Below, piece after piece: positions 1-64,000 of a DNA stretch of 64,000 bases; positions within the stretch are counted from its first letter, which is position 1, and each line of letters begins with the position of its first letter. The position numbers and the translations under genes are program-made. Under the pieces are notes generated by a model, which was not told where the DNA came from, did no database searches, and saw nothing but the letters and a program-made list of their open reading frames with translations. The stretch comes from Bacilli bacterium. GTDB lineage: Bacteria > Bacillota_I > Bacilli_A > RFN20 > CAG-826. The stretch is from assembly GCA_045597865.1 (NCBI GenBank), contig JAZLKX010000057.1, positions 22,321-86,320 on the forward strand, given 5' to 3'.

Positions 1-2
1 GA

Positions 3-239
3 ATTGCAGCAATTCGTAAAGCTCGTGCTGAAAAGCAAGAAAGATTCGAAAAAGCACAACAATTCAGAAAGCAAAGAGAAGAAGCAAAAGCTGCTAAAGC
101 AGAAGCTCCAAAAGCAGAAGCGCCAGCAGAAGAAGCAAAAGCTGAAGTAAAAGAAGAAAAACCAGCTGAAGAAAAGAAAGCCCCAGCAAAGAAAGCTCCA
201 GCAAAAAAGGCTCCAGCAAAGAAAGCTGAGGAAAAATAA
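3..239 (+). CDS. rpsB: 3' end of 30S ribosomal protein S2 (partial; Ala/Lys/Glu/Pro-rich tail)
   Basis: Open frame IAAIRKARAEKQERF...APAKKAPAKKAEEK* ends 2 nt before tsf. Call rests on the conserved rpsB-tsf-pyrH-frr order; the S2 core is outside the window. Confidence 0.75.
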   Translation: MAAIRKARAEKQERFEKAQQFRKQREEAKAAKAEAPKAEAPAEEAKAEVKEEKPAEEKKAPAKKAPAKKAPAKKAEEK

Positions 240-241
240 TT

Positions 242-1108
242 ATGCCAAGCATGATTGAACTCATTAAGGAATTACGTGACCGTACAGGCGCAGGCATGAT
301 GGACTGCAAAAAAGCTCTTGAAGCTACAGGTTCAGATGTTGAAAAAGCAATTGACTGGTTACGTGAAAAAGGCATCGCAAAAGCTCAAGCAAAATCATCA
401 AGAATTGCTGCTGAAGGTTTAGCAGGTGTCGTTGTCGATGGCGATAAAGCAGTTATTCTTGAAGTTAACTGTGAAACCGACTTCGTCGCAAAAGGCGACA
501 AATTCCATCAACTAGTTGATGATGCCGCCAAAAACACATTAGCAAACAACTATGCATCAATTGAAGATGCAAAAGTTGGTTGCGCTCAACTTTTCACCGA
601 TGCAACAGTTTCCATGGGTGAAAAGCTTGATTACCGCCGCTTTGAACTCGTTTCAAAAGCAGCAGGTAATGGTTTTGGTTCTTACATCCACATGGGTGGT
701 AAGATCGCAACCTTAGTTATCCTTGAAAAGGATGATGCAGAACTCGCAAAAGGTCTTGCAATGCACATTGCTGCCAACGCTCCAAAGTATGTTGTTGACA
801 GTGAAATTCCAGCAGATGTTATTGCTCACGAAAAAGCAATCGCTATGGAAAATATGAAAGCAGATCCAAAGATGGCTGGTAAACCAGAAGCTATGTTAAA
901 TGGCATTTGCGATGGAAAAGTTAAGAAATTACTTTCTGAATCAGTCTTAGCCGCACAAGTTTACTTACTTGATGGCGAAAAGACAGTTGCCAATGTCCTT
1001 AAGGAAAAAGGCAACAGCGTTATTAAATTCATTCGTTTCGCTGTAGGCGAAGGAATTGAAAAACGTAAAGATGACTTTGCTGCAGAAGTAATGTCACAAG
1101 TTAAATAA
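242..1108 (+). CDS. tsf: Elongation factor Ts
   Basis: IKELRDRTGAGMMDCKKAL, EVNCETDFVA, AMHIAA motifs. Confidence 0.98.
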   Translation: MPSMIELIKELRDRTGAGMMDCKKALEATGSDVEKAIDWLREKGIAKAQAKSSRIAAEGLAGVVVDGDKAVILEVNCETDFVAKGDKFHQLVDDAAKNTLANNYASIEDAKVGCAQLFTDATVSMGEKLDYRRFELVSKAAGNGFGSYIHMGGKIATLVILEKDDAELAKGLAMHIAANAPKYVVDSEIPADVIAHEKAIAMENMKADPKMAGKPEAMLNGICDGKVKKLLSESVLAAQVYLLDGEKTVANVLKEKGNSVIKFIRFAVGEGIEKRKDDFAAEVMSQVK

Positions 1109-1123
1109 TTTGAAAGGAGCCTT

Positions 1124-1834
1124 ATGTATTCAAGAATCTTAGTTAAACTATCTGGCGAGTCTCTTGCTGGAAAAGGTAAAGAAGGAATCATTGAAAGTGA
1201 GGCTCTTTTAAATTCTGCAAAAGTAGTTAAAGCAATCGCTGACAAAGGAATTCAAGTTACAGTTGTTATTGGTGCTGGCAATATTTGCCGTGGTTCCATT
1301 ATTGAAAAAACCGGAATTGACCGTGTCAGCGGTGACTACATGGGAATGCTTGGTACAGTTATCAACTGTATCGCATTAAAAGAAGCTTTAGTTAAACTTG
1401 GACAAAAAGCTGTTGTTTTATCAGCAGTTGATGTCACATTTGCTGAAACTTATTCCCCAGAAGTTGCGGACAAATATTTGAAAGAAAATTATGTTGTAAT
1501 GTTTGGTGCCGGCACTGGTAAACCATTCTTCACAACAGATACATGCGCAACACTACGTGCTATTGAAATTGGCGCAAATGCTATTTTAATAGCAAAGAAT
1601 GGTGTTGATGGCATTTATTCAGATGATCCAAGATTCAACAAAGACGCAAAACTTTACAAAGAAATCAAGTGCTCTGAAATCATTGCAAAAGATCTCAAAG
1701 TAATGGATTTAACAGCTGTCGAAATGTTGAAAGATAAAGATATTGATGTTCGTGTGTTTAACGCTTCAAAACCTGAAAATTTCCTTAAGGCAGCAAGCGG
1801 AGAAGACATCGGAACAACAATTAAGAAAGGATAA
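1124..1834 (+). CDS. pyrH: UMP kinase
   Basis: ILVKLSGESL, DYMGMLGT, GTGKPFFTTD, VDGIYSDDP; GGAG RBS. Confidence 0.97.
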   Translation: MYSRILVKLSGESLAGKGKEGIIESEALLNSAKVVKAIADKGIQVTVVIGAGNICRGSIIEKTGIDRVSGDYMGMLGTVINCIALKEALVKLGQKAVVLSAVDVTFAETYSPEVADKYLKENYVVMFGAGTGKPFFTTDTCATLRAIEIGANAILIAKNGVDGIYSDDPRFNKDAKLYKEIKCSEIIAKDLKVMDLTAVEMLKDKDIDVRVFNASKPENFLKAASGEDIGTTIKKG

Positions 1835-1838
1835 GAAA

Positions 1839-2384
1839 ATGGACCCAATCGCATTAGAAGCAAAAGAAAGCATGGGAAAAACAATTCAAGCTTTCCAAAA
1901 TGAACTTACAACACTTAGAACCGGAAGAGCTACACCAGCAATGTTAGACAGAGTTGAGTGTGAATATTACGGAGATAAAATTGCAGTTAATCAAATCTCT
2001 TCAATCTCATCTCCAGAGCCACGTCAATTACTCGTTAAACCTTATGATAAAGGCGATGTTAAAAACATTTGTGCTGCAATAGCAGCAGCTAACCTTGGTG
2101 TTAACCCAATTAACGAAGGTGATTGTATTAGAATTACAATCGCACCTCTAACAGAGGAAACACGCCGTGACTTAGTTAAAAAAGCTAAGGCAATGAGTGA
2201 AGATAGCAAGGTTGCAATTCGTAACATCAGACGTGACTTCATTGATTTAGTTAAAGCAAGTGATGAGATGACTGAAGATCTCCAAAAACGCGTTCAAGAA
2301 GAGATTGAAAACGTTACAAAAGATTCAGTCGCTGAAATCGATTCAATTCTTGCCAAAAAAGAATCAGAAATTATGGCAATATAA
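1839..2384 (+). CDS. frr: Ribosome recycling factor
   Basis: LRTGRATPAML, PLTEETRRDLVK, KVAIRNIRR; start moved to ATG 1839 after pyrH stop and AAAGGA. Confidence 0.97.
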   Translation: MDPIALEAKESMGKTIQAFQNELTTLRTGRATPAMLDRVECEYYGDKIAVNQISSISSPEPRQLLVKPYDKGDVKNICAAIAAANLGVNPINEGDCIRITIAPLTEETRRDLVKKAKAMSEDSKVAIRNIRRDFIDLVKASDEMTEDLQKRVQEEIENVTKDSVAEIDSILAKKESEIMAI

Positions 2385-2412
2385 GAGAGGCTAATGCTTC
2401 TCTTTTCTTTTT
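2384..2412 (+). terminator. Rho-independent terminator
   Basis: AGAGAGGC-TAAT-GCTTCTCT stem followed by a T-rich tract. Confidence 0.7.
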
Positions 2413-2447
2413 ATTAAAGAATTCATCACATTATTTTGCTTATACGC

Positions 2448-2477
2448 TTGCAACATTTTCGTGTGCCTGTGTATAAT
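2448..2477 (+). promoter_or_regulatory. Sigma-A promoter of uppS operon
   Basis: TTGCAA (2448) - 18 nt - TATAAT (2472) preceded by TGTG; ATG 9 nt downstream with no SD. Confidence 0.7.
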
Positions 2478-2486
2478 ATACGCACT

Positions 2487-3227
2487 ATGGCAAACGAGAT
2501 TACTTTAAATAAACCAATTAATCATGTTGCAATTATCATGGATGGCAACGGTAGATGGGCTAAAAAACGTGGACTTCCAAGAACAATGGGCCATAAAGAA
2601 GCCTGCAATAGAATTGTTGAAATTTTCGACTACTGTGTTGACTATGGAATTAAAATAGTATCGTTTTATGCTTTCTCAACCGAAAACTGGAAACGACCAG
2701 CTTCCGAAATTAAGTTTTTATTCCAATACCTTGAAATATTTTTTAAGCGCGAAATAAACAAAATTATGAAAGATGGAACCAGGATTATTGTTTCTGGTGA
2801 TATTTCAAAATTGCCGGCAAAAACTAGGAAAACTACTGAAGAGGCAATTGAAAAAACAAAAAATAATAAGAACTATGTAATGAATATTTGCCTTAATTAT
2901 GGTGGTAAAGAAGAACTTACTAGAGCCGCTAAATTAATTGCAGAAGAAGTTAAAGATGGAAAACTAGCTCTTGAAGATATAAATGAGCAAGTTATGGAAA
3001 ATCACCTTTACACAGCCGGACTACCGAATGTTGATTTAATGATTAGGACAAGCGGTGAAGTTAGAACATCAAATTTCTTACCATGGCAAATAGCATATGC
3101 AGAATATGTGTTCACACCAGTATTATTCCCTGATTTTAAAAGAAAAGAATTTGTCGATTGTTTGATCGAATTTAATAAACGTAATAGAAGATATGGAGGG
3201 CTAGACAATGAAAAAATTAACAAATGA
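2487..3227 (+). CDS. uppS: Undecaprenyl/polyprenyl diphosphate synthase
   Basis: HVAIIMDGNGRWA, YAFSTENWKRP, IRTSGEVRTSNFLPWQ. Confidence 0.97.
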   Translation: MANEITLNKPINHVAIIMDGNGRWAKKRGLPRTMGHKEACNRIVEIFDYCVDYGIKIVSFYAFSTENWKRPASEIKFLFQYLEIFFKREINKIMKDGTRIIVSGDISKLPAKTRKTTEEAIEKTKNNKNYVMNICLNYGGKEELTRAAKLIAEEVKDGKLALEDINEQVMENHLYTAGLPNVDLMIRTSGEVRTSNFLPWQIAYAEYVFTPVLFPDFKRKEFVDCLIEFNKRNRRYGGLDNEKINK

Positions 3228-4239
3228 AATTAGCGGTTCAGCTAAAAAATCAATGTTAACCAGAATCATTACTGGTGCTGTTTTAGCAATTGTTTGTATT
3301 CCTTGTTTAGTTCTTGGATCTTGGTGGTTTCTTGGATTAACTGTAATCATTACTTTTTTTGCCGCATTTGAAATTGTTAAAGTAACCAATCTAAAAGGAT
3401 TAATCAAAATATTAATTTATTTCTTAACAATTATATTTGCTCTAGGAATTATTTATTATTGTATGTTTTCTAAAAACATAGAGCTGATACAAGAAAAGGG
3501 TGGAGCAGCATTTGAAAATAAAGATTTCTTAATGAATTCTTTTGATAATATTACTCTATCAATAATGCTCATCACATTTATGTGTGCTGTTTATTTTCTT
3601 ATTTCATTTGCTGTTGAACCATTCTCAATTGCCTATGTTTTCTACTTCATTTCAATGATTTTGGTTCTTGCAATTGGCATACAATCATTCTTATTTTTAC
3701 GCTTCTCTCCATTCTATTTCTTTAAAAATGAATGGGCTATTGAAGCTCCACTAAAAATTTATACTGATGAATTTAAATATGGGCAATCCATGTTCTTATT
3801 TATTTACGTTATTCTAGGAACAATTATGAATGACATTGGAGCCTATTTCATTGGTTTACTTTTCGGTAAACATAAAATGAATGAACGTATTTCTCCTAAA
3901 AAGACATGGGAAGGATTTGTTGGTGGTGTTGTATTTAGTTTAATTTCATCAATTACATTTGCTCTTATCTGTGCCGCTGTTGGTAAACCAATTCTTCCTA
4001 TTTTTGATTTATCACATCTTTACTTCTTAATTATCATTTCAATTCTTTTACCTCTTGTTGCTGATGTTGGGGACTTCGTTTTCTCCTCAGTTAAAAGATC
4101 CTTTGGAGTTAAAGACTTCTCACAATTGCTTCCTGGACACGGTGGCATTCTTGATAGAATTGATTCTCTTATCTTCGCTTCAGCACTCGTTTCTTGTTTA
4201 ATTATTTTCATAAATCTTATTCTTAACGGAGCCGTATAA
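3208..4239 (+). CDS. cdsA: Phosphatidate cytidylyltransferase
   Basis: DIGAYFIG, SPKKTWEG, VKDFSQLLPGHGGILDRIDS; polytopic membrane protein. Confidence 0.96.
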   Translation: MKKLTNEISGSAKKSMLTRIITGAVLAIVCIPCLVLGSWWFLGLTVIITFFAAFEIVKVTNLKGLIKILIYFLTIIFALGIIYYCMFSKNIELIQEKGGAAFENKDFLMNSFDNITLSIMLITFMCAVYFLISFAVEPFSIAYVFYFISMILVLAIGIQSFLFLRFSPFYFFKNEWAIEAPLKIYTDEFKYGQSMFLFIYVILGTIMNDIGAYFIGLLFGKHKMNERISPKKTWEGFVGGVVFSLISSITFALICAAVGKPILPIFDLSHLYFLIIISILLPLVADVGDFVFSSVKRSFGVKDFSQLLPGHGGILDRIDSLIFASALVSCLIIFINLILNGAV

Positions 4240-5381
4240 TGGATCAAGCAAAGAAAGTTCTATTACTAGGAGCTTCTGGATCTATTGGTGGTCAAACCAT
4301 TGATATAATCAATGAAGCTAATGGTAAGTTTATCCTTACCGCTTTTTCAGTTGGGAATAAGTGGGAAGTAGCAAAGGAACTTCTTGAGAAATACAAAACA
4401 GTAAAACATGTTTATATAAAAAGCTTTAATAACGCAAAAAGATTACATAAACTATTCCCACATGTAAAATTCTACTTTGGAAAGCGTGGATTAGCTTCAA
4501 TTACACGCAGAGTGAATTTTGATATTTGTGTTGACGCGCTAGTCGGCTTTGTTGGATTAGAACCAGCGATTATTGCATTAAAGCGTAATAAAATTCTTTG
4601 CTTAGCAAATAAAGAAGCATTAGTTGCAGGCGGAACAATTATTAACGATTTGCTTTCCAAAGGAAAAGGAAAGCTATTCCCAATTGATTCTGAGCACGTT
4701 GCTTTAGCAAAATGTTTAGCCAATTGCGACTCTAAAGACGTTAAGCGTTTAATTATAACTGCATCTGGTGGAGCTTTAAGAAATGTTCCGTTAGATAAAC
4801 TTTCAGAAGTTAAGGCTGAAGATGCTTTAAAACATCCAACTTGGAAAATGGGAAATAAAATTACAATCGATTGTGCAACCATGATGAACAAAGGTTTTGA
4901 AATTATTGAAGCCTTCTATCTTTATGGCTATCCTCTAGATAAAATTTATGTTCAAATGCACGATGAATCGCTTGTTCATTCTGCTGTCGAATTAAACGAT
5001 GGCACTTTAATTGTGGATTATGGAAAACCTGATATGCATAATCCAATCAGATGGGCTCTTTATGAAGGAAAATGTGAATATGAAGTTCTTAAAATTAAGT
5101 CCTTTAGTGAATTGAAAGATTGCCATTTCCATGATTATGATCCTAATAGATATCCATGCACTGAAATTGCAAAACAGTCTTTATTGGCTGGCGCTTCTAA
5201 AATGATTGCACTTAATGCCGCTAATGAAGTTTTAGTGCATAAATATTTAAGAGATGAGATTAAATTTTTAGACATCGCAAAAAATGTTGAAATTGCAGTA
5301 AATAACACAAAAATCCATGCAAAACCTTCATTATTTCAGGTTAAACGCATTGATAGAATTGTGAGAAAGGCGGTGGAATAA
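4239..5381 (+). CDS. dxr: 1-deoxy-D-xylulose-5-phosphate reductoisomerase
   Basis: LLGASGSIG, LANKEALV, PIDSEH, HPTWKMGNKITIDCATMMNKG. Confidence 0.96.
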   Translation: MDQAKKVLLLGASGSIGGQTIDIINEANGKFILTAFSVGNKWEVAKELLEKYKTVKHVYIKSFNNAKRLHKLFPHVKFYFGKRGLASITRRVNFDICVDALVGFVGLEPAIIALKRNKILCLANKEALVAGGTIINDLLSKGKGKLFPIDSEHVALAKCLANCDSKDVKRLIITASGGALRNVPLDKLSEVKAEDALKHPTWKMGNKITIDCATMMNKGFEIIEAFYLYGYPLDKIYVQMHDESLVHSAVELNDGTLIVDYGKPDMHNPIRWALYEGKCEYEVLKIKSFSELKDCHFHDYDPNRYPCTEIAKQSLLAGASKMIALNAANEVLVHKYLRDEIKFLDIAKNVEIAVNNTKIHAKPSLFQVKRIDRIVRKAVE

Positions 5382-6757
5382 TGGCTTGGTATGAATGGCT
5401 TTTATCAGCTTTATTATTTATCATTTCGCTCGGCGCCTTAATAACAATTCATGAAGCTGGACACCTTTCAATGGCAAAAGTTTTTAAAGTCTATTGTCAT
5501 GAATTTTCTATTGGTTTTGGTCCTAAACTTTTACGTGTCAGAAAGAAAGGACACGAAACATATTTTGCAGTTAGAGGAATTCCTCTCGGCGGTTATGTTT
5601 CAATGTATGGCGAAGGAGCAGAAGAGCTTCCAGAATTTAAAGATATTCCACAAGAACGTTCCTTAGAAGGCATTAAGAAGTGGAAGAAAGCTATTATTGT
5701 TTCTGCTGGTGTTATTTTGAATGCTATTTTGGCGTTTGTTTTAATTTTGATTTCAAATATGTGTTTTCCAGTAATGGGTCATACAACTCGTACTGTAATC
5801 GCAGAAAATTCTATTGCTGCCACAGTTGGCGTTAAGACAAATGACAGATTGAATTTTATTTATCCATCTGAGTGTTTTAAGGACGAAAGTATTTATCCAA
5901 TTGAATATGATTACACAACAAGCGATAAGCTAATTCACGCTGGCAATTTTTATATTGTTGATAATTCAATTGAGATGATTCCTGAAGCAACACCGGGGGT
6001 AGTTAAGCATTTTTCATTAGTTTTTATGTTTAATGGAAACAAAGATAGTTCCAACTTCTGTGATTGCATTAAACTTCTACCAGCTGTTACAAAAGACGAA
6101 ATTAGAAATAATGAATATTTAATTGGGAATAAGTTCTATGCTTCTTGGATTGAGGAAGAAGGAAGTCCAGAATATTATCCAGACTTTACTGTTTCAACTT
6201 ACACACCTAGCGAGAAAACCACTTTTGTTACTCATTTAAGTTTCCAGGCAGAAGATGAAACTTCTTATTCAAAAGAATTTACGTTATCAACTGTTGCTGA
6301 TGGATCTAAGTACAAGTTTGCTGACATTGGTATTTCTTTCCCAGTAATTAAACAATGGTTACCTGTAGGCGATAGATTTAAACAAACATTTGTGGATTAT
6401 GGAAATGCTGCAAGTGCAGTCTTTAGAGGAATAGGAGTGTTATTTACTGGTGGTATTAAAAATATGTCCGGCATAGTAGGAATTTTTGAAACCAGTGCTA
6501 CCTTATTCTCTAATTATACATTTGCTACCTATTTATATTTCTGGGGTTTAATTTCGGTCAACTTAGCTATCTTTAACTTATTGCCGTTCCCTGGTTTAGA
6601 TGGATGGCAGTTACTTGTTACTGCAATTGAAGGAATTAGCAAAAAGAAAATCCCTAATAAATTTAAACAAATTATGTCATTAATTGGACTTGCATTATTG
6701 TTTGTATTAATGATTGCTATTGTCGTATTAGATATTGTAAGGATTGTGGGGGTATAA
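5381..6757 (+). CDS. rseP: RseP-like M50 intramembrane zinc protease
   Basis: HEAGH zinc motif, EFSIGFGP, IPLGGYV, FNLLPFPGLDG; conserved position after dxr. Confidence 0.93.
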   Translation: MAWYEWLLSALLFIISLGALITIHEAGHLSMAKVFKVYCHEFSIGFGPKLLRVRKKGHETYFAVRGIPLGGYVSMYGEGAEELPEFKDIPQERSLEGIKKWKKAIIVSAGVILNAILAFVLILISNMCFPVMGHTTRTVIAENSIAATVGVKTNDRLNFIYPSECFKDESIYPIEYDYTTSDKLIHAGNFYIVDNSIEMIPEATPGVVKHFSLVFMFNGNKDSSNFCDCIKLLPAVTKDEIRNNEYLIGNKFYASWIEEEGSPEYYPDFTVSTYTPSEKTTFVTHLSFQAEDETSYSKEFTLSTVADGSKYKFADIGISFPVIKQWLPVGDRFKQTFVDYGNAASAVFRGIGVLFTGGIKNMSGIVGIFETSATLFSNYTFATYLYFWGLISVNLAIFNLLPFPGLDGWQLLVTAIEGISKKKIPNKFKQIMSLIGLALLFVLMIAIVVLDIVRIVGV

Positions 6758-6759
6758 AA

Positions 6760-9700
6760 ATGAATGACAAAATGATTAGATTTCTAACTTCAATCAAGCT
6801 CGAAAACCTTGATCGTTTTGATATGGATTTTGATCTTGTTACCCGCAATCAATTTAAGCGCGAGCAAGTCGATATGTTGATTGTGAAAAACACACCTTGG
6901 GATGCAGATCTCCTAGAGGAATTCCAAGATGCCCTCGAAACAATTCAGTACCCATATTCCATGAAATTTTCTTACGTTAAAAAACCAACAAGTTTTGATG
7001 GAGAAAAATTGTTTGAAAATTGGCATTATAGACATAATCACTATAAGAGCGATTTAAAGGTCAAAGCAAACGGATCTGACATTGCTTTCTACTTCGATGA
7101 TGAAGAACAAAAAGAAAAGAATAAATCTGTTGTTAAAGACTTCAAAGAGTTCCTTGACTTTATTGGCTACAAATTAAAAATAGTGGAGATTTTAAGCGAA
7201 AAAACCCCTGAAATCCCGAATATTTCTAAAAATGATGAACCAGTAAAAGTTGAGATTACCAAAGAAGAAGAAAGCGCAATTAATGCTTATAAAACCACAA
7301 TTTCTGAAATGCGTCATGATAAGGAATTGCATGCTAAAGGACAATCTTGGAGAGATAGAATTCCTTATAAGAAAATTGATGATTTTTCAACGATTGATGA
7401 GAACTGTTCAAATGTAGATATTGAAGGTCAATTATATGGCATTGATAAACCAAAAATTATTAAATCTGGATTAACACTTTTGACATGCGGAATTGGTAAA
7501 GGCGACACAGGTATTTCTCTTAAGATTATGGAGAACGAACATGACTCTGCTGAACTCATTGAATCTCTTAAAAACGAGATGTGGGTTAGAGTTCTTGGAT
7601 ACGTCCAGAGAGATACATTTAAAAATACTATTGTTATTGATGTTAGAGCAATTACTCCAATCGAAGGACCTGAACTTAGAAAAGATGAAGAACCTGAGAA
7701 ACGTGTTGAGCTACATTTACATACAAAAATGTCATCAATGGATGGTGTTACAAGCATCGATAACTATATTAAGCTTGCTAAAAACATGGGTCACAAGGCC
7801 TTAGCTTTAACTGACCACGGTGTTGTTCAAGCTTTCCCAACTGCTCAAAATGTAGTTAATGATATTTATAAAAAAGATTGCGATAAAGCAAAAGCAAACA
7901 ATCTTCCTATGCCAGAAAAATTAAAAATTCTTTATGGCTGTGAATTTTATGCGGTTAATGATGAACTTCCATTCGCATTAAATCCTGTGGATGTTCCATT
8001 AAATAAAGCTACATATGTTGTATTCGACTTAGAAACAACCGGTCTTTCAACTAGATACGATTCAATAACCGAGTTTGGTGGTATTCGTTTTGAAAACGGC
8101 CAAATTGTTAAGTCTTTAGACTTACTCATCAATCCTGGAAGACCAATTCCTCAAAAGATTGTTGAAAAAACACACATTACAAACGAAATGGTTGCAGATA
8201 AGCCTCATATTGAGGATGTTATTGATCAAATCCTTGAATTTATGGATGGTGCAATCATCGTTTCACATAACATTACATTCGACTACGGCTTCTTAAAGGA
8301 GGTCATGAAAAAACTTGGTAGGGGAGAATTTATTAAACCTGCTATTGATACACTTTCATTATCTCGTTATATGTTCCCAGATGCTAATGCTCATAGATTA
8401 GGAAACTTATCTAGACACTTAGGCATGGATATTTATAATGATGAAGAAGCTCACCGTGCTGATTACGATGCTCGTATTTTAAATGATGTTTGGCTTGCTA
8501 TGTTAGCTAAGCTAACAAAGAATAACGAAAATCTCAAACATAGTGATTTAGCAAAGATTAAATCTACAAACGCTATGCTTAAGCATATGCGTGCTTCTCA
8601 CGTTACAGCACTTGCTAAAAATGAAGCCGGTGTCAAAGATATGTTTGAATTAGTTTCATTGTCTCACATCAATTACCTTGCAGATGTTCCAAAAACACCA
8701 AAACGTGAAATTGCTAGATTAAGAGAAAATCTATTGCTTGGTTCAGCTTGCTGCAATGGTGATATTTTTGAAATAGAAATGACCAGATCAAAGGAAGAAT
8801 TAATTGAAGCAATGAAATTCTTCGATTTTATCGAAGTTCAACCTCCTGAGAACTATATGCACTTGGTAAATAGAGGTGTAATTGATTCTATTGATAAGGT
8901 TAAAGTCTTTATTACTGATATTGTTGAAACCGCACAATCAATTGGCAAAATTGTTGTCGCAACTGGTGATGTTCACTATGCAAACCCAGAAGACAAGATT
9001 AGCCGTGATATTTATATTTCAGCCAAAGCTGTAGGTGGTAAATACCATCCACTCCGTATGAGAGATCCAAATATTGAAAATCCAAATCAACATTTTAGAA
9101 CTACTCGCGAGATGCTTGATGCGTTTGAGTTCTTAGGCAAAGATAAAGCCTATGAAATTGTTATCAAGAACACGAATCTCATTGCTGATATGTGCGAAGC
9201 TATAGATCCAATTCATGATTTACTTTGTAAACCAGAGATTGAAAATTCGGACAAAATACTTGTTGATTCATGTTTTAGTAAAGCTAGAGAGCTCTTTGGC
9301 GATGATTTACCACAAGATATTGTTGATAGATTAAATAAAGAACTAGATGGTATTAATGGTAATGGTTATTCAGTTACCTATTACATTGCTCATGAGATTA
9401 TTGAAACAGCCGCTAGAGACGGCTATATGGTTGGCTCACGTGGATCTGTCGGATCCTCGCTTGCAGCCCACTTGTATGGCATTACTGAAGTCAACCCATT
9501 AGCACCTCATTATAGATGTCCAAAGTGTAGACATTTTGAGTATTCGCACGACCCGTCTATATACTCAGGCTCAGATTTGCCAGAGAAAAAATGCCCTGTT
9601 TGTGGTGAACCGATGGTCCATGATGGACAAGATATTCCATTTGAAACATTCTTAGGTTTCCATGCTGAAAAAGTTCCAGATATCGACCTTAACTTCCCTT

Positions 9701-11151
9701 CAGACTATCAAGCAGATGCACACAACTTAACCAAAAAGATTTTCGGAGCCGAAAACGTTTTCCGTGCTGGCACAATTGGTACGGTTGCGGATAAAACAGC
9801 ATTTGGTTACGTTAAAAACTACTTTGAATATAAACTCAATACACTTGACACAAGTATGATTCCGACCGAAAGAATCGCATACATGGCATCACATTGTACT
9901 GAAGTTAAACGTACAACAGGACAACACCCAGGTGGTATTGTTGTTCTTCCAAAAGGTAGATCGATTTATGAATTTACCCCAGTTCAATACCCAGCTGATG
10001 ATAATACAGCGGATTGGCTTACAACCCACTTTGATTATCACCCAGCCCTTGAACCACAACTATTAAAACTCGACCTATTAGGGCACGTTGACCCCCTCGC
10101 ATTGCGTCTAATGTCGCTTTTAACAGGTGTTGATGTTAAGAAAATTCCTCTTAATGATAAGAAGGTTATTTCCTTATTTACATCAACTGACGCTTTAAAC
10201 TTAGACGAGAATTACCTTAAATCCAAAACAGGTAGTAGTGGACTTCCTGAATACGGTACTGATACATGTAGTGATATTTTGGTTAAAGCAAAACCTAAAT
10301 CATTCGCTGATGTTGTTGCTATTGCAGGTTTAGCTCACGGTACTAACGTTTGGCAACATAACCAAGAAGATTTAATTAAGAACGGAACAATGACTCTTCA
10401 TGACTGTATTGCAGCTCGTGATGACATTATGAAGTACTTAATCGCTCATGGAGTGCCACCTGAGGTAGCATTCGATACCATGGAAAAGGTTCGTAAAGGA
10501 AAGAAAATTCCTCTTAAACATATTCCAGTTTTAAAGGAACATAACATTCCTGATTACTACATAGATGCATGTAATAAAATCAAATATCTATACCCTAAAG
10601 CCCACGCTGTTGCATACGCGACAATGGCTGTACGTGTTGGATATTTCAAGGTTTATTACCCACTTGAGTTCTATGCCGTTTGGTTCTCTGCTCGTTGTGA
10701 TGCATACGATATTTACGCTATGTTAGGTGGTAAAGAACGTATCATTTCACGTTACGAAGAGATTGAGAGAGCAATGAAAGATAGAAGCATTAAGATTTCT
10801 AATAAGGATAAAGCAATACACGCTATGCTTGAAGTTGCAATTGAAATGGCAGAACGTGGATTCAAGTTTAAAAATATTGATCTTTATAAGTCTCACGCAA
10901 CAGACTTTATATTAGATAAAGAAAATGGTGCATTAATCCCACCATTCATCGTTATTGATGGTTTAGGAGAAGCTGCCGCTCAGTCAGTAGTGGAAGCTAG
11001 AAAAGATGGGGAATTTACTTCTAAAGAAGATTTACTCCGCAGAACTAAACTAAATGGTACTAACGTTGAAGATTTAGACGCTCTAGGCGTTTTAAAAGGA
11101 TTAGGCGATACTGATCAAATGTCATTGTTTGAGTTTGGTCTTGATGCATAA
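6760..11151 (+). CDS. polC: DNA polymerase III PolC-type
   Basis: PHP motif RVELHLHTKMS, embedded exonuclease VFDLETTG...HRADYDA, GSRGSVGSS, KVPDIDLNF, TTGQHPGG. Confidence 0.98.
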   Translation: MNDKMIRFLTSIKLENLDRFDMDFDLVTRNQFKREQVDMLIVKNTPWDADLLEEFQDALETIQYPYSMKFSYVKKPTSFDGEKLFENWHYRHNHYKSDLKVKANGSDIAFYFDDEEQKEKNKSVVKDFKEFLDFIGYKLKIVEILSEKTPEIPNISKNDEPVKVEITKEEESAINAYKTTISEMRHDKELHAKGQSWRDRIPYKKIDDFSTIDENCSNVDIEGQLYGIDKPKIIKSGLTLLTCGIGKGDTGISLKIMENEHDSAELIESLKNEMWVRVLGYVQRDTFKNTIVIDVRAITPIEGPELRKDEEPEKRVELHLHTKMSSMDGVTSIDNYIKLAKNMGHKALALTDHGVVQAFPTAQNVVNDIYKKDCDKAKANNLPMPEKLKILYGCEFYAVNDELPFALNPVDVPLNKATYVVFDLETTGLSTRYDSITEFGGIRFENGQIVKSLDLLINPGRPIPQKIVEKTHITNEMVADKPHIEDVIDQILEFMDGAIIVSHNITFDYGFLKEVMKKLGRGEFIKPAIDTLSLSRYMFPDANAHRLGNLSRHLGMDIYNDEEAHRADYDARILNDVWLAMLAKLTKNNENLKHSDLAKIKSTNAMLKHMRASHVTALAKNEAGVKDMFELVSLSHINYLADVPKTPKREIARLRENLLLGSACCNGDIFEIEMTRSKEELIEAMKFFDFIEVQPPENYMHLVNRGVIDSIDKVKVFITDIVETAQSIGKIVVATGDVHYANPEDKISRDIYISAKAVGGKYHPLRMRDPNIENPNQHFRTTREMLDAFEFLGKDKAYEIVIKNTNLIADMCEAIDPIHDLLCKPEIENSDKILVDSCFSKARELFGDDLPQDIVDRLNKELDGINGNGYSVTYYIAHEIIETAARDGYMVGSRGSVGSSLAAHLYGITEVNPLAPHYRCPKCRHFEYSHDPSIYSGSDLPEKKCPVCGEPMVHDGQDIPFETFLGFHAEKVPDIDLNFPSDYQADAHNLTKKIFGAENVFRAGTIGTVADKTAFGYVKNYFEYKLNTLDTSMIPTERIAYMASHCTEVKRTTGQHPGGIVVLPKGRSIYEFTPVQYPADDNTADWLTTHFDYHPALEPQLLKLDLLGHVDPLALRLMSLLTGVDVKKIPLNDKKVISLFTSTDALNLDENYLKSKTGSSGLPEYGTDTCSDILVKAKPKSFADVVAIAGLAHGTNVWQHNQEDLIKNGTMTLHDCIAARDDIMKYLIAHGVPPEVAFDTMEKVRKGKKIPLKHIPVLKEHNIPDYYIDACNKIKYLYPKAHAVAYATMAVRVGYFKVYYPLEFYAVWFSARCDAYDIYAMLGGKERIISRYEEIERAMKDRSIKISNKDKAIHAMLEVAIEMAERGFKFKNIDLYKSHATDFILDKENGALIPPFIVIDGLGEAAAQSVVEARKDGEFTSKEDLLRRTKLNGTNVEDLDALGVLKGLGDTDQMSLFEFGLDA

Positions 11152-11153
11152 GT

Positions 11154-11229
11154 CGGGGCATAGCACATCTGGTAGTGCGCTAAGTTCGGGACTTAGAGGT
11201 GGTGAGTTCGAGTCTCACTGCTCCGACCA
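11154..11229 (+). tRNA. tRNA-Pro(CGG)
   Basis: Cloverleaf; anticodon arm CTAAG-TTCGGGA-CTTAG; GTTCGAG T-loop; encoded CCA. Confidence 0.93.
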
Positions 11230-11232
11230 TTC

Positions 11233-11309
11233 GCGCCTGTAGCTCAAATGGATAGAGCGTCCCCCTCCTAAGGGGAAGGTTGAACGTTCAACTCGTTTCA
11301 GGCGCGCCA
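11233..11309 (+). tRNA. tRNA-Arg(CCT)
   Basis: GCGCCTG/CAGGCGC acceptor; TCCCC-CTCCTAA-GGGGA; CCA. Confidence 0.93.
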
Positions 11310-11369
11310 ACTGCATCGCATGTTTCTATTGAAAATAGATAGAAATATAGTATTATATAATTCGTTGTT

Positions 11370-11445
11370 GGGCCTGTAGCTCACCTGGGAGAGCGCCTCC
11401 ATGGCATGGAGGAGGTAGCCGGTTCGATCCCGGTCAGGTCCACCA
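11370..11445 (+). tRNA. tRNA-Ala(GGC)
   Basis: G3:U70 pair; CCTCC-ATGGCAT-GGAGG; CCA. Confidence 0.95.
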
Positions 11446-11458
11446 GAACTAAAAAAAT

Positions 11459-11484
11459 ACTTCGACTCGTTCGAAGTTTTTTTA
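11459..11484 (+). terminator. Rho-independent terminator
   Basis: ACTTCGA-CTCGT-TCGAAGT plus T run. Confidence 0.7.
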
Positions 11485-11539
11485 TACAAAAAATGTGAAT
11501 AATTTGTATAATATTTTTAGAAAATCGGAGGCAAAGTTT

Positions 11540-13228
11540 ATGGATAATAAAAAACTTTTTACCAACCATCGTTATTTTTATTTTATAACAGAACTATTTG
11601 TTGGAATTGCTTTGATGGGCATTGAAATGTCTGCATCTAGACTTATTGCAGTTTACTTTTCATCATCTCAAATAGTTTGGACAATCATCATTGGTGTAAT
11701 CATGATTGCAATGGCAATTGGCAATTATTGGGGCGGCCATCAAGCAGATAAAAAACCATCATTAAAACGACTTTATTTTGAGTTATTATTCGCTGGTGCA
11801 TGGATTGTTTTGATCCCATTTGTTGGACCATTTATTATTGGTGGCGTTTCAGTCATTCTCGCTCTTTTTGTGACAAGTAATTTAGTTATTTGGGCATCGT
11901 TATTTTCGTGCCTAATTATCTTTGTTCCTCCTCTATTATTTTTGGGTAAAGTTACACCATCTTTAATCAAGTTTTCTTTGGATCAAAAAGTATCTGGAAA
12001 AGTTATCGGATTACTTGAAGCTTTGAATACAATTGGCTCGATCGTAGGAACCTTCCTTCCAACATTCTTGACCATTCCATTTATAGGTACTTCAAACTCA
12101 TTTGTTTTATTCGGCTCAATGATAGCTGTACTCGGCTTAATTTATGTCGTAACTTTCTATATTGATTATTTTAAAAATCAACCTAAAAAAGAAGTTGCAA
12201 CCAAAGACAAAGAAGAAGAGAAAATAATTAAGAAAAACAGGAAAAATCACGTAAAATCCCTCATATTCTCAGGTATTTTCTCTATTTTATGGATTACTGG
12301 AATGGTGGTTTCAAGTAATGCGTCTCCGATATTTTGGGGTGATAAAACTGTAGTTGTTGAAACGGATTCTATGTATAACTATTTAAAGGTTAGCAAAGAA
12401 GGAAAAAGAACCTCATTTTCCACCAACGTTTTGTTTGGAGTTCAGTCTTGTATTAATGACGATTATTCATTAACAGGAATGTATTATGACACCCTATTAG
12501 TATCGCCTTATTTAGTGAAGGAAAATCCTAAAGTTTTGGTACTCGGAAATGGTACAGGAACTTATGCAACAATGATGAAGGATTTTCTACATTGTGAATG
12601 TGATATTACTGCAGTAGAAATTGACCAGAAAATTATCGACTTATCTTACAAGTATTTTAAGATGAACAAAGACGTTAATGTTATCTGTGATGATGGCAGA
12701 AACTTCATTGCTAGAGACAAAAATACTTATGATATTATTCTTGTTGATGCCTACTCATCAATTTCAGCTCCTTTCCATATGACAACAGTAGAGTTTTTTA
12801 CTCTTGTGAGAGATCATTTATCAAATGATGGAATTATGATGATGAACATTAATATGCGTTCGGCTGCAAAAGGTTCAATTAATGAAGTTCTTTGTGATAC
12901 AGCATATAGTGTTTTTGGAAATTTGTGTTCATGTTCTTCTTCTAGCGGAATGGAAGTCTTTGCATCTAAGAATAATGAAACAAATTTGATTAAAAAAATA
13001 AAAGCTATATCAATTAAAGATGGACAACTTGAATACGTAATTGATAGTTTGAAAAGAAATATTAAACCTCACGTTGATACAGGTTTAAGACTTTATGATG
13101 ATACAGCAGATGTTGAAATGAGAAGTATTCAAACATTAGATGTTATTGTTCAAGAAGAAGTTAATTATTATAAGGATATATATAGAAAAGAAGGCTTAGA
13201 CGGTTTACTTAAAAGATTACTTGGATAA
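11540..13228 (+). CDS. Fused MFS-like membrane domain / spermidine synthase-like SAM-dependent domain
   Basis: N-terminal TM segments (GIEMSASRL, NTIGSIVGTF); C-terminal VLVLGNGTG, AVEIDQ, DDGRNF, YDIILVDAY; start at ATG after GGAGG. Confidence 0.85.
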   Translation: MDNKKLFTNHRYFYFITELFVGIALMGIEMSASRLIAVYFSSSQIVWTIIIGVIMIAMAIGNYWGGHQADKKPSLKRLYFELLFAGAWIVLIPFVGPFIIGGVSVILALFVTSNLVIWASLFSCLIIFVPPLLFLGKVTPSLIKFSLDQKVSGKVIGLLEALNTIGSIVGTFLPTFLTIPFIGTSNSFVLFGSMIAVLGLIYVVTFYIDYFKNQPKKEVATKDKEEEKIIKKNRKNHVKSLIFSGIFSILWITGMVVSSNASPIFWGDKTVVVETDSMYNYLKVSKEGKRTSFSTNVLFGVQSCINDDYSLTGMYYDTLLVSPYLVKENPKVLVLGNGTGTYATMMKDFLHCECDITAVEIDQKIIDLSYKYFKMNKDVNVICDDGRNFIARDKNTYDIILVDAYSSISAPFHMTTVEFFTLVRDHLSNDGIMMMNINMRSAAKGSINEVLCDTAYSVFGNLCSCSSSSGMEVFASKNNETNLIKKIKAISIKDGQLEYVIDSLKRNIKPHVDTGLRLYDDTADVEMRSIQTLDVIVQEEVNYYKDIYRKEGLDGLLKRLLG

Positions 13229-13248
13229 TTAGTAATTTTTACTAATGA

Positions 13249-13273
13249 TAAAACCGCTTACATTTGGTATACT
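13249..13273 (+). promoter_or_regulatory. cre/LacI-like operator next to an extended -10 promoter
   Basis: Reverse complement of 13249-13262 is TGTAAGCGGTTTTA, one mismatch from cre TGWAANCGNTNWCA; TG-G-TATACT at 13265-13273. Confidence 0.5.
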
Positions 13274-13329
13274 TTAATTACTAAAGTGCGAAAGCACATA
13301 AAGGAGGATACCAGTTGGTATAAAAACAT

Positions 13330-14853
13330 ATGGCTTATAATGGATTCGCTATTGATGAGTATTTAGACGCTATTCAAGTAACTAAAGATCTCGATGAATT
13401 AATTAAAAAACCAATTTTCTCTATTAAACCAGATGCTTTAAAGGTTTATGAGGAAGAATACTTCGGTAAGAAGTGTCAAAAATCAAAGGAAATGATTGAT
13501 AAAGCTAAGGATATTATTCCTGGCGGTGTTCAACATAACCTTGCATTTAACTATCCATTCCCAATTGTTATGACTAAAGCTTTAGGCAATAAGTTATACG
13601 ATATTGATGGAAATGAATACTTCGACTTACTTCAAGCTGGCGGACCTACACTTTTAGGTTCAAACGACCCAGTTGTTAGAGAAAAAGTTATCGAATTACT
13701 TAATACATGTGGCCCTTCAACAGGTTTATTCCACGAATATGAATACAAACTTGCAGAACTCATTCACCAATGCGTTCCATCAGTTGAAAAATTCAGAATG
13801 TTAGGTTCTGGAACTGAAGCTTGTATGTGTGCTTTACGTATCGCAAGACTTAAAACAGGACATAAGAACGTATTAAAAATGGGTGGAGCTTACCATGGTT
13901 GGTCAGATCAAATGGCCTATGGCATGAGAGTTCCAGGAACTAAAAACATCAAATCCGGTGGTGTTCCAATGTTCGTCTTTAAACACACAGACGAATTCTT
14001 CCCAGGAGATTTAAAATCACTCAAACGTAAATTAAGAAGAAATAGATTACGTGGTGGTACAGCCGCAGTTTATATTGAACCAATCGGCCCAGAATCAGGT
14101 ACAAGACCAGTTACAAAAGAATTCGTCCAAGGATGTGAAAAGTTAGCACATAAGTATGGCGCATTGCTCGTTTGTGACGAAGTTGTCTCAGGTTTTAGAA
14201 TTGGTGTTGGTGGTGCCCAAGCATACTATGGCATTGATCCAGATTTAACAATTTTTGGTAAGATTGTTGCTGGCGGTTATCCAGGTGCTGGTGGTGTCGG
14301 TGGACATGCTGACTGTATGGCTCATTTAGGCGCAGGACTCGATACAGGTGGTGCCAAAAAGGGCAAAAAGAAAGCTAAAAAGATTAAAAAAGCAATGTGT
14401 GGTGGAACAATGGCTGCTACACCAATCAGCTGTGTTGCCGGTTACTATGCTATTAGCGAAATTATTAAACGTAACGCTTGTGAAGTCGCAGGACGTATGG
14501 GTGATCGTTTAACAAAAGGCTTACAAGAATTAATTAAGAAGTATAACTTACCATTCGTTGCATTTAACATTGGTTCAGTTTGTCACTTAGATACAGTTGG
14601 CACAATGCATTTTTGCATTAACTGGAAGAAGATTTGGACAATTCCTCATGTCTTAAAAGAAACAACCAAGAGACAAAGAGAAATGGAACACATGGGTGCT
14701 GCTTACATGGCAGAAGGTATTGTTACCCTCGCAGGTTCAAGACTTTATACTTCAGCAGCTTATACTGAAGCAGACATTGATGAAGTTTTAAGAAGATTTG
14801 AAAATGTCTTTAAAAACTGTGCTCAACTTGAATTCCCGGATCAAAAGAAATAA
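13330..14853 (+). CDS. Class III PLP aminotransferase (HemL-like fold, substrate unknown)
   Basis: IPGGVQHN, YDIDGNEY, GSGTEA, AYHGW, DEVVSGFR, FGKIVAGGYP (PLP lysine). Confidence 0.88.
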   Translation: MAYNGFAIDEYLDAIQVTKDLDELIKKPIFSIKPDALKVYEEEYFGKKCQKSKEMIDKAKDIIPGGVQHNLAFNYPFPIVMTKALGNKLYDIDGNEYFDLLQAGGPTLLGSNDPVVREKVIELLNTCGPSTGLFHEYEYKLAELIHQCVPSVEKFRMLGSGTEACMCALRIARLKTGHKNVLKMGGAYHGWSDQMAYGMRVPGTKNIKSGGVPMFVFKHTDEFFPGDLKSLKRKLRRNRLRGGTAAVYIEPIGPESGTRPVTKEFVQGCEKLAHKYGALLVCDEVVSGFRIGVGGAQAYYGIDPDLTIFGKIVAGGYPGAGGVGGHADCMAHLGAGLDTGGAKKGKKKAKKIKKAMCGGTMAATPISCVAGYYAISEIIKRNACEVAGRMGDRLTKGLQELIKKYNLPFVAFNIGSVCHLDTVGTMHFCINWKKIWTIPHVLKETTKRQREMEHMGAAYMAEGIVTLAGSRLYTSAAYTEADIDEVLRRFENVFKNCAQLEFPDQKK

Positions 14854-14855
14854 TT

Positions 14856-15635
14856 ATGGCTTACACAATTGAAGAAGCTAAAAGATTAATCATAAAGGCT
14901 GGCCTAGAGCTTTGTGAAAAGAAACTCATTGCCAGAACTTGGGGCAATATCTCAGCTCGTATTTCTGATACAGAGTTTGTAATTACCCCAAGTGGAATCC
15001 CTTATGATAAGGTTAATAATGACAATTTAGTCGTTGTTAAAATTGAAGATTGTTCGTGGAGCGGTGAAGTTAAGCCAAGTGGTGAAAAAAAGGTACATGC
15101 TGCCATTTATAAAGCCCGTCCAGGGGTTAATTTTATTCTCCACACCCATCAAAACTACGCTACAGCTATCTCGGTAGATGGTAAGGATAAGGACTTTGTT
15201 CCAGTTGCCAAGTATGGACTTCCATCAACAAAGAAACTTGTCAAGAATATTGGAAAGGCAGTTGTTGCAAACCCAGATAAAAATGCTGTTTTAATGGCAC
15301 GTCATGGTGCAGTAATTTATTCTGACAACTATGACGATGCTTTTAAGATTGCTTTAGATCTTGAAGAACAATCAAAAGCTTTATTTGATAAGGTTGCTAC
15401 TAAAAAGACTGAAAAGCAGGAAGCAAAACCTTATTTAGATGACTACGCACAAATGTTTGGTCATTCAAGTAAAGCAGTTGAAGAAGATAAAGAAGCTGTT
15501 GAATTAATTAAATTCAAGAACTCTCTAGCTGCTTCATATCAAAGTAAATTAAAACCAATGAAATGTTTAGACGTTACATTACAACATTTTATTTATAAAA
15601 AGAAATACTCAAAATTAGCTAAAAACGCTAAATAG
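14856..15635 (+). CDS. Class II aldolase/adducin family protein (AraD/FucA-like)
   Basis: TWGNISAR, ITPSG, KPSGEKKVH, HTH metal ligands, MARHGA. Confidence 0.88.
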   Translation: MAYTIEEAKRLIIKAGLELCEKKLIARTWGNISARISDTEFVITPSGIPYDKVNNDNLVVVKIEDCSWSGEVKPSGEKKVHAAIYKARPGVNFILHTHQNYATAISVDGKDKDFVPVAKYGLPSTKKLVKNIGKAVVANPDKNAVLMARHGAVIYSDNYDDAFKIALDLEEQSKALFDKVATKKTEKQEAKPYLDDYAQMFGHSSKAVEEDKEAVELIKFKNSLAASYQSKLKPMKCLDVTLQHFIYKKKYSKLAKNAK

Positions 15636-15644
15636 GAGAATTAT

Positions 15645-17246
15645 ATGAAATATGTAATTGCGTATGACATAGGTACTACCGGAGTAAAGACCTGTATTTT
15701 TAAACTTGCAGACTCAATTGAATTAGTCGCAGGTTGTTCTGCAGCGTATCCTTTATTCGTTTTGCCAAATGGTGGTGCCGAACAAGACCCAGATGACTGG
15801 TGGAAAGGAATGTGTGACTCTACTAAAGCTGTTTTAGAAAAAAGTGGAGTTAAACCAGAAGAAATTGAAGGCTTATCATTCTGTTCACAAGCACAAGGTG
15901 TTGTTTTAGTAGATAAAGAAGGAAAACCAGTAAGACGCGCTATGTCTTATATGGACCAAAGAGCTACTGAAGAAGTTAAAAAGGGTATCTCATATGGTTT
16001 ACAAATCGCAGGCGCTAACATTTTTAAACTGTTGCCAAGTTTAGTTATTACAGGCGCTGTTACTTCATCTGCAAAAGACCCAGTTTGGAAATACAAATGG
16101 GTTGAAGCACATGAACCAGAAGTCTTTAAAAAGATCTATAAGTGGCTAGACGTTAAGGATTATTTGATATGTCGTTGTACTAAAGAGTTTACAATGACTG
16201 ATGATACAGCATTTGGCACACTCATTTACGATAATAGACCTGGTAAAGGCGGTTGTTTCTCTAAAAAGATGTGCAAAATGTTTAAAATTAACATGGATCA
16301 TTTACCACGTATTATTCGCTCAACAGATGTTGCGGGTGAACTTTGCGAAGAGGCAGCTAAAGATTTAGGGCTTAAAGCTGGAACCAAAGTTTTTGGCGGT
16401 GGCGGTGACTCTAGTTTAATAGGTATTGGCGCAGGCGCGACACAAGTTGGTGATACACACGTTTACGTTGGAACTTCAGGTTGGGTTATTACCGTTACAG
16501 ATAAACGTATGGTTGATACATCTGCTATGATTGCAGCCATTACAGGTGCTGATGCAGGTAAGTTCAACTACTTTGCTGAAATGGAAACAGCAGGCAAGTG
16601 TTATGAATGGGTTCATGACCACCTAGCATTAGACGAAATTAACATTTATCTTGAGCAATATGGCAAACATCCAGGCTTTGAAGGCGAAAGAAGAACAATG
16701 TATGAGTTCTTAAACGAAACAATTAAAGATGTTAAACCAGGAAGCAATGGTGTTATCTTTACTCCATGGCTTCATGGTAATAGATGTCCATTCGAAGATC
16801 CACATTGTACAGGTATGTTCTTTGGATTAAAGATTGATACAGGCAAGCGCGATATGATTCGTTCAGTTCTTGAAGGCATTTATTATCATTTAAGATGGAT
16901 GATGGAATGCGAAAGCAAGAAATTAGACCTCAAAGACACAGTTAGATTCTGTGGTGGTGGAGCATTATCCCCTATCGCATGTCAAATTTTATGTGATATT
17001 TTAGGTAAAAAGCTTGAAATTGTTGATCATCCTCAAAACGTTGGCGCAATGGGTGCAGCAGCAGTTATGGGCATTGGTTTAGGCCTTATTAAAAACTTTG
17101 ATGAAGTTAAAGGTTACATTCCAGTAAAAGCAACCTTTGAACCAAATATGGAAAATCACAAACTTTATGAGCCTTACTATCAAACATTTAAGATGCTACA
17201 TAAAGCAAACAAAAAGATGTTTACATTAATTGAAGGAGACAAATAA
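15645..17246 (+). CDS. FGGY-family carbohydrate (pentulose-type) kinase
   Basis: IAYDIGTTGVK, AEQDPDDWW, GGGGDS, YVGTSGW, PWLHGNRCP, RSVLEG. Confidence 0.9.
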   Translation: MKYVIAYDIGTTGVKTCIFKLADSIELVAGCSAAYPLFVLPNGGAEQDPDDWWKGMCDSTKAVLEKSGVKPEEIEGLSFCSQAQGVVLVDKEGKPVRRAMSYMDQRATEEVKKGISYGLQIAGANIFKLLPSLVITGAVTSSAKDPVWKYKWVEAHEPEVFKKIYKWLDVKDYLICRCTKEFTMTDDTAFGTLIYDNRPGKGGCFSKKMCKMFKINMDHLPRIIRSTDVAGELCEEAAKDLGLKAGTKVFGGGGDSSLIGIGAGATQVGDTHVYVGTSGWVITVTDKRMVDTSAMIAAITGADAGKFNYFAEMETAGKCYEWVHDHLALDEINIYLEQYGKHPGFEGERRTMYEFLNETIKDVKPGSNGVIFTPWLHGNRCPFEDPHCTGMFFGLKIDTGKRDMIRSVLEGIYYHLRWMMECESKKLDLKDTVRFCGGGALSPIACQILCDILGKKLEIVDHPQNVGAMGAAAVMGIGLGLIKNFDEVKGYIPVKATFEPNMENHKLYEPYYQTFKMLHKANKKMFTLIEGDK

Positions 17247-17247
17247 A

Positions 17248-17724
17248 ATGGAAGCACAAAAGAAGAAAGAAGTAATTCGTACATTAAAATATGTACTTAT
17301 TGCAGCATCAGCAGGTATTATTCAATTTGGATCAACAGCTATTTTAAACTTAATTTGGCCTGTTGAAAAATTCTCAAATGGACCAGTTTTATTCTATTTA
17401 ATTGGTTTAATTTTATCAGTTGTTTGGAATTTAACTATAAACAGAAAATACACATTTAAGAGTGCAAGTAATATGGGAATTGCAATCTTATGGACAATTG
17501 GATTTTACATTATTTTTGCTCCAGCCTCATTATTATTACAAGGTTGGTTAACCAATGGTGTTTTAATTGAAAATTCTTCATTGGTTCTTAATACATACCT
17601 TGGTTGGCATGCCCTCATTGGCACAGCCATCTGTATGGTTTTAAATTTAGGTCTTGAATATCCATTTCAAAGATTTATTGTCTTTAGAAATTCAATTGAC
17701 CAAACAGATAAGAAAGATAATTAA
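17248..17724 (+). CDS. GtrA-family membrane protein
   Basis: Four TM segments; SVVWNLTINRKYTF and YPFQRFIVF motifs; GAAGGAG RBS. Confidence 0.8.
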   Translation: MEAQKKKEVIRTLKYVLIAASAGIIQFGSTAILNLIWPVEKFSNGPVLFYLIGLILSVVWNLTINRKYTFKSASNMGIAILWTIGFYIIFAPASLLLQGWLTNGVLIENSSLVLNTYLGWHALIGTAICMVLNLGLEYPFQRFIVFRNSIDQTDKKDN

Positions 17725-17730
17725 TAAAAC

Positions 17731-17764
17731 AAAAGCATCTCAATCAAACGAACGAGATGCTTTT
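17731..17764. terminator. Bidirectional terminator
   Basis: AAAAGCATCTC...GAGATGCTTTT between convergent genes. Confidence 0.75.
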
Positions 17765-17765
17765 T

Positions 17766-18212
17766 TTATTTCAAATTTTTAATTATATCTTCACAGCATT
17801 GCCATATTTCATTAATGACAATTTCATACTCTCCGCTATACCACGGGTCATCGATAGTGCCCACACGGGACGAATATTTCGATATTAATTGATACTTATT
17901 AGCGTAATCATCTATTAAATAATTTAGATATCGCAGATTGTTGTTATCCATATAAAAAATGACGTCTGCTTTTTCGTAATCTTCTTTAGTTATTCTTGTT
18001 GCGTGATGTTCTCCAAATGGAATATTGTGGTTTCTTAGTGCACGTTTCATTGGTGGATAGATGTCATTTCCAATTTCTTCAGTTGAAGTGGCACGCGAGT
18101 AAACTTCAAATCTGTCTTCCATTTGATATTTTTGCATCAACAATTTGAAAATCCACTCAGCTGCAACTGAGCGGCAAATGTTGCCATGACATACAAAAAT
18201 AATTGTTTTCAT
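17766..18212 (-). CDS. Low-molecular-weight protein tyrosine phosphatase
   Basis: FVCHGNICRS P-loop; IDDPWY. Confidence 0.93.
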   Translation of the reverse strand: MKTIIFVCHGNICRSVAAEWIFKLLMQKYQMEDRFEVYSRATSTEEIGNDIYPPMKRALRNHNIPFGEHHATRITKEDYEKADVIFYMDNNNLRYLNYLIDDYANKYQLISKYSSRVGTIDDPWYSGEYEIVINEIWQCCEDIIKNLK

Positions 18213-18267
18213 ATAAAATATTAAAACACATTTTGAATTTTGTGGTAAGATACTATGCGAGGTTTTT

Positions 18268-18663
18268 ATGAAACGCGAAGTATTTGTAGTTGCTGGTGCA
18301 ATCGTAAAAGATGGTAAAGTATTTGCTGCTCAACGTGGTAACAAAGGTAAAACAGCTTTTAAGTTTGAATTCCCAGGCGGAAAAATTGAACCAGGAGAAA
18401 CTCCTGAGCAAGCTTTAGCACGCGAACTTCGTGAAGAACTTTCAATAAATGTTGAAGTTCATGAATTAATAACCGCAATTGTTGATGAATATGAGGATGT
18501 AATCCTCCACATCGATACTTATCGTTGTACTTTAATTTCAGGTACTCCAACTTTATCTGAACACATTGCTTTGGCATGGTCAAATAAAGAAGAACTGGAT
18601 AACCTTGAATTTTCTCCTGCAGATAAACCAACTCTGGAGAAGATCAAAAACCTGTATCTTTAA
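18268..18663 (+). CDS. MutT-like Nudix hydrolase
   Basis: EFPGGKIEPGETPEQALARELREEL Nudix box; PAD near the C-terminus. Confidence 0.9.
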   Translation: MKREVFVVAGAIVKDGKVFAAQRGNKGKTAFKFEFPGGKIEPGETPEQALARELREELSINVEVHELITAIVDEYEDVILHIDTYRCTLISGTPTLSEHIALAWSNKEELDNLEFSPADKPTLEKIKNLYL

Positions 18664-18673
18664 TTAAAGAAAT

Positions 18674-18756
18674 GCAGCGGTGGCGGAATTGGTATACGCT
18701 CAGGCCTCAGAAACCTGTCCGAAAGGGTGTGAGTTCAAGTCTCACCCGCTGCACCA
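18674..18756 (+). tRNA. tRNA-Leu(CAG)
   Basis: GCAGCGG/CCGCTGC acceptor; CT-CAG-AA loop; variable arm; CCA. Confidence 0.9.
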
Positions 18757-18798
18757 ATTGTTGAAAATCTTTGATTGTTCTTGTAGAATAATCGCACT

Positions 18799-18883
18799 GC
18801 CCAAGTGGTGAAATTGGTAGACGCAATGGACTCAAAATCCATCGGAGCGATCCATGCCGGTTCGAGTCCGGCCTTGGGCACCA
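18799..18883 (+). tRNA. tRNA-Leu(CAA)
   Basis: GCCCAAG/CTTGGGC; ATGGA-CTCAAAA-TCCAT; variable arm; CCA. Confidence 0.94.
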
Positions 18884-18894
18884 GCTTAAATTTT

Positions 18895-19344
18895 ATGACT
18901 AGAAAAGAACTAGCAATTCAATATTTCAAAGAAGGATACAACTGCTCACAAGCGGTTGTTTTAGCTTTTAAAGACTTAATTTCAGATCCTGAAAAATTAG
19001 TAAAAATTGCTGCACCATTTGGAGGTGGTTTGTCTCGTATGAGAGAAACTTGTGGAGCAGTTTCTGGAATGGTTTTAGTGATGGGAAATTTATTTGGTTA
19101 TGATACTCCTGAAACTGGAGATAAAAAACATGAACTTTACGAAAATACCCAGGTTTTACTGAGGATTTTTGAGAAAAAGTACGGTTCTTTGACGTGTAGA
19201 GTGCTTCGCGGAATGACACAAATTCATGATGATTCGACGCCAACAAAAAGAGATCAAAAATTCTATGAAACGACGCCGTGCAGTGAACTTGTTGGAGGGG
19301 CTGCAGAGATTCTAGACGAATATCTAAGTAATAAGAAAAATTAA
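18895..19344 (+). CDS. C-GCAxxG-C-C family putative redox-active protein
   Basis: GYNCSQAV, FGGG, TCGAVSG, GSLTC and a late Cys; start reset to MTRK at 18895 because the longer ORF overlaps a tRNA. Confidence 0.85.
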   Translation: MTRKELAIQYFKEGYNCSQAVVLAFKDLISDPEKLVKIAAPFGGGLSRMRETCGAVSGMVLVMGNLFGYDTPETGDKKHELYENTQVLLRIFEKKYGSLTCRVLRGMTQIHDDSTPTKRDQKFYETTPCSELVGGAAEILDEYLSNKKN

Positions 19345-19394
19345 ATAGTAGTTGAATAATTCAACTCAATATCATATTATATTACTCGCCCTTT

Positions 19395-19470
19395 GCCGTC
19401 GTAGCTCAGTCGGTAGAGCAACTGTCTCGTAATCAGTAGGTCGGGAGTTCGATTCTCTCCGACGGCACCA
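19395..19470 (+). tRNA. tRNA-Thr(CGT)
   Basis: GCCGTCG/CGACGGC; CT-CGT-AA loop; CCA. Confidence 0.93.
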
Positions 19471-19485
19471 CGAAATACCAGCTTT

Positions 19486-19561
19486 GGATGTTTAGCTCAG
19501 CTGGGAGAGCATCTGTTTGACGTACAGAAGGTCATAGGTTCGAGCCCTATAGCATCCACCA
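19486..19561 (+). tRNA. tRNA-Val(GAC)
   Basis: TCTGT-TTGACGT-ACAGA; GGTTCGAG; CCA. Confidence 0.93.
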
Positions 19562-19620
19562 TTTAAAAAGATAACTCCCTTGTGGAGTTTTTTCTTTTAA
19601 AAGTATACAATAACAGCTAC

Positions 19621-19694
19621 GCACCGATAGTTCAGTGGTAGAACATCAGCTTCCCAAGCTGACTATGCGGGTTCGATTCCCGTTCGGTGCTCCA
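19621..19694 (+). tRNA. tRNA-Gly(CCC)
   Basis: GCACCGA/TCGGTGC; TCAGC-TTCCCAA-GCTGA; TCCA end. Confidence 0.94.
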
Positions 19695-19705
19695 TAAACA
19701 ATCTT

Positions 19706-19728
19706 GGCGGCATTTGCTGCCTTTTTTT
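19706..19728 (+). terminator. Rho-independent terminator
   Basis: GGCGGC-ATTT-GCTGCC plus T7. Confidence 0.65.
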
Positions 19729-19815
19729 ATTTAATTTTATTTTGTTTGCTTACAATAAAATAAATTTTAGTGTAGAATATTAAAAGTTTAGTAAAAAAGT
19801 AAAGGAGGAAGCCAC

Positions 19816-21627
19816 ATGAACAGAAGAATAAAACAACTATTTCTAGGTTTATTAGGCTTTTTTCCTTTACTACTCTCAGGATGTAGTTTTGAATTTGTTA
19901 CAAGACCTTACAGAGTTGATTTGAATTACACAGAATGTTCAATTTCTGTTAATGAAGGAATGCAACTTTCCTTAAGTGTTGTTGGAAGATCGGGGACATT
20001 AAAATCATCCGAGTATTCTTATACATGGAGTTCCTCAGACACTGATGTCGCAAAAGTTTCTGCAGCAGGTTATGTTACTGCAGTCGATGCTGGAAAAGCT
20101 TTTGTATTTGCAAATGTTCATATTTTAAATTCTAACAAAATACTTGTTGAAAAATGTTCTATAACAGTTATTGACTCTGAACCAGTATCTGTTTCATTAA
20201 ACAAAGAAACTGTTGACATTCAACAAGGCAAGTATACTCAGCTTTTTGCTGTTGTTGAACACACCTCAAACAAAAAAGTTTTATGGAAAAGTGACAATTC
20301 ATTAATTTCCGTTGACCAATATGGAGATGTAATTGTGAATTCTTCTGTTCCTATTGGAACTACTGCAGTTATAACTGCAACCAGTGTATTTAATCCAGCT
20401 ATGTCAGCAAGTTGTACTGTAACAGTCATTGAGCCTGAAGAAGTTCAGTTAGATTATACAATTATGTATTATATGTCTGGTTCTACACTAGAATACGATG
20501 ACTCAAAATCTGGTAGTGAATGCAATATTGGCTTATTTAGCGAAGATATCAAAGAAATTTTAAGTGTAGAATTACCAGAAAACGTTAGATTAATTATTGA
20601 AACAGGCGGCACAAAGAAATGGAATTTGAGTTCTGATTACATCGTTGGTGCAGATTCTATTTCTAATCAAAAATTACAACGCTGGGAAGTTTGCGGCGGC
20701 AAAATTCAACTCATTGATTCTTTAGGAACGAATAAAATGTCTACAAAAGACTCCTTTGAGAGTTTCTTAAAGTGGGGCCTTAGTGAATACGAAGCAAATC
20801 AAATGGGCGTTGTTGTCTCAGGACATGGTTCTGGAATTGGGGGATGTGCTCCTGACGATAACAATAACTCGGATTACTTAACCATTAAGGAAATGGTTGA
20901 TGCTACTACTGGTGCCATTAATATGTCTGAAAGAGAAAAGTTTACTTGGTTAGGTTTTGATTGCTGTATGATGCAATCAGCGGACCTTGCATCTGTAATA
21001 TCAGATAATTTTGATTATATGGTTGCTTCCCAAGAATCTGAATTTGGTGAAGGATGGGATCATGATATCTATCTTAAGGAACTTGCAAAGGACACAAAGA
21101 TAGAACCACAAAAGCTTCTTTCGTCTGTAGCATCAAGTTTTGTAGATTCGTACGACAAAACCAGTTGCTTATTAACTGAACCTTGTTATCAAACAATGTC
21201 AGTTTTAGACTTATCTAAAATGGATAATTTTGTTAGACATTTCAATAATTTTACCGAACAAGTTGGTACCAGCCGTTCTTCAAAAGTTGATTATGCAGTT
21301 TATAGTTCTGCGTTCAGAAACTCACTTAACAGATTCGGATCAAAGAAATACGGCTTAGTTGATGTAAAAGATTTCATATCACATATTGGTACATTAAAAG
21401 CTGACGTTTCTATAGACGAACTTCTTAACGCTTTAAGCGACTTAGTCATTGTTAATAATTTCTGCTCTAAATATGCAGTTAAACCATGTGGATTGAACGC
21501 ATTTTTCCCAGAATCAGCCGATTCAAAAAGTAAGTTGCAGATTTTAAAATCTGACTATCAAGATGGGGTAACTAAGTTTGTTGACTATCAAAAAATGTGT
21601 TTAGCATACGGTAGTTTTTATTTCTAA
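19816..21627 (+). CDS. Lipoprotein with two Ig-like (Big_2) domains and a clostripain (C11) cysteine peptidase domain
   Basis: Lipobox LLLSGC; YTWSSSDTDVAKVS and VLWKSDN Ig repeats; YTIMYYMSGSTLE, SGHGSG (His), GFDCCMM (Cys), MVASQE. Confidence 0.85.
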   Translation: MNRRIKQLFLGLLGFFPLLLSGCSFEFVTRPYRVDLNYTECSISVNEGMQLSLSVVGRSGTLKSSEYSYTWSSSDTDVAKVSAAGYVTAVDAGKAFVFANVHILNSNKILVEKCSITVIDSEPVSVSLNKETVDIQQGKYTQLFAVVEHTSNKKVLWKSDNSLISVDQYGDVIVNSSVPIGTTAVITATSVFNPAMSASCTVTVIEPEEVQLDYTIMYYMSGSTLEYDDSKSGSECNIGLFSEDIKEILSVELPENVRLIIETGGTKKWNLSSDYIVGADSISNQKLQRWEVCGGKIQLIDSLGTNKMSTKDSFESFLKWGLSEYEANQMGVVVSGHGSGIGGCAPDDNNNSDYLTIKEMVDATTGAINMSEREKFTWLGFDCCMMQSADLASVISDNFDYMVASQESEFGEGWDHDIYLKELAKDTKIEPQKLLSSVASSFVDSYDKTSCLLTEPCYQTMSVLDLSKMDNFVRHFNNFTEQVGTSRSSKVDYAVYSSAFRNSLNRFGSKKYGLVDVKDFISHIGTLKADVSIDELLNALSDLVIVNNFCSKYAVKPCGLNAFFPESADSKSKLQILKSDYQDGVTKFVDYQKMCLAYGSFYF

Positions 21628-21650
21628 TAATTCATCTAGGAGGTATTAAG

Positions 21651-23369
21651 ATGGAAAATACAATTAAATTTGAAGACATTCCTGCAAAGAAAGTCTCCAT
21701 GAAAGCAATCGAAGCAAAGCTTGTTGGCTTTACTAACGATTTAAAAGCTGCAAAAGATCCTTCTGCTGCTTTAAAAGTTATTCGTGCATTAGAGAAATAC
21801 ATGGATAAGTTTGAAAATAATGCAACAGTTATTTCAATTCGCTACACGCTTGATACAAGAGATGAAAAGATTGCTAAGTTACAAGATCAAATTGATGAGA
21901 TTTCACCATTAATTTCAAATTTAATTAATGAATTTAATAAGGTGTTAGTGAAACATCCTTGCCGCAAGGAATTAGAGGAAAAACTTACACCATATTACTT
22001 CCAAATGATTGATAACTCACTTAAATCATTTGATGAAAAGATTATTCCTGAGTTAATTGAAATTAATAAGCTCTCATCGCAATACGATAAAGTCTTAGGT
22101 GGTGCTGAAATCGAATTTAGAGGTGGCAAATATAATCTTTCTCAAATGGGTAAATTTGCTAAATCGAAAGATAGAGAAGAAAGACGTGAAGCTGCTATCG
22201 CATCAGATAGATGGTTTGGCGAACACGAAAAAGAAATTGGTGACATCTATGGAAAGCTAGTTGAATTACGTGATCAAGCAGCTAAAAAGTTAGGTTTTAA
22301 AAACTTTATAGAACTTGGCTACTTATCTCTTGGAAGAGTCGATTATGATGCCCGTATGGTGGCTAATTATAGAAAACAGATAGCAGACGAGGTTGTTCCA
22401 GTATGCCAAAAACTCTACAAGGAGCAAGCTAAACGCATAGGTATTCCTTTTAATAAAATGTACTCATACGATTACAACCTTTCATTCTTAAGTGGCAACC
22501 CAACACCAGAGGGTGATCCAGATCATTTAGTTGAGATGGGCCGCAAAATGTATAACGAGATGTCAAAAGAAACAGGTGATTTCTTCCAATTCATGATTGA
22601 TAGACACTTACTTGATCTTGTTGCAAGACCAGGAAAACAACCTGGTGGTTATATGACATTCCTTCCAGTTCAAAAATATCCATTTATTTTCTCAAATTTT
22701 AACGGAACAGATGGTGATGTTAACGTTTTAACTCACGAATTTGGTCACGCATTCCAAGGCTATTTATCTAGAAACATTAAACCAGGTGATTTCCGTTCTC
22801 CAACACTTGAAAGTTGTGAAATACACTCAATGTCTATGGAGTTCTTTGCATGGCCATGGATGAATTTATTCTTTGGCAAGGATGATGAAAAATATCGTTA
22901 TTCACACTTAACAGATGCCATCGAATTCCTTCCATATGGCATTACTATTGATGAGTTCCAACACTGGGTTTATGAACACCCACATGCCACTCATGAGGAA
23001 AGATGTGCTGCTTATAAGGAAATCGAAAATAGATATGAACCACAAAAGAAATACGACCCAGAAATGAAAACAAATGGTCATGGTGGTTGGTGGATGAAAC
23101 AACATCACATTTTCTCAACACCATTCTATTATATTGATTATACTTTAGCTCAAGTTTGCGCTTTCCAATTCTTAGTTGAAATGACTAATAATCGTGAAAG
23201 AGCATGGAAGAAGTATGTTAAGCTTTGTAAGACTGGTGGAAAATATCCATTTGTTACATTACTTCAAAAGAATCATTTGCGTAATCCATTTGAAGACGGA
23301 AATATTCATAAGGTAATGGTTCCTTTAAGAAAAATTCTTAAAAGCTTCGATTTAACAAAAATCAAATAA
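21651..23369 (+). CDS. M3-family oligoendopeptidase
   Basis: LTHEFGHAFQ, EIHSMSME, HIFSTPFYYIDY. Confidence 0.93.
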   Translation: MENTIKFEDIPAKKVSMKAIEAKLVGFTNDLKAAKDPSAALKVIRALEKYMDKFENNATVISIRYTLDTRDEKIAKLQDQIDEISPLISNLINEFNKVLVKHPCRKELEEKLTPYYFQMIDNSLKSFDEKIIPELIEINKLSSQYDKVLGGAEIEFRGGKYNLSQMGKFAKSKDREERREAAIASDRWFGEHEKEIGDIYGKLVELRDQAAKKLGFKNFIELGYLSLGRVDYDARMVANYRKQIADEVVPVCQKLYKEQAKRIGIPFNKMYSYDYNLSFLSGNPTPEGDPDHLVEMGRKMYNEMSKETGDFFQFMIDRHLLDLVARPGKQPGGYMTFLPVQKYPFIFSNFNGTDGDVNVLTHEFGHAFQGYLSRNIKPGDFRSPTLESCEIHSMSMEFFAWPWMNLFFGKDDEKYRYSHLTDAIEFLPYGITIDEFQHWVYEHPHATHEERCAAYKEIENRYEPQKKYDPEMKTNGHGGWWMKQHHIFSTPFYYIDYTLAQVCAFQFLVEMTNNRERAWKKYVKLCKTGGKYPFVTLLQKNHLRNPFEDGNIHKVMVPLRKILKSFDLTKIK

Positions 23370-23489
23370 GATAAGGCCTAAAGGCCTTTTCTTTTTATTA
23401 AACAACTTCTACTATAGATTAATTTATTTTTTAAATAACATTTGCTATAATATTTTTCGCGAAAATCTGTTAGGAAGAAGGATAAAAAT

Positions 23490-24287
23490 ATGTTTGATTT
23501 AGTTAATAATAAATTCAATTTTGAATCACCTATTGTTTGGGTTGATTTTGGAATTTCAGTTTTGCTCTTGGCATTTCTTGTTTATGTATTTTTTAAAATA
23601 CATTTTAATAAAAAGAGCTTCATCTTTTTAACATCCTTAGCTGTTCTAACAATTCTTTCTTGGTTTTTTGGATTTACATTTGTTAATACTATCTGTTTAT
23701 TTGCAATTGCTTCCACAATCATTGTTGTTGCAGTTTCAAATCAAAATGAGTTTAGAGATCTTGTTGGTACTTTTGGTAAGAAAAAGCATAAAGTCCAAAC
23801 AGAAAAAGTTTATGATAGACATGCTGTTTGCCAAAAGATTTCACTTGCTGTTGAAACTTTATCAAAAACAAAAACAGGTGCTTTAATTACCTTTGAAAAA
23901 GGTATTAAGTTAAATGAAGTAGTTAAGAGCGGTACAATCTTACACTCTCCAATTATTCCAGAACTTCTTACTACAATTTTCTACACGGGTACAAGATTAC
24001 ATGATGGTGCTGTTGTTATTCGTAGAGACGAAATTCTTGCAGCATCAGTTTATTACACGCCAACAACAAGGCCATTAACTGGTAAGTTTGGTTCACGTCA
24101 TAGAGCTGCTATTGGTATTTCTGAAATTAGTGATGCAGTTACAGTTGTTGTTTCAGAAGAAACAGGACGTATTTCAATTACCTATAAAGGTGAGCTCATT
24201 CCAGTTCAACAAGATAATTTATTAAGAACTTTAGAAGAATATTTAATTAATGAACCAGCTGAAGGTTCAGAAGAAGAAGGACAATAA
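23490..24287 (+). CDS. cdaA: Diadenylate cyclase CdaA/DacA
   Basis: Three N-terminal TM segments; LHDGAV, GSRHRAA, VSEETG; directly upstream of glmM. Confidence 0.92.
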   Translation: MFDLVNNKFNFESPIVWVDFGISVLLLAFLVYVFFKIHFNKKSFIFLTSLAVLTILSWFFGFTFVNTICLFAIASTIIVVAVSNQNEFRDLVGTFGKKKHKVQTEKVYDRHAVCQKISLAVETLSKTKTGALITFEKGIKLNEVVKSGTILHSPIIPELLTTIFYTGTRLHDGAVVIRRDEILAASVYYTPTTRPLTGKFGSRHRAAIGISEISDAVTVVVSEETGRISITYKGELIPVQQDNLLRTLEEYLINEPAEGSEEEGQ

Positions 24288-24289
24288 TT

Positions 24290-25621
24290 ATGGCTAAATA
24301 TTTTGGTACGGACGGAGTCCGTGGAGTTGCTGGTGAGTTTATCACTGAAACTCTTGCTTATAAAATTGGCCGTTATATTGGACAATATCCAAACGGACAT
24401 AAGAATAGAATTTTAATTGCTAGAGATACACGAATCTCTGGTCAAGGTTTAGCCGAGTCAGTTGGCGCCGGTGCAGTTTCATCTGGTTCAGATGTTTATA
24501 ACATCGGAGTTTCTACAACCCCATCAGTTTCTTATTTAGTAAGAAAGAATAAGTTTGATTATGGTGTAATGATTTCAGCATCACATAATCCTTATTACGA
24601 TAATGGTATTAAGATTTTTAATTCTGAGGGAGAAAAGCTTGATGCTAAGATTGAAGAATTAATTGAAGGATATATCGATTCTCCTGTTGATAGTCTTCCA
24701 ATGATGAAAAATCAAAACATTGGCCGTTATTGTCCAATTGATGATTTAGTGCCTAGCTATATTGAATTTATTTGTTCAAAAGCTAGTCCAAAAGTAAAAG
24801 GCATGAAAGTCTATATTGACTGTTCAAATGGTTCTGCAAGTGCAATAGCTCCTGTCGTTTTAAAGAAATTGGGTGTTGAAGCAACAATTGTTTCTAATAA
24901 GCCAAATGGTATTAATATTAATGACCGTTGTGGTTCAACAAAAATTGCTAATAACTCAGATGCTGTCACTAAAGGTAACTATGATATTGCCTTTGCTTTT
25001 GATGGCGATGCTGATAGATGTTTAGCAATGTCAAATGATGGTTTAGTGGTAGATGGTGACGCATTAATTTACCTTAATGCTATGTATTTAAAGAAGCACG
25101 GTAAGCTTAATGACAATACTGTTGTTATTACCGTTATGTCAAATTTAGGCTTAAAAAAGGCTTTTGCCGCTGAAGATGTTTCTATCCACGAAACAAAAGT
25201 TGGCGATAAGTACGTTCAAGCCGACATGAAGGCAAATAATTTATCCATTGGTGGCGAGCAATCTGGCCACATTATCTTCTTAGAAGATCTTAATACTGGC
25301 GATGGATTATTAACTATGGTTCACACTCTTAATGTTCTTGCAGAAGAAGGAAAATCTCTTCAAGAGCTCATTAAGAATTTAAAAATATATCCACAAAGTT
25401 TGAAAAATGTTCGTGTTGTTAATAAAGAAGCAATACTTGCACATCAAGGCTTTATGGAAAAAGTTGCTGAAGTTGAAAAATCTCTTGAGGGAAATGGCCG
25501 CATTTTAGTGAGACCATCAGGTACAGAACCACTCATTAGAATAATGTGTGAAGCAGCAACTCAAGAACAATGTGATGAAATCACATCACTTCTTGCAAAA
25601 TTCGTGGAAGATATTCAATAA
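24290..25621 (+). CDS. glmM: Phosphoglucosamine mutase
   Basis: YFGTDGVRG, ISASHNP, FDGDADR, GGEQSGH, VRPSGTEP. Confidence 0.96.
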   Translation: MAKYFGTDGVRGVAGEFITETLAYKIGRYIGQYPNGHKNRILIARDTRISGQGLAESVGAGAVSSGSDVYNIGVSTTPSVSYLVRKNKFDYGVMISASHNPYYDNGIKIFNSEGEKLDAKIEELIEGYIDSPVDSLPMMKNQNIGRYCPIDDLVPSYIEFICSKASPKVKGMKVYIDCSNGSASAIAPVVLKKLGVEATIVSNKPNGININDRCGSTKIANNSDAVTKGNYDIAFAFDGDADRCLAMSNDGLVVDGDALIYLNAMYLKKHGKLNDNTVVITVMSNLGLKKAFAAEDVSIHETKVGDKYVQADMKANNLSIGGEQSGHIIFLEDLNTGDGLLTMVHTLNVLAEEGKSLQELIKNLKIYPQSLKNVRVVNKEAILAHQGFMEKVAEVEKSLEGNGRILVRPSGTEPLIRIMCEAATQEQCDEITSLLAKFVEDIQ

Positions 25622-25622
25622 A

Positions 25623-26228
25623 ATGGAATTTCAAGAATTTTATGATTTTGTTGTGAAAGTTCATTCAATTGCAAAGATTGGATTAACTTATTCAACAGAT
25701 CCTTATGCAATTGATAACTACAAAGAGTTAAATGAACTTTCTAAGAAGATGCTTGAGAACTTTATGAATGTAAAGTTTGATAAACCATCAATGTTTACTA
25801 AGGAAGTTTATCCAACTCCAAATATCTCAGTTAGAACTGTTATTGCAAAGGATAATAAAATTCTTCTTGTCCGCGAAGCAAATTCTGGACTTTGGTCATT
25901 ACCTGGTGGATGGTGTGATTTATATGATTCACCATCTAAGGCTGCCTTTAACGAAGTTAGCCAAGAGGCTGGAGTAGAGCCAAAGATTGTTAGACTAATA
26001 GGTGTTCTTGAGAGAACGCCACATAAATCTAACCAAAATGTTCCTGAATACTTAATAGTATTCGAAGGAGACATTAATCATACGGAGTTCCATGACCATT
26101 GTCATGAAACACTTGATGTAAAATTCTTTGATATGGATTGTCTTCCAGACATGTCAAAGAAACTTTCAATGGAAGAAATTCAAAGAATTTTTGAAGCATA
26201 TAGAAATAAGACGGTCATATTTGACTAA
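25623..26228 (+). CDS. Nudix hydrolase with N-terminal Nudix_N domain (YjhB-like)
   Basis: SIAKIGLTYSTDPY, YPTP, WSLPGGWCD, EVSQEAG. Confidence 0.85.
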   Translation: MEFQEFYDFVVKVHSIAKIGLTYSTDPYAIDNYKELNELSKKMLENFMNVKFDKPSMFTKEVYPTPNISVRTVIAKDNKILLVREANSGLWSLPGGWCDLYDSPSKAAFNEVSQEAGVEPKIVRLIGVLERTPHKSNQNVPEYLIVFEGDINHTEFHDHCHETLDVKFFDMDCLPDMSKKLSMEEIQRIFEAYRNKTVIFD

Positions 26229-26243
26229 TAAGGAGGAAAACAT

Positions 26244-26960
26244 ATGCCAACACCACATAATGAAGCTAAAAAAGGCGAAATCGCAAAGGTAGTATTAATG
26301 CCTGGAGATCCAAATCGTGCAAAATGGATTGCAGATAACTTTTTACATGATGTTAAATTAGTAAATCAAGTTAGAGGTCAATTCTGTTTCACTGGATTAA
26401 CTAAAAATAATAAACGCATCTCTGTAATGTCATCAGGAATGGGCCATCCATCAATTGGTATTTATTCACATGAATTATTTGCAGAATATGATGTTGATTT
26501 AATTATACGTGTTGGTACATGTGGTTCTTATCAAGAAAAAATTAATTTTTTCGATGTTCTTATTGGCGAACAAATTATGACAGATTCAAATTATGGAGCA
26601 CAACTTGGTTATGATTGCCATTATGAACCAAAAGCAGATGCTTCAATTGTTTCGGCAGCTAAGGAAGTTTTGGAGAAGAAAGGTTTTCCTTATCACTCTG
26701 GAAAAGTCTTTGCTGCAGACGTTTTTTATGACTTCAATAAAGATATTTGGAAAGACTATGCTGCTAGGGGCGCAATGGCTGTAGAAATGGAGTCTTTTGC
26801 TCTTTATATTAACGCTGCATATTTAGGCAAAAAAGCCTTAACAATGTTAACAGTCACAGACCACTTTTTGAAGGAAGGTCGTTTGACTCCAGAACAAAGA
26901 CAAACTGGTCTTAAAAACATGATTGAATCCGCTATCGAATTAGCAGAAAAATACGCATAA
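26244..26960 (+). CDS. deoD: Purine nucleoside phosphorylase (DeoD-type)
   Basis: MPTPHN, MPGDPNRA, GMGHPS, IRVGTCG, AVEME. Confidence 0.95.
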   Translation: MPTPHNEAKKGEIAKVVLMPGDPNRAKWIADNFLHDVKLVNQVRGQFCFTGLTKNNKRISVMSSGMGHPSIGIYSHELFAEYDVDLIIRVGTCGSYQEKINFFDVLIGEQIMTDSNYGAQLGYDCHYEPKADASIVSAAKEVLEKKGFPYHSGKVFAADVFYDFNKDIWKDYAARGAMAVEMESFALYINAAYLGKKALTMLTVTDHFLKEGRLTPEQRQTGLKNMIESAIELAEKYA

Positions 26961-26961
26961 A

Positions 26962-27558
26962 ATGGGATTATTAATTGCTCTTGTTATTTTGCTTGTTTTA
27001 GCAATTGTATTTTTTATAACTTTTCCTATAATTAAGAGGAAAATTATAGCAAAGAAATACAACATTTTTTGTAGCAAAAAAATAGGATCAATTGCAAAGA
27101 AAAATAATTTACTTTTTCTTACAAATTTAAGGCTATCAAATTATAGTGGTGAAGAGATTAATATCGACCACATTTTATTTGGTAAAAAATACATCTATAT
27201 TTTGATCAATTATTTCTTTAATGGAGATATAAAAGGAACCTCTGAAAATAACTCTTGGATCCTTGAAAAAAGACATGATGAAGGTTGTGAATATATAGAT
27301 AATATTTCAAATGATTTAACCGGGAAAAATGGGGTATTTTCAGAAAAAATCACTGCAAATCCCGAATTAATTATTCCTATTGCAATAGTGAACAACGATT
27401 GTGAAATTAAGGTCAATGGTATTAATAACAATAATACTTTTGTTGTTCATTATTCCTCGCTTAAAAAATTGATAAAAAAATTAGAGTCTAGAAGCATTGC
27501 AAATTTAGATTGCGAGCAAACAAAAAATATATACGAAAGTTTAGAAAATGGAAACTAA
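26962..27558 (+). CDS. Membrane-anchored NERD-like protein (degenerate)
   Basis: N-terminal TM helix; INIDHILFGKKYIY resembles the NERD core. Confidence 0.55.
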   Translation: MGLLIALVILLVLAIVFFITFPIIKRKIIAKKYNIFCSKKIGSIAKKNNLLFLTNLRLSNYSGEEINIDHILFGKKYIYILINYFFNGDIKGTSENNSWILEKRHDEGCEYIDNISNDLTGKNGVFSEKITANPELIIPIAIVNNDCEIKVNGINNNNTFVVHYSSLKKLIKKLESRSIANLDCEQTKNIYESLENGN

Positions 27559-28570
27559 GAAAACTGGTGTGGTAAAGTCTGGATTTAAAGAGGCAATAAA
27601 AAGATTTAAAATCGTGTCGTTACCTCTTAGTTTTTTTGCTGTAATTTCAATAGGTATTTTAGTCCTTGGTTTTTACGCTCCAATAACATTAATTTTTACT
27701 ATTCCATTTGTTGTAATTCCATCATTGTTTTCTGTTGCTGCAATAAACACGATTGCCCCTAATGAAAACACCCATGAAGTTATTGGATTTTTTATAATGT
27801 TCAAAGCTTATTTTACTCAAGTTTTTATGGGTGGCTATAGAATTATTATTGGATTATTAAAAGCCATTTTAGTTTTTCTAGTCTTATCGACTGTTTTGAC
27901 TGCAATTTTAACCACAACTATTATCAGCAAAGATCCTGCTTATATTGAACTTCTTTCAATTACAGACCCTGCTCAACTTGCTGAAGCATTTAATAATTTT
28001 GTAGAAAGTAACGCAACATTTAATAATGTTATGGCAATTACCTATATGAGTGGTTCCTTTGGATTCTTCTTTATGTGCGTTCATCATTTTGCAGTTAACA
28101 GTTTTAAATACAATTATAATTTTTTAGCTTCTCTTCCTCTTCCTATGCATGATTTAAATGTGATTGATAAAGAAGTAATGAAAAAGCATAAGTGGAGTTA
28201 TAGAAAACAGCATTATAAAGCATTTTGGTTTTTAGGTTTATTATTGTTGTTAGCCTATGCCGGGGGCGAATTATTTGCATATTTTGTATTACCTAATATT
28301 AATGTTGCACAAATTCCGGTTGTTGGCTTATTCTTTGCATTAGTTATTGGTTTATTCTTTATTCCTTATTTCTTGAATGCATCTCAACAAATTTTTATTA
28401 CCTTTAGACCTTTGTATGTTGATACATTAATTGATTTGTCAAAAAAGTCTCTTGATGAATTGAAACAAGCTAATCAAATTACTGAAGATAAAGAAAAAGA
28501 ACTTCTTCAAATTATTGAAGCTCAAAAGATTAAAGATAAAAAAAGCGATAAAGATAAGGAATCAAAGTAA
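27548..28570 (+). CDS. Hypothetical polytopic membrane protein
   Basis: 340-aa ORF overlapping the previous stop, about 6 hydrophobic segments. Confidence 0.7.
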   Translation: METKKTGVVKSGFKEAIKRFKIVSLPLSFFAVISIGILVLGFYAPITLIFTIPFVVIPSLFSVAAINTIAPNENTHEVIGFFIMFKAYFTQVFMGGYRIIIGLLKAILVFLVLSTVLTAILTTTIISKDPAYIELLSITDPAQLAEAFNNFVESNATFNNVMAITYMSGSFGFFFMCVHHFAVNSFKYNYNFLASLPLPMHDLNVIDKEVMKKHKWSYRKQHYKAFWFLGLLLLLAYAGGELFAYFVLPNINVAQIPVVGLFFALVIGLFFIPYFLNASQQIFITFRPLYVDTLIDLSKKSLDELKQANQITEDKEKELLQIIEAQKIKDKKSDKDKESK

Positions 28571-28573
28571 TAA

Positions 28574-28599
28574 AAAAGCCACTTCATTGAGTGGCTTTT
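28574..28599. terminator. Bidirectional terminator
   Basis: AAAAGCCACT-TCATTG-AGTGGCTTTT. Confidence 0.75.
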
Positions 28600-28610
28600 A
28601 ATTTATTAAA

Positions 28611-28684
28611 TGGAGCAGCTGGCGGGAATCGGACCCGTATAGCCACCTTGGCAAGGTGGTGTTCTACCACTGAACTACAGCTGC
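28611..28684 (-). tRNA. tRNA-Gly(GCC)
   Basis: Minus strand: GCAGCTG/CAGCTGC; CCACC-TTGCCAA-GGTGG; TCCA end; T-loop reads TCCGATT. Confidence 0.9.
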
Positions 28685-28744
28685 ATTTCAGCGTGATTAT
28701 TTTATAATAAGTGTTATAATACTTCAAGCGAAATTAAAATTATT

Positions 28745-30400
28745 ATGAAAACTTACGAAGATTTAGCAAATTACATATTCCCAGAAATCAACGAAACAAT
28801 TGCTGATTTAGAAAAGAAATATCCAGCCAGAAATTTACCAGAGGGCGCAGAAGTCACAAGATTCGCACCATCTCCAACTGGATTTTTACACTTAGGCTCA
28901 TTATTCACTTCTTTGGTTGCTCATAAAGTAGCAAAAGACACAGGCGGTGTTTTCTATTTAAGACTTGAAGACACAGATACAAAACGTGAAGTTGAAGGTA
29001 GTGGCGACGAACTTGTTCGACAACTTGCTCATTTTGGCATCGATCCAAAAGAAGGCTACCTTGGTCATGATGTTGGACCATATGCTCCATATAAACAATC
29101 TAATCGCGCGTACATATATAAGGTATGTATTAAGGAATTAATGAAGAAGGGTAGAGCATATCCTTGCTTCTGCAGTGCTGAACAACTTGAAGAAACAAGA
29201 CAAATTCAAGAAGCAATGAAAATGATTCCTGGTTACTATGGCGAATACGCAATCTGCCGTACAAATACTCCAGATGAAGCAATTGCACGTATTGAAGCTG
29301 GTGAACCTTATGTTATTCGTTTTAAATCAATGGGTAACCACAACAATAAAGTAACATTCCATGATGAAGTTCGTGGCGATATTTCAATTGCTGAGAACGA
29401 TATGGACATTGTTATTCTTAAATCTGATGGACTTCCAACCTATCACTTTGCACACGCTGTTGATGATCATTTTATGCATACAACAACTGTCATTCGTGGT
29501 GAAGAATGGATCTCATCAGCCCCAATACATATCGAATTATTTGAGACTTTAGGCTTTAAATTACCTAAGTACGCTCACTTACCAGTTATCATGAAACTTG
29601 ATAATGGAAATAAACGTAAACTTTCAAAGAGAAAAGATCCAGAAGCATCTGTTTCACACTTTATTGAAGAAGGCTATCCAAGAGAAGCTTTGCTCGTTTA
29701 CTTAATGAGTATTGCAAACTCCAATTTTGAAGAATGGACTGCCGAAAATCATTCATTCAATCTAGATGAATTCAAGTTCTCTTTCGATAAAATGTCCCTA
29801 GACGGTGTTCTTTTTGACCAAGATAAGCTTAATTTCTTCTCAAAGGAAATCATTGCTAAAATGTCTAATCAAGAAGTCTATAACAGAGTCTATGAATGGG
29901 CAGATGATGAATTCAAAGCTAAATTAGAAAAGTACAAAGAAGAATCTCTTGCAGCATTAAATATTGAACGTGGTGGTGAAAAAGCACGTAAGGATTATGC
30001 TGCATATAAAGATGTCTATCCTATTATTTCCTTATTCTATAAAGAAGATAACGAAAAAGAATTTAGTGAAATCGGTTGCCAATTTAAACCAGAAATTCCT
30101 AGTGATGTTGTAAAAGCTGTGCTCGAAGACTTTAAGAAATCAAATGACTATTCACTTGCAAATGATGTTTGGTTCAATACAGTTAAAGAATTAGGTGCTA
30201 GACATAAATTTGCTGAAAGTGGTAAAATTTTCAAGCAAAATCCTGAAGCATATGTTGGACACGTTGGTGATGTTGCAGAAATTATCCGTGTTGCAATTAC
30301 ATGTAGAAAGAATACTCCTAATCTTCACGATGTCTTAGTTATTCTGGGCAAAGATGAAGTTGATAGAAGAATTGATCGCGCTATAGCATCAATTAAATAA
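28745..30400 (+). CDS. gltX: Glutamate--tRNA ligase
   Basis: TRFAPSPTGFLHLG, LRLEDTD, PTYHFAHAVDD, IRGEEW, KLSKR. Confidence 0.96.
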   Translation: MKTYEDLANYIFPEINETIADLEKKYPARNLPEGAEVTRFAPSPTGFLHLGSLFTSLVAHKVAKDTGGVFYLRLEDTDTKREVEGSGDELVRQLAHFGIDPKEGYLGHDVGPYAPYKQSNRAYIYKVCIKELMKKGRAYPCFCSAEQLEETRQIQEAMKMIPGYYGEYAICRTNTPDEAIARIEAGEPYVIRFKSMGNHNNKVTFHDEVRGDISIAENDMDIVILKSDGLPTYHFAHAVDDHFMHTTTVIRGEEWISSAPIHIELFETLGFKLPKYAHLPVIMKLDNGNKRKLSKRKDPEASVSHFIEEGYPREALLVYLMSIANSNFEEWTAENHSFNLDEFKFSFDKMSLDGVLFDQDKLNFFSKEIIAKMSNQEVYNRVYEWADDEFKAKLEKYKEESLAALNIERGGEKARKDYAAYKDVYPIISLFYKEDNEKEFSEIGCQFKPEIPSDVVKAVLEDFKKSNDYSLANDVWFNTVKELGARHKFAESGKIFKQNPEAYVGHVGDVAEIIRVAITCRKNTPNLHDVLVILGKDEVDRRIDRAIASIK

Positions 30401-30415
30401 GGGCATTGCCCTTCT

Positions 30416-30491
30416 GGCCCCATGGTCAAGCGGTTCAAGACGCAACCCTCTCAAGGTTGAATCAAGGGTTCGATTCCCTTTGGGGTCACCA
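30416..30491 (+). tRNA. tRNA-Glu(CTC)
   Basis: CAACC-CTCTCAA-GGTTG; CCA; directly after gltX. Confidence 0.94.
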
Positions 30492-30571
30492 ATTAAAAAA
30501 AATAGAACTCTCTTTTGAGAGTTTTTATTTTATTCAGTTGAAATATAATTATTTCTTTATATAATAAAGAT

Positions 30572-31204
30572 ATGGAATACGAAGAATTATTTATTCAAAT
30601 ACTTGATAATGATGAAAAAATCATCGATACGTTTAAACCAAAGCATAAAAGATTTGTTGGTTTAACAATTTTGAGAAATTTGATTGCAAGCTTACTTGTA
30701 CTCATTTTTCCTGCAGTTTTTGTTGTTGCTTCAATTGCACTTAATAATGGCATCGATGAAACTACTCAATGTGAAATTAATGGAGTAGCAGCTACTGGAG
30801 AGGACTGTAAGGCAGGGCTTGGAGTTTTCATTATCATCCCTTGCATCATAGCTGGCTTAGTTGTTTTAGGTTTTCTTTTCTCTGTTATTGCAAGAATTGT
30901 AGTTTATAAAAAGACTTGTTACTGCTGCACAAATAAAAGAATCATAATTCGTCGCGGTTTCATCGGCGCTGATTATCAAACATTGGATTATGACCTTATT
31001 GGAGGCATGGATGTTAGAGTCGATTTTTTCGACAAAATTATGAAACCAAATACTGGAACAATTTCATTTGCATCTGCTGCTTCTCCAATGATTGATAAAC
31101 AAGGTCCTTCATATTATTTTGCACACATCGAAAACCCATACGAAACATATAAAAAAATTAAGGAATATTCATCAACTTACCGAGACGGAAAATTGAATAG
31201 TTAG
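30572..31204 (+). CDS. Membrane protein with bacterial PH (bPH_2-like) domain
   Basis: Two TM segments, then YCCTNKRIIIRRGFIG...GTISF pattern. Confidence 0.75.
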   Translation: MEYEELFIQILDNDEKIIDTFKPKHKRFVGLTILRNLIASLLVLIFPAVFVVASIALNNGIDETTQCEINGVAATGEDCKAGLGVFIIIPCIIAGLVVLGFLFSVIARIVVYKKTCYCCTNKRIIIRRGFIGADYQTLDYDLIGGMDVRVDFFDKIMKPNTGTISFASAASPMIDKQGPSYYFAHIENPYETYKKIKEYSSTYRDGKLNS

Positions 31205-31207
31205 TTT

Positions 31208-32068
31208 ATGAAAGCGATCTATCTTTGTTCAAATAAAACAGGCATTAAAAAGTCGGAAAAGAAGACCGCTTTTATTTTTGATTCGCTCCATAAAATATAT
31301 AAAGATTTAACAATTGTAAAAACTGAAAATATTGAGGATTTTGAGGAAAATATTCGCAAATCTGTGGGTATTTTTGATATTGTGATTGTTGGTGGTGGAG
31401 ACGGAACACTTAAAGCTGCAGTCAATGTTTTGATGGAATTTTCGAAAGAAGAAAGACCAGTGTTAGGATATCTTCCACTAGGTACCATTAACGACGCCGG
31501 AAAGGCTGTTGGAATTAACGGAAGTTTACGCAAGGCTCTTAAGATTTTAGAAGAAAATTCGATAATAGAAGTTGATGTCTGCAAAGTTAATGATGAATAC
31601 TTTAATTTTGTGTGTGCTGCTGGAGCTTATTCGGACATTTCTTATGTCACAAAAAGAAGAGCTAAAAAAATTATAGGAAAATTTGCTTATTATTTTGTTG
31701 CAATTGCTTCACTTTTTAAAAAGAAAAAACTTGATGTTCATGTAGTCGCAGATAACCAAATTATTGATATGAAAACACCATTAGTTTTAATTATGAATTC
31801 GAAAAATGTTGGCGGTTTTCCAGTTAATTTCAATTATTCAGTAGTCGATGGAAAGGTTGAAATTTACCTGACAAAACCTGGTCTTTTTAATGGATTATTG
31901 CATTATGCTTTCTTCAAAATGAGAACAATAAAACTAAAAGCTTCTCACTTAAAAGTGTCGATTAAATCGAATGAAACTTGGTGTTTGGATGGCGAAAAAG
32001 GTTTTAATGGCGACATTGAAATCAATGTAATTCAACGAGAACTCCGAATGGTTGGCAAATTAAAATAA
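31208..32068 (+). CDS. Diacylglycerol/lipid kinase family (YegS/DgkB-like)
   Basis: GGGDGT, LPLGTIND, LDGE. Confidence 0.9.
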   Translation: MKAIYLCSNKTGIKKSEKKTAFIFDSLHKIYKDLTIVKTENIEDFEENIRKSVGIFDIVIVGGGDGTLKAAVNVLMEFSKEERPVLGYLPLGTINDAGKAVGINGSLRKALKILEENSIIEVDVCKVNDEYFNFVCAAGAYSDISYVTKRRAKKIIGKFAYYFVAIASLFKKKKLDVHVVADNQIIDMKTPLVLIMNSKNVGGFPVNFNYSVVDGKVEIYLTKPGLFNGLLHYAFFKMRTIKLKASHLKVSIKSNETWCLDGEKGFNGDIEINVIQRELRMVGKLK

Positions 32069-32132
32069 TTTAATTTTTTGCTTTTCATTTTAACAATATT
32101 ATTATATTATTAACGCAGTAGGCGGAAGTTTT

Positions 32133-32999
32133 ATGAAATTCAAAAAACCAAGAGGATTACTATTAGGAATCGGATTCAGCGCATTTGCTATCGCTGTAAT
32201 TTTGTTCTTTTTAGTCCCAGTATTTTTTAAGGATTTTCAATACAATGCTTTAGAAGCGATTTTAGGCGGACTTAAGGGATTAGTATCTTTTAATTTTGCC
32301 AACGTTCTCTATACAGCTTTATTTGTTTTGTTTGTCCTTGCTTTAGCATCTGTTGTGATTTATGCAATTACTGCAGTTCAAAAGAAACATAAAATCCATC
32401 TTCTTATTGCCGCATTTTCATTAATTTTCGTTTTTGGTTCCTACTTAGGTATTTCTATTTACTTCTTAGGAAGTGATATTGCTTTTGGTGGAAAAATCAC
32501 CAGTTCAACTAATTCTTTACTTTCTTTAATGTTAGTTTCAGAAAATGTTGGAGGTAAGATTTTATCCTCCTTTATCTTAGCATTAGTTGTTCTTTCAAAT
32601 GTAATGCTCATTGTTCATATGTTTGTTGCATTGATTTCAATGATGGTTACTGAAGAAATTATTAATTTCGAAGCTAAATGTGAAGAAGAAACTCAAAAAG
32701 CTATTGAAGAAAAAACTGCCGAGATTGTTGCAAGCCAAGCAGCTGCTGAATCAGCTCCTGCATTTGCAACTGTATTGGCACCAGAAGTAGAAGCCGATCT
32801 TGAAGAACGCAAACGCAAGGAAATGGCGTTCTTTAAAGAATGCTTAGATTCAGGTTATTTTACTGAATATGAAGAAATTGAATTCCCAGAGCCAATTGAA
32901 GGCGTTGAGGAAGAACCTGTGTGCGAAGCCAGTGTCATCGAAGAAAGAACCGCATTTATTTCTAGAACTAGTGTACACGTTGGCTATACACACGATTAA
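32133..32999 (+). CDS. Hypothetical 4-TM protein with acidic tail
   Basis: Four hydrophobic segments followed by a Glu-rich region. Confidence 0.7.
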   Translation: MKFKKPRGLLLGIGFSAFAIAVILFFLVPVFFKDFQYNALEAILGGLKGLVSFNFANVLYTALFVLFVLALASVVIYAITAVQKKHKIHLLIAAFSLIFVFGSYLGISIYFLGSDIAFGGKITSSTNSLLSLMLVSENVGGKILSSFILALVVLSNVMLIVHMFVALISMMVTEEIINFEAKCEEETQKAIEEKTAEIVASQAAAESAPAFATVLAPEVEADLEERKRKEMAFFKECLDSGYFTEYEEIEFPEPIEGVEEEPVCEASVIEERTAFISRTSVHVGYTHD

Positions 33000-33057
33000 G
33001 TTGTTTTATTATAACTCTTAGAGTTATTTTAAAAATAAATATTTTGGAGGGCTTTAT

Positions 33058-34653
33058 ATGAAAAAAGCTAAAAACGCATTTGCGATAATTGGTATTGTAT
33101 TAGCAGTTGTCGCAGCCGCATTACTAATGTTACATCCAGTAATAGACGGATTAAGCGCTGTCATGTTCCCAGACGGGAAACCAGGACTACCATTTGATCA
33201 ATATTTTTCAATGGTAGGTGGCAGAGTCCAGAAACTTTGGGATTTTTCATGGTTTAGTGCATTCAGTCTTGAAGCATTAAAATCAAATTTCCCATTCATT
33301 GTTTGTGTTGTTGGTCTTGTCTTGTTTGTAGCATTCCTTATCATCATGATTTGCAAGAAACACTTTAAAGGATTTGGTTGGTTTGTACCAATGCTTGTTT
33401 TATTCCTTTTATCAATTGTTGTTTCCTCAGTTTACGTTAATCCTGGTGATCCATCATTCTTTAACGAATACAAACCATTAACTGAAGCTGGCGAAGGTTA
33501 TGGTTTAATTCAAGTTTCCGAAAACTTATTCTTAACCCAAATCTTAGTTTATGTTGGATTAGTATGTGCAATTATTGCTGCAGCAATGTTCATAGTTGCA
33601 TTAATTTTCTACATCATTTATGTTTGTGGTGAAGAAAGAGAAGAGGAAGCTGAAGAACCTGCTATTGAACCAAGTCAACCAGTCAGAGCAGCTGCTGAAG
33701 CAGCACCTGCACCAGTTGCCGTTCAATCAGCAATCGTTCCTGCACAAAAACCAGCAGCATCAGCTACAGTCGCAGCCGCACCAGCAGCATCAGCTACAGT
33801 CGCAGCCGCACCAGCTCCTGCAAAAGAAGAAGCTCCAGCCGAAGATAACGCCAAGGTTATTAGACGCATTCTTGTTCATAAGAGTGGTAAAGTTGTCAGA
33901 GTTCTTAATGAACATTACTATGACATTACTACTAACGTATTTGTTGACCAAGGTTACTATGATCCAAATAGACCAGCTGAAACCGAACAACAACATTACG
34001 AAAGACTTATTAATGAAGCAAAAACTGTTTTACAACCAGCACCAGCTCCTGTTGTTGCTCCAGCACCAGCTCCAGCTCCAGTTATCGTTGTAACTCAACC
34101 ACAACCACAAGTTGTTGTTGCACCAGCACCAGCTCCTGTTGTTGCTCCAGCACCAGCACCAGCTCCAGTCGTTGCTCCAGCACCAGCACCAGCTCCTGTT
34201 GTTGCACCAGCTCCAGTTGTTGTTGCTGCACCAGCACCAGCAAAAGAGAAAGTCGAACGTATTCCATTTACTGATCGTATGAAACATGCTGAAAAAGCAT
34301 TAAAATTCGCTTACAACGAAATTAAGAGTGAAATCTTATCATATGGTCTTAAATCACGTGTTTCTATCGCAGGTGATACATTCAGACTTCATACAAAGAC
34401 ATATGTCATGCTTGTTGTTGCAGGTAAGAGCTTAAAACTCTACTTTGCTTTGGATCCAAAGGATTATAAAGATTCCAAGATGCCACTTGGTGATGCATCC
34501 AAGAAAGTCCTCCATAAAGATACACCTCTTGTATTCAAAGTTAAGTCAGACTTATCAGTTCGTAGATGTAAACAACTTATCGCTGATTGTTGTGCTAAAG
34601 ACGGTCTTGAAAAAGGCGAATTTGTCAAACACGATCACGTTAAGGATTTATAA
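33058..34653 (+). CDS. 4-TM membrane protein with Ala/Pro linkers and a C-terminal globular domain (DUF5655-like, tentative)
   Basis: GGAGG RBS; TM region; [10 protein letters not shown] and PAPAPVV repeats; C-terminal [18 protein letters not shown]...[12 protein letters not shown]. Confidence 0.7.
33751..33810 (+). repeat. Exact 30-bp tandem duplication ([10 protein letters not shown] x2)
   Basis: CCAGCAGCATCAGCTACAGTCGCAGCCGCA repeated twice. Confidence 0.95.
34034..34243 (+). repeat. Coding low-complexity repeats (APAPAPVV)n
   Basis: Multiple CCAGCACCAGCTCCWGTYGTTGCW-like units. Confidence 0.9.
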
Positions 34654-34669
34654 TCTTTATTTAAAATTT

Positions 34670-34695
34670 AAAGGTGACCTTCGGGCCACCTTTTT
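34670..34695. terminator. Terminator with TTCG loop between convergent genes
   Basis: AAAGGTGACC-TTCG-GGCCACCTTT. Confidence 0.7.
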
Positions 34696-35230
34696 ATTTA
34701 CTCAATTTTTCTTTGTATAACTTATATATTAAGTCACTTGTTTCTTCAATTGACTTGTTTTCAGTTTTGATTATAAAATCAACTTTTCCAATCTTCTCCA
34801 ATGAGAAGTCATCAACATCATTTTTAAGACGTTTCGCAATATTTTCTTGTTTGTCTCCACGAGAAACCATGCGTTCGTGTCTTGTTTTTTCATCTGCAAT
34901 TAAAAGAAATGAAACTATGTGTTTATTATTTAATTTTAAGAATGAATGAAGACCATTTGGATCAAGCACGACAATTTTATTGTCATCAACTTGATCAATG
35001 CCGCATCCATAGTAATTTTCATTGTATAGTGAATGCTCTACAAATTTTCCTTCATTTAAACGTTTTGTAAATTCTTCTTTGCTAATAAAAAAATATTCAA
35101 CGCCATCAGTTTCGCCGACTCGTTTTTCACGTGTTGTAGTTGTGATTGCTTTAACCAAGCCATGACGTTTTTGTAAATCAAGGGCTGTAACTGTTTTTCC
35201 GCTTGCAGAAGCACCGACTAATAAAATCAT
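34694..35230 (-). CDS. gmk: Guanylate kinase-like protein
   Basis: GASASGKT P-loop, TTTTREKRVGETDGVEYFF, ENYYG. Confidence 0.85.
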   Translation of the reverse strand: MILLVGASASGKTVTALDLQKRHGLVKAITTTTREKRVGETDGVEYFFISKEEFTKRLNEGKFVEHSLYNENYYGCGIDQVDDNKIVVLDPNGLHSFLKLNNKHIVSFLLIADEKTRHERMVSRGDKQENIAKRLKNDVDDFSLEKIGKVDFIIKTENKSIEETSDLIYKLYKEKLSK

Positions 35231-35357
35231 AGAAAATATTATACTCGAAATAATAAATAAAAAATTGGCAAAAAAAGAGACTTATTTATAAGTCTAAAAA
35301 TATTTTATCGGTTTTCCAAAAATCACTGTAAATAGTAATTGAGAGGAGAAAAATTAT

Positions 35358-35678
35358 ATGCCAAGAAATAGCAAAGACGGTTCATACTACAGATTTAACG
35401 AAATGGAAACTATCGCTAAGGTTTATTTTTTGCGTTCAAAGTATTTTAAAAACAATCTGCAAAAACCAGTTATTGAAACAAACAAAAAAGCTAGAAAGAT
35501 AAATAAAATTACTAAAGCTTTTAGTGCATTGAGTGAACCGTATAAAACAATAATTAGAAACACTTTCTTTGAAAAGAAAGATGAGTTTTGGTGGTCTGAT
35601 TATTATCCTAAAACTACATATTATCGAATGAGAAATCAAGCCATAAAAGCATTTTTGCTAGCGTATAAATTACAATGA
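35358..35678 (+). CDS. Small basic protein, MG284/MPN403-like (ArpU / sigma region 4-like C-terminus)
   Basis: GAGGAG RBS; FWWSDYYPKTTYYRMRNQAIKAFL resembles the ArpU/MG284 C-terminal helix pattern. Confidence 0.6.
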   Translation: MPRNSKDGSYYRFNEMETIAKVYFLRSKYFKNNLQKPVIETNKKARKINKITKAFSALSEPYKTIIRNTFFEKKDEFWWSDYYPKTTYYRMRNQAIKAFLLAYKLQ

Positions 35679-36625
35679 AAAGAAATCTAATATTACTAAT
35701 ATTGTCATCTTTTTTATGCCTTACAAGTACAGGGGCAGGAAAAACTAAAATCGGGATTAGTTCAATTAAAACTATGCCTTTTTATTTAGATGGTTCTACA
35801 ACAGACATAAAAATCTCTGTGACCGCAAGCAAAATTGACCCCGTTATTATAGAAGTTAAAGTAAGCAATGATTTTAATATTGATGGAGTAAGTATTTATA
35901 AAAATGTCTTGAATTCTCTCCAAACAGTAAATATCGAATATGATAATCGATATACAAGACCTGAGGATAATTATTTAATCGTTGATGAAAAGATAGGACC
36001 AAGTGTAAAAACTTATAAACATTATGTTAGTTTAGCCAAATCCTCTTCTATTTCTTTGACTGATCCTGTACATGTTTATAATTCAGTTTCACAAAATTAT
36101 TCATATAAGAGTGGAGTTTGGACTTCTTCTGTTGAAACATTAAAATTTTATAATTTTGAGGATCAATATGTTCCAGATTTCTATCATAAGATAGATCCTA
36201 CGTATTTTTATATTTGTCCAGAAAGGTCTTATGACGAAGACAATTTGATGTTTACTGGCGGTTATTTCACGATAACAAATAAAGATGGTTTATTTAATTC
36301 ATTTAACCACGATTCAGAAATAGCATTTATACCTCTTACATTAGTAAAAAAGGAAAACAGGTATGTTTTAGCCTTTGCAAATAATCTATATGTTAATACA
36401 ACAACTTTAGAAATGAGTTCTAGCTATAAAGTCGGATTTGTTAATACAAGATATTTTTATTTGCCTAGAAACGAGAAAAGATACGAAGACTTTTATGAGT
36501 GCGGAATAGTTTTAAATGGTTTAGGGCAAGATAAATCTAATTTTATTTCTAAATTTAAATATAAGTCATTAAAAAATATATTTGGGGATTGCCGCAATAG
36601 CAAATATTGCATTATCAATAGCTAA
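35675..36625 (+). CDS. Hypothetical secreted beta-rich protein (MG285-like, tentative)
   Basis: Signal peptide MKRNLILLILSSFLCLTSTGA; C-terminal IFGDCRNSKYC Cys pair; overlaps previous stop. Confidence 0.55.
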   Translation: MKRNLILLILSSFLCLTSTGAGKTKIGISSIKTMPFYLDGSTTDIKISVTASKIDPVIIEVKVSNDFNIDGVSIYKNVLNSLQTVNIEYDNRYTRPEDNYLIVDEKIGPSVKTYKHYVSLAKSSSISLTDPVHVYNSVSQNYSYKSGVWTSSVETLKFYNFEDQYVPDFYHKIDPTYFYICPERSYDEDNLMFTGGYFTITNKDGLFNSFNHDSEIAFIPLTLVKKENRYVLAFANNLYVNTTTLEMSSSYKVGFVNTRYFYLPRNEKRYEDFYECGIVLNGLGQDKSNFISKFKYKSLKNIFGDCRNSKYCIINS

Positions 36626-36626
36626 T

Positions 36627-37034
36627 ATGACAAATTGTATCTTCTATTCATTATTTTTTGTTCTTTTCTTAAATTTTTCATTTGGATCTTTAAGAATTTC
36701 ACAAATCAATAGAATTTTTATGTCAATGTACAAGGGATTATTTGAATCGTGCACTGTTACGATTGATCAAAATGGTGAACCGATATTTCCTTATTATAAT
36801 CAAAGTTTATTAGAAGAAACAGCTCAAAGTTATGTTGATGAAAATATCGGAAAATTAACACCGTCTTATACCTTAACAATAAATTTTTATAAAGAAAACG
36901 GCTATTCACATTGTTCAAAAAGAGACTTAGCTAGGTGCGTGAAATTAAAGCTTGAAACTAGAATTAATTATTTATTCTCTTATGAAAAGGAACAGGTTTA
37001 TATGATTCAAGAAGGGGCAATTGATAATGAATAA
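36627..37034 (+). CDS. Single-TM pseudopilin-like protein (MG286-like, tentative)
   Basis: N-terminal hydrophobic helix, ISQINRIF amphipathic helix, internal Cys pair. Confidence 0.55.
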   Translation: MTNCIFYSLFFVLFLNFSFGSLRISQINRIFMSMYKGLFESCTVTIDQNGEPIFPYYNQSLLEETAQSYVDENIGKLTPSYTLTINFYKENGYSHCSKRDLARCVKLKLETRINYLFSYEKEQVYMIQEGAIDNE

Positions 37035-37980
37035 TAAATTAATTGAATACATCGAAAAGTCCTTTTTGAAAGACTTGATCTGCCAAGAAGGAGTAACTGA
37101 CATTTCTTATAACGGAAAGTTTATTTTCTACTTGCACAATACTGAGGGAAGGAAAAAAGCTGATATAAATGTAAGCAGCAACGAAGTTTTAGACTTTCTT
37201 AGGCAAATTGCCAACTATTCAGAGAAACAATTTTCAGTAACAACTCCTCTTTTAGATATTTCAGTAGGAAAATATCGCATTAATGCAGTTCATCCATCAA
37301 TTGTTCGTGTTAAAAACGAAAAAGCATGTTCTTTCGCTATTAGAATAAGTTCAGAGGAATCAAGAATCATAAACGATAATGATTTTATAGATGAAAAATG
37401 TCGTTCTTTTCTTTTTGAAGCAATGAAAAATGAGAAGTCGATAGTCATTGCAGGCCCAACCGGTAGTGGAAAAACTGAATTGCAGAAATTTTTGCTATTA
37501 AACCTCAAAAATTGCACCCGTGTCATAGTTATTGACAATGTTGAGGAGTTGGAAAATGTGCGTTTGAATAATGAAATAGACCTCACAAGTTGGCAAATTT
37601 CTCAAAATAATTTAAATGCCTCAATTCAAGAACTTGTCCGTAATGCGTTAAGAAGTAATCCTGATTGGATTGTTATAGCTGAATCTCGAGGAAAAGAGAT
37701 GAATGAAGTATTAAATAGTGTAATGACTGGTCATCCAATAATTACAACTTTGCATGCAGAAGCAATAGAAGACATACCTTTACGTATTTGTAGAATGGTA
37801 GAAATGGCTGACGTGACTCAAAAGCACGAAAGCATTCTAAATGATATTTATGAACACATAAAAGTATGTGTTTTTCTAAATAGAAAAATTGATTCAGATA
37901 CAGGTGTAAAACGATATGTTGAAGCAATCGGTGAATTACAAAAAGACAAAACAATGAAAATTATTTATAGGAGGAAATGA
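37027..37980 (+). CDS. CpaF/TadA/VirB11-family secretion ATPase
   Basis: VTDISYNG, RINAVH, Walker A GPTGSGKT, IDNVEEL, ALRSNPDWIVIAESRG, TGHPIITTLHA. Confidence 0.92.
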   Translation: MNNKLIEYIEKSFLKDLICQEGVTDISYNGKFIFYLHNTEGRKKADINVSSNEVLDFLRQIANYSEKQFSVTTPLLDISVGKYRINAVHPSIVRVKNEKACSFAIRISSEESRIINDNDFIDEKCRSFLFEAMKNEKSIVIAGPTGSGKTELQKFLLLNLKNCTRVIVIDNVEELENVRLNNEIDLTSWQISQNNLNASIQELVRNALRSNPDWIVIAESRGKEMNEVLNSVMTGHPIITTLHAEAIEDIPLRICRMVEMADVTQKHESILNDIYEHIKVCVFLNRKIDSDTGVKRYVEAIGELQKDKTMKIIYRRK

Positions 37981-37981
37981 C

Positions 37982-38686
37982 ATGAAAGGAATCACAATAG
38001 GTTTTTTAATTTTGTCTATAGTTGTAGGGATTATGTGCTATCTTACAACATCAAATTTATATTTTGCATTAGGTATATTTTTGATTTTTATTCTTTATTT
38101 CTTCTTGTTTCAATACAAAAAATTTAAAAAATATTTTTCGATAGTTAGAAGAGTACATTCTTGCTATTTTTTTGTTAATTCCTTTATAGTTTCGATGTCA
38201 GTAAAGGAATCGTATGAGGAAGCCTATAACAGCGGTATCAGAATTAACGATTCAAAGTTGCAATTTTATTGTAATGAGTTAAATGATTTATCTGATTATG
38301 AAAAAGTTAAATATTTGCGAAATTATTTTAAATTAGCAATATACAAAATGTTTTTAAATATTTTAGAAATTTATCAAGAACAAGGCGGTAATATTTTAAC
38401 AATGAGTGACAATCTAATTCGTGAATGTACAAGGACCGAAAAAACGCTTATTGAATCATATAATTTAGGGATCAAACATATCATTGAATTTATCATACTT
38501 TGGGCACTATCTTTTGGTGTACTTTTGTTCCTCAAATTTGGTATCGGAGACTTTTATGATAAGATGCTTCAAAACCCTATATTTCCACCCTTAATTTTAG
38601 TGTTCTTTTTTATCTTTTTAATTTCAATTCACTTGTTCTTTAAAACGTTTACAAATTTAACAATTAAGGAGGATATTATTGAATGA
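37982..38686 (+). CDS. TadB-like platform protein (T2SS F domain)
   Basis: 2 TM - soluble domain (FVNSFIVSMS...YQEQGGNI) - 2 TM; directly after the ATPase. Confidence 0.7.
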   Translation: MKGITIGFLILSIVVGIMCYLTTSNLYFALGIFLIFILYFFLFQYKKFKKYFSIVRRVHSCYFFVNSFIVSMSVKESYEEAYNSGIRINDSKLQFYCNELNDLSDYEKVKYLRNYFKLAIYKMFLNILEIYQEQGGNILTMSDNLIRECTRTEKTLIESYNLGIKHIIEFIILWALSFGVLLFLKFGIGDFYDKMLQNPIFPPLILVFFFIFLISIHLFFKTFTNLTIKEDIIE

Positions 38687-39351
38687 AAAAAATACTCGCT
38701 CAAATAGAAAGACTTGGCCTTTCTGCCAAAAAAGAATTTGCAATTTTAACAGTTGTAGATTTGATTTTGTTTGCTTGTTCAATTGTTGCTGGAATATATG
38801 GGAAAAACAGTCTATTTTTCATATTTGGTCCAGGATTTGCAGTGATTTTTTCAATTTTATACTTAAGCCGATATGGTAATTTGATCAATAAAATTAATAA
38901 CAATAACTTACTTGAATTTTCTGAACTTTTTGGTTTCTTCAAGATATATATTAAAAATGGTTACAACGTATACAATGCATTAAAAGAAATCTCATATTTT
39001 GCTAATGACAATTTAAAAGAATTATTGCAAATTTTATTGAATGAAATTGACGAAGACAAATCGGTTCAACCATTTATTAATTTTTCGAAAAATTTTGATG
39101 AAATAATTGTTGAAGAATTAATGATTTCAATATACCAAATGATTGATGAAGGAGAGCAGTCAAATTATCTTGTTCAATTTGAGTTTATTTTTGACAAATT
39201 TTCTGATTCATTATTGCAAAAAGAATTAAAGAAAAAAGACTCGAAATTAGGAACGCTTTCAAGTGCTCCTCTTATTGGCTCATCTTTCCTAATTGTGGTC
39301 ATTACAATAGGCATTATTGGATTAATCGGAGATATTACGAATGGGATATAA
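38683..39351 (+). CDS. TadC-like platform protein (T2SS F domain)
   Basis: 2 TM; FFKIYIKNGYNVYNAL motif; C-terminal TM. Confidence 0.72.
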   Translation: MKKILAQIERLGLSAKKEFAILTVVDLILFACSIVAGIYGKNSLFFIFGPGFAVIFSILYLSRYGNLINKINNNNLLEFSELFGFFKIYIKNGYNVYNALKEISYFANDNLKELLQILLNEIDEDKSVQPFINFSKNFDEIIVEELMISIYQMIDEGEQSNYLVQFEFIFDKFSDSLLQKELKKKDSKLGTLSSAPLIGSSFLIVVITIGIIGLIGDITNGI

Positions 39352-39682
39352 ATTAGGTTTTATTTTGTCATTATTTTTAGTAGTTGAATTGTTCATCTTG
39401 GCAGGAGATTTATTTACTGCCCAGGTGATTTATACCAATCTAGATGCTGTGAGTATAACAGCTGGCAACATCATTTCTTCAAAGGGAGGTATAACAGATG
39501 AAGTTAGAACATTTGTTTTGAACAATACCGGAGGCGAAATAACTGCTGTTGGAGACGAAACTCCTTTATTTGGATCTATTTATGTTTTTAAAATTTCCAA
39601 AACCTATCAACCTATGAATTTCTTTACAGACGAATCGGAAATTTCGGTTGTACGCAGCGTCGTCATTGGCTATTACAATTAG
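39341..39682 (+). CDS. TadE-like pseudopilin (tentative)
   Basis: N-terminal TM KLGFILSLFLVVELFILAGD, then LDAVSITAG helix and short beta region. Confidence 0.55.
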   Translation: MGYKLGFILSLFLVVELFILAGDLFTAQVIYTNLDAVSITAGNIISSKGGITDEVRTFVLNNTGGEITAVGDETPLFGSIYVFKISKTYQPMNFFTDESEISVVRSVVIGYYN

Positions 39683-39695
39683 AAAGGAGAAAAGT

Positions 39696-39896
39696 ATGTC
39701 TGAAGTTAAAGGCACTTTATTAACCATTATTCTTGTATTAGCAGTATTTGCAACAGTTTTTACAGCAGTCACACTTGCTTTTCAAAGAAAAGCATCTGAT
39801 GTAGCTACTAAAATTGAAAATGCTGGAGAAACAGCGGCACCAGCTGCTGCACCAGCTGCTGCAGCAGGAGTAAATGTATTGACTTATCATTATTAA
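39696..39896 (+). CDS. Flp-like major pilin candidate (66 aa)
   Basis: Strong AAAGGAG RBS; MSEVKG then hydrophobic helix, amphipathic helix and Ala/Pro tail; last gene before terminator. Confidence 0.6.
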   Translation: MSEVKGTLLTIILVLAVFATVFTAVTLAFQRKASDVATKIENAGETAAPAAAPAAAAGVNVLTYHY

Positions 39897-39907
39897 TCAA
39901 TGCAATC

Positions 39908-39930
39908 AAGGGAGGCCTAGCCTCCTTTTT
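39908..39930 (+). terminator. Terminator of Tad-like operon
   Basis: GGAGGC-CTA-GCCTCC plus T run. Confidence 0.8.
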
Positions 39931-39999
39931 CTTATATAATATAAAATTCTTTATTTTTATATTCTATGTGATACAATAATCACACATTGAGGTAAATTT

Positions 40000-40224
40000 A
40001 TGGATAAACTTGCTGAAATTAAAGAACGTCTTGCTAAAGCTGCTCACAAAGACAGCATTGACGATTCTATGAAATTAAGAGAGCTTGGTATTGATTCTCT
40101 TGACATTGTTGAACTTCTTTTACAACTCGAAGAGGATTATGGAATCCACTTTAATGACATGGATATGTCAAACCTTGTTACAGTAAAAGATTTACTCGAT
40201 GTAATAGCAAAACAATTAAAATAA
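40000..40224 (+). CDS. acpP: Acyl carrier protein
   Basis: LGIDSLDIVEL phosphopantetheine site; LEEDYGI; TVKDL. Confidence 0.92.
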   Translation: MDKLAEIKERLAKAAHKDSIDDSMKLRELGIDSLDIVELLLQLEEDYGIHFNDMDMSNLVTVKDLLDVIAKQLK

Positions 40225-40274
40225 TTAATTTCTAGTTGTTTTTAATAATAGTATTTGATACTATTTATTGCGTC

Positions 40275-40349
40275 GCCCACTTAGCTCAGCGGTAGAGCTA
40301 TCGGCTGTTAACCGATCGGTCTGCGGTTCGAATCCGTAAGTGGGCGCCA
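40275..40349 (+). tRNA. tRNA-Asn(GTT)
   Basis: GCCCACT/AGTGGGC; ATCGG-CTGTTAA-CCGAT; CCA. Confidence 0.94.
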
Positions 40350-40354
40350 CTTCT

Positions 40355-40431
40355 GGCCCGTTGGAGAAGCGGCTTAACTCATATGCCTTTCACGCATACA
40401 TTCATGGGTTCGAATCCCGTACGGGTCACCA
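40355..40431 (+). tRNA. tRNA-Glu(TTC)
   Basis: TATGC-CTTTCAC-GCATA; CCA. Confidence 0.95.
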
Positions 40432-40442
40432 AGTTTAAAAAT

Positions 40443-40463
40443 AGATGCTTCGGCATCTTTTTT
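40443..40463 (+). terminator. Rho-independent terminator
   Basis: AGATGC-TTCG-GCATCT plus T run. Confidence 0.8.
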
Positions 40464-40575
40464 TATTCCTTTCTCGCACATAAACATGCGAGTAATGTGG
40501 AAGAATTTCACAAGATTCTTGAGAAATACTTCCAAATGCGCGTATAATATGAACGCGAGTTTGAAGGAGGATATT

Positions 40576-41004
40576 ATGAAGAAATCATCAATCCTTAAGA
40601 ACAAAACATTAATTATTGGTTGTGGTTCGCTTGGAGCTACAATTGCTAACAAATGTTCTCAAGAAGGCAAAAACATCATGGTTGTTGACACTGATGCTAA
40701 ATCTTTTGAACATTTATCTGATCGTTTTAGTGGTTACACATTTGTTGGTGATGTAACCGATCTTTCTACATTAGAAGAAGCTTATATTACATCAGCAAAA
40801 GAAATTATTATTACTACAGGTGATGATAACACTAATTTATTTGTCGCGCACATTGCACGCGTTATTTATGATGTACCACAAATTTATGTTCGTTTATCTG
40901 ATCCAGATTCTGAAATTTTATTAAAAGGAATGGACATAAAGTCCATCTTCCCACTTGAATTATCGTTTGATAAATTTAATTTAATGAGAGGAGGCCGTAA
41001 ATAA
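40576..41004 (+). CDS. TrkA-N (RCK_N) potassium uptake subunit
   Basis: IIGCGSLG, GDVTD, TGDDNTN; start after AAGGAGG. Confidence 0.88.
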   Translation: MKKSSILKNKTLIIGCGSLGATIANKCSQEGKNIMVVDTDAKSFEHLSDRFSGYTFVGDVTDLSTLEEAYITSAKEIIITTGDDNTNLFVAHIARVIYDVPQIYVRLSDPDSEILLKGMDIKSIFPLELSFDKFNLMRGGRK

Positions 41005-41669
41005 TGAAAATCGTTATTGCAGGTGGTTCTAATACCGCTGACTACATTATTAAAAACTTTAAAGGCCATTCTCATCAATTGACTATTATCAACTTTGATA
41101 GAGAGGCCGCAAACTATTTAGCAAAATCTTCTAAACTACCAGTTTTCTATGGCGATCCAACAAAACCATATTGTTTAAAAGATGCCCACATTGAAGGCTC
41201 TGATATTTTTATTGCTTTAGGCAATAGAGATTGCGACAACTATGTTTCATGTTTGCTTGCTAAGAAAGTTTTCAATGTTAAAAAATGTATTTGTATTTGT
41301 TCAAACCCAAAAAATGTTGAGGTCTTCAAACAATTAGGTATTGATTCAGTTATTTCTTCGACTGAGCAACTCGTTCAATCAATTCTTTCTGAATCATCAC
41401 TAGAATCTCTCATTAAAACAATGTCTTTAGAGGACGAAAAAATTGTTTTAACAGAAATTGTTATTAAATCTACTTACTATATTGCTCATAAACATATTAT
41501 GGAAATTAACTTTCCTAAGACCGGGTCTATTGCGTGTATTTACCGTAGACCAAGAGTTATTATTCCAAATGGTTCTACATTAATTTTACCAAAAGATAAA
41601 TTAATTGTTCTTTCGACACCAAATGATCAAAAGAGCATTATTGATTTCGTACAAAAGACTAAGAAATAA
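41004..41669 (+). CDS. TrkA-family potassium uptake protein (RCK_N + RCK_C)
   Basis: MKIVIAGG, YGDPT, LAKKVF, IIPNGSTLILPKD. Confidence 0.88.
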   Translation: MKIVIAGGSNTADYIIKNFKGHSHQLTIINFDREAANYLAKSSKLPVFYGDPTKPYCLKDAHIEGSDIFIALGNRDCDNYVSCLLAKKVFNVKKCICICSNPKNVEVFKQLGIDSVISSTEQLVQSILSESSLESLIKTMSLEDEKIVLTEIVIKSTYYIAHKHIMEINFPKTGSIACIYRRPRVIIPNGSTLILPKDKLIVLSTPNDQKSIIDFVQKTKK

Positions 41670-43159
41670 TGAAAAAGACAGCTTCAGGTTACAGATTAAT
41701 ATTTGGCTACTTAGGATTGTTTATTACCTTTATTGGTATAACAATGCTATTGCCTCTTTTAGTATTGCTTGCCTATCCTGAAGAAGTTGGCGACTGGTAT
41801 TGTTTTGCAGCACCTGGTGGAGCTGCTATTTTAGTCGGTATAGCCTTGTTCATGTTGATTTTTAAGCGTGATAAGGCACAACTAGGCAAACACCAAGATG
41901 CCATTCTTTTAGTATTAATATGGCTTGTTTCTATATTTGTTGCTGCTGTTCCATTTATTATTAAAGGAGAATTAACCTTTACCCAATCTATATTTGAAAC
42001 CACTTCTGCATTTGGAACTATTGGTTTAACAGTATTTAATGAATCTTGTTTCAATTCTCATATATTTGTTCTTTATAGATCGATTATTTGCTTCTTAGGT
42101 GGCATCGGATTAGTCCTTATTATTACTAGTGCCATTTCGGATAGATACGGTTTAAAACTTTACATAGCTGAGGGCCATAATGACAAATTAATGCCTAACC
42201 TTGCTAAGTCAGCACGTCTAATTCTTGGCATTTATATCGGCATTATTTTATTAGGAACAGGCTTATTTGTCTTAGCCGGAATGCCAGTGTTTGATGCTTT
42301 AATCCATTCCATTAGCGCTGTTGCAACAGGCGGTTTCTCTTCTAAACCACAAGGTTTAATTGCTTTCCAAGGTTCAACAAACTGGCCTGCAGTCCAAGCA
42401 ATTGCATGTATTTTAATGATTATGGGTGCAATAAACTTCTTACTACACATGTTCCTTATCACTGGTAAATTTAAAAAAGCATGGCGTGATTGCGAAATTA
42501 GAACCTTCTTAATTCTTGGTTTAATTTTCATTCCATTGTTCTTCCTTGCCGTTTTAGGACAAAACGGCTGGCAAAATCCTGTTCAAGCTTTATGTGAGGG
42601 GTCATTTACCTTTATTTCATCAATTACAACAACCGGATTTGCTAATACTGCCAATATCTTAAATCTCGGTGAAGTTGCATTATTCTTAATTGTTATCGTT
42701 AATATCATAGGTGGTGGTATGGGTTCTACTGCTGGAGGTGTTAAACAATATCGTTTAGCTATTGCTTGTAAATCATTCTATTGGTCTACAAAAGAAAGAC
42801 TTTCTTCATCTAACTACATTTATCCTCACTATGTATGGAGATGCGGTGAACAAAAAGAAATCAAGGCTAATGATTCATCTGAAGCATTTAGCTACATTAT
42901 TATTTATATCGCAATTTTATTGCTTGGTGGTCTTGCAACAACATTTGCAGCACCAGCTGGAACAACATATGGACAAGCATTATTTGAATTCTCTAATGCG
43001 TTGTCATCAACAGGTTTATCTAATGGCTTATGCCAAGCAAACTCTGGTGTTCAATGGTGTTTAATTGTTGGTATGTTCCTTGGACGTCTAGAAATCTTAT
43101 CTATTTTCTTTGCCTTATATAGAGTAGGCAGAGACATATTAAGAAAGGAGACACATTAA
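41669..43159 (+). CDS. TrkH-family potassium channel
   Basis: FETTSAFGTIG, SAVATGGFS, SSITTTGF, GSTAGG, SALSSTGLS-type fourth pore, MFLGRLE. Confidence 0.92.
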   Translation: MKKTASGYRLIFGYLGLFITFIGITMLLPLLVLLAYPEEVGDWYCFAAPGGAAILVGIALFMLIFKRDKAQLGKHQDAILLVLIWLVSIFVAAVPFIIKGELTFTQSIFETTSAFGTIGLTVFNESCFNSHIFVLYRSIICFLGGIGLVLIITSAISDRYGLKLYIAEGHNDKLMPNLAKSARLILGIYIGIILLGTGLFVLAGMPVFDALIHSISAVATGGFSSKPQGLIAFQGSTNWPAVQAIACILMIMGAINFLLHMFLITGKFKKAWRDCEIRTFLILGLIFIPLFFLAVLGQNGWQNPVQALCEGSFTFISSITTTGFANTANILNLGEVALFLIVIVNIIGGGMGSTAGGVKQYRLAIACKSFYWSTKERLSSSNYIYPHYVWRCGEQKEIKANDSSEAFSYIIIYIAILLLGGLATTFAAPAGTTYGQALFEFSNALSSTGLSNGLCQANSGVQWCLIVGMFLGRLEILSIFFALYRVGRDILRKETH

Positions 43160-43160
43160 T

Positions 43161-43583
43161 ATGTTAATTGATGAATTTCAAAAGGCTAATATTGAGGCCT
43201 TAAAAAGTGGAGATAAGGTAGCAAGAGCAATCCTTTCTGTTGTTATTGCTAAATATAAAGCCAATGCTATTGAGCTAAAAGCTCAAGGAAAAGAAGCTAA
43301 TGATGCTGATATGGTAAAAATTATTACCAAATCAATTAAAGAACTTGATGAAGAAAAAGAAGGCTATGCTAAAGTAGGAAGAACTGAAGAAGTTGCATCT
43401 ATAGAAGCCCAAAAGGCTTTAATTGAAAAATATCTTCCAAAACTAATGTCAGAAGATGAGATTAAAAGCATTATTGCTTCATTAGAAGACAAATCAATGC
43501 CATCTGTTATGAAACATTTTAAAATGAATTATGATGGACAAGTTGATATGTCACTTGTTTCAAAAATCGCAAGAGGACAATAA
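43161..43583 (+). CDS. GatB/YqeY domain protein
   Basis: ALKSGDK, YAKVGR, EKYLPKLMSEDEI, VMKHFK...GQVD. Confidence 0.9.
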   Translation: MLIDEFQKANIEALKSGDKVARAILSVVIAKYKANAIELKAQGKEANDADMVKIITKSIKELDEEKEGYAKVGRTEEVASIEAQKALIEKYLPKLMSEDEIKSIIASLEDKSMPSVMKHFKMNYDGQVDMSLVSKIARGQ

Positions 43584-43630
43584 TTCTCTTGAGAAATAGC
43601 TTGTAATTAATTATAATTAACGAGCACTAC

Positions 43631-43704
43631 AGGAGTGTCGTACAATGGTAGTACAACGGTCTCCAAAACCGCTAACGCGGGTTCGATTCCTGTCACTCCT
43701 GCCA
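43631..43704 (+). tRNA. tRNA-Trp(CCA)
   Basis: AGGAGTG/CACTCCT; CT-CCA-AA loop; GCCA end. Confidence 0.93.
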
Positions 43705-43716
43705 GAAAGCAAAATT

Positions 43717-43742
43717 AAAGTCCCACTTGTGGGACTTTTTTT
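43717..43742. terminator. Bidirectional terminator shared by tRNA-Trp and trpB
   Basis: AAAGTCCCA-CTTG-TGGGACTTT. Confidence 0.8.
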
Positions 43743-45156
43743 ATTTCAAGTATTCAGGATAATTTTCAATCAGGTAATTAAGATCTTTATCTCCGCGGCC
43801 TGATAAGCACACAACTATTGAGCCTGAATGCATTGTTCTAGCACATTTTATTGCGTATGCTACAGCGTGTGCGGATTCAATTGCAGGAATAATTCCTTCT
43901 AATTTTGTTAATAAGAAGAACGCTTCAACAGCTTCTTTATCTGTTATTGATGCATAATCAACTCTTCCAATTGAATGAAGGAATGCGTGTTCTGGACCAA
44001 CTCCAGGATAGTCTAATCCTGATGCGATTGTGTATGCATCTTTAATATTTCCATTGTTATCTTGCAAGACAATTGATTTAAACCCGTGTATTGTACCTTC
44101 TTTACCGAATTCAATAGATGCGGCAGTTTTATCGGCATTAAGACTTTCTCCCGCTGCTTCAACACCAACAAGCTTAACTGGATCATCCAAAAACGCTTCA
44201 AACATACCGATTGAATTACTTCCTCCACCTGTACATGCACAAACAATGTCTGGTAGCTCACCTGTTTTATCTAAAAATTGTTGTCTTGTTTCTTTTCCGA
44301 TAATTTCTTGGAAGTCTCTAATCATAAGAGGGAATGGATGTGGACCAACAGCACTTCCCATGCAGTAAAAAGCGGTTTTATACTCTTTAGCATAGGCAGC
44401 AAAAGCACTATCTACAGCCTCTTTTAATGTTTTTGTTCCTTCATTAACTTCAATAACTTTAGCGCCGAGAATTTTCATTTTAGCTACGTTAGGGGCTTGT
44501 TTTTTAACATCAACGGCGCCCATATGAATTTCACATTCTAATCCAAAGTATGCTGCAGCAGTAGCAACAGCAACACCATGGCTTCCCGCACCGGTTTCTG
44601 CAATTAGTTTTGTCTTACCAAGATATTTGGCAAGTAGGGCTTCACCCATACAGTGATTTAATTTGTGAGATCCAGTATAGTTAAGGTCTTCTCTTTTTAA
44701 ATAAATTTGTACTTTTCCTAAATAAGTTGAAAGCCTTTCACAATGATATAATGGTGTAGGACGTCCTTGATAATCAGTTCTAATACGACGTAATTCTTCT
44801 ATGAATTTTGATGATTTACAAATAGTTAAGTATCCGGAATAAACCTCATTGAATGCTTTAGCTAAATCTTTGGATACATATGAACCTCCGTAAGGACCAA
44901 AAAATCCATCTTTTGTAGGATAAGTTTTTTTGTATAGTCTAAAATCAATATTATCCTTATTAATTAATAATGGTGCAGCATCATCCTTATTGGTTCTAAT
45001 GCGTTTGTCCATTGGTTTAGATGCCATTTCTGGAATTAAATATGATTTTCCTTTTTTAAAGGCACCATCTACTCTTCCTTCTTGGCATAAAGCACGAACT
45101 CTTCTTTCGTTTAGTCCCCATTTGTTTGCGGCTTGTTTTACACTTATATATATCAT
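43741..45156 (-). CDS. trpB: Tryptophan synthase beta subunit with N-terminal HTH domain
   Basis: KREDLNYTGSHKLN (PLP Lys), AETGAG, GPHPFP, GGGSN, GLDYPGVGP, EGIIPAIES, LSGRGDKD; residues 1-55 YISVKQAANKWGLNERRVRALC form an excisionase/HTH_17-like domain. Confidence 0.93.
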   Translation of the reverse strand: MIYISVKQAANKWGLNERRVRALCQEGRVDGAFKKGKSYLIPEMASKPMDKRIRTNKDDAAPLLINKDNIDFRLYKKTYPTKDGFFGPYGGSYVSKDLAKAFNEVYSGYLTICKSSKFIEELRRIRTDYQGRPTPLYHCERLSTYLGKVQIYLKREDLNYTGSHKLNHCMGEALLAKYLGKTKLIAETGAGSHGVAVATAAAYFGLECEIHMGAVDVKKQAPNVAKMKILGAKVIEVNEGTKTLKEAVDSAFAAYAKEYKTAFYCMGSAVGPHPFPLMIRDFQEIIGKETRQQFLDKTGELPDIVCACTGGGSNSIGMFEAFLDDPVKLVGVEAAGESLNADKTAASIEFGKEGTIHGFKSIVLQDNNGNIKDAYTIASGLDYPGVGPEHAFLHSIGRVDYASITDKEAVEAFFLLTKLEGIIPAIESAHAVAYAIKCARTMHSGSIVVCLSGRGDKDLNYLIENYPEYLK

Positions 45157-45274
45157 ACCGAATAACCTCGTTCGGCATATATTATATTCCGTTTAATTAA
45201 AAAAATAAATATAAAAAGATTATCTCTTTTTACTTAAAATAAAATTTTTAAATAAAATTATTGATAATTTTCGA

Positions 45275-45553
45275 ATGGATAATATAATATTTACCGCGGA
45301 GGAACAACAAATGCTTAAGAAATTTATGGAACTTTCCAAAGTTCTTCGTATTGTTTTACTTGCTATCCCATTCTGTAACTGGATTGTTGAATTAGTTCTC
45401 AGATGGTCCTTAGTAATCGAAAAGAAGGATCTTGGATCAGTACTCGTTGCTGTCATTGCAACATTCGGTTTTGGTATTATTCTTGGATGGGTTGATGCTA
45501 TCTTCACATTCATGGAAGACAAGATCGTTCTAACAGATATTCAAATCAACTAA
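45275..45553 (+). CDS. Small membrane protein (paralog of 45614-45841)
   Basis: IPFCNWIVELVLRWS...IILGWVD. Confidence 0.7.
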   Translation: MDNIIFTAEEQQMLKKFMELSKVLRIVLLAIPFCNWIVELVLRWSLVIEKKDLGSVLVAVIATFGFGIILGWVDAIFTFMEDKIVLTDIQIN

Positions 45554-45571
45554 TTTACTAGGAAACAAAAT

Positions 45572-45598
45572 AAAAGCTCTGCATCGCAGAGCTTTTTT
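45572..45598. terminator. Bidirectional terminator
   Basis: AAAAGCTCTGC-ATC-GCAGAGCTTTT. Confidence 0.85.
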
Positions 45599-45613
45599 AA
45601 TGTTTTTTTGTGA

Positions 45614-45841
45614 TTATTCTGCAAATATTAAGTGATTGAATAATAAGCACCAGACAAAGTCAACCCATCCAATAATTAAACCGCCGAATGTAACGACAAT
45701 TGCAACGATTAATGAGAATAAGCCTTTCTTTTCAAAGAAATTACTCCATCTGACACATAATTCAACTACCCAGTTGACAAGTGGGATTAATAAAAGAATT
45801 AATTGAATAATTCTTGATTGTTTGTTGAACCAAGCTTTCAC
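45614..45841 (-). CDS. Small membrane protein (paralog of 45275-45553)
   Basis: IPLVNWVVELCVRWS...LIIGWVD; AGGAGG RBS and GTG start on the minus strand. Confidence 0.75.
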   Translation of the reverse strand: MKAWFNKQSRIIQLILLLIPLVNWVVELCVRWSNFFEKKGLFSLIVAIVVTFGGLIIGWVDFVWCLLFNHLIFAE

Positions 45842-45907
45842 GTAGTCTTCCTCCTAATATTATTATAAAAAATATTATCAATATAATAAACAAAAATTTT
45901 AAAAATT

Positions 45908-46438
45908 TTAGAATGAATGATCGATATGGTGTGCTGCTTTATATGCGCCAAGGTCGTTGATTAGTGATGAGACGAATCCAACAATCAATAAAATAGGGGC
46001 ATTAATTGCAAAATTAAATAAAGCCTGTTTAAAACTTAAAACATTTGAACCAATGATTAGTGGGTATATATAGCAGTTAAAAACTGTTAATGTAGGTGAA
46101 ATGATTATAAAAAATATAACGGTTGAAATTAATGTTGCAAGCAATCTATATTTGACGTTTCCGGTATAAGTTTGATTTGGAACTTTAAAGAGATTTGCAA
46201 ACCATCTTCCTATACTTGTTAATGGAACAAAGTTTGAAATAATTAACGATAGGGTAAGGGCAATAGCAAAATTTATACAGAAATTTGCCCAATCAATAGT
46301 ATTAAAGTTAATAGTTAAAACACCGGAATCAAGATTGGACTGAGCAGTGATGGCAGATGCTAAACACAAAAAGAACGAGACAGGAATGTCACAAACAAGG
46401 CTATAGATAAATGTTGCAAATCTAAATTTCTTTGTCAT
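45908..46438 (-). CDS. Hypothetical 4-TM membrane protein
   Basis: Four hydrophobic segments; starts 1 nt after the oxidoreductase stop. Confidence 0.7.
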   Translation of the reverse strand: MTKKFRFATFIYSLVCDIPVSFFLCLASAITAQSNLDSGVLTINFNTIDWANFCINFAIALTLSLIISNFVPLTSIGRWFANLFKVPNQTYTGNVKYRLLATLISTVIFFIIISPTLTVFNCYIYPLIIGSNVLSFKQALFNFAINAPILLIVGFVSSLINDLGAYKAAHHIDHSF

Positions 46439-46439
46439 T

Positions 46440-47555
46440 TTAGTCTACCTTTAAAGCTGAGGCAAATGCCCAAGTTAAGTTATATCCGCCACATGGACCA
46501 TCAATATTCAATAATTCGCCAATGATATAAACATTTTTTTCGCGTTTAGACATCATGTGGGCGCCTATTTCGCTATTTTTAATTCCTCCAACTGATACCT
46601 GGGAGAAATCAAAACCGTAAGATTTGTCGAATGTAAATTCTAAGTTTTTTAAAGCGTTAAATACATCATTTTCAGTATTAAATCTGTCTTTTAGATATGC
46701 TGAAATTTTTGGATTAATAAACGCTTGCATAAATTCATTGAAAGAATGTGAACTTCTATATTTTTGTAAGTAAGAGAGTTTGAAATCAGGAAGCAAGTCT
46801 AATATTATTTTGCACTTTAAACCAGAGCTTCTTGCTATAACTGACATAGCATTAAAAATTACAATGCCAGAAAGACCATGATCTTTAAATAAAACTTCAC
46901 CAAGTTCTTCGTGAATCAATTTATTATTTTCGAGAACTTTTACATTTGCTTTACATCTAATGCCATCAATAGTTTTAGTTTTCTCAATTGTATGAAGAGG
47001 TGAAAGACCAGGTTTGCAATTAACAATTTCGTATCCGTGTTTTTTAAGTACGTTAATAACAGAACCATCACTTCCGAGCTTTGGTGATGAACATAATCCG
47101 CCAGAGACGATTAATTTATCACATGTATAGGTGTTTTTGCTTGTTAGTACCTTTATATTGCTTGTAATTTCATAGTCTAAGAAGTTTTCTTCAACATTGA
47201 TTTTGATACCTAATTTGTCGCATTCATGAAGTAATGCATCTCTTACAGAAACTGCTGATTCACTTACTGGGTAAGCTAAATTATCAATTAGTTTTGTTTG
47301 AATAGAAATCGATTCGAAAAAATCTTTGTAATCATAGCCATCAATGATTTCTTTTGCAAATGATGGGTCGTTATAGCGCGAAAAATCAATATTAGAGTTT
47401 CCTAAATTGCATTTTCCATTACCTGTAGCAAGAATCTTTTTAAGAGGCTTATCTAAATGCTCAATGATTAAAACGTCGTCACAATTGTGATGGCGTTTAT
47501 AGTTGATTGCAGCTGTAACTCCAGAGGCTCCTGCTCCGATGACTATAACTTTCAT
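46440..47555 (-). CDS. HI0933/BaiN-family NAD(P)/FAD-dependent oxidoreductase
   Basis: IGAGASG, KKILATGNGKCN, GEVLFKDHGLSG, QVSVGG, GELLNIDGPCGGYNL. Confidence 0.92.
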   Translation of the reverse strand: MKVIVIGAGASGVTAAINYKRHHNCDDVLIIEHLDKPLKKILATGNGKCNLGNSNIDFSRYNDPSFAKEIIDGYDYKDFFESISIQTKLIDNLAYPVSESAVSVRDALLHECDKLGIKINVEENFLDYEITSNIKVLTSKNTYTCDKLIVSGGLCSSPKLGSDGSVINVLKKHGYEIVNCKPGLSPLHTIEKTKTIDGIRCKANVKVLENNKLIHEELGEVLFKDHGLSGIVIFNAMSVIARSSGLKCKIILDLLPDFKLSYLQKYRSSHSFNEFMQAFINPKISAYLKDRFNTENDVFNALKNLEFTFDKSYGFDFSQVSVGGIKNSEIGAHMMSKREKNVYIIGELLNIDGPCGGYNLTWAFASALKVD

Positions 47556-47615
47556 GTGAAAGAGTTTATCATATTCTTTCGCATAATTAAAATTATTTCG
47601 GTATAATATTCACAC

Positions 47616-47692
47616 GCCCCAATAGCGCAACTGGATAGAGCACTAGACTTCGAATCTGGGGGTTGAGGGTTCAAATCCTTCTTGGGGCTCCA
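47616..47692 (+). tRNA. tRNA-Arg(TCG)
   Basis: GCCCCAA/TTGGGGC; CTAGA-CTTCGAA-TCTGG; TATAAT at 47602; CCA. Confidence 0.92.
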
Positions 47693-47700
47693 TTAAAAGT

Positions 47701-48357
47701 ATGAAATATAAATGTGCAATCTTTGATTTAGATGGAACTGTCCTTGAATCACTTCAAGGTATTTTAGATGCTGTAAACATGTCATTTAAACAATTAGGTT
47801 GTAACGTTGAAAGAACATATGAAGAGGCTAAATACTTCATAGGGGCAGGGGCTATTGAGTTTGCAAGACGTGCAATGAAAGGTCAAAATATTCCGCTTGA
47901 TCGTGAGCAAGAACTTATGGAAACATTTCTTGTTAACTATGCTAAAACTCAATCAGAGGTGACTAAACCATTTAAGGGCATTCCAGAATTATTTGAAGAA
48001 TTAAGAAAGAATGGTGTTAAAGTTTGCATTGCTTCAAATAAACCTCAAATACTTCTTGAACCAGTCCTTAAACAACTATTTCCTACCTTTAAATTTGATA
48101 TAGCTTATGGTCAAAGGCCAAATAAACCTGAAAAACCAGATCCATTTATCATCTTTGAAATATTTAAAGAATTACGTGTTGAACCAGATGAATGCATTTA
48201 TGTCGGCGATTCAGAATATGATTACGAGACAGCACACAATGCAGGTATCGATTCAGTAATAGTTCGTTATGGTTACGGGTTTTATGATAAACCTTGGATA
48301 AAAAAAGCTACCTACATTGTAGATAGCGTTAATGAATTGAGAGAGTTGCTTAATTAA
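47701..48357 (+). CDS. HAD-family phosphatase (Gph-like)
   Basis: IFDLDGT, ASNK, KPDP, YVGDSEYD. Confidence 0.9.
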   Translation: MKYKCAIFDLDGTVLESLQGILDAVNMSFKQLGCNVERTYEEAKYFIGAGAIEFARRAMKGQNIPLDREQELMETFLVNYAKTQSEVTKPFKGIPELFEELRKNGVKVCIASNKPQILLEPVLKQLFPTFKFDIAYGQRPNKPEKPDPFIIFEIFKELRVEPDECIYVGDSEYDYETAHNAGIDSVIVRYGYGFYDKPWIKKATYIVDSVNELRELLN

Positions 48358-49640
48358 GCAACTTTTTCTTTTACAATTTCTCCAGCCTTTGTTAATGAAA
48401 TCTTTGTGATTACTGGTCCAATTAATTCATAAACAATGGTGGCTGTTAAAATTACTGCAAGTACAAGTGATGCTTCTTTTTGATAACCTAGATTTGCAAA
48501 TGTTTGATTTGCTGTGGTGGCTAATCCAATAGCAACGCCAGCTTGAGGGAATAAGGTAAATCCTAAGTATTTTTGAACTGTTGGTTCAGCTTGTGTAGCT
48601 TTGCTAGCCGCAAATGAACCAGTCCATTTACCAACACATCTCATAACAATGTAGACTAGTGCAACTATTACAACAAGAAGTGCATCTTTTGAAGCAAAGA
48701 TTGTGATGTCTAAGCTTGCACCTGAAATAACAAAGAAAAGCATATATAGTGGTGGTGTTATTGCGTCAATACGTTCAATAACCCTACCTGCATCGCTTCT
48801 CATATTAATAAATATTGCACCAATCATCATACAAGAAAGTAATGAGGAGAATGTAAAATCAACACCAAACATTTTCCATTGTTTTGAAACTGCAAGCATC
48901 GATAGACCAACAACAACAAAAATAGCACAAATAATCATGATTGAACGGTTGGCTCTAGAATGGAATAATTTGCAACCAAGTGCCACTAAAATGCCTAAAA
49001 CAGCGCCTAAACCTAATGAAACAAGAATTTCAATTAGAGGTACAACAAGTACTTCCATTACAGAAACAGATGTTCCGCCAGCGAGTGATTTTGAAAGTGA
49101 AAATAAAACTGCAAAAGCTATTAAAGCTACTGCATCATCGAATGCAACAACAGGAACTAAAGTATCAACAACTGGTCCTCTAGCTTTGTATTGTCTAATA
49201 ACCATAAGTGTTGCAGCTGGTGCAGTAGCGCATGCGATTGCGCCTAAAGTCAAAATAATAGAAATAGGTAATTGATCTTTTAAGAAAATATATGCAATAA
49301 ATAATCCACCAATTGTGATGATTGCGCCGCCTAAGGCCTCACATATGGTGATTATTATGATTTTTTTGCCAACACGGGAGAGCGCATCTTTTTTAAATGA
49401 ACAACCGATGGTGAACGCAATAAAACCTAATGCTATTTCGCTTATCCATTTAATTGCAGATAAAGAAGTAGCACCATCTTCAACGCTCCATCCACCAATA
49501 AATTTGCCCAAAACAAAAGGTCCAAAAATGATTCCAGCAATAAGATAACCTGTAACATTAGGCAATCTTAAAAGCTTCATTAAACGTGAGCTTAATAAAC
49601 CAACTAAAAGAGCTAATGCTATGCAAAGAATTTGATTCAT
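48354..49640 (-). CDS. Cation:proton antiporter (CPA family)
   Basis: LPNVTGYLIAG, ATAPAAT, VVAFDD, FFVISGA, PQAGVAIGL. Confidence 0.9.
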   Translation of the reverse strand: MNQILCIALALLVGLLSSRLMKLLRLPNVTGYLIAGIIFGPFVLGKFIGGWSVEDGATSLSAIKWISEIALGFIAFTIGCSFKKDALSRVGKKIIIITICEALGGAIITIGGLFIAYIFLKDQLPISIILTLGAIACATAPAATLMVIRQYKARGPVVDTLVPVVAFDDAVALIAFAVLFSLSKSLAGGTSVSVMEVLVVPLIEILVSLGLGAVLGILVALGCKLFHSRANRSIMIICAIFVVVGLSMLAVSKQWKMFGVDFTFSSLLSCMMIGAIFINMRSDAGRVIERIDAITPPLYMLFFVISGASLDITIFASKDALLVVIVALVYIVMRCVGKWTGSFAASKATQAEPTVQKYLGFTLFPQAGVAIGLATTANQTFANLGYQKEASLVLAVILTATIVYELIGPVITKISLTKAGEIVKEKVA

Positions 49641-49643
49641 GAA

Positions 49644-49976
49644 TTAGAAACTGCCTTCGTAGCTTTCGATTGGAGTAGCAAACATTCCGCCTTTTACTAA
49701 AGTAAAGTTCTTTGTAAATTCACGAATGTTTTCTTGAACTTCTTTCAATTCATCATCTTCTAAAATGAAATAAATTGTGGTGTTGTGTACAAACTTATTT
49801 TCGCTAAGATGTGCAAGTGAAAAGAATGATGGAGTATCTTCTTCCTCGTCATGAATGACGTGTTTTAAAGAAGTGGATGATAAGACGGTTCCATTAAAAC
49901 CAAGTTCTGAAAGCTTGTGAATGAGATCGTGAGTTTCCTTTTTATTGTCTAGAACAACAAATAATAAATGCTTCAT
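49644..49976 (-). CDS. PII-like small protein upstream of the antiporter
   Basis: MKHLLFVVLD...GFNGTVLSS...GGMFATPI pattern; start after GAGG. Confidence 0.6.
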   Translation of the reverse strand: MKHLLFVVLDNKKETHDLIHKLSELGFNGTVLSSTSLKHVIHDEEEDTPSFFSLAHLSENKFVHNTTIYFILEDDELKEVQENIREFTKNFTLVKGGMFATPIESYEGSF

Positions 49977-50168
49977 TTTTGTGGCCTCGCTATTAAGTAT
50001 TATATTCTCCTTAATTGCTTTTAGCAATTGTATTTAATAAATAAGTAATTAGTTATAATAATTATTAATATTTATTTTTGAACAATTTGTTAAAAAAATA
50101 AATTCTTGGTTGTTATATTTTTCATTTAGTGTATATTATTGTTTACTTCGTAAGGAGGGTCGATAGCT

Positions 50169-53100
50169 ATGCTAGAACTTAAGAATATTGTCAAAGACTA
50201 TGTTAGCGGTAATAACGTCACTCATGCACTTAAAGGCATTTCTGTTAACTTCAGAAAGAATGAGTTTGTTTCAATTTTAGGCGCATCTGGCTGTGGTAAA
50301 ACAACCACATTAAATATCATCGGTGGACTTGATCGTTATACATCAGGTGATTTAATTATTAACGATAAATCTACTAAAAATTATACTGATAGAGATTGGG
50401 ATACATACCGCAACCATTCAATTGGTTTTATTTTCCAAACCTATAACTTAATTGGTCATCAAAATATTCTTAAAAACGTCGAATTAGCACTTACTATCTC
50501 CGGAATCGGCAAAGCCGAACGTAGAGGTAGAGCCATTGAAGCCTTAAAGAAAGTCGGTCTTGAAGGCATGGAGAAGAAAAAACCAAATCAACTTTCTGGT
50601 GGACAATGTCAAAGAGTTGCTATTGCTCGTGCTTTAGTTAATAATCCAGAAATTCTTCTCGCAGATGAACCAACTGGTGCTTTGGATTCTGAAACATCAG
50701 TTCAAATCATGGATCTTTTGAAAGAAGTAGCTGCAGATCGACTTGTTATCATGGTTACCCACAACCCTGATTTAGCTTATAAATATTCAACACGTATTAT
50801 CAAAATGAGTGATGGCGTCTTAATTGATGACTCAATGCCGTTTGACGGAGTTGAGGCACCAGTTTCGATTGAAACACCGCAAGTAAGCAAAGGCAAAAAG
50901 AAATCTGCAATGTCTCTTAAAACTGCTACTGGTTTATCTTTAGCTAACCTTTTCTCGAAATTAAAAAGAACCATTTTAGTTACTATTGCTGGTTCAATCG
51001 GTATTATTGGTGTTTCTGCAGTTCTTGCAGTTAGACAAGGTGTTAAGGATTTTATCGGAGACATGCAAGATGATATGCTTTCAAGTTATCCAATTGAAAT
51101 TGCAGAAGAAAGTGTTGACTATACATCACTTATGAGTGGTTTAAGCGCAGATGTTTCTTCTAAGGCGCTTCAAAATTTTGACATCAAGACACAAGTTGGT
51201 GTTGATTCAATGATTAATTATTTAATGACAGCTTATAGCGACATTACTTCGGTTAAGACCAATACTATAAATGATGAATTAGTCGACTATATCGATCAAA
51301 TTGATCCAAATACAGTTTCTTCTATATATAAAAACTATTCAATCGATCCAACAAACTCTATTTTTGGTTCATGGCAAAACAACTTTGGTGAAAAGGGTCA
51401 CAATGATGTAGCCTCTTTAAATGGTTTAACTCAATCATACATCTCTGAACTTAAAACAGTTGAAGGCTTTAAATCGTATGCTTCATATGTTGATTTATTT
51501 ACTGGTTTTATGAAAGAAATGCCTGGTTCTACAGATTATATTAGTGATCAATATGATTTAATAGCTGGCTCTAAGTTTGCAGAAGAAGAAAACGAAATGA
51601 TGTTAGTTGTTGATCAAAACACAACTCTTACTGATTTGCTTTTAGCAGAGATGGGCATTTATGATCATGATGAATTTATTAATATTGCTAAACAAGCAAT
51701 TAAGAAAAATGAAATTCCAGAAGAATGGACCAAAGAACAAAAAGATGCTGAAATTCAACGTCTTGAAGAAAAATATCCATATACAAAAACATTTAACTTT
51801 GAAGATTTGTTAAATCGTAAGTTCTATTATTTCCCACAAGATCAACTTTGGGAAAACGGTGTTGTTTCAGCAGACGAAAAAGTTTGCAACGTTGTTCTTT
51901 TAAAGCTTGATACAGTTCAAACGACACCTGTAGTGGTTATGATGACAACCGCCTTATGCAACCTTGAATATCAAACAAATGATAGAATCACAGGAACCTA
52001 TCTTTCAATGGGAGGTACTGGTTCTATTGAGTTTAAACAATTAGATTTTCAACGTTTAGATGAAACATTTGTTCCAGATCCAGAACATCTTGCTAACAAT
52101 CTTGTTGGCAAATGGGTTTCATACAATAATGAAAAGAAACCTGAAGTTACAATCGATTTTGATGATAACATTCCTGGTGTCGGCTATGCTGTTTATTTTG
52201 ATGATTCTACAACACCAGTTCGTATGACTGGAACAATCAAAGAAGATGTTAAAACTATTCAGGGTTATAATTACAATGCTTTTATTACTAATCAAGATAT
52301 GCTTGCAAAACCTGAAGAGCATAAAGGTTTAGAGATGAAAATTACCGGCATCTTAAGATTAAAGGATACAAGAAAGTTTGGTACCTTAAGCAGAGGTGTT
52401 TATTATAGTCAAAAATTTGCAAATAGATTTATAACTGATGCAAATAATAGTGATGCATTATTAACTAAGGCTTTTGAAGATCACATCAAAGTTTATAAGG
52501 ACAAAGAAAAAGAACAACAAGGTTTCTCGGCTTATGTTCAATTCGACTACCTTGATCATACTAACGATAACGAAGATGAAGGACATAACGGTGTAGTTAA
52601 ACATGGTTATGCCAACGCTTTAAACGGTGATATGTCTAGCTCATTTGCAGATTTGTTCTCAGCTATTACAGGAATCAACTATTTAGAAACAGATTCAGTT
52701 CATTTGCGTTCTGTTTGTGGTTACAAAACACTTATATCTAGAGATGAAACTGAAAAGATTACAGATATTGATTTCAAAAAGCTTCCAAAAGAAATAGATA
52801 TTTATCCTCTTAACTTTGAGACAAAAGACAAAGTCACAAACCATTTAAATAAATGGAATGGTGAAGATTCAATAACTGTGTTTAAAGGAACACCAAACGA
52901 AAAAGTTTTAACCGCAAAAGAACGTGATTCCTTAACATATACTGATACTATTTCATTAATTATCGCAGTTATTAATACCTTGATTGATGCAATTTCAATC
53001 GCTCTTGTTGTCTTTACATCACTTTCACTCGTTGTTAGCTGCTTCATGATTGCAGTTATTACATACATCTCAGTTGTTGAGCGTATTAAAGAAATTGGTG

Positions 53101-53393
53101 TTATACGTTCACTCGGTGGACGTAAACGCGATGTTGCAAGTTTATTTGTTATGGAAAACTTGTTAACAGGTCTATTCTCAGGTTTGTTTGGTGTAGGTAT
53201 AACTTATTTACTTCAAATAATACTTAACATCTGTTTAAAAGCAGCATTTGGAATTGTAATTGCTAACTTTACAATTGGAACCGCCGCGATCATGATTGGT
53301 GTTTCAATCTTGCTCAGCGTTGTTTCAGGATTTATTCCATCACAGAGTGCTGCACATAAAGATCCAGTTGTTGCATTGCGTACAGCTGAATAA
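50169..53393 (+). CDS. MacB/FtsX-type ABC transporter, fused ATPase-permease
   Basis: GASGCGKT, LSGGQCQR, LLADEPTG; TM1 AGSIGIIG; SVVERIKEIGVIRSLG; DPVVALR. Confidence 0.92.
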   Translation: MLELKNIVKDYVSGNNVTHALKGISVNFRKNEFVSILGASGCGKTTTLNIIGGLDRYTSGDLIINDKSTKNYTDRDWDTYRNHSIGFIFQTYNLIGHQNILKNVELALTISGIGKAERRGRAIEALKKVGLEGMEKKKPNQLSGGQCQRVAIARALVNNPEILLADEPTGALDSETSVQIMDLLKEVAADRLVIMVTHNPDLAYKYSTRIIKMSDGVLIDDSMPFDGVEAPVSIETPQVSKGKKKSAMSLKTATGLSLANLFSKLKRTILVTIAGSIGIIGVSAVLAVRQGVKDFIGDMQDDMLSSYPIEIAEESVDYTSLMSGLSADVSSKALQNFDIKTQVGVDSMINYLMTAYSDITSVKTNTINDELVDYIDQIDPNTVSSIYKNYSIDPTNSIFGSWQNNFGEKGHNDVASLNGLTQSYISELKTVEGFKSYASYVDLFTGFMKEMPGSTDYISDQYDLIAGSKFAEEENEMMLVVDQNTTLTDLLLAEMGIYDHDEFINIAKQAIKKNEIPEEWTKEQKDAEIQRLEEKYPYTKTFNFEDLLNRKFYYFPQDQLWENGVVSADEKVCNVVLLKLDTVQTTPVVVMMTTALCNLEYQTNDRITGTYLSMGGTGSIEFKQLDFQRLDETFVPDPEHLANNLVGKWVSYNNEKKPEVTIDFDDNIPGVGYAVYFDDSTTPVRMTGTIKEDVKTIQGYNYNAFITNQDMLAKPEEHKGLEMKITGILRLKDTRKFGTLSRGVYYSQKFANRFITDANNSDALLTKAFEDHIKVYKDKEKEQQGFSAYVQFDYLDHTNDNEDEGHNGVVKHGYANALNGDMSSSFADLFSAITGINYLETDSVHLRSVCGYKTLISRDETEKITDIDFKKLPKEIDIYPLNFETKDKVTNHLNKWNGEDSITVFKGTPNEKVLTAKERDSLTYTDTISLIIAVINTLIDAISIALVVFTSLSLVVSCFMIAVITYISVVERIKEIGVIRSLGGRKRDVASLFVMENLLTGLFSGLFGVGITYLLQIILNICLKAAFGIVIANFTIGTAAIMIGVSILLSVVSGFIPSQSAAHKDPVVALRTAE

Positions 53394-53417
53394 AAGAAAA
53401 AGGGCAGTGCCCTAATT

Positions 53418-53996
53418 CTATAAATAATTAACCATAAGCCCGATAATTGCGGACATAACAATGATCGAAATTGGTCCGGGCTTTTTCTTTAATATTATTT
53501 TTAATAAGAAATATCCAGCCACAATTAGAACAAAAATCTTAATTGCAGTAAATTGTGGTGCAAAACTAATTGATCCGCCTTCAACCTTATATGGGAATAA
53601 AACATCAGCAAGTAAAGTAATTGCAGAAGAGCAAATAAGTGCAATAGCTACACCTTTAATGCCACCTAATGCCCCCTGAACGTATTTATTCTTCATAAAT
53701 CTTTTTAGCAAAATTGAGATTAAAAGCATAATGAGGAAGGACGGCAAAATAACACCTAATGTTGCAATTGCTGCGCCACCAATACCAGCTTGTGTAGACC
53801 CGATGTAGGTAGCCATATTAATTGCAATAGGGCCAGGTGTAACCTCAGAAACACCAATCATGTTTAAAAATTGGGACTCGGTAAGCCAGTTATACTTTAA
53901 AACGACCTCTTTGATAAGAGGAATCATTGCATAGCCGCCACCAAAGGTAAATAAGCCAATCTTAAGGAATTCTAAGAATAATTGGAGGTAAATCAT
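53418..53996 (-). CDS. Short-chain chromate transporter (CHR) subunit
   Basis: KIGLFTFGGGYAMIP, SEVTPGPIAIN. Confidence 0.92.
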   Translation of the reverse strand: MIYLQLFLEFLKIGLFTFGGGYAMIPLIKEVVLKYNWLTESQFLNMIGVSEVTPGPIAINMATYIGSTQAGIGGAAIATLGVILPSFLIMLLISILLKRFMKNKYVQGALGGIKGVAIALICSSAITLLADVLFPYKVEGGSISFAPQFTAIKIFVLIVAGYFLLKIILKKKPGPISIIVMSAIIGLMVNYL

Positions 53997-54580
53997 TTTT
54001 TACCTCCTTTTCTTCTAGGAATAACTCCATAGATGAGTAAACCTATAACAGCACCAAGTAAAATGAAATAAATTGCAGAGAAGTCAATTGCAAATACTGT
54101 AAACAAAACCATTGCGATTGTAACGATAATTAAAGTTAAAATGAGGAATAAATCCTTTTTAGTGCCTTTAATTAAAGTATAAGAAACCTTAAGTAATAAG
54201 AAGACAACGCCTGCTTTAATACCCATGAATGCGTACTGAATTGCTTCTGCAGTAAGAATTTTTTCTAAAAATAAGGAGATGCAGAACATGAGCACAAAAG
54301 GAGTAATGACAACGCCTAATGTAGCGAGTAGTGCACCCAAAAATCCGCAACGTTTATAGCCTAAATAGGTCGCAAGATTAATTGCAATTGGTCCTGGAGT
54401 GGATTCGCTAATAGCGGTCATCTCCATTAATTCATCATTATCAATCCAATGTTTTCTTTCAACAAGTTCATCTTGTAACAAAGTTAACATTGTTGTTCCG
54501 CCACCAATAGAAAAGATTCCTAGTTTGAAGAAGACTAGGAAGGTTTGTAGTAAATCTTTAGCAGAAAACTTGGCTTTCAT
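53993..54580 (-). CDS. Short-chain chromate transporter (CHR) subunit
   Basis: KLGIFSIGGG, SESTPGPIAINLATYLG. Confidence 0.92.
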   Translation of the reverse strand: MKAKFSAKDLLQTFLVFFKLGIFSIGGGTTMLTLLQDELVERKHWIDNDELMEMTAISESTPGPIAINLATYLGYKRCGFLGALLATLGVVITPFVLMFCISLFLEKILTAEAIQYAFMGIKAGVVFLLLKVSYTLIKGTKKDLFLILTLIIVTIAMVLFTVFAIDFSAIYFILLGAVIGLLIYGVIPRRKGGKK

Positions 54581-54626
54581 AATTGTGATTATAGCATAAT
54601 TCTAGAATAATGCTAAAATATAAGCC

Positions 54627-55148
54627 ATGGAACCATTATTCAAGTTCAAAGATGATCAATACATGTTTAAGGGAATTACTCATACTCGTGAGATAGTTCG
54701 TGCTATTTTAATCGACGAGAATAATAACGTTTGTATTGAGAAGATTGTTGATGATGATGGTTTTGGTCCAAGAGACTATTACGAAACTCCTGGTGGAGGC
54801 ATTAAACCAGGAGAAACTCATGAACAAGCTTTGCACCGTGAAATAGAAGAAGAAGTTGGGTACAAATGTGAAGTTCTTTCTGCTTTAGGAGAAGTTGATG
54901 ATTATTACAATCTAATTTATCGTAAAAATCATAACTATTTCTACTTAGTAAAAAGACTAGAAAAAGCAGAACAGCATCTTGAACCAGATGAAGCTATCAG
55001 AATTAACAAAATTATGTGGGTTCCAATTGATCAAGCAATTGAACTTTATGAGAATATGCAAAATGTTCTTGTTGGAAAGATTGTCAAACAAAGAGAACTT
55101 CCAATTCTAAAACTAGCAAAAATTGCTTTACAAAGTAAAACGAAATAG
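54627..55148 (+). CDS. Nudix hydrolase
   Basis: ETPGGGIKPGETHEQALHREIEEEVG. Confidence 0.9.
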   Translation: MEPLFKFKDDQYMFKGITHTREIVRAILIDENNNVCIEKIVDDDGFGPRDYYETPGGGIKPGETHEQALHREIEEEVGYKCEVLSALGEVDDYYNLIYRKNHNYFYLVKRLEKAEQHLEPDEAIRINKIMWVPIDQAIELYENMQNVLVGKIVKQRELPILKLAKIALQSKTK

Positions 55149-55169
55149 GTATTATTATTGTCGCGACTT

Positions 55170-55247
55170 GGCGAGTGTGGTGAAGAGGCCAAACACAACC
55201 GGCTGTGAACCGGTCATTCGTGAGTTCGAATCTCATCACTCGCCCCA
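55170..55247 (+). tRNA. tRNA-His(GTG)
   Basis: G-1 plus GCGAGTG/CACTCGC and C73; ACCGG-CTGTGAA-CCGGT; CCA. Confidence 0.95.
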
Positions 55248-55426
55248 TTCAAGTGAGATAGAACCAATGCATAGCAATTGGTTCTTTTTTCTTTAAAATC
55301 AATGCTTTTTTATTGTTTTGCAGAACCTTTCCTATTTTCATCATAATGTTAGTAAAGAAAAAGTGTTTGAACACTGAACACGCATAACAGATATGTGAGT
55401 GGTGGTGCAAACTAAAAATAAAAAGA

Positions 55427-55470
55427 AAATCCCTGGTTTAGAACGTTTCGTCCAAACTCAGGGATTTTTT
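55427..55470. terminator. Hairpin terminating the recombinase operon
   Basis: AAAATCCCTG...CAGGGATTTT with A/T runs on both sides. Confidence 0.65.
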
Positions 55471-57131
55471 TATTTGTTGATAAATATTCCAAAGTAACAA
55501 ATTGAAGTTGATGATCTAATTTTGTACCTATATTCGCAAATGTATTGCATAGGTATTTTATTCGGATTTAAAGGCAGATGACTTAAGTCTTCAGAGCCAA
55601 CAACAAATATCAATCTATCGCGGTTTAAAATAATTAAATTTTTAAATAGTTTTCTAAAATCAAAATCGCCTATATCGTCTGTTTTTGGAATTCCATCCAA
55701 AGCTTCAATTTCTATTTTTGCTCTTGTTTCAGGGGATATTGAGGTTATTTTATGATTCTCACAAATTAGTTTCTTATTCTCTAGATCTGATATGGTTTTT
55801 CTTAACTCATTAGTTAGTGAAATAAAAGCCTCGTCTTTAAAATCAGAATATTTGTTCAATTGAATTTTAAGTTCATTAATTTGTTTATTAATATTCTGCA
55901 TTTCTTGATTATCGTTAATTATTGAAATATCCGTGTTTTCAATAGGATTTTTACTAAATTCCTTAATTAAATCATTTTTAAACTCTGTTCTATTATCTTT
56001 TAATTTTTGAACCAAAATAGGAATCATTTTCTTTAAATCCGAAATATAAACAGATTCGCTTTCTGAACATTGATGCCTGTGTTTATTTGAAGAGCAATAT
56101 AGCATCTCAACCATTCGATTAAATTTCCTAAAATAGGTATTATGACAATAAGGACAAAATCCAAAAGAAGTAAAAGGTGTGATTTTGTTAAGGCAATTTT
56201 TGTGACCCAATTTGTACTTTTCCGCATTTGTAATCATTACTTGTTGGCATTTAGCCCAAAGTTCTCTTGTTACTATTGGCGGAATTGCATCTTTTATTAA
56301 GTACTGTTCTTTTTGGCCTTTGTTAATAATTCTTTTTTGCGATATAGGGTTTTCCGAATATGACTTCTGCAATAAAACATCTCCACAATACTTTTCATTT
56401 TTTAACATTCTTCTAAGCGTTGATGATGACCATCGTCCGTTTCCGGTGATTGTTGGAACGCTGTTATATTCAAGAAAATCTGCTATCGATGCTGTATTAT
56501 TTCCTTCAGCGTACATTTCAAATATTTTTCTAACATATATGGCTTCTTTCTCGTTTATTACAATTTTTCTATTGTCATCAAAGCGGTAACCAAATAAACG
56601 AGCAGCATCAATATAGAATTGGCCTGTTTCCATTTTTCTTTGGTTTGTCCATTTTACATTATTGCTTATTGAAACAAGTTCTTCTTGTGCGAACTGTGCA
56701 AACATTGTTATGAAAGTGTCTGACTTGGTGTCTAGAGATGAAAGATTTTCTTTTTCAAAATAAACCTCTATTCCCTCATCTCTTAAATCTTGAATAGTGG
56801 CCAATAAATCTATAGTATTTCTAGCAAAGCGCGATATAGATTTAACCAGGATTACATCAATTTCATTTGCTAAAGCTTTGTTTATCATTATTCTGAATTG
56901 ATTTCTTTTTTTAATTGAAGATCCTGATATTCCATCATCAGCATAAATACCTGCAAATTCCCAAGCTGTGTTTTGATTAATTAAAGTAGTGTAATATCTA
57001 ATTTGATTTTCTAATGAATTTTCTAGATCCAATTTATCTCTTGAAATTCGTGCATAAGCAGCAACTTTTAGTTTCTGACCTAGAGGAATTTCGTGCAACA
57101 ATTTTAAATTCTCAATCATGTTATTCTCCAA
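55470..57131 (-). CDS. Large serine recombinase 2
   Basis: VAAYARISRD (catalytic Ser), KSISRFARN, FGYR, LKNEKYCGD, Zn ribbon CPYC. Confidence 0.93.
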   Translation of the reverse strand: MENNMIENLKLLHEIPLGQKLKVAAYARISRDKLDLENSLENQIRYYTTLINQNTAWEFAGIYADDGISGSSIKKRNQFRIMINKALANEIDVILVKSISRFARNTIDLLATIQDLRDEGIEVYFEKENLSSLDTKSDTFITMFAQFAQEELVSISNNVKWTNQRKMETGQFYIDAARLFGYRFDDNRKIVINEKEAIYVRKIFEMYAEGNNTASIADFLEYNSVPTITGNGRWSSSTLRRMLKNEKYCGDVLLQKSYSENPISQKRIINKGQKEQYLIKDAIPPIVTRELWAKCQQVMITNAEKYKLGHKNCLNKITPFTSFGFCPYCHNTYFRKFNRMVEMLYCSSNKHRHQCSESESVYISDLKKMIPILVQKLKDNRTEFKNDLIKEFSKNPIENTDISIINDNQEMQNINKQINELKIQLNKYSDFKDEAFISLTNELRKTISDLENKKLICENHKITSISPETRAKIEIEALDGIPKTDDIGDFDFRKLFKNLIILNRDRLIFVVGSEDLSHLPLNPNKIPMQYICEYRYKIRSSTSICYFGIFINK

Positions 57132-58806
57132 TCGTAATTGTTCTATATACTAAGGAACCATTCTTTCCTTTAAAAAACTCTGGTTTAACACTAAGCCATT
57201 TTGGAATATCGATTCTGATTTTTTCTAGCTCTTCTTTATTTAAATTCTTATCAGACTTAATGACCAATAATGAGTTATCCTTTAGCCTAAAAACCTTCTT
57301 TATTATTTTAGAAATCAGTCTTTGTGTTAAAGACGAATCATCCTTTAGATATTCATCAAAATCCCTATGAAAAACCTTATTATTTGTAGCAAATGAACAG
57401 TCAAATTCTAATTCTGACAATGTTTTTTTATGCTGATTTATATCATTTCGAATTCTTTCATATTCTTTTTTATAGTGATCAATTGGAAGATCTTTTTTTA
57501 CTTGGTCCTGAATCAATGTTGCTAATTGATTTTCTAGGCTAGCTATATTTTCTTTAATAATTTTTGTTTGCGCATAGTAAGTAGACACTTTTTTATTCTC
57601 AATAATTGCGTTTGATAATATATCGTTTTCTATTTTTGAAATATCGGCTTTTACCAAAGAAGAAATAAATTCATATGCTAAATTAAAATCAATTGTTTCT
57701 TGCGCTTCACATCTTTTATATGTTTTTTTATTTTTAAGTTGATATTTGCAGGTTAAAACATATTTATCGTAATTTCCACGTTTGTAATGAAATTTTTGTA
57801 GGTTTCGACCACATTCAGCGCATTGAAATAAACCAGATAATGGGGAATTTGCTTTGTTATCCATCGCTGCATTATAACTTTGTTTTCTATTCCTCCTTAC
57901 TTCTTGGGTGTACATAAACATGTCTTTTGGAATAATGGCCTCATGATGATTAGCAACTAGAAATTGTTCTACTTGCCCCTCATTAGGAGCTCTTTCGTGA
58001 GTTAGATAGTTTTTACAATAAGTTTTTTGATAAACAAAATCTCCACAGTATTTCTCGTTTGATAGAATCCTCTCAATCATTGAAGGACACCAATTCAAAT
58101 CCCCCTTTACTGTCTTCAACTCTTTTTTGATTAAATGATTAATTATTTCTTTGTATGTAAAACCATTAAGAAACATCTCAAAAATAAGCTTAATTGTCGG
58201 TGCTTCTTCTGGATTTATTATTAGTTCATTATTTCCTTTATTGAAATAGCCTAAGATTTTTTTACCATAAATGTATTTTCCGCTTCGCATTCTTGCTCTT
58301 ACGCCCCATGTGACATTTGTTGAAATTTGTCTGCTTTCTTCTTGCGCAAAAGAAGCGTAAATCGTAAGCATTGTTTCAGCACCTGAGTCGAGTGAAGAGA
58401 TATTTTCTTTTTCAAAGAATATTTCTACCCCTTTAGCTTCTAATTCTCTTTTTGTTCTTAAACAATCGACTGTGTTTCTAGCAAATCTCGAAATTGATTT
58501 AACAAGAATAAGGTCAATTTTGCCACTCAAAGCATCTTTGACCATTTGTTTAAAGCCATCACGTTTTTTCAAACTAGTTCCAGTGATTCCTTCATCTGAA
58601 TACAAGCCAACAAACTCCCATTGAGAATTATTAGAGATTTTTTCTTCATAAGCTTTTTTCTGATTATCAAAAGAGTTTAATTGATCTTCAAAATCCGTTG
58701 ATACACGAGCATAGGCACACACTTTTTTCTTTCTTTGCATTCCAGTATTTACATCAACAATGACTTGCTGCATTTTAGGAATGACTATCACTCTAGATTC
58801 ATTCAT
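57121..58806 (-). CDS. Large serine recombinase 1
   Basis: VCAYARVSTD, KSISRFARNTVD, AQEESRQIS, LSNEKYCGD, LSGLFQCAECG. Confidence 0.95.
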   Translation of the reverse strand: MNESRVIVIPKMQQVIVDVNTGMQRKKKVCAYARVSTDFEDQLNSFDNQKKAYEEKISNNSQWEFVGLYSDEGITGTSLKKRDGFKQMVKDALSGKIDLILVKSISRFARNTVDCLRTKRELEAKGVEIFFEKENISSLDSGAETMLTIYASFAQEESRQISTNVTWGVRARMRSGKYIYGKKILGYFNKGNNELIINPEEAPTIKLIFEMFLNGFTYKEIINHLIKKELKTVKGDLNWCPSMIERILSNEKYCGDFVYQKTYCKNYLTHERAPNEGQVEQFLVANHHEAIIPKDMFMYTQEVRRNRKQSYNAAMDNKANSPLSGLFQCAECGRNLQKFHYKRGNYDKYVLTCKYQLKNKKTYKRCEAQETIDFNLAYEFISSLVKADISKIENDILSNAIIENKKVSTYYAQTKIIKENIASLENQLATLIQDQVKKDLPIDHYKKEYERIRNDINQHKKTLSELEFDCSFATNNKVFHRDFDEYLKDDSSLTQRLISKIIKKVFRLKDNSLLVIKSDKNLNKEELEKIRIDIPKWLSVKPEFFKGKNGSLVYRTITIGE

Positions 58807-58839
58807 ATATCCGTTTTTCCTTTCAATATATAAATCACT

Positions 58840-59079
58840 CTAAAGAGTGATTTTATCAAGTTGATTAGACTCTTTTGAAATGAAAAAAGGAAGGCCTAAA
58901 TCCCTTCTTACTATTGATAGTATTTTAATTCCTTCATCCGTGGTTAAAAAGCCGGAACTAATTAGAGAATTTACAACAGTTTTATACTTTAAAAATTCAT
59001 CTTCTTTTTCTTTGTTATATGGAAGTATTCCCTTATCTCTCAAAGGGTTTAAATTATCGATCAGTATTTTTGTTTCCAT
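58840..59079 (-). CDS. Small SHOCT-like protein upstream of tandem recombinases
   Basis: YKTVVNSLISSGFLTTDEGIKI helix pair; GGAAGG upstream on the minus strand. Confidence 0.55.
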   Translation of the reverse strand: METKILIDNLNPLRDKGILPYNKEKEDEFLKYKTVVNSLISSGFLTTDEGIKILSIVRRDLGLPFFISKESNQLDKITL

Positions 59080-59344
59080 TAGGATGCCTTCCTATCTAGA
59101 AACGAATTGAAAACGTAATTATTTAAACAAAAATTTCGTTGCAAGTATATTTAGACGGGGCGACAATTTTACTTTTCTGCGTTTAATTCAGATTTGGATA
59201 TTTTGATTTTCACTTTGTGAATTGTTTTTAATAACAAATTTTAAAATCATTTTGTCACCCGCTCTAAATTATTTTTTACTAACAGTTCTTAATACAATTC
59301 CCTTATTCAAATCCGGATGAAAACCGCGATGGAAAGGGGGAAAC

Positions 59345-59629
59345 ATGGCTACAAAAAGTTTAAAAAAGCGCGTTCCTTTAATTCGAATGTATTTAGTCGA
59401 ATATAGGAATAAGTTCAATTATTCTCAATTGGATGTTGCTAACAAAATTAACATGGTTCATAGCCTTTATAACCAAATTGAAAATGGTAAACAAGGTCAT
59501 TTAATGAACGCCGAAAAGTTAATGGCATTAGCTAATGCTTTCAATGTGGATGTGAAAGAAATATGTGAAGCAGAAGTAGCATATTTGAAAAAATATCGCA
59601 TTTTAAATGGCGAAAGAAATAAGGAGTAG
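59345..59629 (+). CDS. XRE-family HTH regulator
   Basis: LVEYRNKFNYSQLDVANKINMVHSLYNQIENG. Confidence 0.88.
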   Translation: MATKSLKKRVPLIRMYLVEYRNKFNYSQLDVANKINMVHSLYNQIENGKQGHLMNAEKLMALANAFNVDVKEICEAEVAYLKKYRILNGERNKE

Positions 59630-59634
59630 ATCAT

Positions 59635-60582
59635 ATGCTTAACAGAAGACAACAAATGATTAATGAAGCAATGCCTCACAGAAAAATTTTTGAGGAATTT
59701 TGTGCATCAATGCCATATAAAAGTATAGCAACAAAAAAGACTTATTTTGGCGTTCTAGAAAGATATATTAAATATCTAGAAGAAAAACGAATTGAAAAAC
59801 CTACTGAAGCCACAATAATTACTTACAAAGTTTACTTAAAAGATGACAGGAAATGTCACAGTGCCTCGCTTCAATTAAACAACATTGTTTTGCGAAAGTT
59901 CTATAAATGGACTGATAGAATGGAATACTATCCAAATTTAGCTATAGATCTGCAAGCAGAAACGATCGAACCAACATTTAAAAGACATGATCTTACAGTT
60001 GATGAAGCTAACAAGCTTCTTGATTATGTTGCTGAACAAAGTAAAAAAGGAATCATTGGCCTTAGAGATTATACAATCATTTATTTGATTTTGAATATAG
60101 GTTTAAGAACCATAGAAGTTAGTAGATCTGATATTCAGGACATTAAAAATATTGGTGGTTGTAATTATCTGTATGTTCAAGGAAAAGGGCATACGGATAA
60201 AGATACTCCAATTAAATTAGTTAATGGAGTCTATGATGCTATTCAAGATTATTTGAAAGCAAGGAAAGCTCCAGATAATGGGCCGATATTTATTAATCAC
60301 GGCAATCATAAACCTAAAGAAAGAATTCAACCAAAAGTCATATCTTTGATGGTTAAAAATTATCTTGTTGCGAATGGATTCAATGATAATGCATTAACTG
60401 CACACTCTTTAAGACATACCTGTGCAACTATAGCGCTTGCTAATGGAGCATCATTAGAAGAGGTACAGCACTTGCTAAGACATAAGTCTATAAACACAAC
60501 AATGATTTATGTTCATACAGTTAATGAACGAAACAACCGTAGTCCAGATTTTGTGTATGCAAAATTACATAAAAAATCATGA
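59635..60582 (+). CDS. Tyrosine recombinase (XerC-like size)
   Basis: Catalytic residues intact: GLRTIE (R), QGKG (K), AHSLRHT (HxxR), LRH, TTMIY (Y). Confidence 0.93.
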   Translation: MLNRRQQMINEAMPHRKIFEEFCASMPYKSIATKKTYFGVLERYIKYLEEKRIEKPTEATIITYKVYLKDDRKCHSASLQLNNIVLRKFYKWTDRMEYYPNLAIDLQAETIEPTFKRHDLTVDEANKLLDYVAEQSKKGIIGLRDYTIIYLILNIGLRTIEVSRSDIQDIKNIGGCNYLYVQGKGHTDKDTPIKLVNGVYDAIQDYLKARKAPDNGPIFINHGNHKPKERIQPKVISLMVKNYLVANGFNDNALTAHSLRHTCATIALANGASLEEVQHLLRHKSINTTMIYVHTVNERNNRSPDFVYAKLHKKS

Positions 60583-60601
60583 AAATTTGAAAGGAAATAA
60601 A

Positions 60602-61408
60602 ATGAAAAACGATAAAAATAATGAGGTTTCTAAGGGAAAATCTCTTGAAAAAGAAGACCTCGGATTAAAAGTTGAAATAACAACATTTACATCATCATTT
60701 ACTACACTAAGAACAACACGTGATCAATATGGAAGACCTGTATTTTGTTTACGTGATGCTTGTGCGGCTTTAGAACTTAAAAATCCATCTGATGTAAAGA
60801 AAAGATTAAAAGCTGATGGTATTGTTCGAATTAATACCGTTGCTAGTAACCATTACAATAACTTTTTGTATATCACAGAAAGCAATTTATATAGGTTAGC
60901 TTTTCAATCAAGAAAAGAAATTGCTGAGCGTTTTACTGATTGGGTGACAGAAGTGGTTCTCCCATCTATTAGAAAATTCGGCCGTTATGAAATTCAACAA
61001 ATAACGTCTTCTTCTGAATATGCATCTGCTTTTTTAGATAATTACGAAGAATTAGAAGTTAAAAATAAGATTCTTGAACACACAAATGAAGAAACAAAAG
61101 CTGCTAGAGAATATGTTCGCAGAGCACTTAATAGTGGTGTTTTAAATGCGCTAGAGGATGTTTCAGCAATCTTAAGAATAAAAGGTATAAATACGCAGAA
61201 ACTCTTAAGCATGCTTAGATCTAGCGAAGTTCTTAATGAATCAAATTTGCCTAATCAAGAGTTCATTGATAAAGGCTGGTTTAGAATTGATAGCCATTCC
61301 TATATGGATAAAAAGGCTGGTTTGATTACGAAACAAACTTGTTTTGTATACAAAACTGGTATCAATGGTATCAAAAACATTTTAAATAAATGGGCCGGGA
61401 AGAAATAA
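60602..61408 (+). CDS. Phage antirepressor (BRO-N plus KilAC-like C-terminus)
   Basis: PVFCLRDAC, ITESNLYRL, SRKEIAERFTDWVTEVVLPSIRKFGRY; C-terminal LPNQEFIDKGWF; start after AAAGGA. Confidence 0.88.
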   Translation: MKNDKNNEVSKGKSLEKEDLGLKVEITTFTSSFTTLRTTRDQYGRPVFCLRDACAALELKNPSDVKKRLKADGIVRINTVASNHYNNFLYITESNLYRLAFQSRKEIAERFTDWVTEVVLPSIRKFGRYEIQQITSSSEYASAFLDNYEELEVKNKILEHTNEETKAAREYVRRALNSGVLNALEDVSAILRIKGINTQKLLSMLRSSEVLNESNLPNQEFIDKGWFRIDSHSYMDKKAGLITKQTCFVYKTGINGIKNILNKWAGKK

Positions 61409-61469
61409 AAACTTCCCTCCCATTTCAATAGGAAATAATTCAGGTTATTTCGCATAGAAAGGAAAAATT

Positions 61470-62006
61470 ATGAAAAATAATACAAAAGAAAAATTTATCT
61501 CTCTTTTAGAGAGTGTTAAAAATGATGAGACAAATTATAGGAAGATTTTTCTCACAAAAAATGAATGGAGACAAAAACTTTTTGAAAAGATTTTTAAAAT
61601 AAAAGAAATCCTAGAATTTGATACTGATCATGAATTTGTTAAGGAAGATTACATTACAAATGAACTTAATTTGTTAAAACACGACATAGCAGATTTAATT
61701 GATAACGCATTAGATAAGATTGGGCCATACAATCAAGATAATGTTCAGTATTTTGTTGAAAAAGTGAATGAATTAGAACAATTATGTGATAAGTTGGACC
61801 TTAACGAAAATATTATTACGTTAGATCAAATACTTGATGTAATTGATGAATTTAAACAATTACTAGTTAAATTTATAGACTGCTTTGTTGAATTTGTGCC
61901 TCTTGAGATTAAAACAAAAATAGACCTATCAACTTATATTGTAAAAGGCTGTTTTACTTCTTTAATGTCTATCGTAGAAAAATCATTCAATTCTAGAGGA
62001 AAATAG
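61470..62006 (+). CDS. Hypothetical alpha-helical protein
   Basis: 178-aa ORF with AAAGGA RBS; no recognised motif. Confidence 0.65.
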   Translation: MKNNTKEKFISLLESVKNDETNYRKIFLTKNEWRQKLFEKIFKIKEILEFDTDHEFVKEDYITNELNLLKHDIADLIDNALDKIGPYNQDNVQYFVEKVNELEQLCDKLDLNENIITLDQILDVIDEFKQLLVKFIDCFVEFVPLEIKTKIDLSTYIVKGCFTSLMSIVEKSFNSRGK

Positions 62007-62007
62007 T

Positions 62008-62460
62008 ATGCCATTCCAACTTAAGAAGGGACTTAACTATTTTTATTTCGACGTTAGATTTTTAGAAGATCCTAGAGTTAGAAGTCTTCTTTTGCATTAT
62101 AAAGATAGAGCTATAGGCATTTATGTTACTTTCTTATGCATTGTTTACAGAGATGGTTATTTTATAAAAACTGATTTGGATACATTGATAGATGATATTT
62201 CTTTTGAACTCGGAACGAACAGTAGTGAAGATAATGAATTAATAAGAAATGTTATTGAAACAATGGTTCAAAAAGGATTGATTGATAAGAGCCTATATGA
62301 GGATGAGGGAGTATTTACTTCAAAAGCCATTCAAAGACATTTTTATTCCTGCACACTGAGGAGAAAAAAACAGCCTCATCCTTATTGGCTTTTAACTGCT
62401 GAAGAGGAAGACGATATTACAAGATATTCCAAAGGAAAGGATGAAAAATCTAATGGTTAA
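62008..62460 (+). CDS. DUF4373 (Lin1244/Lin1753-like) replication initiator N-terminal domain
   Basis: KKGLNYFYFDVRFLEDPRVRSL, YRDGYF, GVFTSKAIQRHF. Confidence 0.8.
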   Translation: MPFQLKKGLNYFYFDVRFLEDPRVRSLLLHYKDRAIGIYVTFLCIVYRDGYFIKTDLDTLIDDISFELGTNSSEDNELIRNVIETMVQKGLIDKSLYEDEGVFTSKAIQRHFYSCTLRRKKQPHPYWLLTAEEEDDITRYSKGKDEKSNG

Positions 62461-62935
62461 TGATTCTTTTTCATGCAGTAACCATAGTGTAGACTATATG
62501 CAACCAACAAGTAACCATGATGTAACCATGCCTTTAATTAAAAAAGTAAAAGTTAAAGAGAAAGTAAAAGTTAAAGCTAAAGTACATAAAAATGATAAAT
62601 ATGATATAAGTTGCTGCCCGTATCAATTGCATTATTTTACAAAATGTTTGATTAACGATCATATTATCGATGTTTACGATACAAATATTTACAACTTTAA
62701 CGTTTTCTTTGAAGAGATTGATTCTGCAAATATAGATCCAAATCTTTTAAACAAATGCTTTAAATACACTAGAGATTATTGCAAAAGAAATAAGGATTCC
62801 ATAGGTGAAATGTATACGTTTTTTAAATTTTCACTAATTAAAAATCTAGAGAAAATGGAGGATTATGATGAAAGAATGCAAAAATGGTCAGAAGACTGCA
62901 AAGAAATCATTAAAAAGTTTTATGGCAACTATTAG
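62441..62935 (+). CDS. Hypothetical protein, probable C-terminal half of the replication initiator
   Basis: KKVKVKEKVKVKAKV linker typical of phage replisome organisers; AAAGGAAAGG immediately upstream. Confidence 0.6.
   Translation: MKNLMVNDSFSCSNHSVDYMQPTSNHDVTMPLIKKVKVKEKVKVKAKVHKNDKYDISCCPYQLHYFTKCLINDHIIDVYDTNIYNFNVFFEEIDSANIDPNLLNKCFKYTRDYCKRNKDSIGEMYTFFKFSLIKNLEKMEDYDERMQKWSEDCKEIIKKFYGNY
62478..62532 (+). repeat. Five 11-bp phased iteron-like repeats
   Basis: GTAACCATAGT / GTAGACTATAT / GCAACCAACAA / GTAACCATGAT / GTAACCATGCC at 62478, 62489, 62500, 62511, 62522. Confidence 0.65.
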
Positions 62936-63302
62936 AAACCATGCTAAAAGATATCGAAAATTATATGAAAGATTATATTTTTGGAAACATCAAATGGATT
63001 TGATTCCTGGCCCGATCTATGGTGGGATTGTAGCAAGTCCACCTAATGTCAACGGGAATAGACTTCCTAAAATAATAGACAAAATTGATGAATGTAAAAA
63101 AGGGTTAGCTGAAATAGCTGAAGAAAAAAGAAAATACCACGAGTTTATTTTGTCATTAACGGATAAAGAAGCTATGGTTTTACTTTTTTATTATTGGGAT
63201 GAATTGCCTATAAATAGAATTGCAGAAATGTTAGATGTAACGAATACGAGGATTCAAGAATATTTGAGGAAGTTGGAAAGCAAATGGGGCTTTTATGCAT
63301 AA
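62922..63302 (+). CDS. Sigma-70 region 4 / RinA-ArpU-like HTH protein
   Basis: LTDKEAMVLLFYYWDELPINRIAEMLDVTNTRIQ. Confidence 0.7.
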   Translation: MATIRNHAKRYRKLYERLYFWKHQMDLIPGPIYGGIVASPPNVNGNRLPKIIDKIDECKKGLAEIAEEKRKYHEFILSLTDKEAMVLLFYYWDELPINRIAEMLDVTNTRIQEYLRKLESKWGFYA

Positions 63303-63333
63303 TTGATATATCTTTTTGTAGGCAAAATGGTCT

Positions 63334-63367
63334 AGCATAATATAACCAAAAGTGTTATAATTATGCT
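63334..63367 (+). promoter_or_regulatory. Inverted repeat overlapping an extended -10 upstream of XRE-RM operon
   Basis: AGCATAA-TATAAC...GTTATAATTATGCT (one-base gap); TGTTATAAT at 63353-63361. Confidence 0.6.
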
Positions 63368-63389
63368 CGAAAATTTTAAGAAAAACGAA

Positions 63390-63578
63390 ATGAACTACTC
63401 AGAAAAAATTAAAGAATACCGTGATAAGGTTCTTATAACTCAAACTGAGCTCGCCAATCAACTTGGCGTTTCTTTTGCTTCTGTAAATAGATGGGAAAAA
63501 GGTAAATTCGAACCAACTATGAAAGTTAAAAGAAAGTTAAGAGTTCTTTTTATAAAAGCAGGTATAAGTGAGGAATAG
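63390..63578 (+). CDS. XRE-family HTH regulator
   Basis: IKEYRDKVLITQTELANQLGVSFASVNRWEKGKFEP. Confidence 0.9.
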   Translation: MNYSEKIKEYRDKVLITQTELANQLGVSFASVNRWEKGKFEPTMKVKRKLRVLFIKAGISEE

Positions 63579-63580
63579 TT

Positions 63581-64000
63581 ATGGCCAAAATTAAAGTTAA
63601 TTTGTTTAAAAGCTTATTAAAAGCTTTAGGGTTCACCGAAAAGAAGAAAGATTTTTATAAAGGTTATTTTGGACCTAAAAAATATTTAATTACTGTCGAT
63701 TTTGCTACAGAAAAAATTGACTATGGTTCAGACATTAAGGTTAACAGCCATGAACTTTGTAATTTTGAGGAAAACGAAAACCTCGTTGTACTTGAATGTA
63801 CTTGTCGTTTAATTAATCAAGGCTATTCTCCTAAAAGTATCGAATTAGAACCTAGATGGAAAGTTGGACACGGAGCTTCTGGTGGCAAGGCTGACATTTT
63901 AGTTAAAGATAAATCTGGTTTGTCTTACCTTTTGCTTGAATGTAAAACATTTGGCTCTGAATTTGAAAGTCATTGGAAAAAAACTCTAAATGATGGTGAT
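63581..64000 (+). CDS. N-terminus of a restriction-modification protein (HsdR_N-like nuclease domain, probably Type IIG); truncated by window end
   Basis: Frame open to the end: ENLVVLECTCRLINQGYSPKSIELEPRWKVGHGASGGKADILV...LLLECKT, a PD-(D/E)xK-type motif; GAGG RBS. Confidence 0.75.
   Translation, partial: MAKIKVNLFKSLLKALGFTEKKKDFYKGYFGPKKYLITVDFATEKIDYGSDIKVNSHELCNFEENENLVVLECTCRLINQGYSPKSIELEPRWKVGHGASGGKADILVKDKSGLSYLLLECKTFGSEFESHWKKTLNDGD

Follow-up and report, generated by a model that had tools for sequence, protein, structure and literature searches.

MG284, MG285 and MG286, three conserved genes in the near-minimal genomes of pathogenic mycoplasmas, have no known function. To our knowledge, nothing is known about how DNA crosses the envelope of Mycoplasma genitalium. 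In this species, MG_285 and MG_286 are part of a small regulon under sigma-20, through which recombination and a DNase-resistant transfer of genes are turned on, and both are induced 16-18-fold together with recA and ruvAB in the sigma-20 system (PMC6105099). In its parts on MG_285 and MG_286, that report makes no connection to a pilus-type machine. Their membership of this regulon makes a link between such a machine and the mycoplasma genes worth testing, and descent from it, if demonstrated, would give MG284-MG286 a concrete and testable role. The closest described pilus-type machines are the Tad/Flp (tight adherence, type IVc) systems, among them monoderm versions and the Micrococcus luteus transformation system that depends on Flp (PMC4322843).

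The stretch analysed here (64,000 nucleotides, hereafter the window), from an uncultured gut bacterium with a small genome, contains what is very probably a stripped-down, chromosomal, eight-gene Tad/Flp-like type IV filament operon. In our own ORF calls, with membrane helices assigned by a simple hydropathy window and no dedicated predictor, positions 35358-39896 form a single tightly packed operon of eight plus-strand genes, in which P1 (end 35678) and P2 (start 35675) overlap by 4 bases. A terminator and an acyl carrier protein (ACP) gene follow, and all nine genes lie on the strand and at the positions given in the original prediction:

34694..35230, minus strand: guanylate-kinase-like gene (PF00625, E 8.9e-21), the divergent upstream flank of the operon
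35358..35678, plus strand: P1, small MG284/MPN403-family protein, 106 aa (NF045770)
35675..36625, plus strand: P2, secreted protein of 316 aa whose N-terminus holds a hydrophobic signal
36627..37034, plus strand: P3, N-terminally membrane-anchored protein, 135 aa, start placed by the 'M(I/T)N' N-termini that its relatives conserve
37021..37980, plus strand: secretion ATPase of TadA/CpaF-VirB11-archaeal type, 319 aa (PF00437)
37982..38686, plus strand: TadB-like platform protein, 234 aa, with end helices, paralogue of the next gene
38683..39351, plus strand: TadC-like platform protein, 222 aa (PF00482 T2SSF below cut-off; homologue in family f15)
39341..39682, plus strand: P7, pseudopilin-like protein, 113 aa, with a conserved N-terminal 'MSYK.G.ILS' helix
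39696..39896, plus strand: P8, candidate major pilin of Flp-like type, 66 aa, with the short leader 'MSEVKG' before a hydrophobic helix
39908..39937, plus strand: intrinsic-terminator-like hairpin (9-pair stem, 5 G-C pairs) with a T-run (T-rich tail)
40000..40224, plus strand: ACP gene, 74 aa (PF00550), the conserved downstream flank

The terminator would set the operon apart from the ACP gene, which lies past it as anticipated; its product carries a phosphopantetheine-attachment domain (PF00550, 46 bits, cut-off 20.8) and scores 47 bits against the equivalog TIGR00517, under the cut-off of 70. This arrangement recurs: all genes from P1 to the pilin, and then ACP, are present in 18 of the 19 loci fetched from the window's own family, in addition to the window. 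The ATPase occurs in 41 of 42 own-family genomes and in all three genomes of family f3, and most family-f1 loci carry an opposite-strand gene of 177-194 aa upstream of P1.

The genome has a single T2SSE-family gene, this ATPase, which matches PF00437 with 78.6 bits (cut-off 24.9), and its PDB matches are archaeal GspE (1.5e-16), VirB11 (1.2e-15) and CpaF (3e-11). Its best NCBIfam score is to VirB11 (TIGR02788, 127 bits), followed by 118 bits to TadA (TIGR03819), a model described as conjugal transfer-associated, and both matches would agree with a VirB11-type secretion or conjugation module instead of a pilus machine. Nevertheless, the two scores fall far under their cut-offs (250 and 373 bits), VirB4, a coupling protein and a relaxase were unmatched among the eight operon proteins, the locus keeps one place on the chromosome in 41 of the 42 genomes of the family and the pilin-type N-termini are conserved, all of which makes such a module very improbable.

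The two polytopic genes following the ATPase are paralogues, as indicated by their jackhmmer cross-hits. The first product (37982-38686) has a helix at each end and a soluble middle, while the second (38683-39351) aligns to T2SSF (PF00482) along positions 8-123 of 125 at E 0.087, under the cut-off, and is homologous (E 1e-10) to the post-ATPase gene of the Tad-like operons of family f15, which carry RcpC/CpaB (PF16976, E 6.6e-8). Such below-threshold T2SSF matches were obtained for 5 of the 38 platform-type proteins scanned (E 0.0021-0.087), and the platform proteins had no match among solved structures.

Flp-type prepilins (Flp_Fap) are processed at the motif G/XXXXEY. The P8 N-terminus, 'MSEVKG TLLTI', has neither Glu nor Tyr at +5/+6, and a short leader ending in K-G before the hydrophobic helix is conserved among its relatives ('MSE(I/V/L)KG QLLG..' in 22 loci). 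P8 matched no Flp family at E<=0.1 and DUF6112 only under the cut-off (E 1.3e-4), P7 belongs to no Pfam or NCBIfam family, and neither TadZ/CpaE nor RcpC/CpaB was detected among the eight operon proteins at E<=0.1. Similarly, this genome, which is 96.9% complete, yielded no match to the A24 prepilin peptidase (TadV/CpaA, PF01478). Of the 46 family genomes, two had a match, only one of them scoring above the cut-off, and the same search was positive in 12 of 14 known control genomes. How is the pilin then matured without a recognisable prepilin peptidase? The ATPase family matches, the paralogous platform genes and the pilin-type N-termini, together with the overlapping genes and the terminator, nevertheless bear out the ATPase/platform/pilin block of the original prediction.

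The first gene links this operon to the mycoplasmas. P1 matches the C-terminal domain model NF045770 ('MG284/MPN403 family') at E 2.6e-19 and 68.9 bits, above the curated cut-off of 37.3, and the whole-genome NF045770 search returned the same match; the MG284 homology proposed for P1, which carries the WW..YY..TTYYR motif, is thereby confirmed. Members of the MG284/MPN403 family occur in 190 of the 400 genomes sampled from the phylum. P1 is also weakly similar to ArpU (TIGR01637, E 0.0019, under the cut-off) and is a putative DNA-binding regulator. P2 matched no Pfam or NCBIfam family (Pfam at E<=0.1). Its N-terminal half is variable and its C-terminal half, an Ig-like beta-sandwich, is conserved; the AF2 model is confident for residues 150-316 and not for 27-145, and the fold search recovered generic folds only. 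At E<=1e-3, the P2 family comprises 701 clusters (50% identity) among 1.84 billion representatives, which makes this pilus-like system widespread among uncultured gut Bacilli. P3, in which a membrane helix at the N-terminus precedes an outer domain of ~110 aa, was without match in the Pfam and NCBIfam scans; hhalign gave 31-37% (P 3.6e-4 to 5e-4) with DUF5411 (PF17424) over ~90 columns outside the helix, dropping to 7.6% (P 0.0046) with a deeper P3 profile, and P3 is possibly DUF5411-like.

The roles that we infer for these proteins combine into a most likely scheme. P1 would control the operon, and the single ATPase would power the TadB/TadC-like platform, which in turn would polymerise the 66-aa pilin P8. 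P7 and P3 could be minor membrane-anchored subunits or assembly parts, and the secreted, Ig-like P2 a filament-associated surface part.

The order MG284-MG285-MG286-acp, given in the original prediction, is correct. In a genome consisting of one 580,076-base contig (genetic code table 4, TGA=W; locus L031, genome G125), proS (TIGR00408, E 5e-205) is followed by a 132-aa NF045770 protein, a 347-aa protein of DUF5443 (PF17518, the MG285 family) that is 99% identical to a public 'DUF5443 family protein' of Mycoplasmoides genitalium, a 196-aa protein of DUF5452 (PF17533, the MG286 family) whose N-terminus forms a hydrophobic helix, and finally an ACP of 84 aa. The synteny check further showed that the layout MG284-X-Y-(acp) behind proS is general in the Mycoplasmatales families f14, f7, f12 and f23. 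In the first three, P1 precedes a protein of 346-463 aa with no inner helix and one of 134-199 aa with a single N-terminal helix, then acp; among the loci fetched, 9 of 11, 12 of 20 and 3 of 5, respectively, show this size and topology pattern. The ATPase search was negative in all Mycoplasmatales covered (0/89, 0/13, 0/9 and 0/1 genomes), and ATPase, platform and pilin genes were absent from all 112 sampled Mycoplasmatales genomes. The pilus operon thus lies at the same chromosomal spot as the mycoplasma trio, and therefore the trio may be a remnant of the machine.

Motor-less relatives of the operon do exist. In the sister family f2 (L062, L064-L066), the ATPase is present in 0 of 6 genomes, and it has also been lost from one genome of the window's own family (G113); in both cases, P2, P3 and the platform genes are kept. 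The remnant claim is supported by the layout, the MG284 homology, the ACP flank, these relatives, the rarity elsewhere of the gene-pair pattern after P1 and the resemblance of P3 to DUF5411, a component of Tad-like operons in related bacteria (P 5e-4); the part that did not stand is a significant similarity between P2 and MG285 and between P3 and MG286. P2 had no DUF5443 match in Pfam at E<=0.1, a BLASTP E of 0.19 and hhalign values of 0.6% and 1.2% with this family, and P3 had no Pfam match to DUF5452, a BLASTP E of 6.3 and 0.6% in hhalign. Across the profile comparisons, hhalign gave 0.0-1.2% for P2 against MG285-type and 0.6-3% for P3 against MG286-type proteins, with nothing from BLASTP. 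A P2 profile did not raise the mycoplasma proteins following P1 (slot 2) above noise among 8,048 local ORFs, and where hhalign paired the P2 block 'YVNP..TL.MS...FYLP.N' with 'YD...G..IP.N' from the MG285 group, the match was not significant (P 0.042). On the supporting side, the two AF2 models compared both consist of two beta-rich halves and end in a sandwich at the C-terminus, though the predicted folds are generic beta-sandwiches with no specific likeness.

By the criterion attached to the original prediction, this outcome would refute the remnant claim, but the similarity test is weak here, because the syntenic slot-2 proteins of different mycoplasma families are themselves mostly unmatched (mutual hhalign 0.1-4.6%). 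From sequence comparison, the missed DUF5443 match lowers the probability that P2 is a DUF5443 member, not that P2 and MG285 share an ancestor. The module MG284-MG285-MG286-(acp) is the positional counterpart of the operon. Given this weak criterion, we hold the reading of the module as what is left after the loss of ATPase, platform and pilin genes as the leading explanation, at roughly even odds; with it would go a descent of MG285 and MG286 from P2 and P3. For the broader proposal that the P1-P2-P3 and MG284-285-286 modules share an origin, we lean somewhat in favour and, if they do, the change was probably a loss in mycoplasmas.

The same locus could also have been occupied twice. In families f9 and f13, P1 directly adjoins ACP in 8 fetched loci, with nothing between them, and therefore the gap could be filled twice; the same adjacency is seen in one mycoplasma-type genome (L128). 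From an ancestral P1 next to ACP, the gut lineage would have inserted a Tad-like block and the ancestor of Mycoplasmatales would have gained two unrelated genes, their likeness in size and topology to P2 and P3 being due to chance. Consistent with this scenario, the gene after P1 differs in other lineages (e.g., PtsI in f9), sequence and specific fold similarity were not found, and the slot-2 proteins of f14, f7 and f12 have no signal peptide, which is present in P2 and in the f23 slot-2 protein. Nevertheless, the combination of sizes and topologies in the gene pair that follows P1, with criteria chosen after the data had been seen, recurs in only 4 of 974 other adjacent same-strand pairs (two of the four in other Tad-like loci), its marginal frequencies multiplying to 1.0%, motor-less intermediates exist, and the missing similarity is uninformative where mycoplasma families are unmatched among themselves. 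We therefore consider two independent fillings possible but doubtful.

A reversed polarity, in which a trio of P1, a beta-rich and a small anchored protein unrelated to pili is ancestral and the gut lineage acquired the ATPase-platform-pilin block behind it only later, would be compatible with the module being kept motor-less in f2, G113 and all Mycoplasmatales searched. It would also agree with one mycoplasma genus (L112, L113) in which a second copy of P1 and the two genes move as a unit outside the proS-acp neighbourhood, an observation that equally fits the proposed link between the operon and the mycoplasma trio. However, Tad-like operons that do not adjoin P1 (f15, f24, f11, f13 and f9) likewise have a secreted and an anchored protein (the latter of ~120-138 aa) directly before the ATPase, and this anchored protein is DUF5411, which P3 resembles (P 5e-4). 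This polarity is accordingly quite improbable.

Returning to the reading of the trio as a remnant, its function might conceivably lie in DNA transfer. The genome encodes ComEA, ComEC and DprA, its only secretion ATPase is that of the operon, and a ComG system was not found in it. The operon might form a DNA-uptake (competence) filament, of which MG285 and MG286 would be the surviving surface and membrane parts, still working with ComEC in the DNA exchange that sigma-20 controls in M. genitalium; we hold this as an unlikely proposal, and it would provide, if true, the first candidate envelope components for mycoplasma gene transfer.

Compared with known systems, the operon differs from Tad/Flp in the MG284-family gene at its head and the unnamed proteins P2 and P3 inside it, in a pilin cleavage region of 'KG/TLLTI' ('KG/QLLG' in relatives) instead of the Flp motif, in platform genes that match T2SSF below threshold only, in a locus without TadZ/CpaE and RcpC/CpaB and in a genome without the A24 peptidase. 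What it shares with Tad/Flp is a TadA/CpaF-clade ATPase that alone serves the whole system, a pair of paralogous polytopic platform proteins encoded after it, and a very small short-leader pilin accompanied by small N-anchored pseudopilin-like proteins. The DUF5411-bearing f15 operons (L134, L143), also from uncultured gut Bacilli, have the same local order, with a large secreted protein, an N-anchored protein of ~135 aa and the ATPase (29-34% identical to that of the window) first, then two platform genes, a small pilin and pseudopilins. In contrast to the window, they include RcpC/CpaB and, downstream, a TadZ-like gene; their secreted protein is much larger (844-905 aa), their pilin leader reads 'MKEA.G', and they adjoin neither an MG284-family gene nor ACP. 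Finally, the MPN403-405 module of Mycoplasmoides and its Mycoplasmatales counterparts, whose MG285 and MG286 are driven by sigma-20 in M. genitalium (PMC6105099), differs from the operon in having no motor, platform or pilin genes, in slot-2 proteins mostly without signal peptide and in DUF5443 and DUF5452 proteins not significantly similar to P2 and P3. Nevertheless, the two have in common a homologous first gene (NF045770), a beta-rich protein of ~320-460 aa followed by an N-anchored one of ~135-200 aa, and the ACP flank.

The original prediction had described a small basic protein, a secreted protein, a single-helix protein and an ATPase/platform/pilin block ahead of acpP, and the ORF listing confirmed this block as nine co-directional genes at 35358-40224, in which the genes up to 39896 overlap or lie 1-13 bases apart. 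The features with family matches, and the hairpin, are the following:

35358-35678, + strand: P1, NCBIfam NF045770 'MG284/MPN403 family' (68.9 bits, cut-off 37.3)
37021-37980, + strand: ATPase, T2SSE family (78.6 bits)
39908-39937: hairpin of 9 pairs with a T-run, directly behind the operon
40000-40224, + strand: acyl carrier protein (ACP) gene, PF00550 (46 bits)

Between P1 and the ATPase lie P2, the secreted 316-aa protein, and P3, the 135-aa N-anchored protein, and family scans of both matched no family. The top specific models for the ATPase are VirB11 and TadA, each below its own cut-off, and its closest solved chains are archaeal GspE, VirB11, FlaI and CpaF. The two genes behind it are paralogues of each other and of platform type, with helices at each end and a soluble middle; T2SSF matches were sub-threshold and found in 5 of 38 platform-type proteins scanned. 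The N-termini of the last two proteins, the pseudopilin-like P7 and the 66-aa pilin-like P8, are strongly conserved, and that of P8, which in 22 loci reads 'MSE(I/V/L)KG' before a hydrophobic helix, resembles a prepilin-type leader. P1 also weakly resembles ArpU (E 0.0019, below cut-off), by which match it may be called a putative regulator; consistent results were obtained neither when its profile was compared with PDB sequences nor when 36 P1-family members were scanned against Pfam. At 33058-34653, the window encodes a membrane protein of 531 aa that contains long repeats rich in Ala and Pro (APAPAPVV...) and has a basic C-terminal domain; no Pfam family was found for it at E<=0.1. The assembly measures 1.74 Mb with an estimated contamination of 5.43%, three genomes of the same genus measuring 1.1-1.2 Mb, and some of its contigs may be foreign to the organism.

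Of 400 genomes sampled from the phylum, 190 contain a match to the MG284-family model, in 11 of 30 families only, and we gathered 91 loci around these matches, calling the ORFs ourselves. In the family of the window (f1), the complete P1-P8 set followed by ACP is present in 18 of 19 loci in addition to the window. Five more f1 loci, in which the model missed P1, all hold P2-P7 and an ACP gene; P8 was seen in all of them except L149, whose ACP gene is on the opposite strand. The ATPase occurs in 41 of 42 f1 genomes and in all three genomes of f3, a family of the same taxonomic order. Public contigs carrying ATPases 48-82% identical to it are labelled 'Bacilli bacterium', 'uncultured Mollicutes bacterium' and 'Candidatus Enteromonas sp.', the last being placed by its authors in GTDB order RFN20, family CAG-826 (PMC8035907). 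At E<=1e-3, the P2 family comprises 701 clusters in a set of 1.84 billion representatives. In two other families, f9 and f13, a stand-alone ACP gene directly follows the MG284 homologue. In f9 the next gene encodes PtsI (e.g., L098 2830-5144; TIGR01417, E 5e-221), and in f13 what lies upstream of P1 is a radical SAM gene (TIGR04100) rather than a fatty-acid operon; the gene before P1 in f13 was considered as fabG and rejected, as it had no NCBIfam match and its neighbour is the radical SAM protein.

The Mycoplasma gene order given in the original prediction, MG284-MG285-MG286-acp, proved right. In the M. genitalium-type locus L031 (a single 580,076-base contig, TGA=W), proS is followed by a 132-aa NF045770 protein, a 347-aa protein (Pfam DUF5443), a 196-aa N-anchored protein (DUF5452) and ACP, and the DUF5443 protein is 99% identical to one named Mycoplasmoides genitalium DUF5443. 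The predicted synteny, an MG284-family first gene with a flanking ACP, was also found in the Mycoplasmatales families f14, f7 and f12, where proS and P1 precede a 346-463-aa protein without inner helices (slot-2), a 134-199-aa protein with one N-terminal helix (slot-3) and ACP. The order P1-slot-2-slot-3 is likewise kept in f23, with ACP further downstream. This common layout is therefore ancestral to Mycoplasmatales. One mycoplasma genus has two P1 copies (L111/L112 in G313; L113/L114 in G144): one lies behind proS without the two following genes, and the other is found elsewhere, together with genes for a protein of 405-446 aa and an anchored protein of 134-149 aa (L112, L113). Therefore, P1 and the pair behave as a unit. 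No ATPase homologue was found at E<=1e-15 in 112 sampled Mycoplasmatales genomes (0/89, 0/13, 0/9 and 0/1). Two of the loci show split slot-2 genes. In L127 (G279, 11200-15400), the gene behind the MG284 homologue is divided into 184-aa and 116-aa pieces, in an area flanked by two near-identical 130-aa ORFs, each behind a 182-221-aa ORF, which look like insertion sequences. Under table 4, the MG285-type gene of L033 (G084, 6725-7815) reads as a pair of ORFs, 144 and 242 aa long, which could reflect a frameshift or an assembly difference.

The similarity between P2 and MG285, and between P3 and MG286, that the original prediction called for was not significant by BLASTP, jackhmmer or profile-profile comparison. 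BLASTP of P1, P2 and P3 against the proteins of the M. genitalium-type genome retrieved nothing besides the P1 motif, and jackhmmer searches started from P2, P3, MG285 and MG286 (7,668 ORFs, 92 loci) did not reach the other side in either direction. With hhalign, P2 scored 0.0-1.2% against the slot-2 group profiles and P3 0.6-3.0% against those of slot-3, all insignificant, and the outcome was unchanged when the profiles were deepened with 146 P2 relatives (173 sequences; the best 150 of the 701 P2 clusters were covered) and 26 P3 relatives (50 sequences). When the slot-2 proteins of all Mycoplasmatales were merged into one profile, it performed worse (0.15%). Slot-2 proteins were not enriched in a P2-profile hmmsearch over 8,048 local ORFs, in which the best non-family matches were N-terminal helices of small proteins. 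Nevertheless, syntenic slot-2 proteins of different mycoplasma families also score only 0.1-4.6% against each other, slot-3 pairs between these families mostly fail too (the exception being f14 against f7, 88.8%), and P2 of f1 and P2 of f3, families of the window's own taxonomic order, are only about 15% identical. Therefore, the absence of similarity cannot decide on common descent. One local feature is common to both sides: every slot-2 protein of the Mycoplasmatales retains the C-terminal block 'N.Y.YD ... G..IP.N..G', and P2 retains 'YVNP.TL.MS ... FYLP.N'; hhalign pairs the 'IP.N' block with the 'FYLP.N' block, without significance (P 0.042 for the f14 group), and the f7 block is also paired with that of P2 in a greedy alignment, again not significantly.

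The predicted structures were similarly indecisive, P2 and MG285 matching only common beta-sandwich folds in a wide structure search. In the AF2 model of P2 (24-sequence alignment, mean pLDDT 65.6), residues 150-316 form a confident C-terminal sandwich and 27-145 are unresolved; in that of MG285 (27 sequences, mean pLDDT 61.9), beta domains span 33-135 and 190-316. As modelled, the two have the same overall build, but this build is common. Foldseek of P2 against the PDB gave no match at E<=1e-3, and an ESM Atlas search with P2 no usable match.

Indirect evidence does favour the idea that the Mycoplasma cluster is a remnant of a pilus-like operon after loss of its motor genes. The combination of a 280-470-aa protein that lacks inner helices and, encoded next, a 110-210-aa protein with only one helix, at the N-terminus, was found in 55 of 1,025 adjacent same-strand pairs over all fetched loci, 51 of which are P1-downstream pairs; the 974 other pairs include four, of which two belong to other Tad-like loci. 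The two halves of the pattern have marginal frequencies of 19.4% and 5.1% (product 1.0%), and the rarity is somewhat overstated because the pattern was chosen after seeing the data. Motor-less intermediates also occur. In f2, a family of the window's taxonomic order, L062, L064, L065 and L066 hold P1, P2 (E 1e-37), P7 and a fused platform-like gene, L066 with an additional small anchored protein, and the ATPase was found in none of six genomes. Within f1, one genome (G113) has P1, P2, a P3-like gene, two platform-like genes, P7 and ACP, without ATPase and P8. Alternatively, the gap between P1 and acp may have been filled independently in the two lineages: P1 and ACP are directly adjacent in eight fetched loci of f9/f13 and in one mycoplasma-type genome (L128), and P2 always has a signal-like N-terminus, which the slot-2 proteins of f14, f7 and f12 lack and that of f23 has. 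We consider descent of the Mycoplasma pair from a pilus operon neither shown nor refuted, with about even odds.

A third line of indirect evidence for the remnant idea concerns polarity. Elsewhere in the class, Tad-like operons unlinked to P1/ACP, in f15, f24, f11, f13 and f9, also have genes for a secreted protein and for an anchored protein of 120-138 aa immediately ahead of the ATPase gene. In the f15 operon, which contains RcpC/CpaB (E 6.6e-8), the anchored protein belongs to DUF5411 (E 7.3e-54), a family that scores 88.6% against the f9-type anchored analogues in profile comparison. Against P3 it scores 31-37% (P 3.6e-4 to 5e-4) over 90 columns outside the helix, falling to 7.6% with the deeper P3 profile. 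From this likeness and placement, P3, and P2 by position, look like genuine parts of Tad-like machines. DUF5411 itself, a highly conserved family of 2,638 proteins at E<=1e-3, is a fixed part of the Tad-like operons that carry RcpC, where its gene immediately precedes those for CpaB and the ATPase (L143 6795-7211, L134 10028-10429), and this placement gives it a functional context.

For the Mycoplasma genes, a literature search on the MG284-286 locus tags returned a single report, in which sigma-20 overexpression in M. genitalium raises MG_285 16-fold and MG_286 18-fold along with recA and ruvAB and permits DNase-resistant marker exchange; MG_285 is preceded by a sigma-20 start site (PMC6105099). 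ComEC domains were found in four of five mycoplasma genomes checked, including the M. genitalium-type genome. Together, these observations make a role of the MG284-286 module in DNA exchange a testable reading, albeit a bold and rather improbable one. In L031, the published sigma-20 promoter consensus is not matched exactly anywhere; the window has a single match to it, at chance level, which lies outside the operon. That P1 might be a paralogue of sigma-20 was considered and rejected, the P1 profile scoring 0.2% against the 171-aa Sigma70_r4_2-bearing ORF of the M. genitalium-type genome.

The operon in the window is very probably a Tad-like system of a new variant. The locus contains neither TadZ nor CpaB, and A24 prepilin peptidase was found neither in the window's genome (96.9% complete) nor in 44 of 46 f1 genomes. 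The near-universality of the operon in f1, as against a peptidase in only two of 46 genomes, raises the question of pilin maturation. The window's genome encodes ComEC, an adjacent ComEA and DprA, and no second T2SSE ATPase was found in it, hence no ComGA; therefore, this filament is the only candidate partner for DNA uptake there, adhesion being an equally ordinary alternative role. With a single ATPase, two platform proteins, a pilin of 66 aa and small anchored proteins, the system would follow the plan of Tad machines, on which transformation is reported to depend in Micrococcus luteus and Liberibacter (Tad/Flp; PMC4322843, PMC8513845).

What the first reader, a model, noticed from the sequence alone, without database searches (positions are those of the whole stretch)
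35358..39930. Minimal, divergent Tad/Flp-like pilus operon in a reduced Bacilli-like genome
Seen: eight overlapping or adjacent genes ending in a terminator. They encode a regulator-like protein, a secreted protein, a single-TM pseudopilin-like protein, a short (317 aa) CpaF/VirB11 ATPase with intact motifs, two TadB/TadC-like platforms, a TadE-like protein and a 66-aa pilin-like protein with a strong RBS. Absent from the locus: TadZ/CpaE, RcpC/CpaB, prepilin peptidase, secretin, VirB4, relaxase. It lies between core genes gmk and acpP, so it looks vertically inherited. Inference: an uncharacterised type IV filament subtype for DNA uptake or cell attachment.
Basis: partly seen in the sequence, partly recalled or inferred. 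Interest (0 to 1): 0.8.

Follow-up and report, generated by a model that had tools for sequence, protein, structure and literature searches.

The report
Minimal pilus-like operon in gut Bacilli
A conserved eight-gene operon in small-genome gut bacteria looks like a stripped-down type IV pilus machine, and its nearest annotated relatives are an unexplained gene block in the transfer operons of Gram-positive conjugative plasmids.

Summary
Eight co-directional genes (35358-39896, gaps -11 to +13 nt) end in a terminator at 39908-39928, between gmk and acpP. The same operon sits in the same place in 13 species-level gut MAG genomes (ATPase identity 48-82%) and diverges in step with the flanking core genes.

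It encodes:
- a PilT/VirB11-class ATPase;
- two membrane proteins, one of which has a modelled GspF/PilC-type fold;
- a 66-aa pilin-like protein with an invariant MSE[IV]KG leader;
- a 113-aa protein with a similar leader;
- a bitopic protein;
- a fast-evolving secreted protein made of two beta-sandwiches;
- an MG284/MPN403-family regulator-like protein.

It is not a canonical Tad/Flp system. It has no Flp motif, and the locus holds no TadZ, CpaB or prepilin peptidase.

New here: its closest annotated relatives are the "putative VirB11" block (pLS20 genes 36-41; pAW63 and Listeria plasmids) in Gram-positive conjugation operons. Those blocks have the same gene order and are listed as function unknown.

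Best reading: a divergent, vertically inherited type IV filament machine, probably for attachment. Filament formation, pilin processing and function are all inferred. The rest of the genome could not be searched for a prepilin peptidase or DNA-uptake genes.

The parts
35358..35678 (+). g1, 106 aa: small MG284/MPN403-family protein, regulator-like (resembles ArpU / sigma region 4)
   Evidence: NCBIfam NF045770 scores 68.9 bits against a cut-off of 37.3 (E 2.6e-19), with weak ArpU TIGR01637 at 0.0019. 6 of 9 orthologues match NF045770 and 3 of 9 match ArpU. RBS GAGAGGAG upstream. The regulatory role is inferred.
35675..36625 (+). g2, 316 aa: secreted or anchored protein made of two beta-sandwiches; candidate adhesin or tip protein
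   Evidence: N-terminal hydrophobic signal. AF2 model pLDDT 78.3, pTM 0.72, all-beta. Foldseek gives only generic two-lobe beta-sandwich matches (VPS26/arrestin, ScpA Fn domains, ClfB/SdrG adhesins; TM <= 0.24). It is the fastest-evolving gene of the operon (46% identity to L001, against 79-88% for g4-g7). Its most conserved 15-aa window is the C-terminal end (FGxCxxSxYC[IV]V), which is modelled below pLDDT 50. No Pfam, NCBIfam or Atlas family.
36627..37034 (+). g3, 135 aa: bitopic membrane protein (N-terminal TM helix plus ~110 aa outside) with no Gly-ended leader
   Evidence: ATG start agrees with the orthologues. One TM-like window at residues 1-19. No family by Pfam, NCBIfam or PDB profile. 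It occupies the position of pLS20 gene 36, but the profile match is not significant.
37027..37980 (+). g4, 317 aa: PilT/VirB11-class secretion ATPase
   Evidence: Pfam T2SSE 4.7e-22. Walker A GPTGSGKT at 143-150, VIVID...EE, TGHPIITTLH. NCBIfam VirB11 TIGR02788 scores 127 bits and TadA-family TIGR03819 scores 118 bits, both below their cut-offs; ComGA scores 61. Best PDB matches: archaeal GspE 2oap 1.5e-16, VirB11 about 1e-15, FlaI 1e-11, CpaF 3e-11. In the tree it is sister to the plasmid 'VirB11' clade, support 100/99.
37982..38686 (+). g5, 234 aa: platform-like membrane protein (position of TadB / pLS20 gene 38)
   Evidence: TM windows at the N-terminus (3-43) and C-terminus (170-218) around a soluble middle. 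Pfam T2SSF in 3 of 9 orthologues, best 6.3e-5, below the cut-off. hhalign to plasmid p38 gives P 8.5e-4 over 194 columns. Not folded here.
38683..39351 (+). g6, 222 aa: platform-like membrane protein (position of TadC / pLS20 gene 39)
   Evidence: AF2 pLDDT 83.4. Top Foldseek PDB matches are the EpsF, OutF, PilC and TcpE cytoplasmic domains and SpoIIIAB (prob 0.66-1.00, TMt 0.55-0.63, E 0.1-1.8, none <= 0.001). Its profile hits plasmid p39 at 3.7e-7. hhalign P 8.8e-6 to p39 and 4.4e-4 to canonical TadC. Pfam T2SSF in only 2 of 9 orthologues, best 0.014.
39341..39682 (+). g7, 113 aa: minor-pilin-like protein with leader M[GS][YS]K[LIVM]G followed by a hydrophobic helix
   Evidence: M1, K4, G6, L9 and S10 are invariant in 9 orthologues. 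TM window 7-25. Its profile hits plasmid p40 at 1.4e-3 and 1.2e-2; hhalign P 3.1e-5. Atlas look-alike is DUF4320 at 0.91. No TadE match and no PDB match.
39696..39896 (+). g8, 66 aa: candidate major pilin, Flp-sized, with leader MSE[IV]KG followed by a ~22-residue hydrophobic helix
   Evidence: M1, S2, E3, K5, G6, L8, L9 and F18 are invariant in 11 copies from 9 genomes; L011 and L012 carry two copies. Strong RBS. TM window 11-29. Weak DUF6112 in 3 of 11 copies, best 3.5e-4, below the cut-off. No Flp E5/Y6. Not similar to plasmid p41 or to Bt/Burkholderia Flp.
39908..39936 (+). intrinsic terminator closing the operon
   Evidence: A 9-bp stem (5 G-C pairs), 3-nt loop and T-run.

Best explanation
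The operon encodes a minimal, divergent machine of the type IV filament superfamily, adapted to a single-membrane cell. How it most likely works: the hexameric ATPase g4 docks on a membrane platform made of g5 and g6, each contributing one GspF-like cytoplasmic bundle, as TadB and TadC do. The platform lifts the small pilin g8 out of the membrane into a thin filament. g7, and perhaps g3, prime or cap the filament. The secreted two-beta-sandwich protein g2 is displayed on or beside the filament as the binding part, possibly held by its conserved C-terminal strand. g1 controls transcription. g8 and g7 would first be cut after Gly6 by a prepilin peptidase encoded elsewhere. The most likely use is attachment to host material or to other cells. 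The system is the chromosomal, vertically inherited sister of the 'putative VirB11' block (pLS20 genes 36-41 and its equivalents) in Gram-positive conjugative plasmids. What is shown: gene content, order, conservation, synteny, ATPase class and motifs, the fold of the g6 model, and the relationship to the plasmid block. What is inferred: filament formation, leader cleavage, the roles of g1, g2, g3 and g7, and the function.
For: The operon structure and terminator are confirmed.

All eight genes are kept in order in all 8 loci whose ORFs were listed. They lie between gmk and acpP: gmk is upstream in 8 of the 9 loci that have at least 5 kb of upstream sequence (L008 is the exception), and acpP is downstream in 11 of the 11 loci that reach that far.

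ATPase identity falls in step with gmk identity. ATPase/gmk: L001 82/89, L003 62/83, L004 52/49, L005 51/53, L010 51/54, L011 48/42, L012 48/39. The flanks in relatives are housekeeping genes.

The ATPase is of the T2SSE class with intact motifs.

The g6 model (pLDDT 83) finds GspF/PilC/TcpE cytoplasmic domains as its top PDB matches. g5 reaches T2SSF at 6.3e-5 in one orthologue.

Predicted g5+g6 complex: weak support. Score 0.59, best of 3 controls 0.00. The mark was reached by 116 of 157 solved complexes and 2 of 215 mismatched pairs, but scores of 0.60 or under were reached by only 18 of those 157 and by both passing mismatches. The runs agree in at least 95% of contacts and the partner's pLDDT is at least 77.

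The leaders of g8 and g7 are invariant and end in Gly6, just before a hydrophobic helix.

The plasmid relatives have the same order, sizes and TM layout (Table in PMC8557374, passages read). Profile matches: g5~p38, g6~p39, g7~p40. In the ATPase tree the chromosomal clade (100/100) is sister to the plasmid clade (100/99), and the two together join a Bacillus thuringiensis CpaF that has CpaB and TadZ-like neighbours (95/95), apart from proteobacterial VirB11.
Against: No prepilin peptidase lies in the locus, in the 64-kb window or in the flanks of 5 relatives, and the rest of the genome was not searchable.

The platform assignment rests on one AF2 model whose Foldseek E-values are 0.1-1.8. Pfam T2SSF stays below its cut-off in every orthologue. 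The g5 and g6 profiles do not match each other or any PDB sequence.

g8 lacks the Flp E5/Y6 motif, and g3, g7 and g8 match no solved pilin by sequence. g3~p36 and g8~p41 are not significant.

Grouping the ATPase with T4SS ATPases is not rejected (AU p 0.066). The tree has 20 rows, no archaeal references and a long-branched outgroup.

In the plasmids the block sits inside a T4SS operon, so it might serve the transfer channel rather than a filament. The operon's GC content (0.29-0.30) is a little below that of its neighbours (0.33-0.36).

No expression or imaging data exist.
Confidence: 0.6

Rival explanations
1. The operon is a domesticated piece of a Gram-positive conjugation apparatus. The ATPase and its membrane partners act as a VirB11-like energiser or gate for a membrane channel that exports DNA or protein, and not as a filament motor. 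The small proteins would be channel subunits.
For: The nearest annotated relatives lie inside conjugation operons, beside VirD4-like and pLS20_p028-family genes, and in one plasmid beside a TrbC/VirB2-family protein (PMC8557374 and PMC1196294, passages). NCBIfam's best score is for VirB11 (127 bits). An AU test does not reject grouping with T4SS ATPases (p 0.066). The operon's GC content is slightly low.
Against: No VirB4, VirD4, VirB6/8, relaxase or oriT-type genes occur in the window or in the flanks of 5 relatives. The chromosomal site is fixed and the operon diverges with the core genes. The VirB11 model score is half its cut-off of 250 bits. The best tree puts the clade with a Tad-context CpaF, away from proteobacterial VirB11. 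The g6 fold and the Gly-ended leaders are features of filament systems.
Confidence: 0.15
2. The operon builds a DNA-uptake (competence) pseudopilus that replaces or supplements ComG in a lineage with many auxotrophies.
For: The leader MSE[IV]KG resembles the short KG-ended leaders of Bacilli ComGC pilins (recalled from memory, not tested here). Tad-type pili serve DNA uptake in some bacteria (title and abstract of PMC8513845, from the search listing). A sigma-like gene heads the operon. Reduced genomes often keep DNA uptake as a source of nucleotides (inference).
Against: No comEA, comEC or dprA lies in the 64-kb window. The ComGA model scores only 61 bits against a cut-off of 300. The platform is split into two single-domain proteins rather than a ComGB-type double domain. 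The pilins lack F+1 and E+5. The fast-evolving beta-sandwich protein g2 fits an adhesin better than a DNA receptor.
Confidence: 0.13
3. The operon is a T2SS-like piston: a short pseudopilus that pushes g2 or other proteins through the wall.
For: It has the same core parts as any type IV filament system. g2 is co-transcribed and carries a signal peptide.
Against: A single-membrane cell needs no such step once Sec export has occurred. No precedent was found in the papers read.
Confidence: 0.05
4. The operon is a decaying remnant with no function.
For: The lineage has a reduced genome, and no peptidase was found nearby.
Against: All eight reading frames are intact in 9 genomes across ATPase identities of 48-82%, with invariant leaders and motifs. 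The g6 family has 363 representatives at E<=1e-3.
Confidence: 0.03

Closest known systems
pLS20 conjugation-operon genes 36-41 ('putative VirB11' gene 37 and five genes of unknown function), with equivalents in pAW63-like Bacillus thuringiensis plasmids and Listeria plasmids
   Same: Same order and similar sizes: N-TM protein of ~127 aa, ATPase, ~270-aa protein with TMs at both ends, ~245-aa protein with TMs at both ends, ~120-aa N-TM protein, then tiny single-TM proteins, all preceded by a large surface protein. The ATPase clades are sisters at 100/99. Profile matches g5~p38, g6~p39, g7~p40.
   Different: The plasmid ATPases are 402-441 aa with an extra N-terminal part. The plasmid block lies in a T4SS operon with VirD4 and VirB4, while this one is chromosomal between gmk and acpP with no transfer genes. 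The plasmid's tiny proteins (47 aa) have no Gly-ended leader and are not detectably similar to g8. g2 is far smaller than the Tie adhesin and has no thioester domain. ATPase identity is only about 29-35%.
Tad/Flp (type IVc) pilus, especially the secretin-less versions in Bacillota and Actinomycetota
   Same: A single ATPase on the CpaF/VirB11 side of the family, two single-domain platform proteins, a ~60-aa pilin, and a small protein with a pilin-like N-terminus after the platform genes. In the best tree the ATPase joins a B. thuringiensis Tad-context CpaF (95/95). g6~TadC by hhalign, P 4.4e-4.
   Different: No TadZ/CpaE, CpaB/RcpC or TadV in the locus. The pilin lacks the Flp G/xxxxEY motif. 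g7 does not match TadE. The ATPase is 317 aa against 476-487 aa for the three CpaF references. The platform proteins (222-234 aa) are shorter than the canonical ones (288-328 aa) and fall below the Pfam T2SSF cut-off.
Archaeal type IV pili (Epd-like) and their ATPases
   Same: The best PDB sequence match is an archaeal GspE-type ATPase (2oap, 1.5e-16). The leaders are short and KG-ended, with no E at +5, as in archaeal pilins (recalled). The Tad system is thought to derive from archaeal systems with two platform genes (PMC6668835, passages).
   Different: No archaeal sequences could be placed in the tree. The organism is a bacterium of the Bacilli.
ComG competence pilus of Bacillota
   Same: A single-membrane type IV filament with a short KG-ended leader (recalled).
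   Different: The ComGA model scores 61 bits against a cut-off of 300. ComGB has two T2SSF domains in one protein. Com pilins are larger and carry F+1 and E+5.

Membership tests
Tad/Flp (type IVc) pilus | ATPase belongs to the TadA/CpaF clade | tested here: inconclusive
   The best tree joins the clade to a Tad-context Bt CpaF (95/95) and places all CpaF on one side (51/65). Grouping with VirB11/TrbB is not rejected (AU p 0.066). 20 rows, no archaeal references.
Tad/Flp (type IVc) pilus | Two platform proteins (TadB, TadC), each with one T2SSF domain | tested here: inconclusive
   The g6 model matches GspF/PilC/TcpE domains (prob up to 1.00, TMt 0.55-0.63, E >= 0.1). Pfam T2SSF is below its cut-off in g5 (3 of 9 orthologues, best 6.3e-5) and in g6 (2 of 9, best 0.014). 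g5 was not folded.
Tad/Flp (type IVc) pilus | Flp pilin with a cleavage site followed by E at +5 and Y at +6 (motif as described in PMC3244431, passages) | tested here: not met
   All 11 g8 copies read MSE[IV]KG-[QTA]LL[GTA]..., with neither E nor Y at those positions.
Tad/Flp (type IVc) pilus | TadV prepilin peptidase (Peptidase_A24) | tested here: inconclusive
   Absent from the locus, from 56 window ORFs and from 43 flank ORFs of 5 relatives. The rest of the genome could not be searched, and such peptidases can be encoded elsewhere (PMC6668835).
Tad/Flp (type IVc) pilus | TadZ/CpaE and CpaB/RcpC accessory genes in the locus | tested here: not met
   None among g1-g8 or in the flanks. Both are present in the canonical Bt and Burkholderia loci used for comparison.
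Tad/Flp (type IVc) pilus | TadE/TadF-type pseudopilins | tested here: not met
   g7 and g3 have no Pfam or NCBIfam TadE match. hhalign against one Burkholderia TadE/TadG-family protein is not significant. g7 does carry a Gly-ended leader.
Conjugative T4SS (VirB11/TrbB ATPase) | ATPase reaches the VirB11 or TrbB model cut-off | tested here: not met
   TIGR02788 scores 127 bits against 249.95. TIGR02782 scores 88.7 against 304.55.
Conjugative T4SS (VirB11/TrbB ATPase) | VirB4, coupling protein and relaxase in the neighbourhood | tested here: not met
   None in the window ORFs or in the flanks of relatives.
ComG competence pilus | ComGA-type ATPase and a double-domain ComGB | tested here: not met
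   NF041000 ComGA scores 61 bits against a cut-off of 300. The platform is split into two proteins of 222-234 aa.
pLS20 gene 36-41 type block (unnamed) | Gene order N-TM protein, ATPase, two membrane proteins with TMs at both ends, ~120-aa N-TM protein, tiny single-TM protein(s) | tested here: met
   and the Table in PMC8557374.
pLS20 gene 36-41 type block (unnamed) | Homology of the individual components | tested here: inconclusive
   The ATPases are sisters at 100/99. g6~p39 at 3.7e-7 and 8.8e-6. g7~p40 at 3.1e-5. g5~p38 at 8.5e-4. g3~p36 and g8~p41 are not significant.
MG284/MPN403 family (g1 only) | Match to NF045770 above its cut-off | tested here: met
   68.9 bits against 37.3. 6 of 9 orthologues match at E<=0.1, best 3.4e-20.

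The most novel reading that the evidence does not exclude
This operon and the pLS20/pAW63-type 'VirB11' blocks together form an unrecognised class of type IV filament system in single-membrane Bacillota. One branch is fixed in the chromosome of small-genome gut Bacilli, probably for attachment to hosts or partner cells. The other branch rides in conjugation operons. If so, some Gram-positive conjugative plasmids do build a pilus-like filament for finding mates, contrary to the usual statement that they make none. The secreted protein upstream (g2 here, the Tie adhesin in pLS20) would be presented by that filament, perhaps through its conserved C-terminal strand docking onto a minor pilin.
Probability: 0.35. 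Interest if true: 0.85.

Novelty: new variant of a known kind. Interest (0 to 1): 0.68.

Why it matters
There are two reasons.

First, the uncultured small-genome Bacilli of animal and human guts are poorly understood. A conserved surface filament would be a concrete handle on how they attach, feed or exchange DNA.

Second, the link to pLS20 genes 36-41 gives a testable idea for a long-standing gap, namely how Gram-positive conjugative plasmids make contact between mating cells in liquid. The pLS20-family paper lists these genes as unknown and states that Gram-positive elements form no conjugative pili (PMC8557374, passages). pLS20 works in laboratory Bacillus subtilis, so the idea can be tested by ordinary knock-outs and imaging.

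Five of the six non-ATPase proteins match no curated family. The exception is g1, whose own family (MG284/MPN403) has no known function. The g6 family alone has 363 representatives at 50% identity. All 120 hits listed carry no Pfam domain, and the 4 that have a name are called hypothetical.

Tried and rejected
- Profile searches of g5, g6, g7, g8 and g3 against PDB sequences gave only chance-level hits.
- hhalign of g5 against g6 found no detectable paralogy (prob 1.5%).
- Pfam on 32 of the 150 listed g6-family representatives gave T2SSF in only 2, at E 0.0017 and 0.0067.
- The Atlas search for g2 returned no usable hit.
- The g2 family search found only 5 proteins, so the g2 model rests on 14 sequences.
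- Foldseek for g2 gave only generic two-lobe beta-sandwich matches with TM <= 0.24, so no family is claimed.
- g3~p36, g8~p41, g8~Flp, g7~TadE and g5~TadB/TadC by hhalign were not significant.
- Literature searches found nothing on several points. Nothing describes a type IV filament reading of the plasmid block. Nothing links RF39/RFN20-type Bacilli to such a locus (the one hit, PMC12306168, concerns other lineages). Nothing was found on MG284/MPN403. Nothing useful was found on DUF6112, DUF4320 or DUF5411.
- The taxonomy look-up of 'Candidatus Enteromonas' found no such name.
- The 'no Flp' tad-like loci of Clostridia in PMC3244431 were considered and set aside. They carry tadV, tadZ and rcpC, which this locus lacks.
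- A recalled lead was not tested: in Mycoplasma genitalium, MG284 may lie just upstream of an acpP homologue, which would echo the g1...acpP arrangement here. No Mycoplasma genome was reachable.

Full report
**What is there.** The window is a chromosome piece of a low-GC bacterium (about 0.29-0.39 GC) of the Bacilli type. It carries PolC, tsf-pyrH-frr-uppS-cdsA-dxr-rseP, cdaA-glmM, gltX and many tRNA genes.

On the + strand, from 35358 to 39896, lie eight tightly packed genes. After comparison with orthologues, their coordinates are:
- g1 35358-35678
- g2 35675-36625
- g3 36627-37034
- g4 37027-37980
- g5 37982-38686
- g6 38683-39351
- g7 39341-39682
- g8 39696-39896

The gaps between them run from -11 to +13 nt. 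g8 has an AGGAG ribosome-binding site. A 9-bp stem with a T-run follows at 39908-39928. gmk lies upstream on the opposite strand and acpP lies downstream.

**Is it real and conserved?** A scan of one genome per species found 17 loci. Four of them (L014-L017, Bacteroidota and Balneolota) are short P-loop matches of 29-40% identity, and I dropped them. The other 13 (L001-L013) are gut MAGs titled Bacilli bacterium, Candidatus Enteromonas, uncultured Mollicutes or Firmicutes, from horse, sheep, human and other samples. They carry the ATPase at 48-82% identity.

tblastn and ORF listings show the same eight genes in the same order in all 8 loci I listed. gmk is upstream in 8 of the 9 loci with enough upstream sequence (L008 differs). 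acpP is downstream in 11 of the 11 loci that reach that far.

ATPase identity falls together with gmk identity, from 82/89 in L001 to 48/39 in L012. The flanks of five relatives hold CTP synthase, DAG kinase, purA/purB and Trk genes, with no transfer genes (43 of 51 flank ORFs were scanned, the rest being genes already identified or shadow ORFs). This pattern indicates vertical inheritance within a clade. The operon's GC content (0.29-0.30) is slightly below that of its neighbours, which I take as weak evidence at most.

**The parts.**

*g4, the ATPase.* It is a PilT/VirB11-class secretion ATPase: Pfam T2SSE at 4.7e-22, Walker A GPTGSGKT, Walker B, and His box. No curated NCBIfam model reaches its cut-off. 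VirB11 scores 127 bits, actinobacterial TadA-family TIGR03819 scores 118, TrbB 89, FlaI 85 and ComGA 61. Against PDB sequences it is about equally far from an archaeal GspE, VirB11, FlaI and CpaF.

*g5 and g6, the membrane proteins.* Each has TM helices at both ends and a soluble middle. By sequence they are barely recognisable. Pfam T2SSF appears in 3 of 9 g5 orthologues (best 6.3e-5) and in 2 of 9 g6 orthologues (best 0.014), always below the cut-off. They have no PDB sequence match. All 120 listed g6 relatives lack any Pfam domain.

An AF2 model of g6 (pLDDT 83.4) has as its top PDB matches the cytoplasmic domains of EpsF, OutF, PilC and TcpE, and SpoIIIAB. The probabilities are 0.66-1.00 and TM-scores relative to the target are 0.55-0.63, but the E-values are only 0.1-1.8. 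So the platform fold is supported for g6 and likely for g5, but it is not proven.

A complex prediction of g5 with g6 gave weak support. The score was 0.59 and the best of 3 controls 0.00. The mark was reached by 116 of 157 solved complexes and 2 of 215 mismatches, but scores of 0.60 or under were reached by only 18 of those 157 and by both passing mismatches. The runs agreed in at least 95% of contacts and the partner's pLDDT was at least 77.

*g8 and g7, the pilin-like proteins.* g8 is a 66-aa protein whose first residues, MSE[IV]KG, are invariant in 11 copies from 9 genomes. They are followed by a hydrophobic helix and a variable tail. Two genomes carry two copies. g7 (113 aa) starts M[GS][YS]K[LIVM]G followed by a hydrophobic helix, again with Gly at position 6. 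These look like short class III (prepilin) leaders cut after Gly6. That is an inference from the sequence. The Flp E5/Y6 motif is absent.

*g3, g2 and g1.* g3 has an N-terminal TM helix but no such leader.

g2 has a signal sequence and models as two beta-sandwich lobes (pLDDT 78.3). Its structural matches are generic only. It is the fastest-evolving gene of the operon (46% identity to L001, where g4-g7 keep 79-88%). Its most conserved stretch is the last ~15 residues, FGxCxxSxYC[IV]V, which the monomer model leaves at low confidence.

g1 belongs to the MG284/MPN403 family (68.9 bits against a cut-off of 37.3) and has weak ArpU-type similarity. A regulatory role is plausible but untested.

**The link to conjugative plasmids.** A tblastn of the ATPase against 72,556 plasmids found 1042 records. 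The best are conjugative plasmids of Bacillus and Listeria, at up to 34.8% identity over 93% of the query, annotated 'CpaF/VirB11 family protein'.

Three of them were examined: B. velezensis pDSYZ of the pLS20 family, a Listeria plasmid, and a pAW63-like B. thuringiensis plasmid. In each, the ATPase is preceded by a large surface protein and a ~127-aa N-TM protein. It is followed by proteins of ~270 and ~245 aa with TMs at both ends, a ~120-aa N-TM protein and, in the first two, ~47-aa single-TM proteins. A VirD4-like coupling-protein gene then follows in the two Bacillus plasmids.

This block is pLS20 genes 34 and 36-41. The pLS20-family paper lists gene 37 as 'putative VirB11' and genes 36 and 38-41 as unknown. 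It also says that Gram-positive elements do not form conjugative pili (PMC8557374, passages). The pAW63 paper likewise notes only a 'VirB11' (PMC1196294, passages).

The window's profiles match the plasmid proteins in the matching positions:
- g6 to p39: 3.7e-7; hhalign P 8.8e-6
- g7 to p40: 1.4e-3 and 1.2e-2; hhalign P 3.1e-5
- g5 to p38: hhalign P 8.5e-4 over 194 columns
- g6 to canonical TadC: hhalign P 4.4e-4
- g3 to p36 and g8 to p41: not significant

Weak hints tie p40 and g7 to DUF4320, and p36 to DUF5411.

**ATPase tree.** The tree had 20 sequences: 9 chromosomal, 3 plasmid 'VirB11', 3 CpaF from loci with TadB/TadC neighbours, 4 T4SS ATPases and E. coli HofB as outgroup. The chromosomal clade is monophyletic (100/100) and sister to the plasmid clade (100/99). 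The two together join the B. thuringiensis CpaF that sits beside CpaB and a TadZ-like ATPase (95/95). The two proteobacterial VirB11 sequences form their own group (96/97).

The deeper placement is weak. All CpaF fall on one side at 51/65, and a tree forcing the clade together with the T4SS ATPases is 9.4 log-likelihood units worse but is not rejected (AU p 0.066). There are no archaeal references, and the outgroup branch is long.

**Reading.** The parts list, the fold of g6, the Gly-ended leaders and the operon architecture fit a type IV filament machine of the Tad/archaeal kind (one ATPase, a split platform, a tiny pilin) stripped of TadZ, CpaB and a local peptidase. It fails several defining features of the Tad/Flp family, so I do not file it as a Tad system. 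It equally fails the tests for a conjugative T4SS and for ComG.

It is best described as a new variant within the type IV filament superfamily. It shares an origin with the unexplained pLS20-type plasmid block. I favour attachment to host material or to other cells as its function. The operon carries a fast-evolving surface protein. Its plasmid cousins also sit next to an adhesin needed for mating in liquid (PMC8557374).

One speculation is worth testing. In other type IV filaments, the last ~10 residues of tip adhesins dock onto a minor pilin by beta-strand addition (PMC13533445, abstract). The conserved C-terminal strand of g2, unstructured in the monomer model, could do the same with g7 or g3.

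**What remains open.**
- Whether a prepilin peptidase, comEC/dprA or comG exist elsewhere in these genomes. This was not searchable here.
- Whether any filament is made.
- The deep phylogenetic position of the ATPase.
- The roles of g1, g2 and g3.

Within the held library I found no paper that reads the plasmid block as a filament system, and none that describes this locus in RF39/RFN20-type Bacilli. Papers outside that library were not searched.

Noticed in passing
window 55171-64000: An integrated mobile element or prophage begins right after tRNA-His (55171-55247). It has two large serine recombinases on the minus strand (55470-57131, 57121-58806), an HTH protein, a tyrosine integrase (59635-60582), a Bro-N/KilAC antirepressor, a Lin1244-like protein and a sigma-r4-like protein. 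GC content drops to about 0.30.
   Followed up: partly
window 33058-34653: A 531-aa protein with several N-terminal TM segments, a long Pro/Ala-rich repeat (PAPAPVVA...) and a conserved C-terminal ~265 aa. The C-terminal part is 91-94% identical in L001 and L002, against 49-50% for the N-terminal part, and it is present in 8 of the related loci. No Pfam family. It sits just upstream of gmk.
   Followed up: partly
L011 10786-11147 and L012 10699-11078: Two relatives carry two tandem pilin genes with the same MSEIKG leader but different tails. This suggests duplication and diversification of the pilin.
   Followed up: partly
proteins P0383 (404 aa), P0385 (387 aa), P0299 (337 aa): Some members of the g6 family are about twice as long, with the g6-like part in the C-terminal half. 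They may be fused g5-g6 platforms, as in one-gene platform proteins. Pfam gives them no domain.
   Followed up: partly
L018 11953-12431; L027 10590-10871; L018 12958-13197: The pLS20-family plasmid pDSYZ has three tandem, near-identical 47-48-aa single-TM genes after the block. The pAW63-like plasmid has an annotated TrbC/VirB2-family gene a little further on, and pDSYZ has a 79-aa two-TM protein in a similar place. So these plasmids may carry both a VirB2-like protein and the tiny single-TM proteins.
   Followed up: no
L021 1078-2127: A Ralstonia plasmid gene annotated 'Flp pilus assembly complex ATPase component TadA' sits directly before TrbC/VirB2, VirB3 and VirB4 genes. By context it is therefore a TrbB-type T4SS ATPase, which shows how loosely these names are applied.
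   Followed up: no
window 11154-11445, 18674-19694: Clusters of tRNA genes with C- or G-starting anticodons (Pro-CGG, Arg-CCT, Ala-GGC, Leu-CAG, Leu-CAA, Thr-CGT, Val-GAC, Gly-CCC), plus Trp-CCA at 43631. The tRNA set is not minimal, and the window shows no sign of UGA being read as Trp.
   Followed up: no
window 11495-13228 and 50169-53393: Two fused proteins: a spermidine-synthase domain joined to an MFS-like membrane part (577 aa), and an ABC ATPase joined to FtsX-type permease domains in one 1074-aa protein.
   Followed up: no
g1, window 35358-35678: g1 belongs to a family named after the Mycoplasma genitalium and M. pneumoniae proteins MG284/MPN403. From memory only, MG284 lies a few genes upstream of an acpP homologue, which would echo the g1...acpP arrangement here. 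This was not tested, because no Mycoplasma genome was reachable.
   Followed up: no
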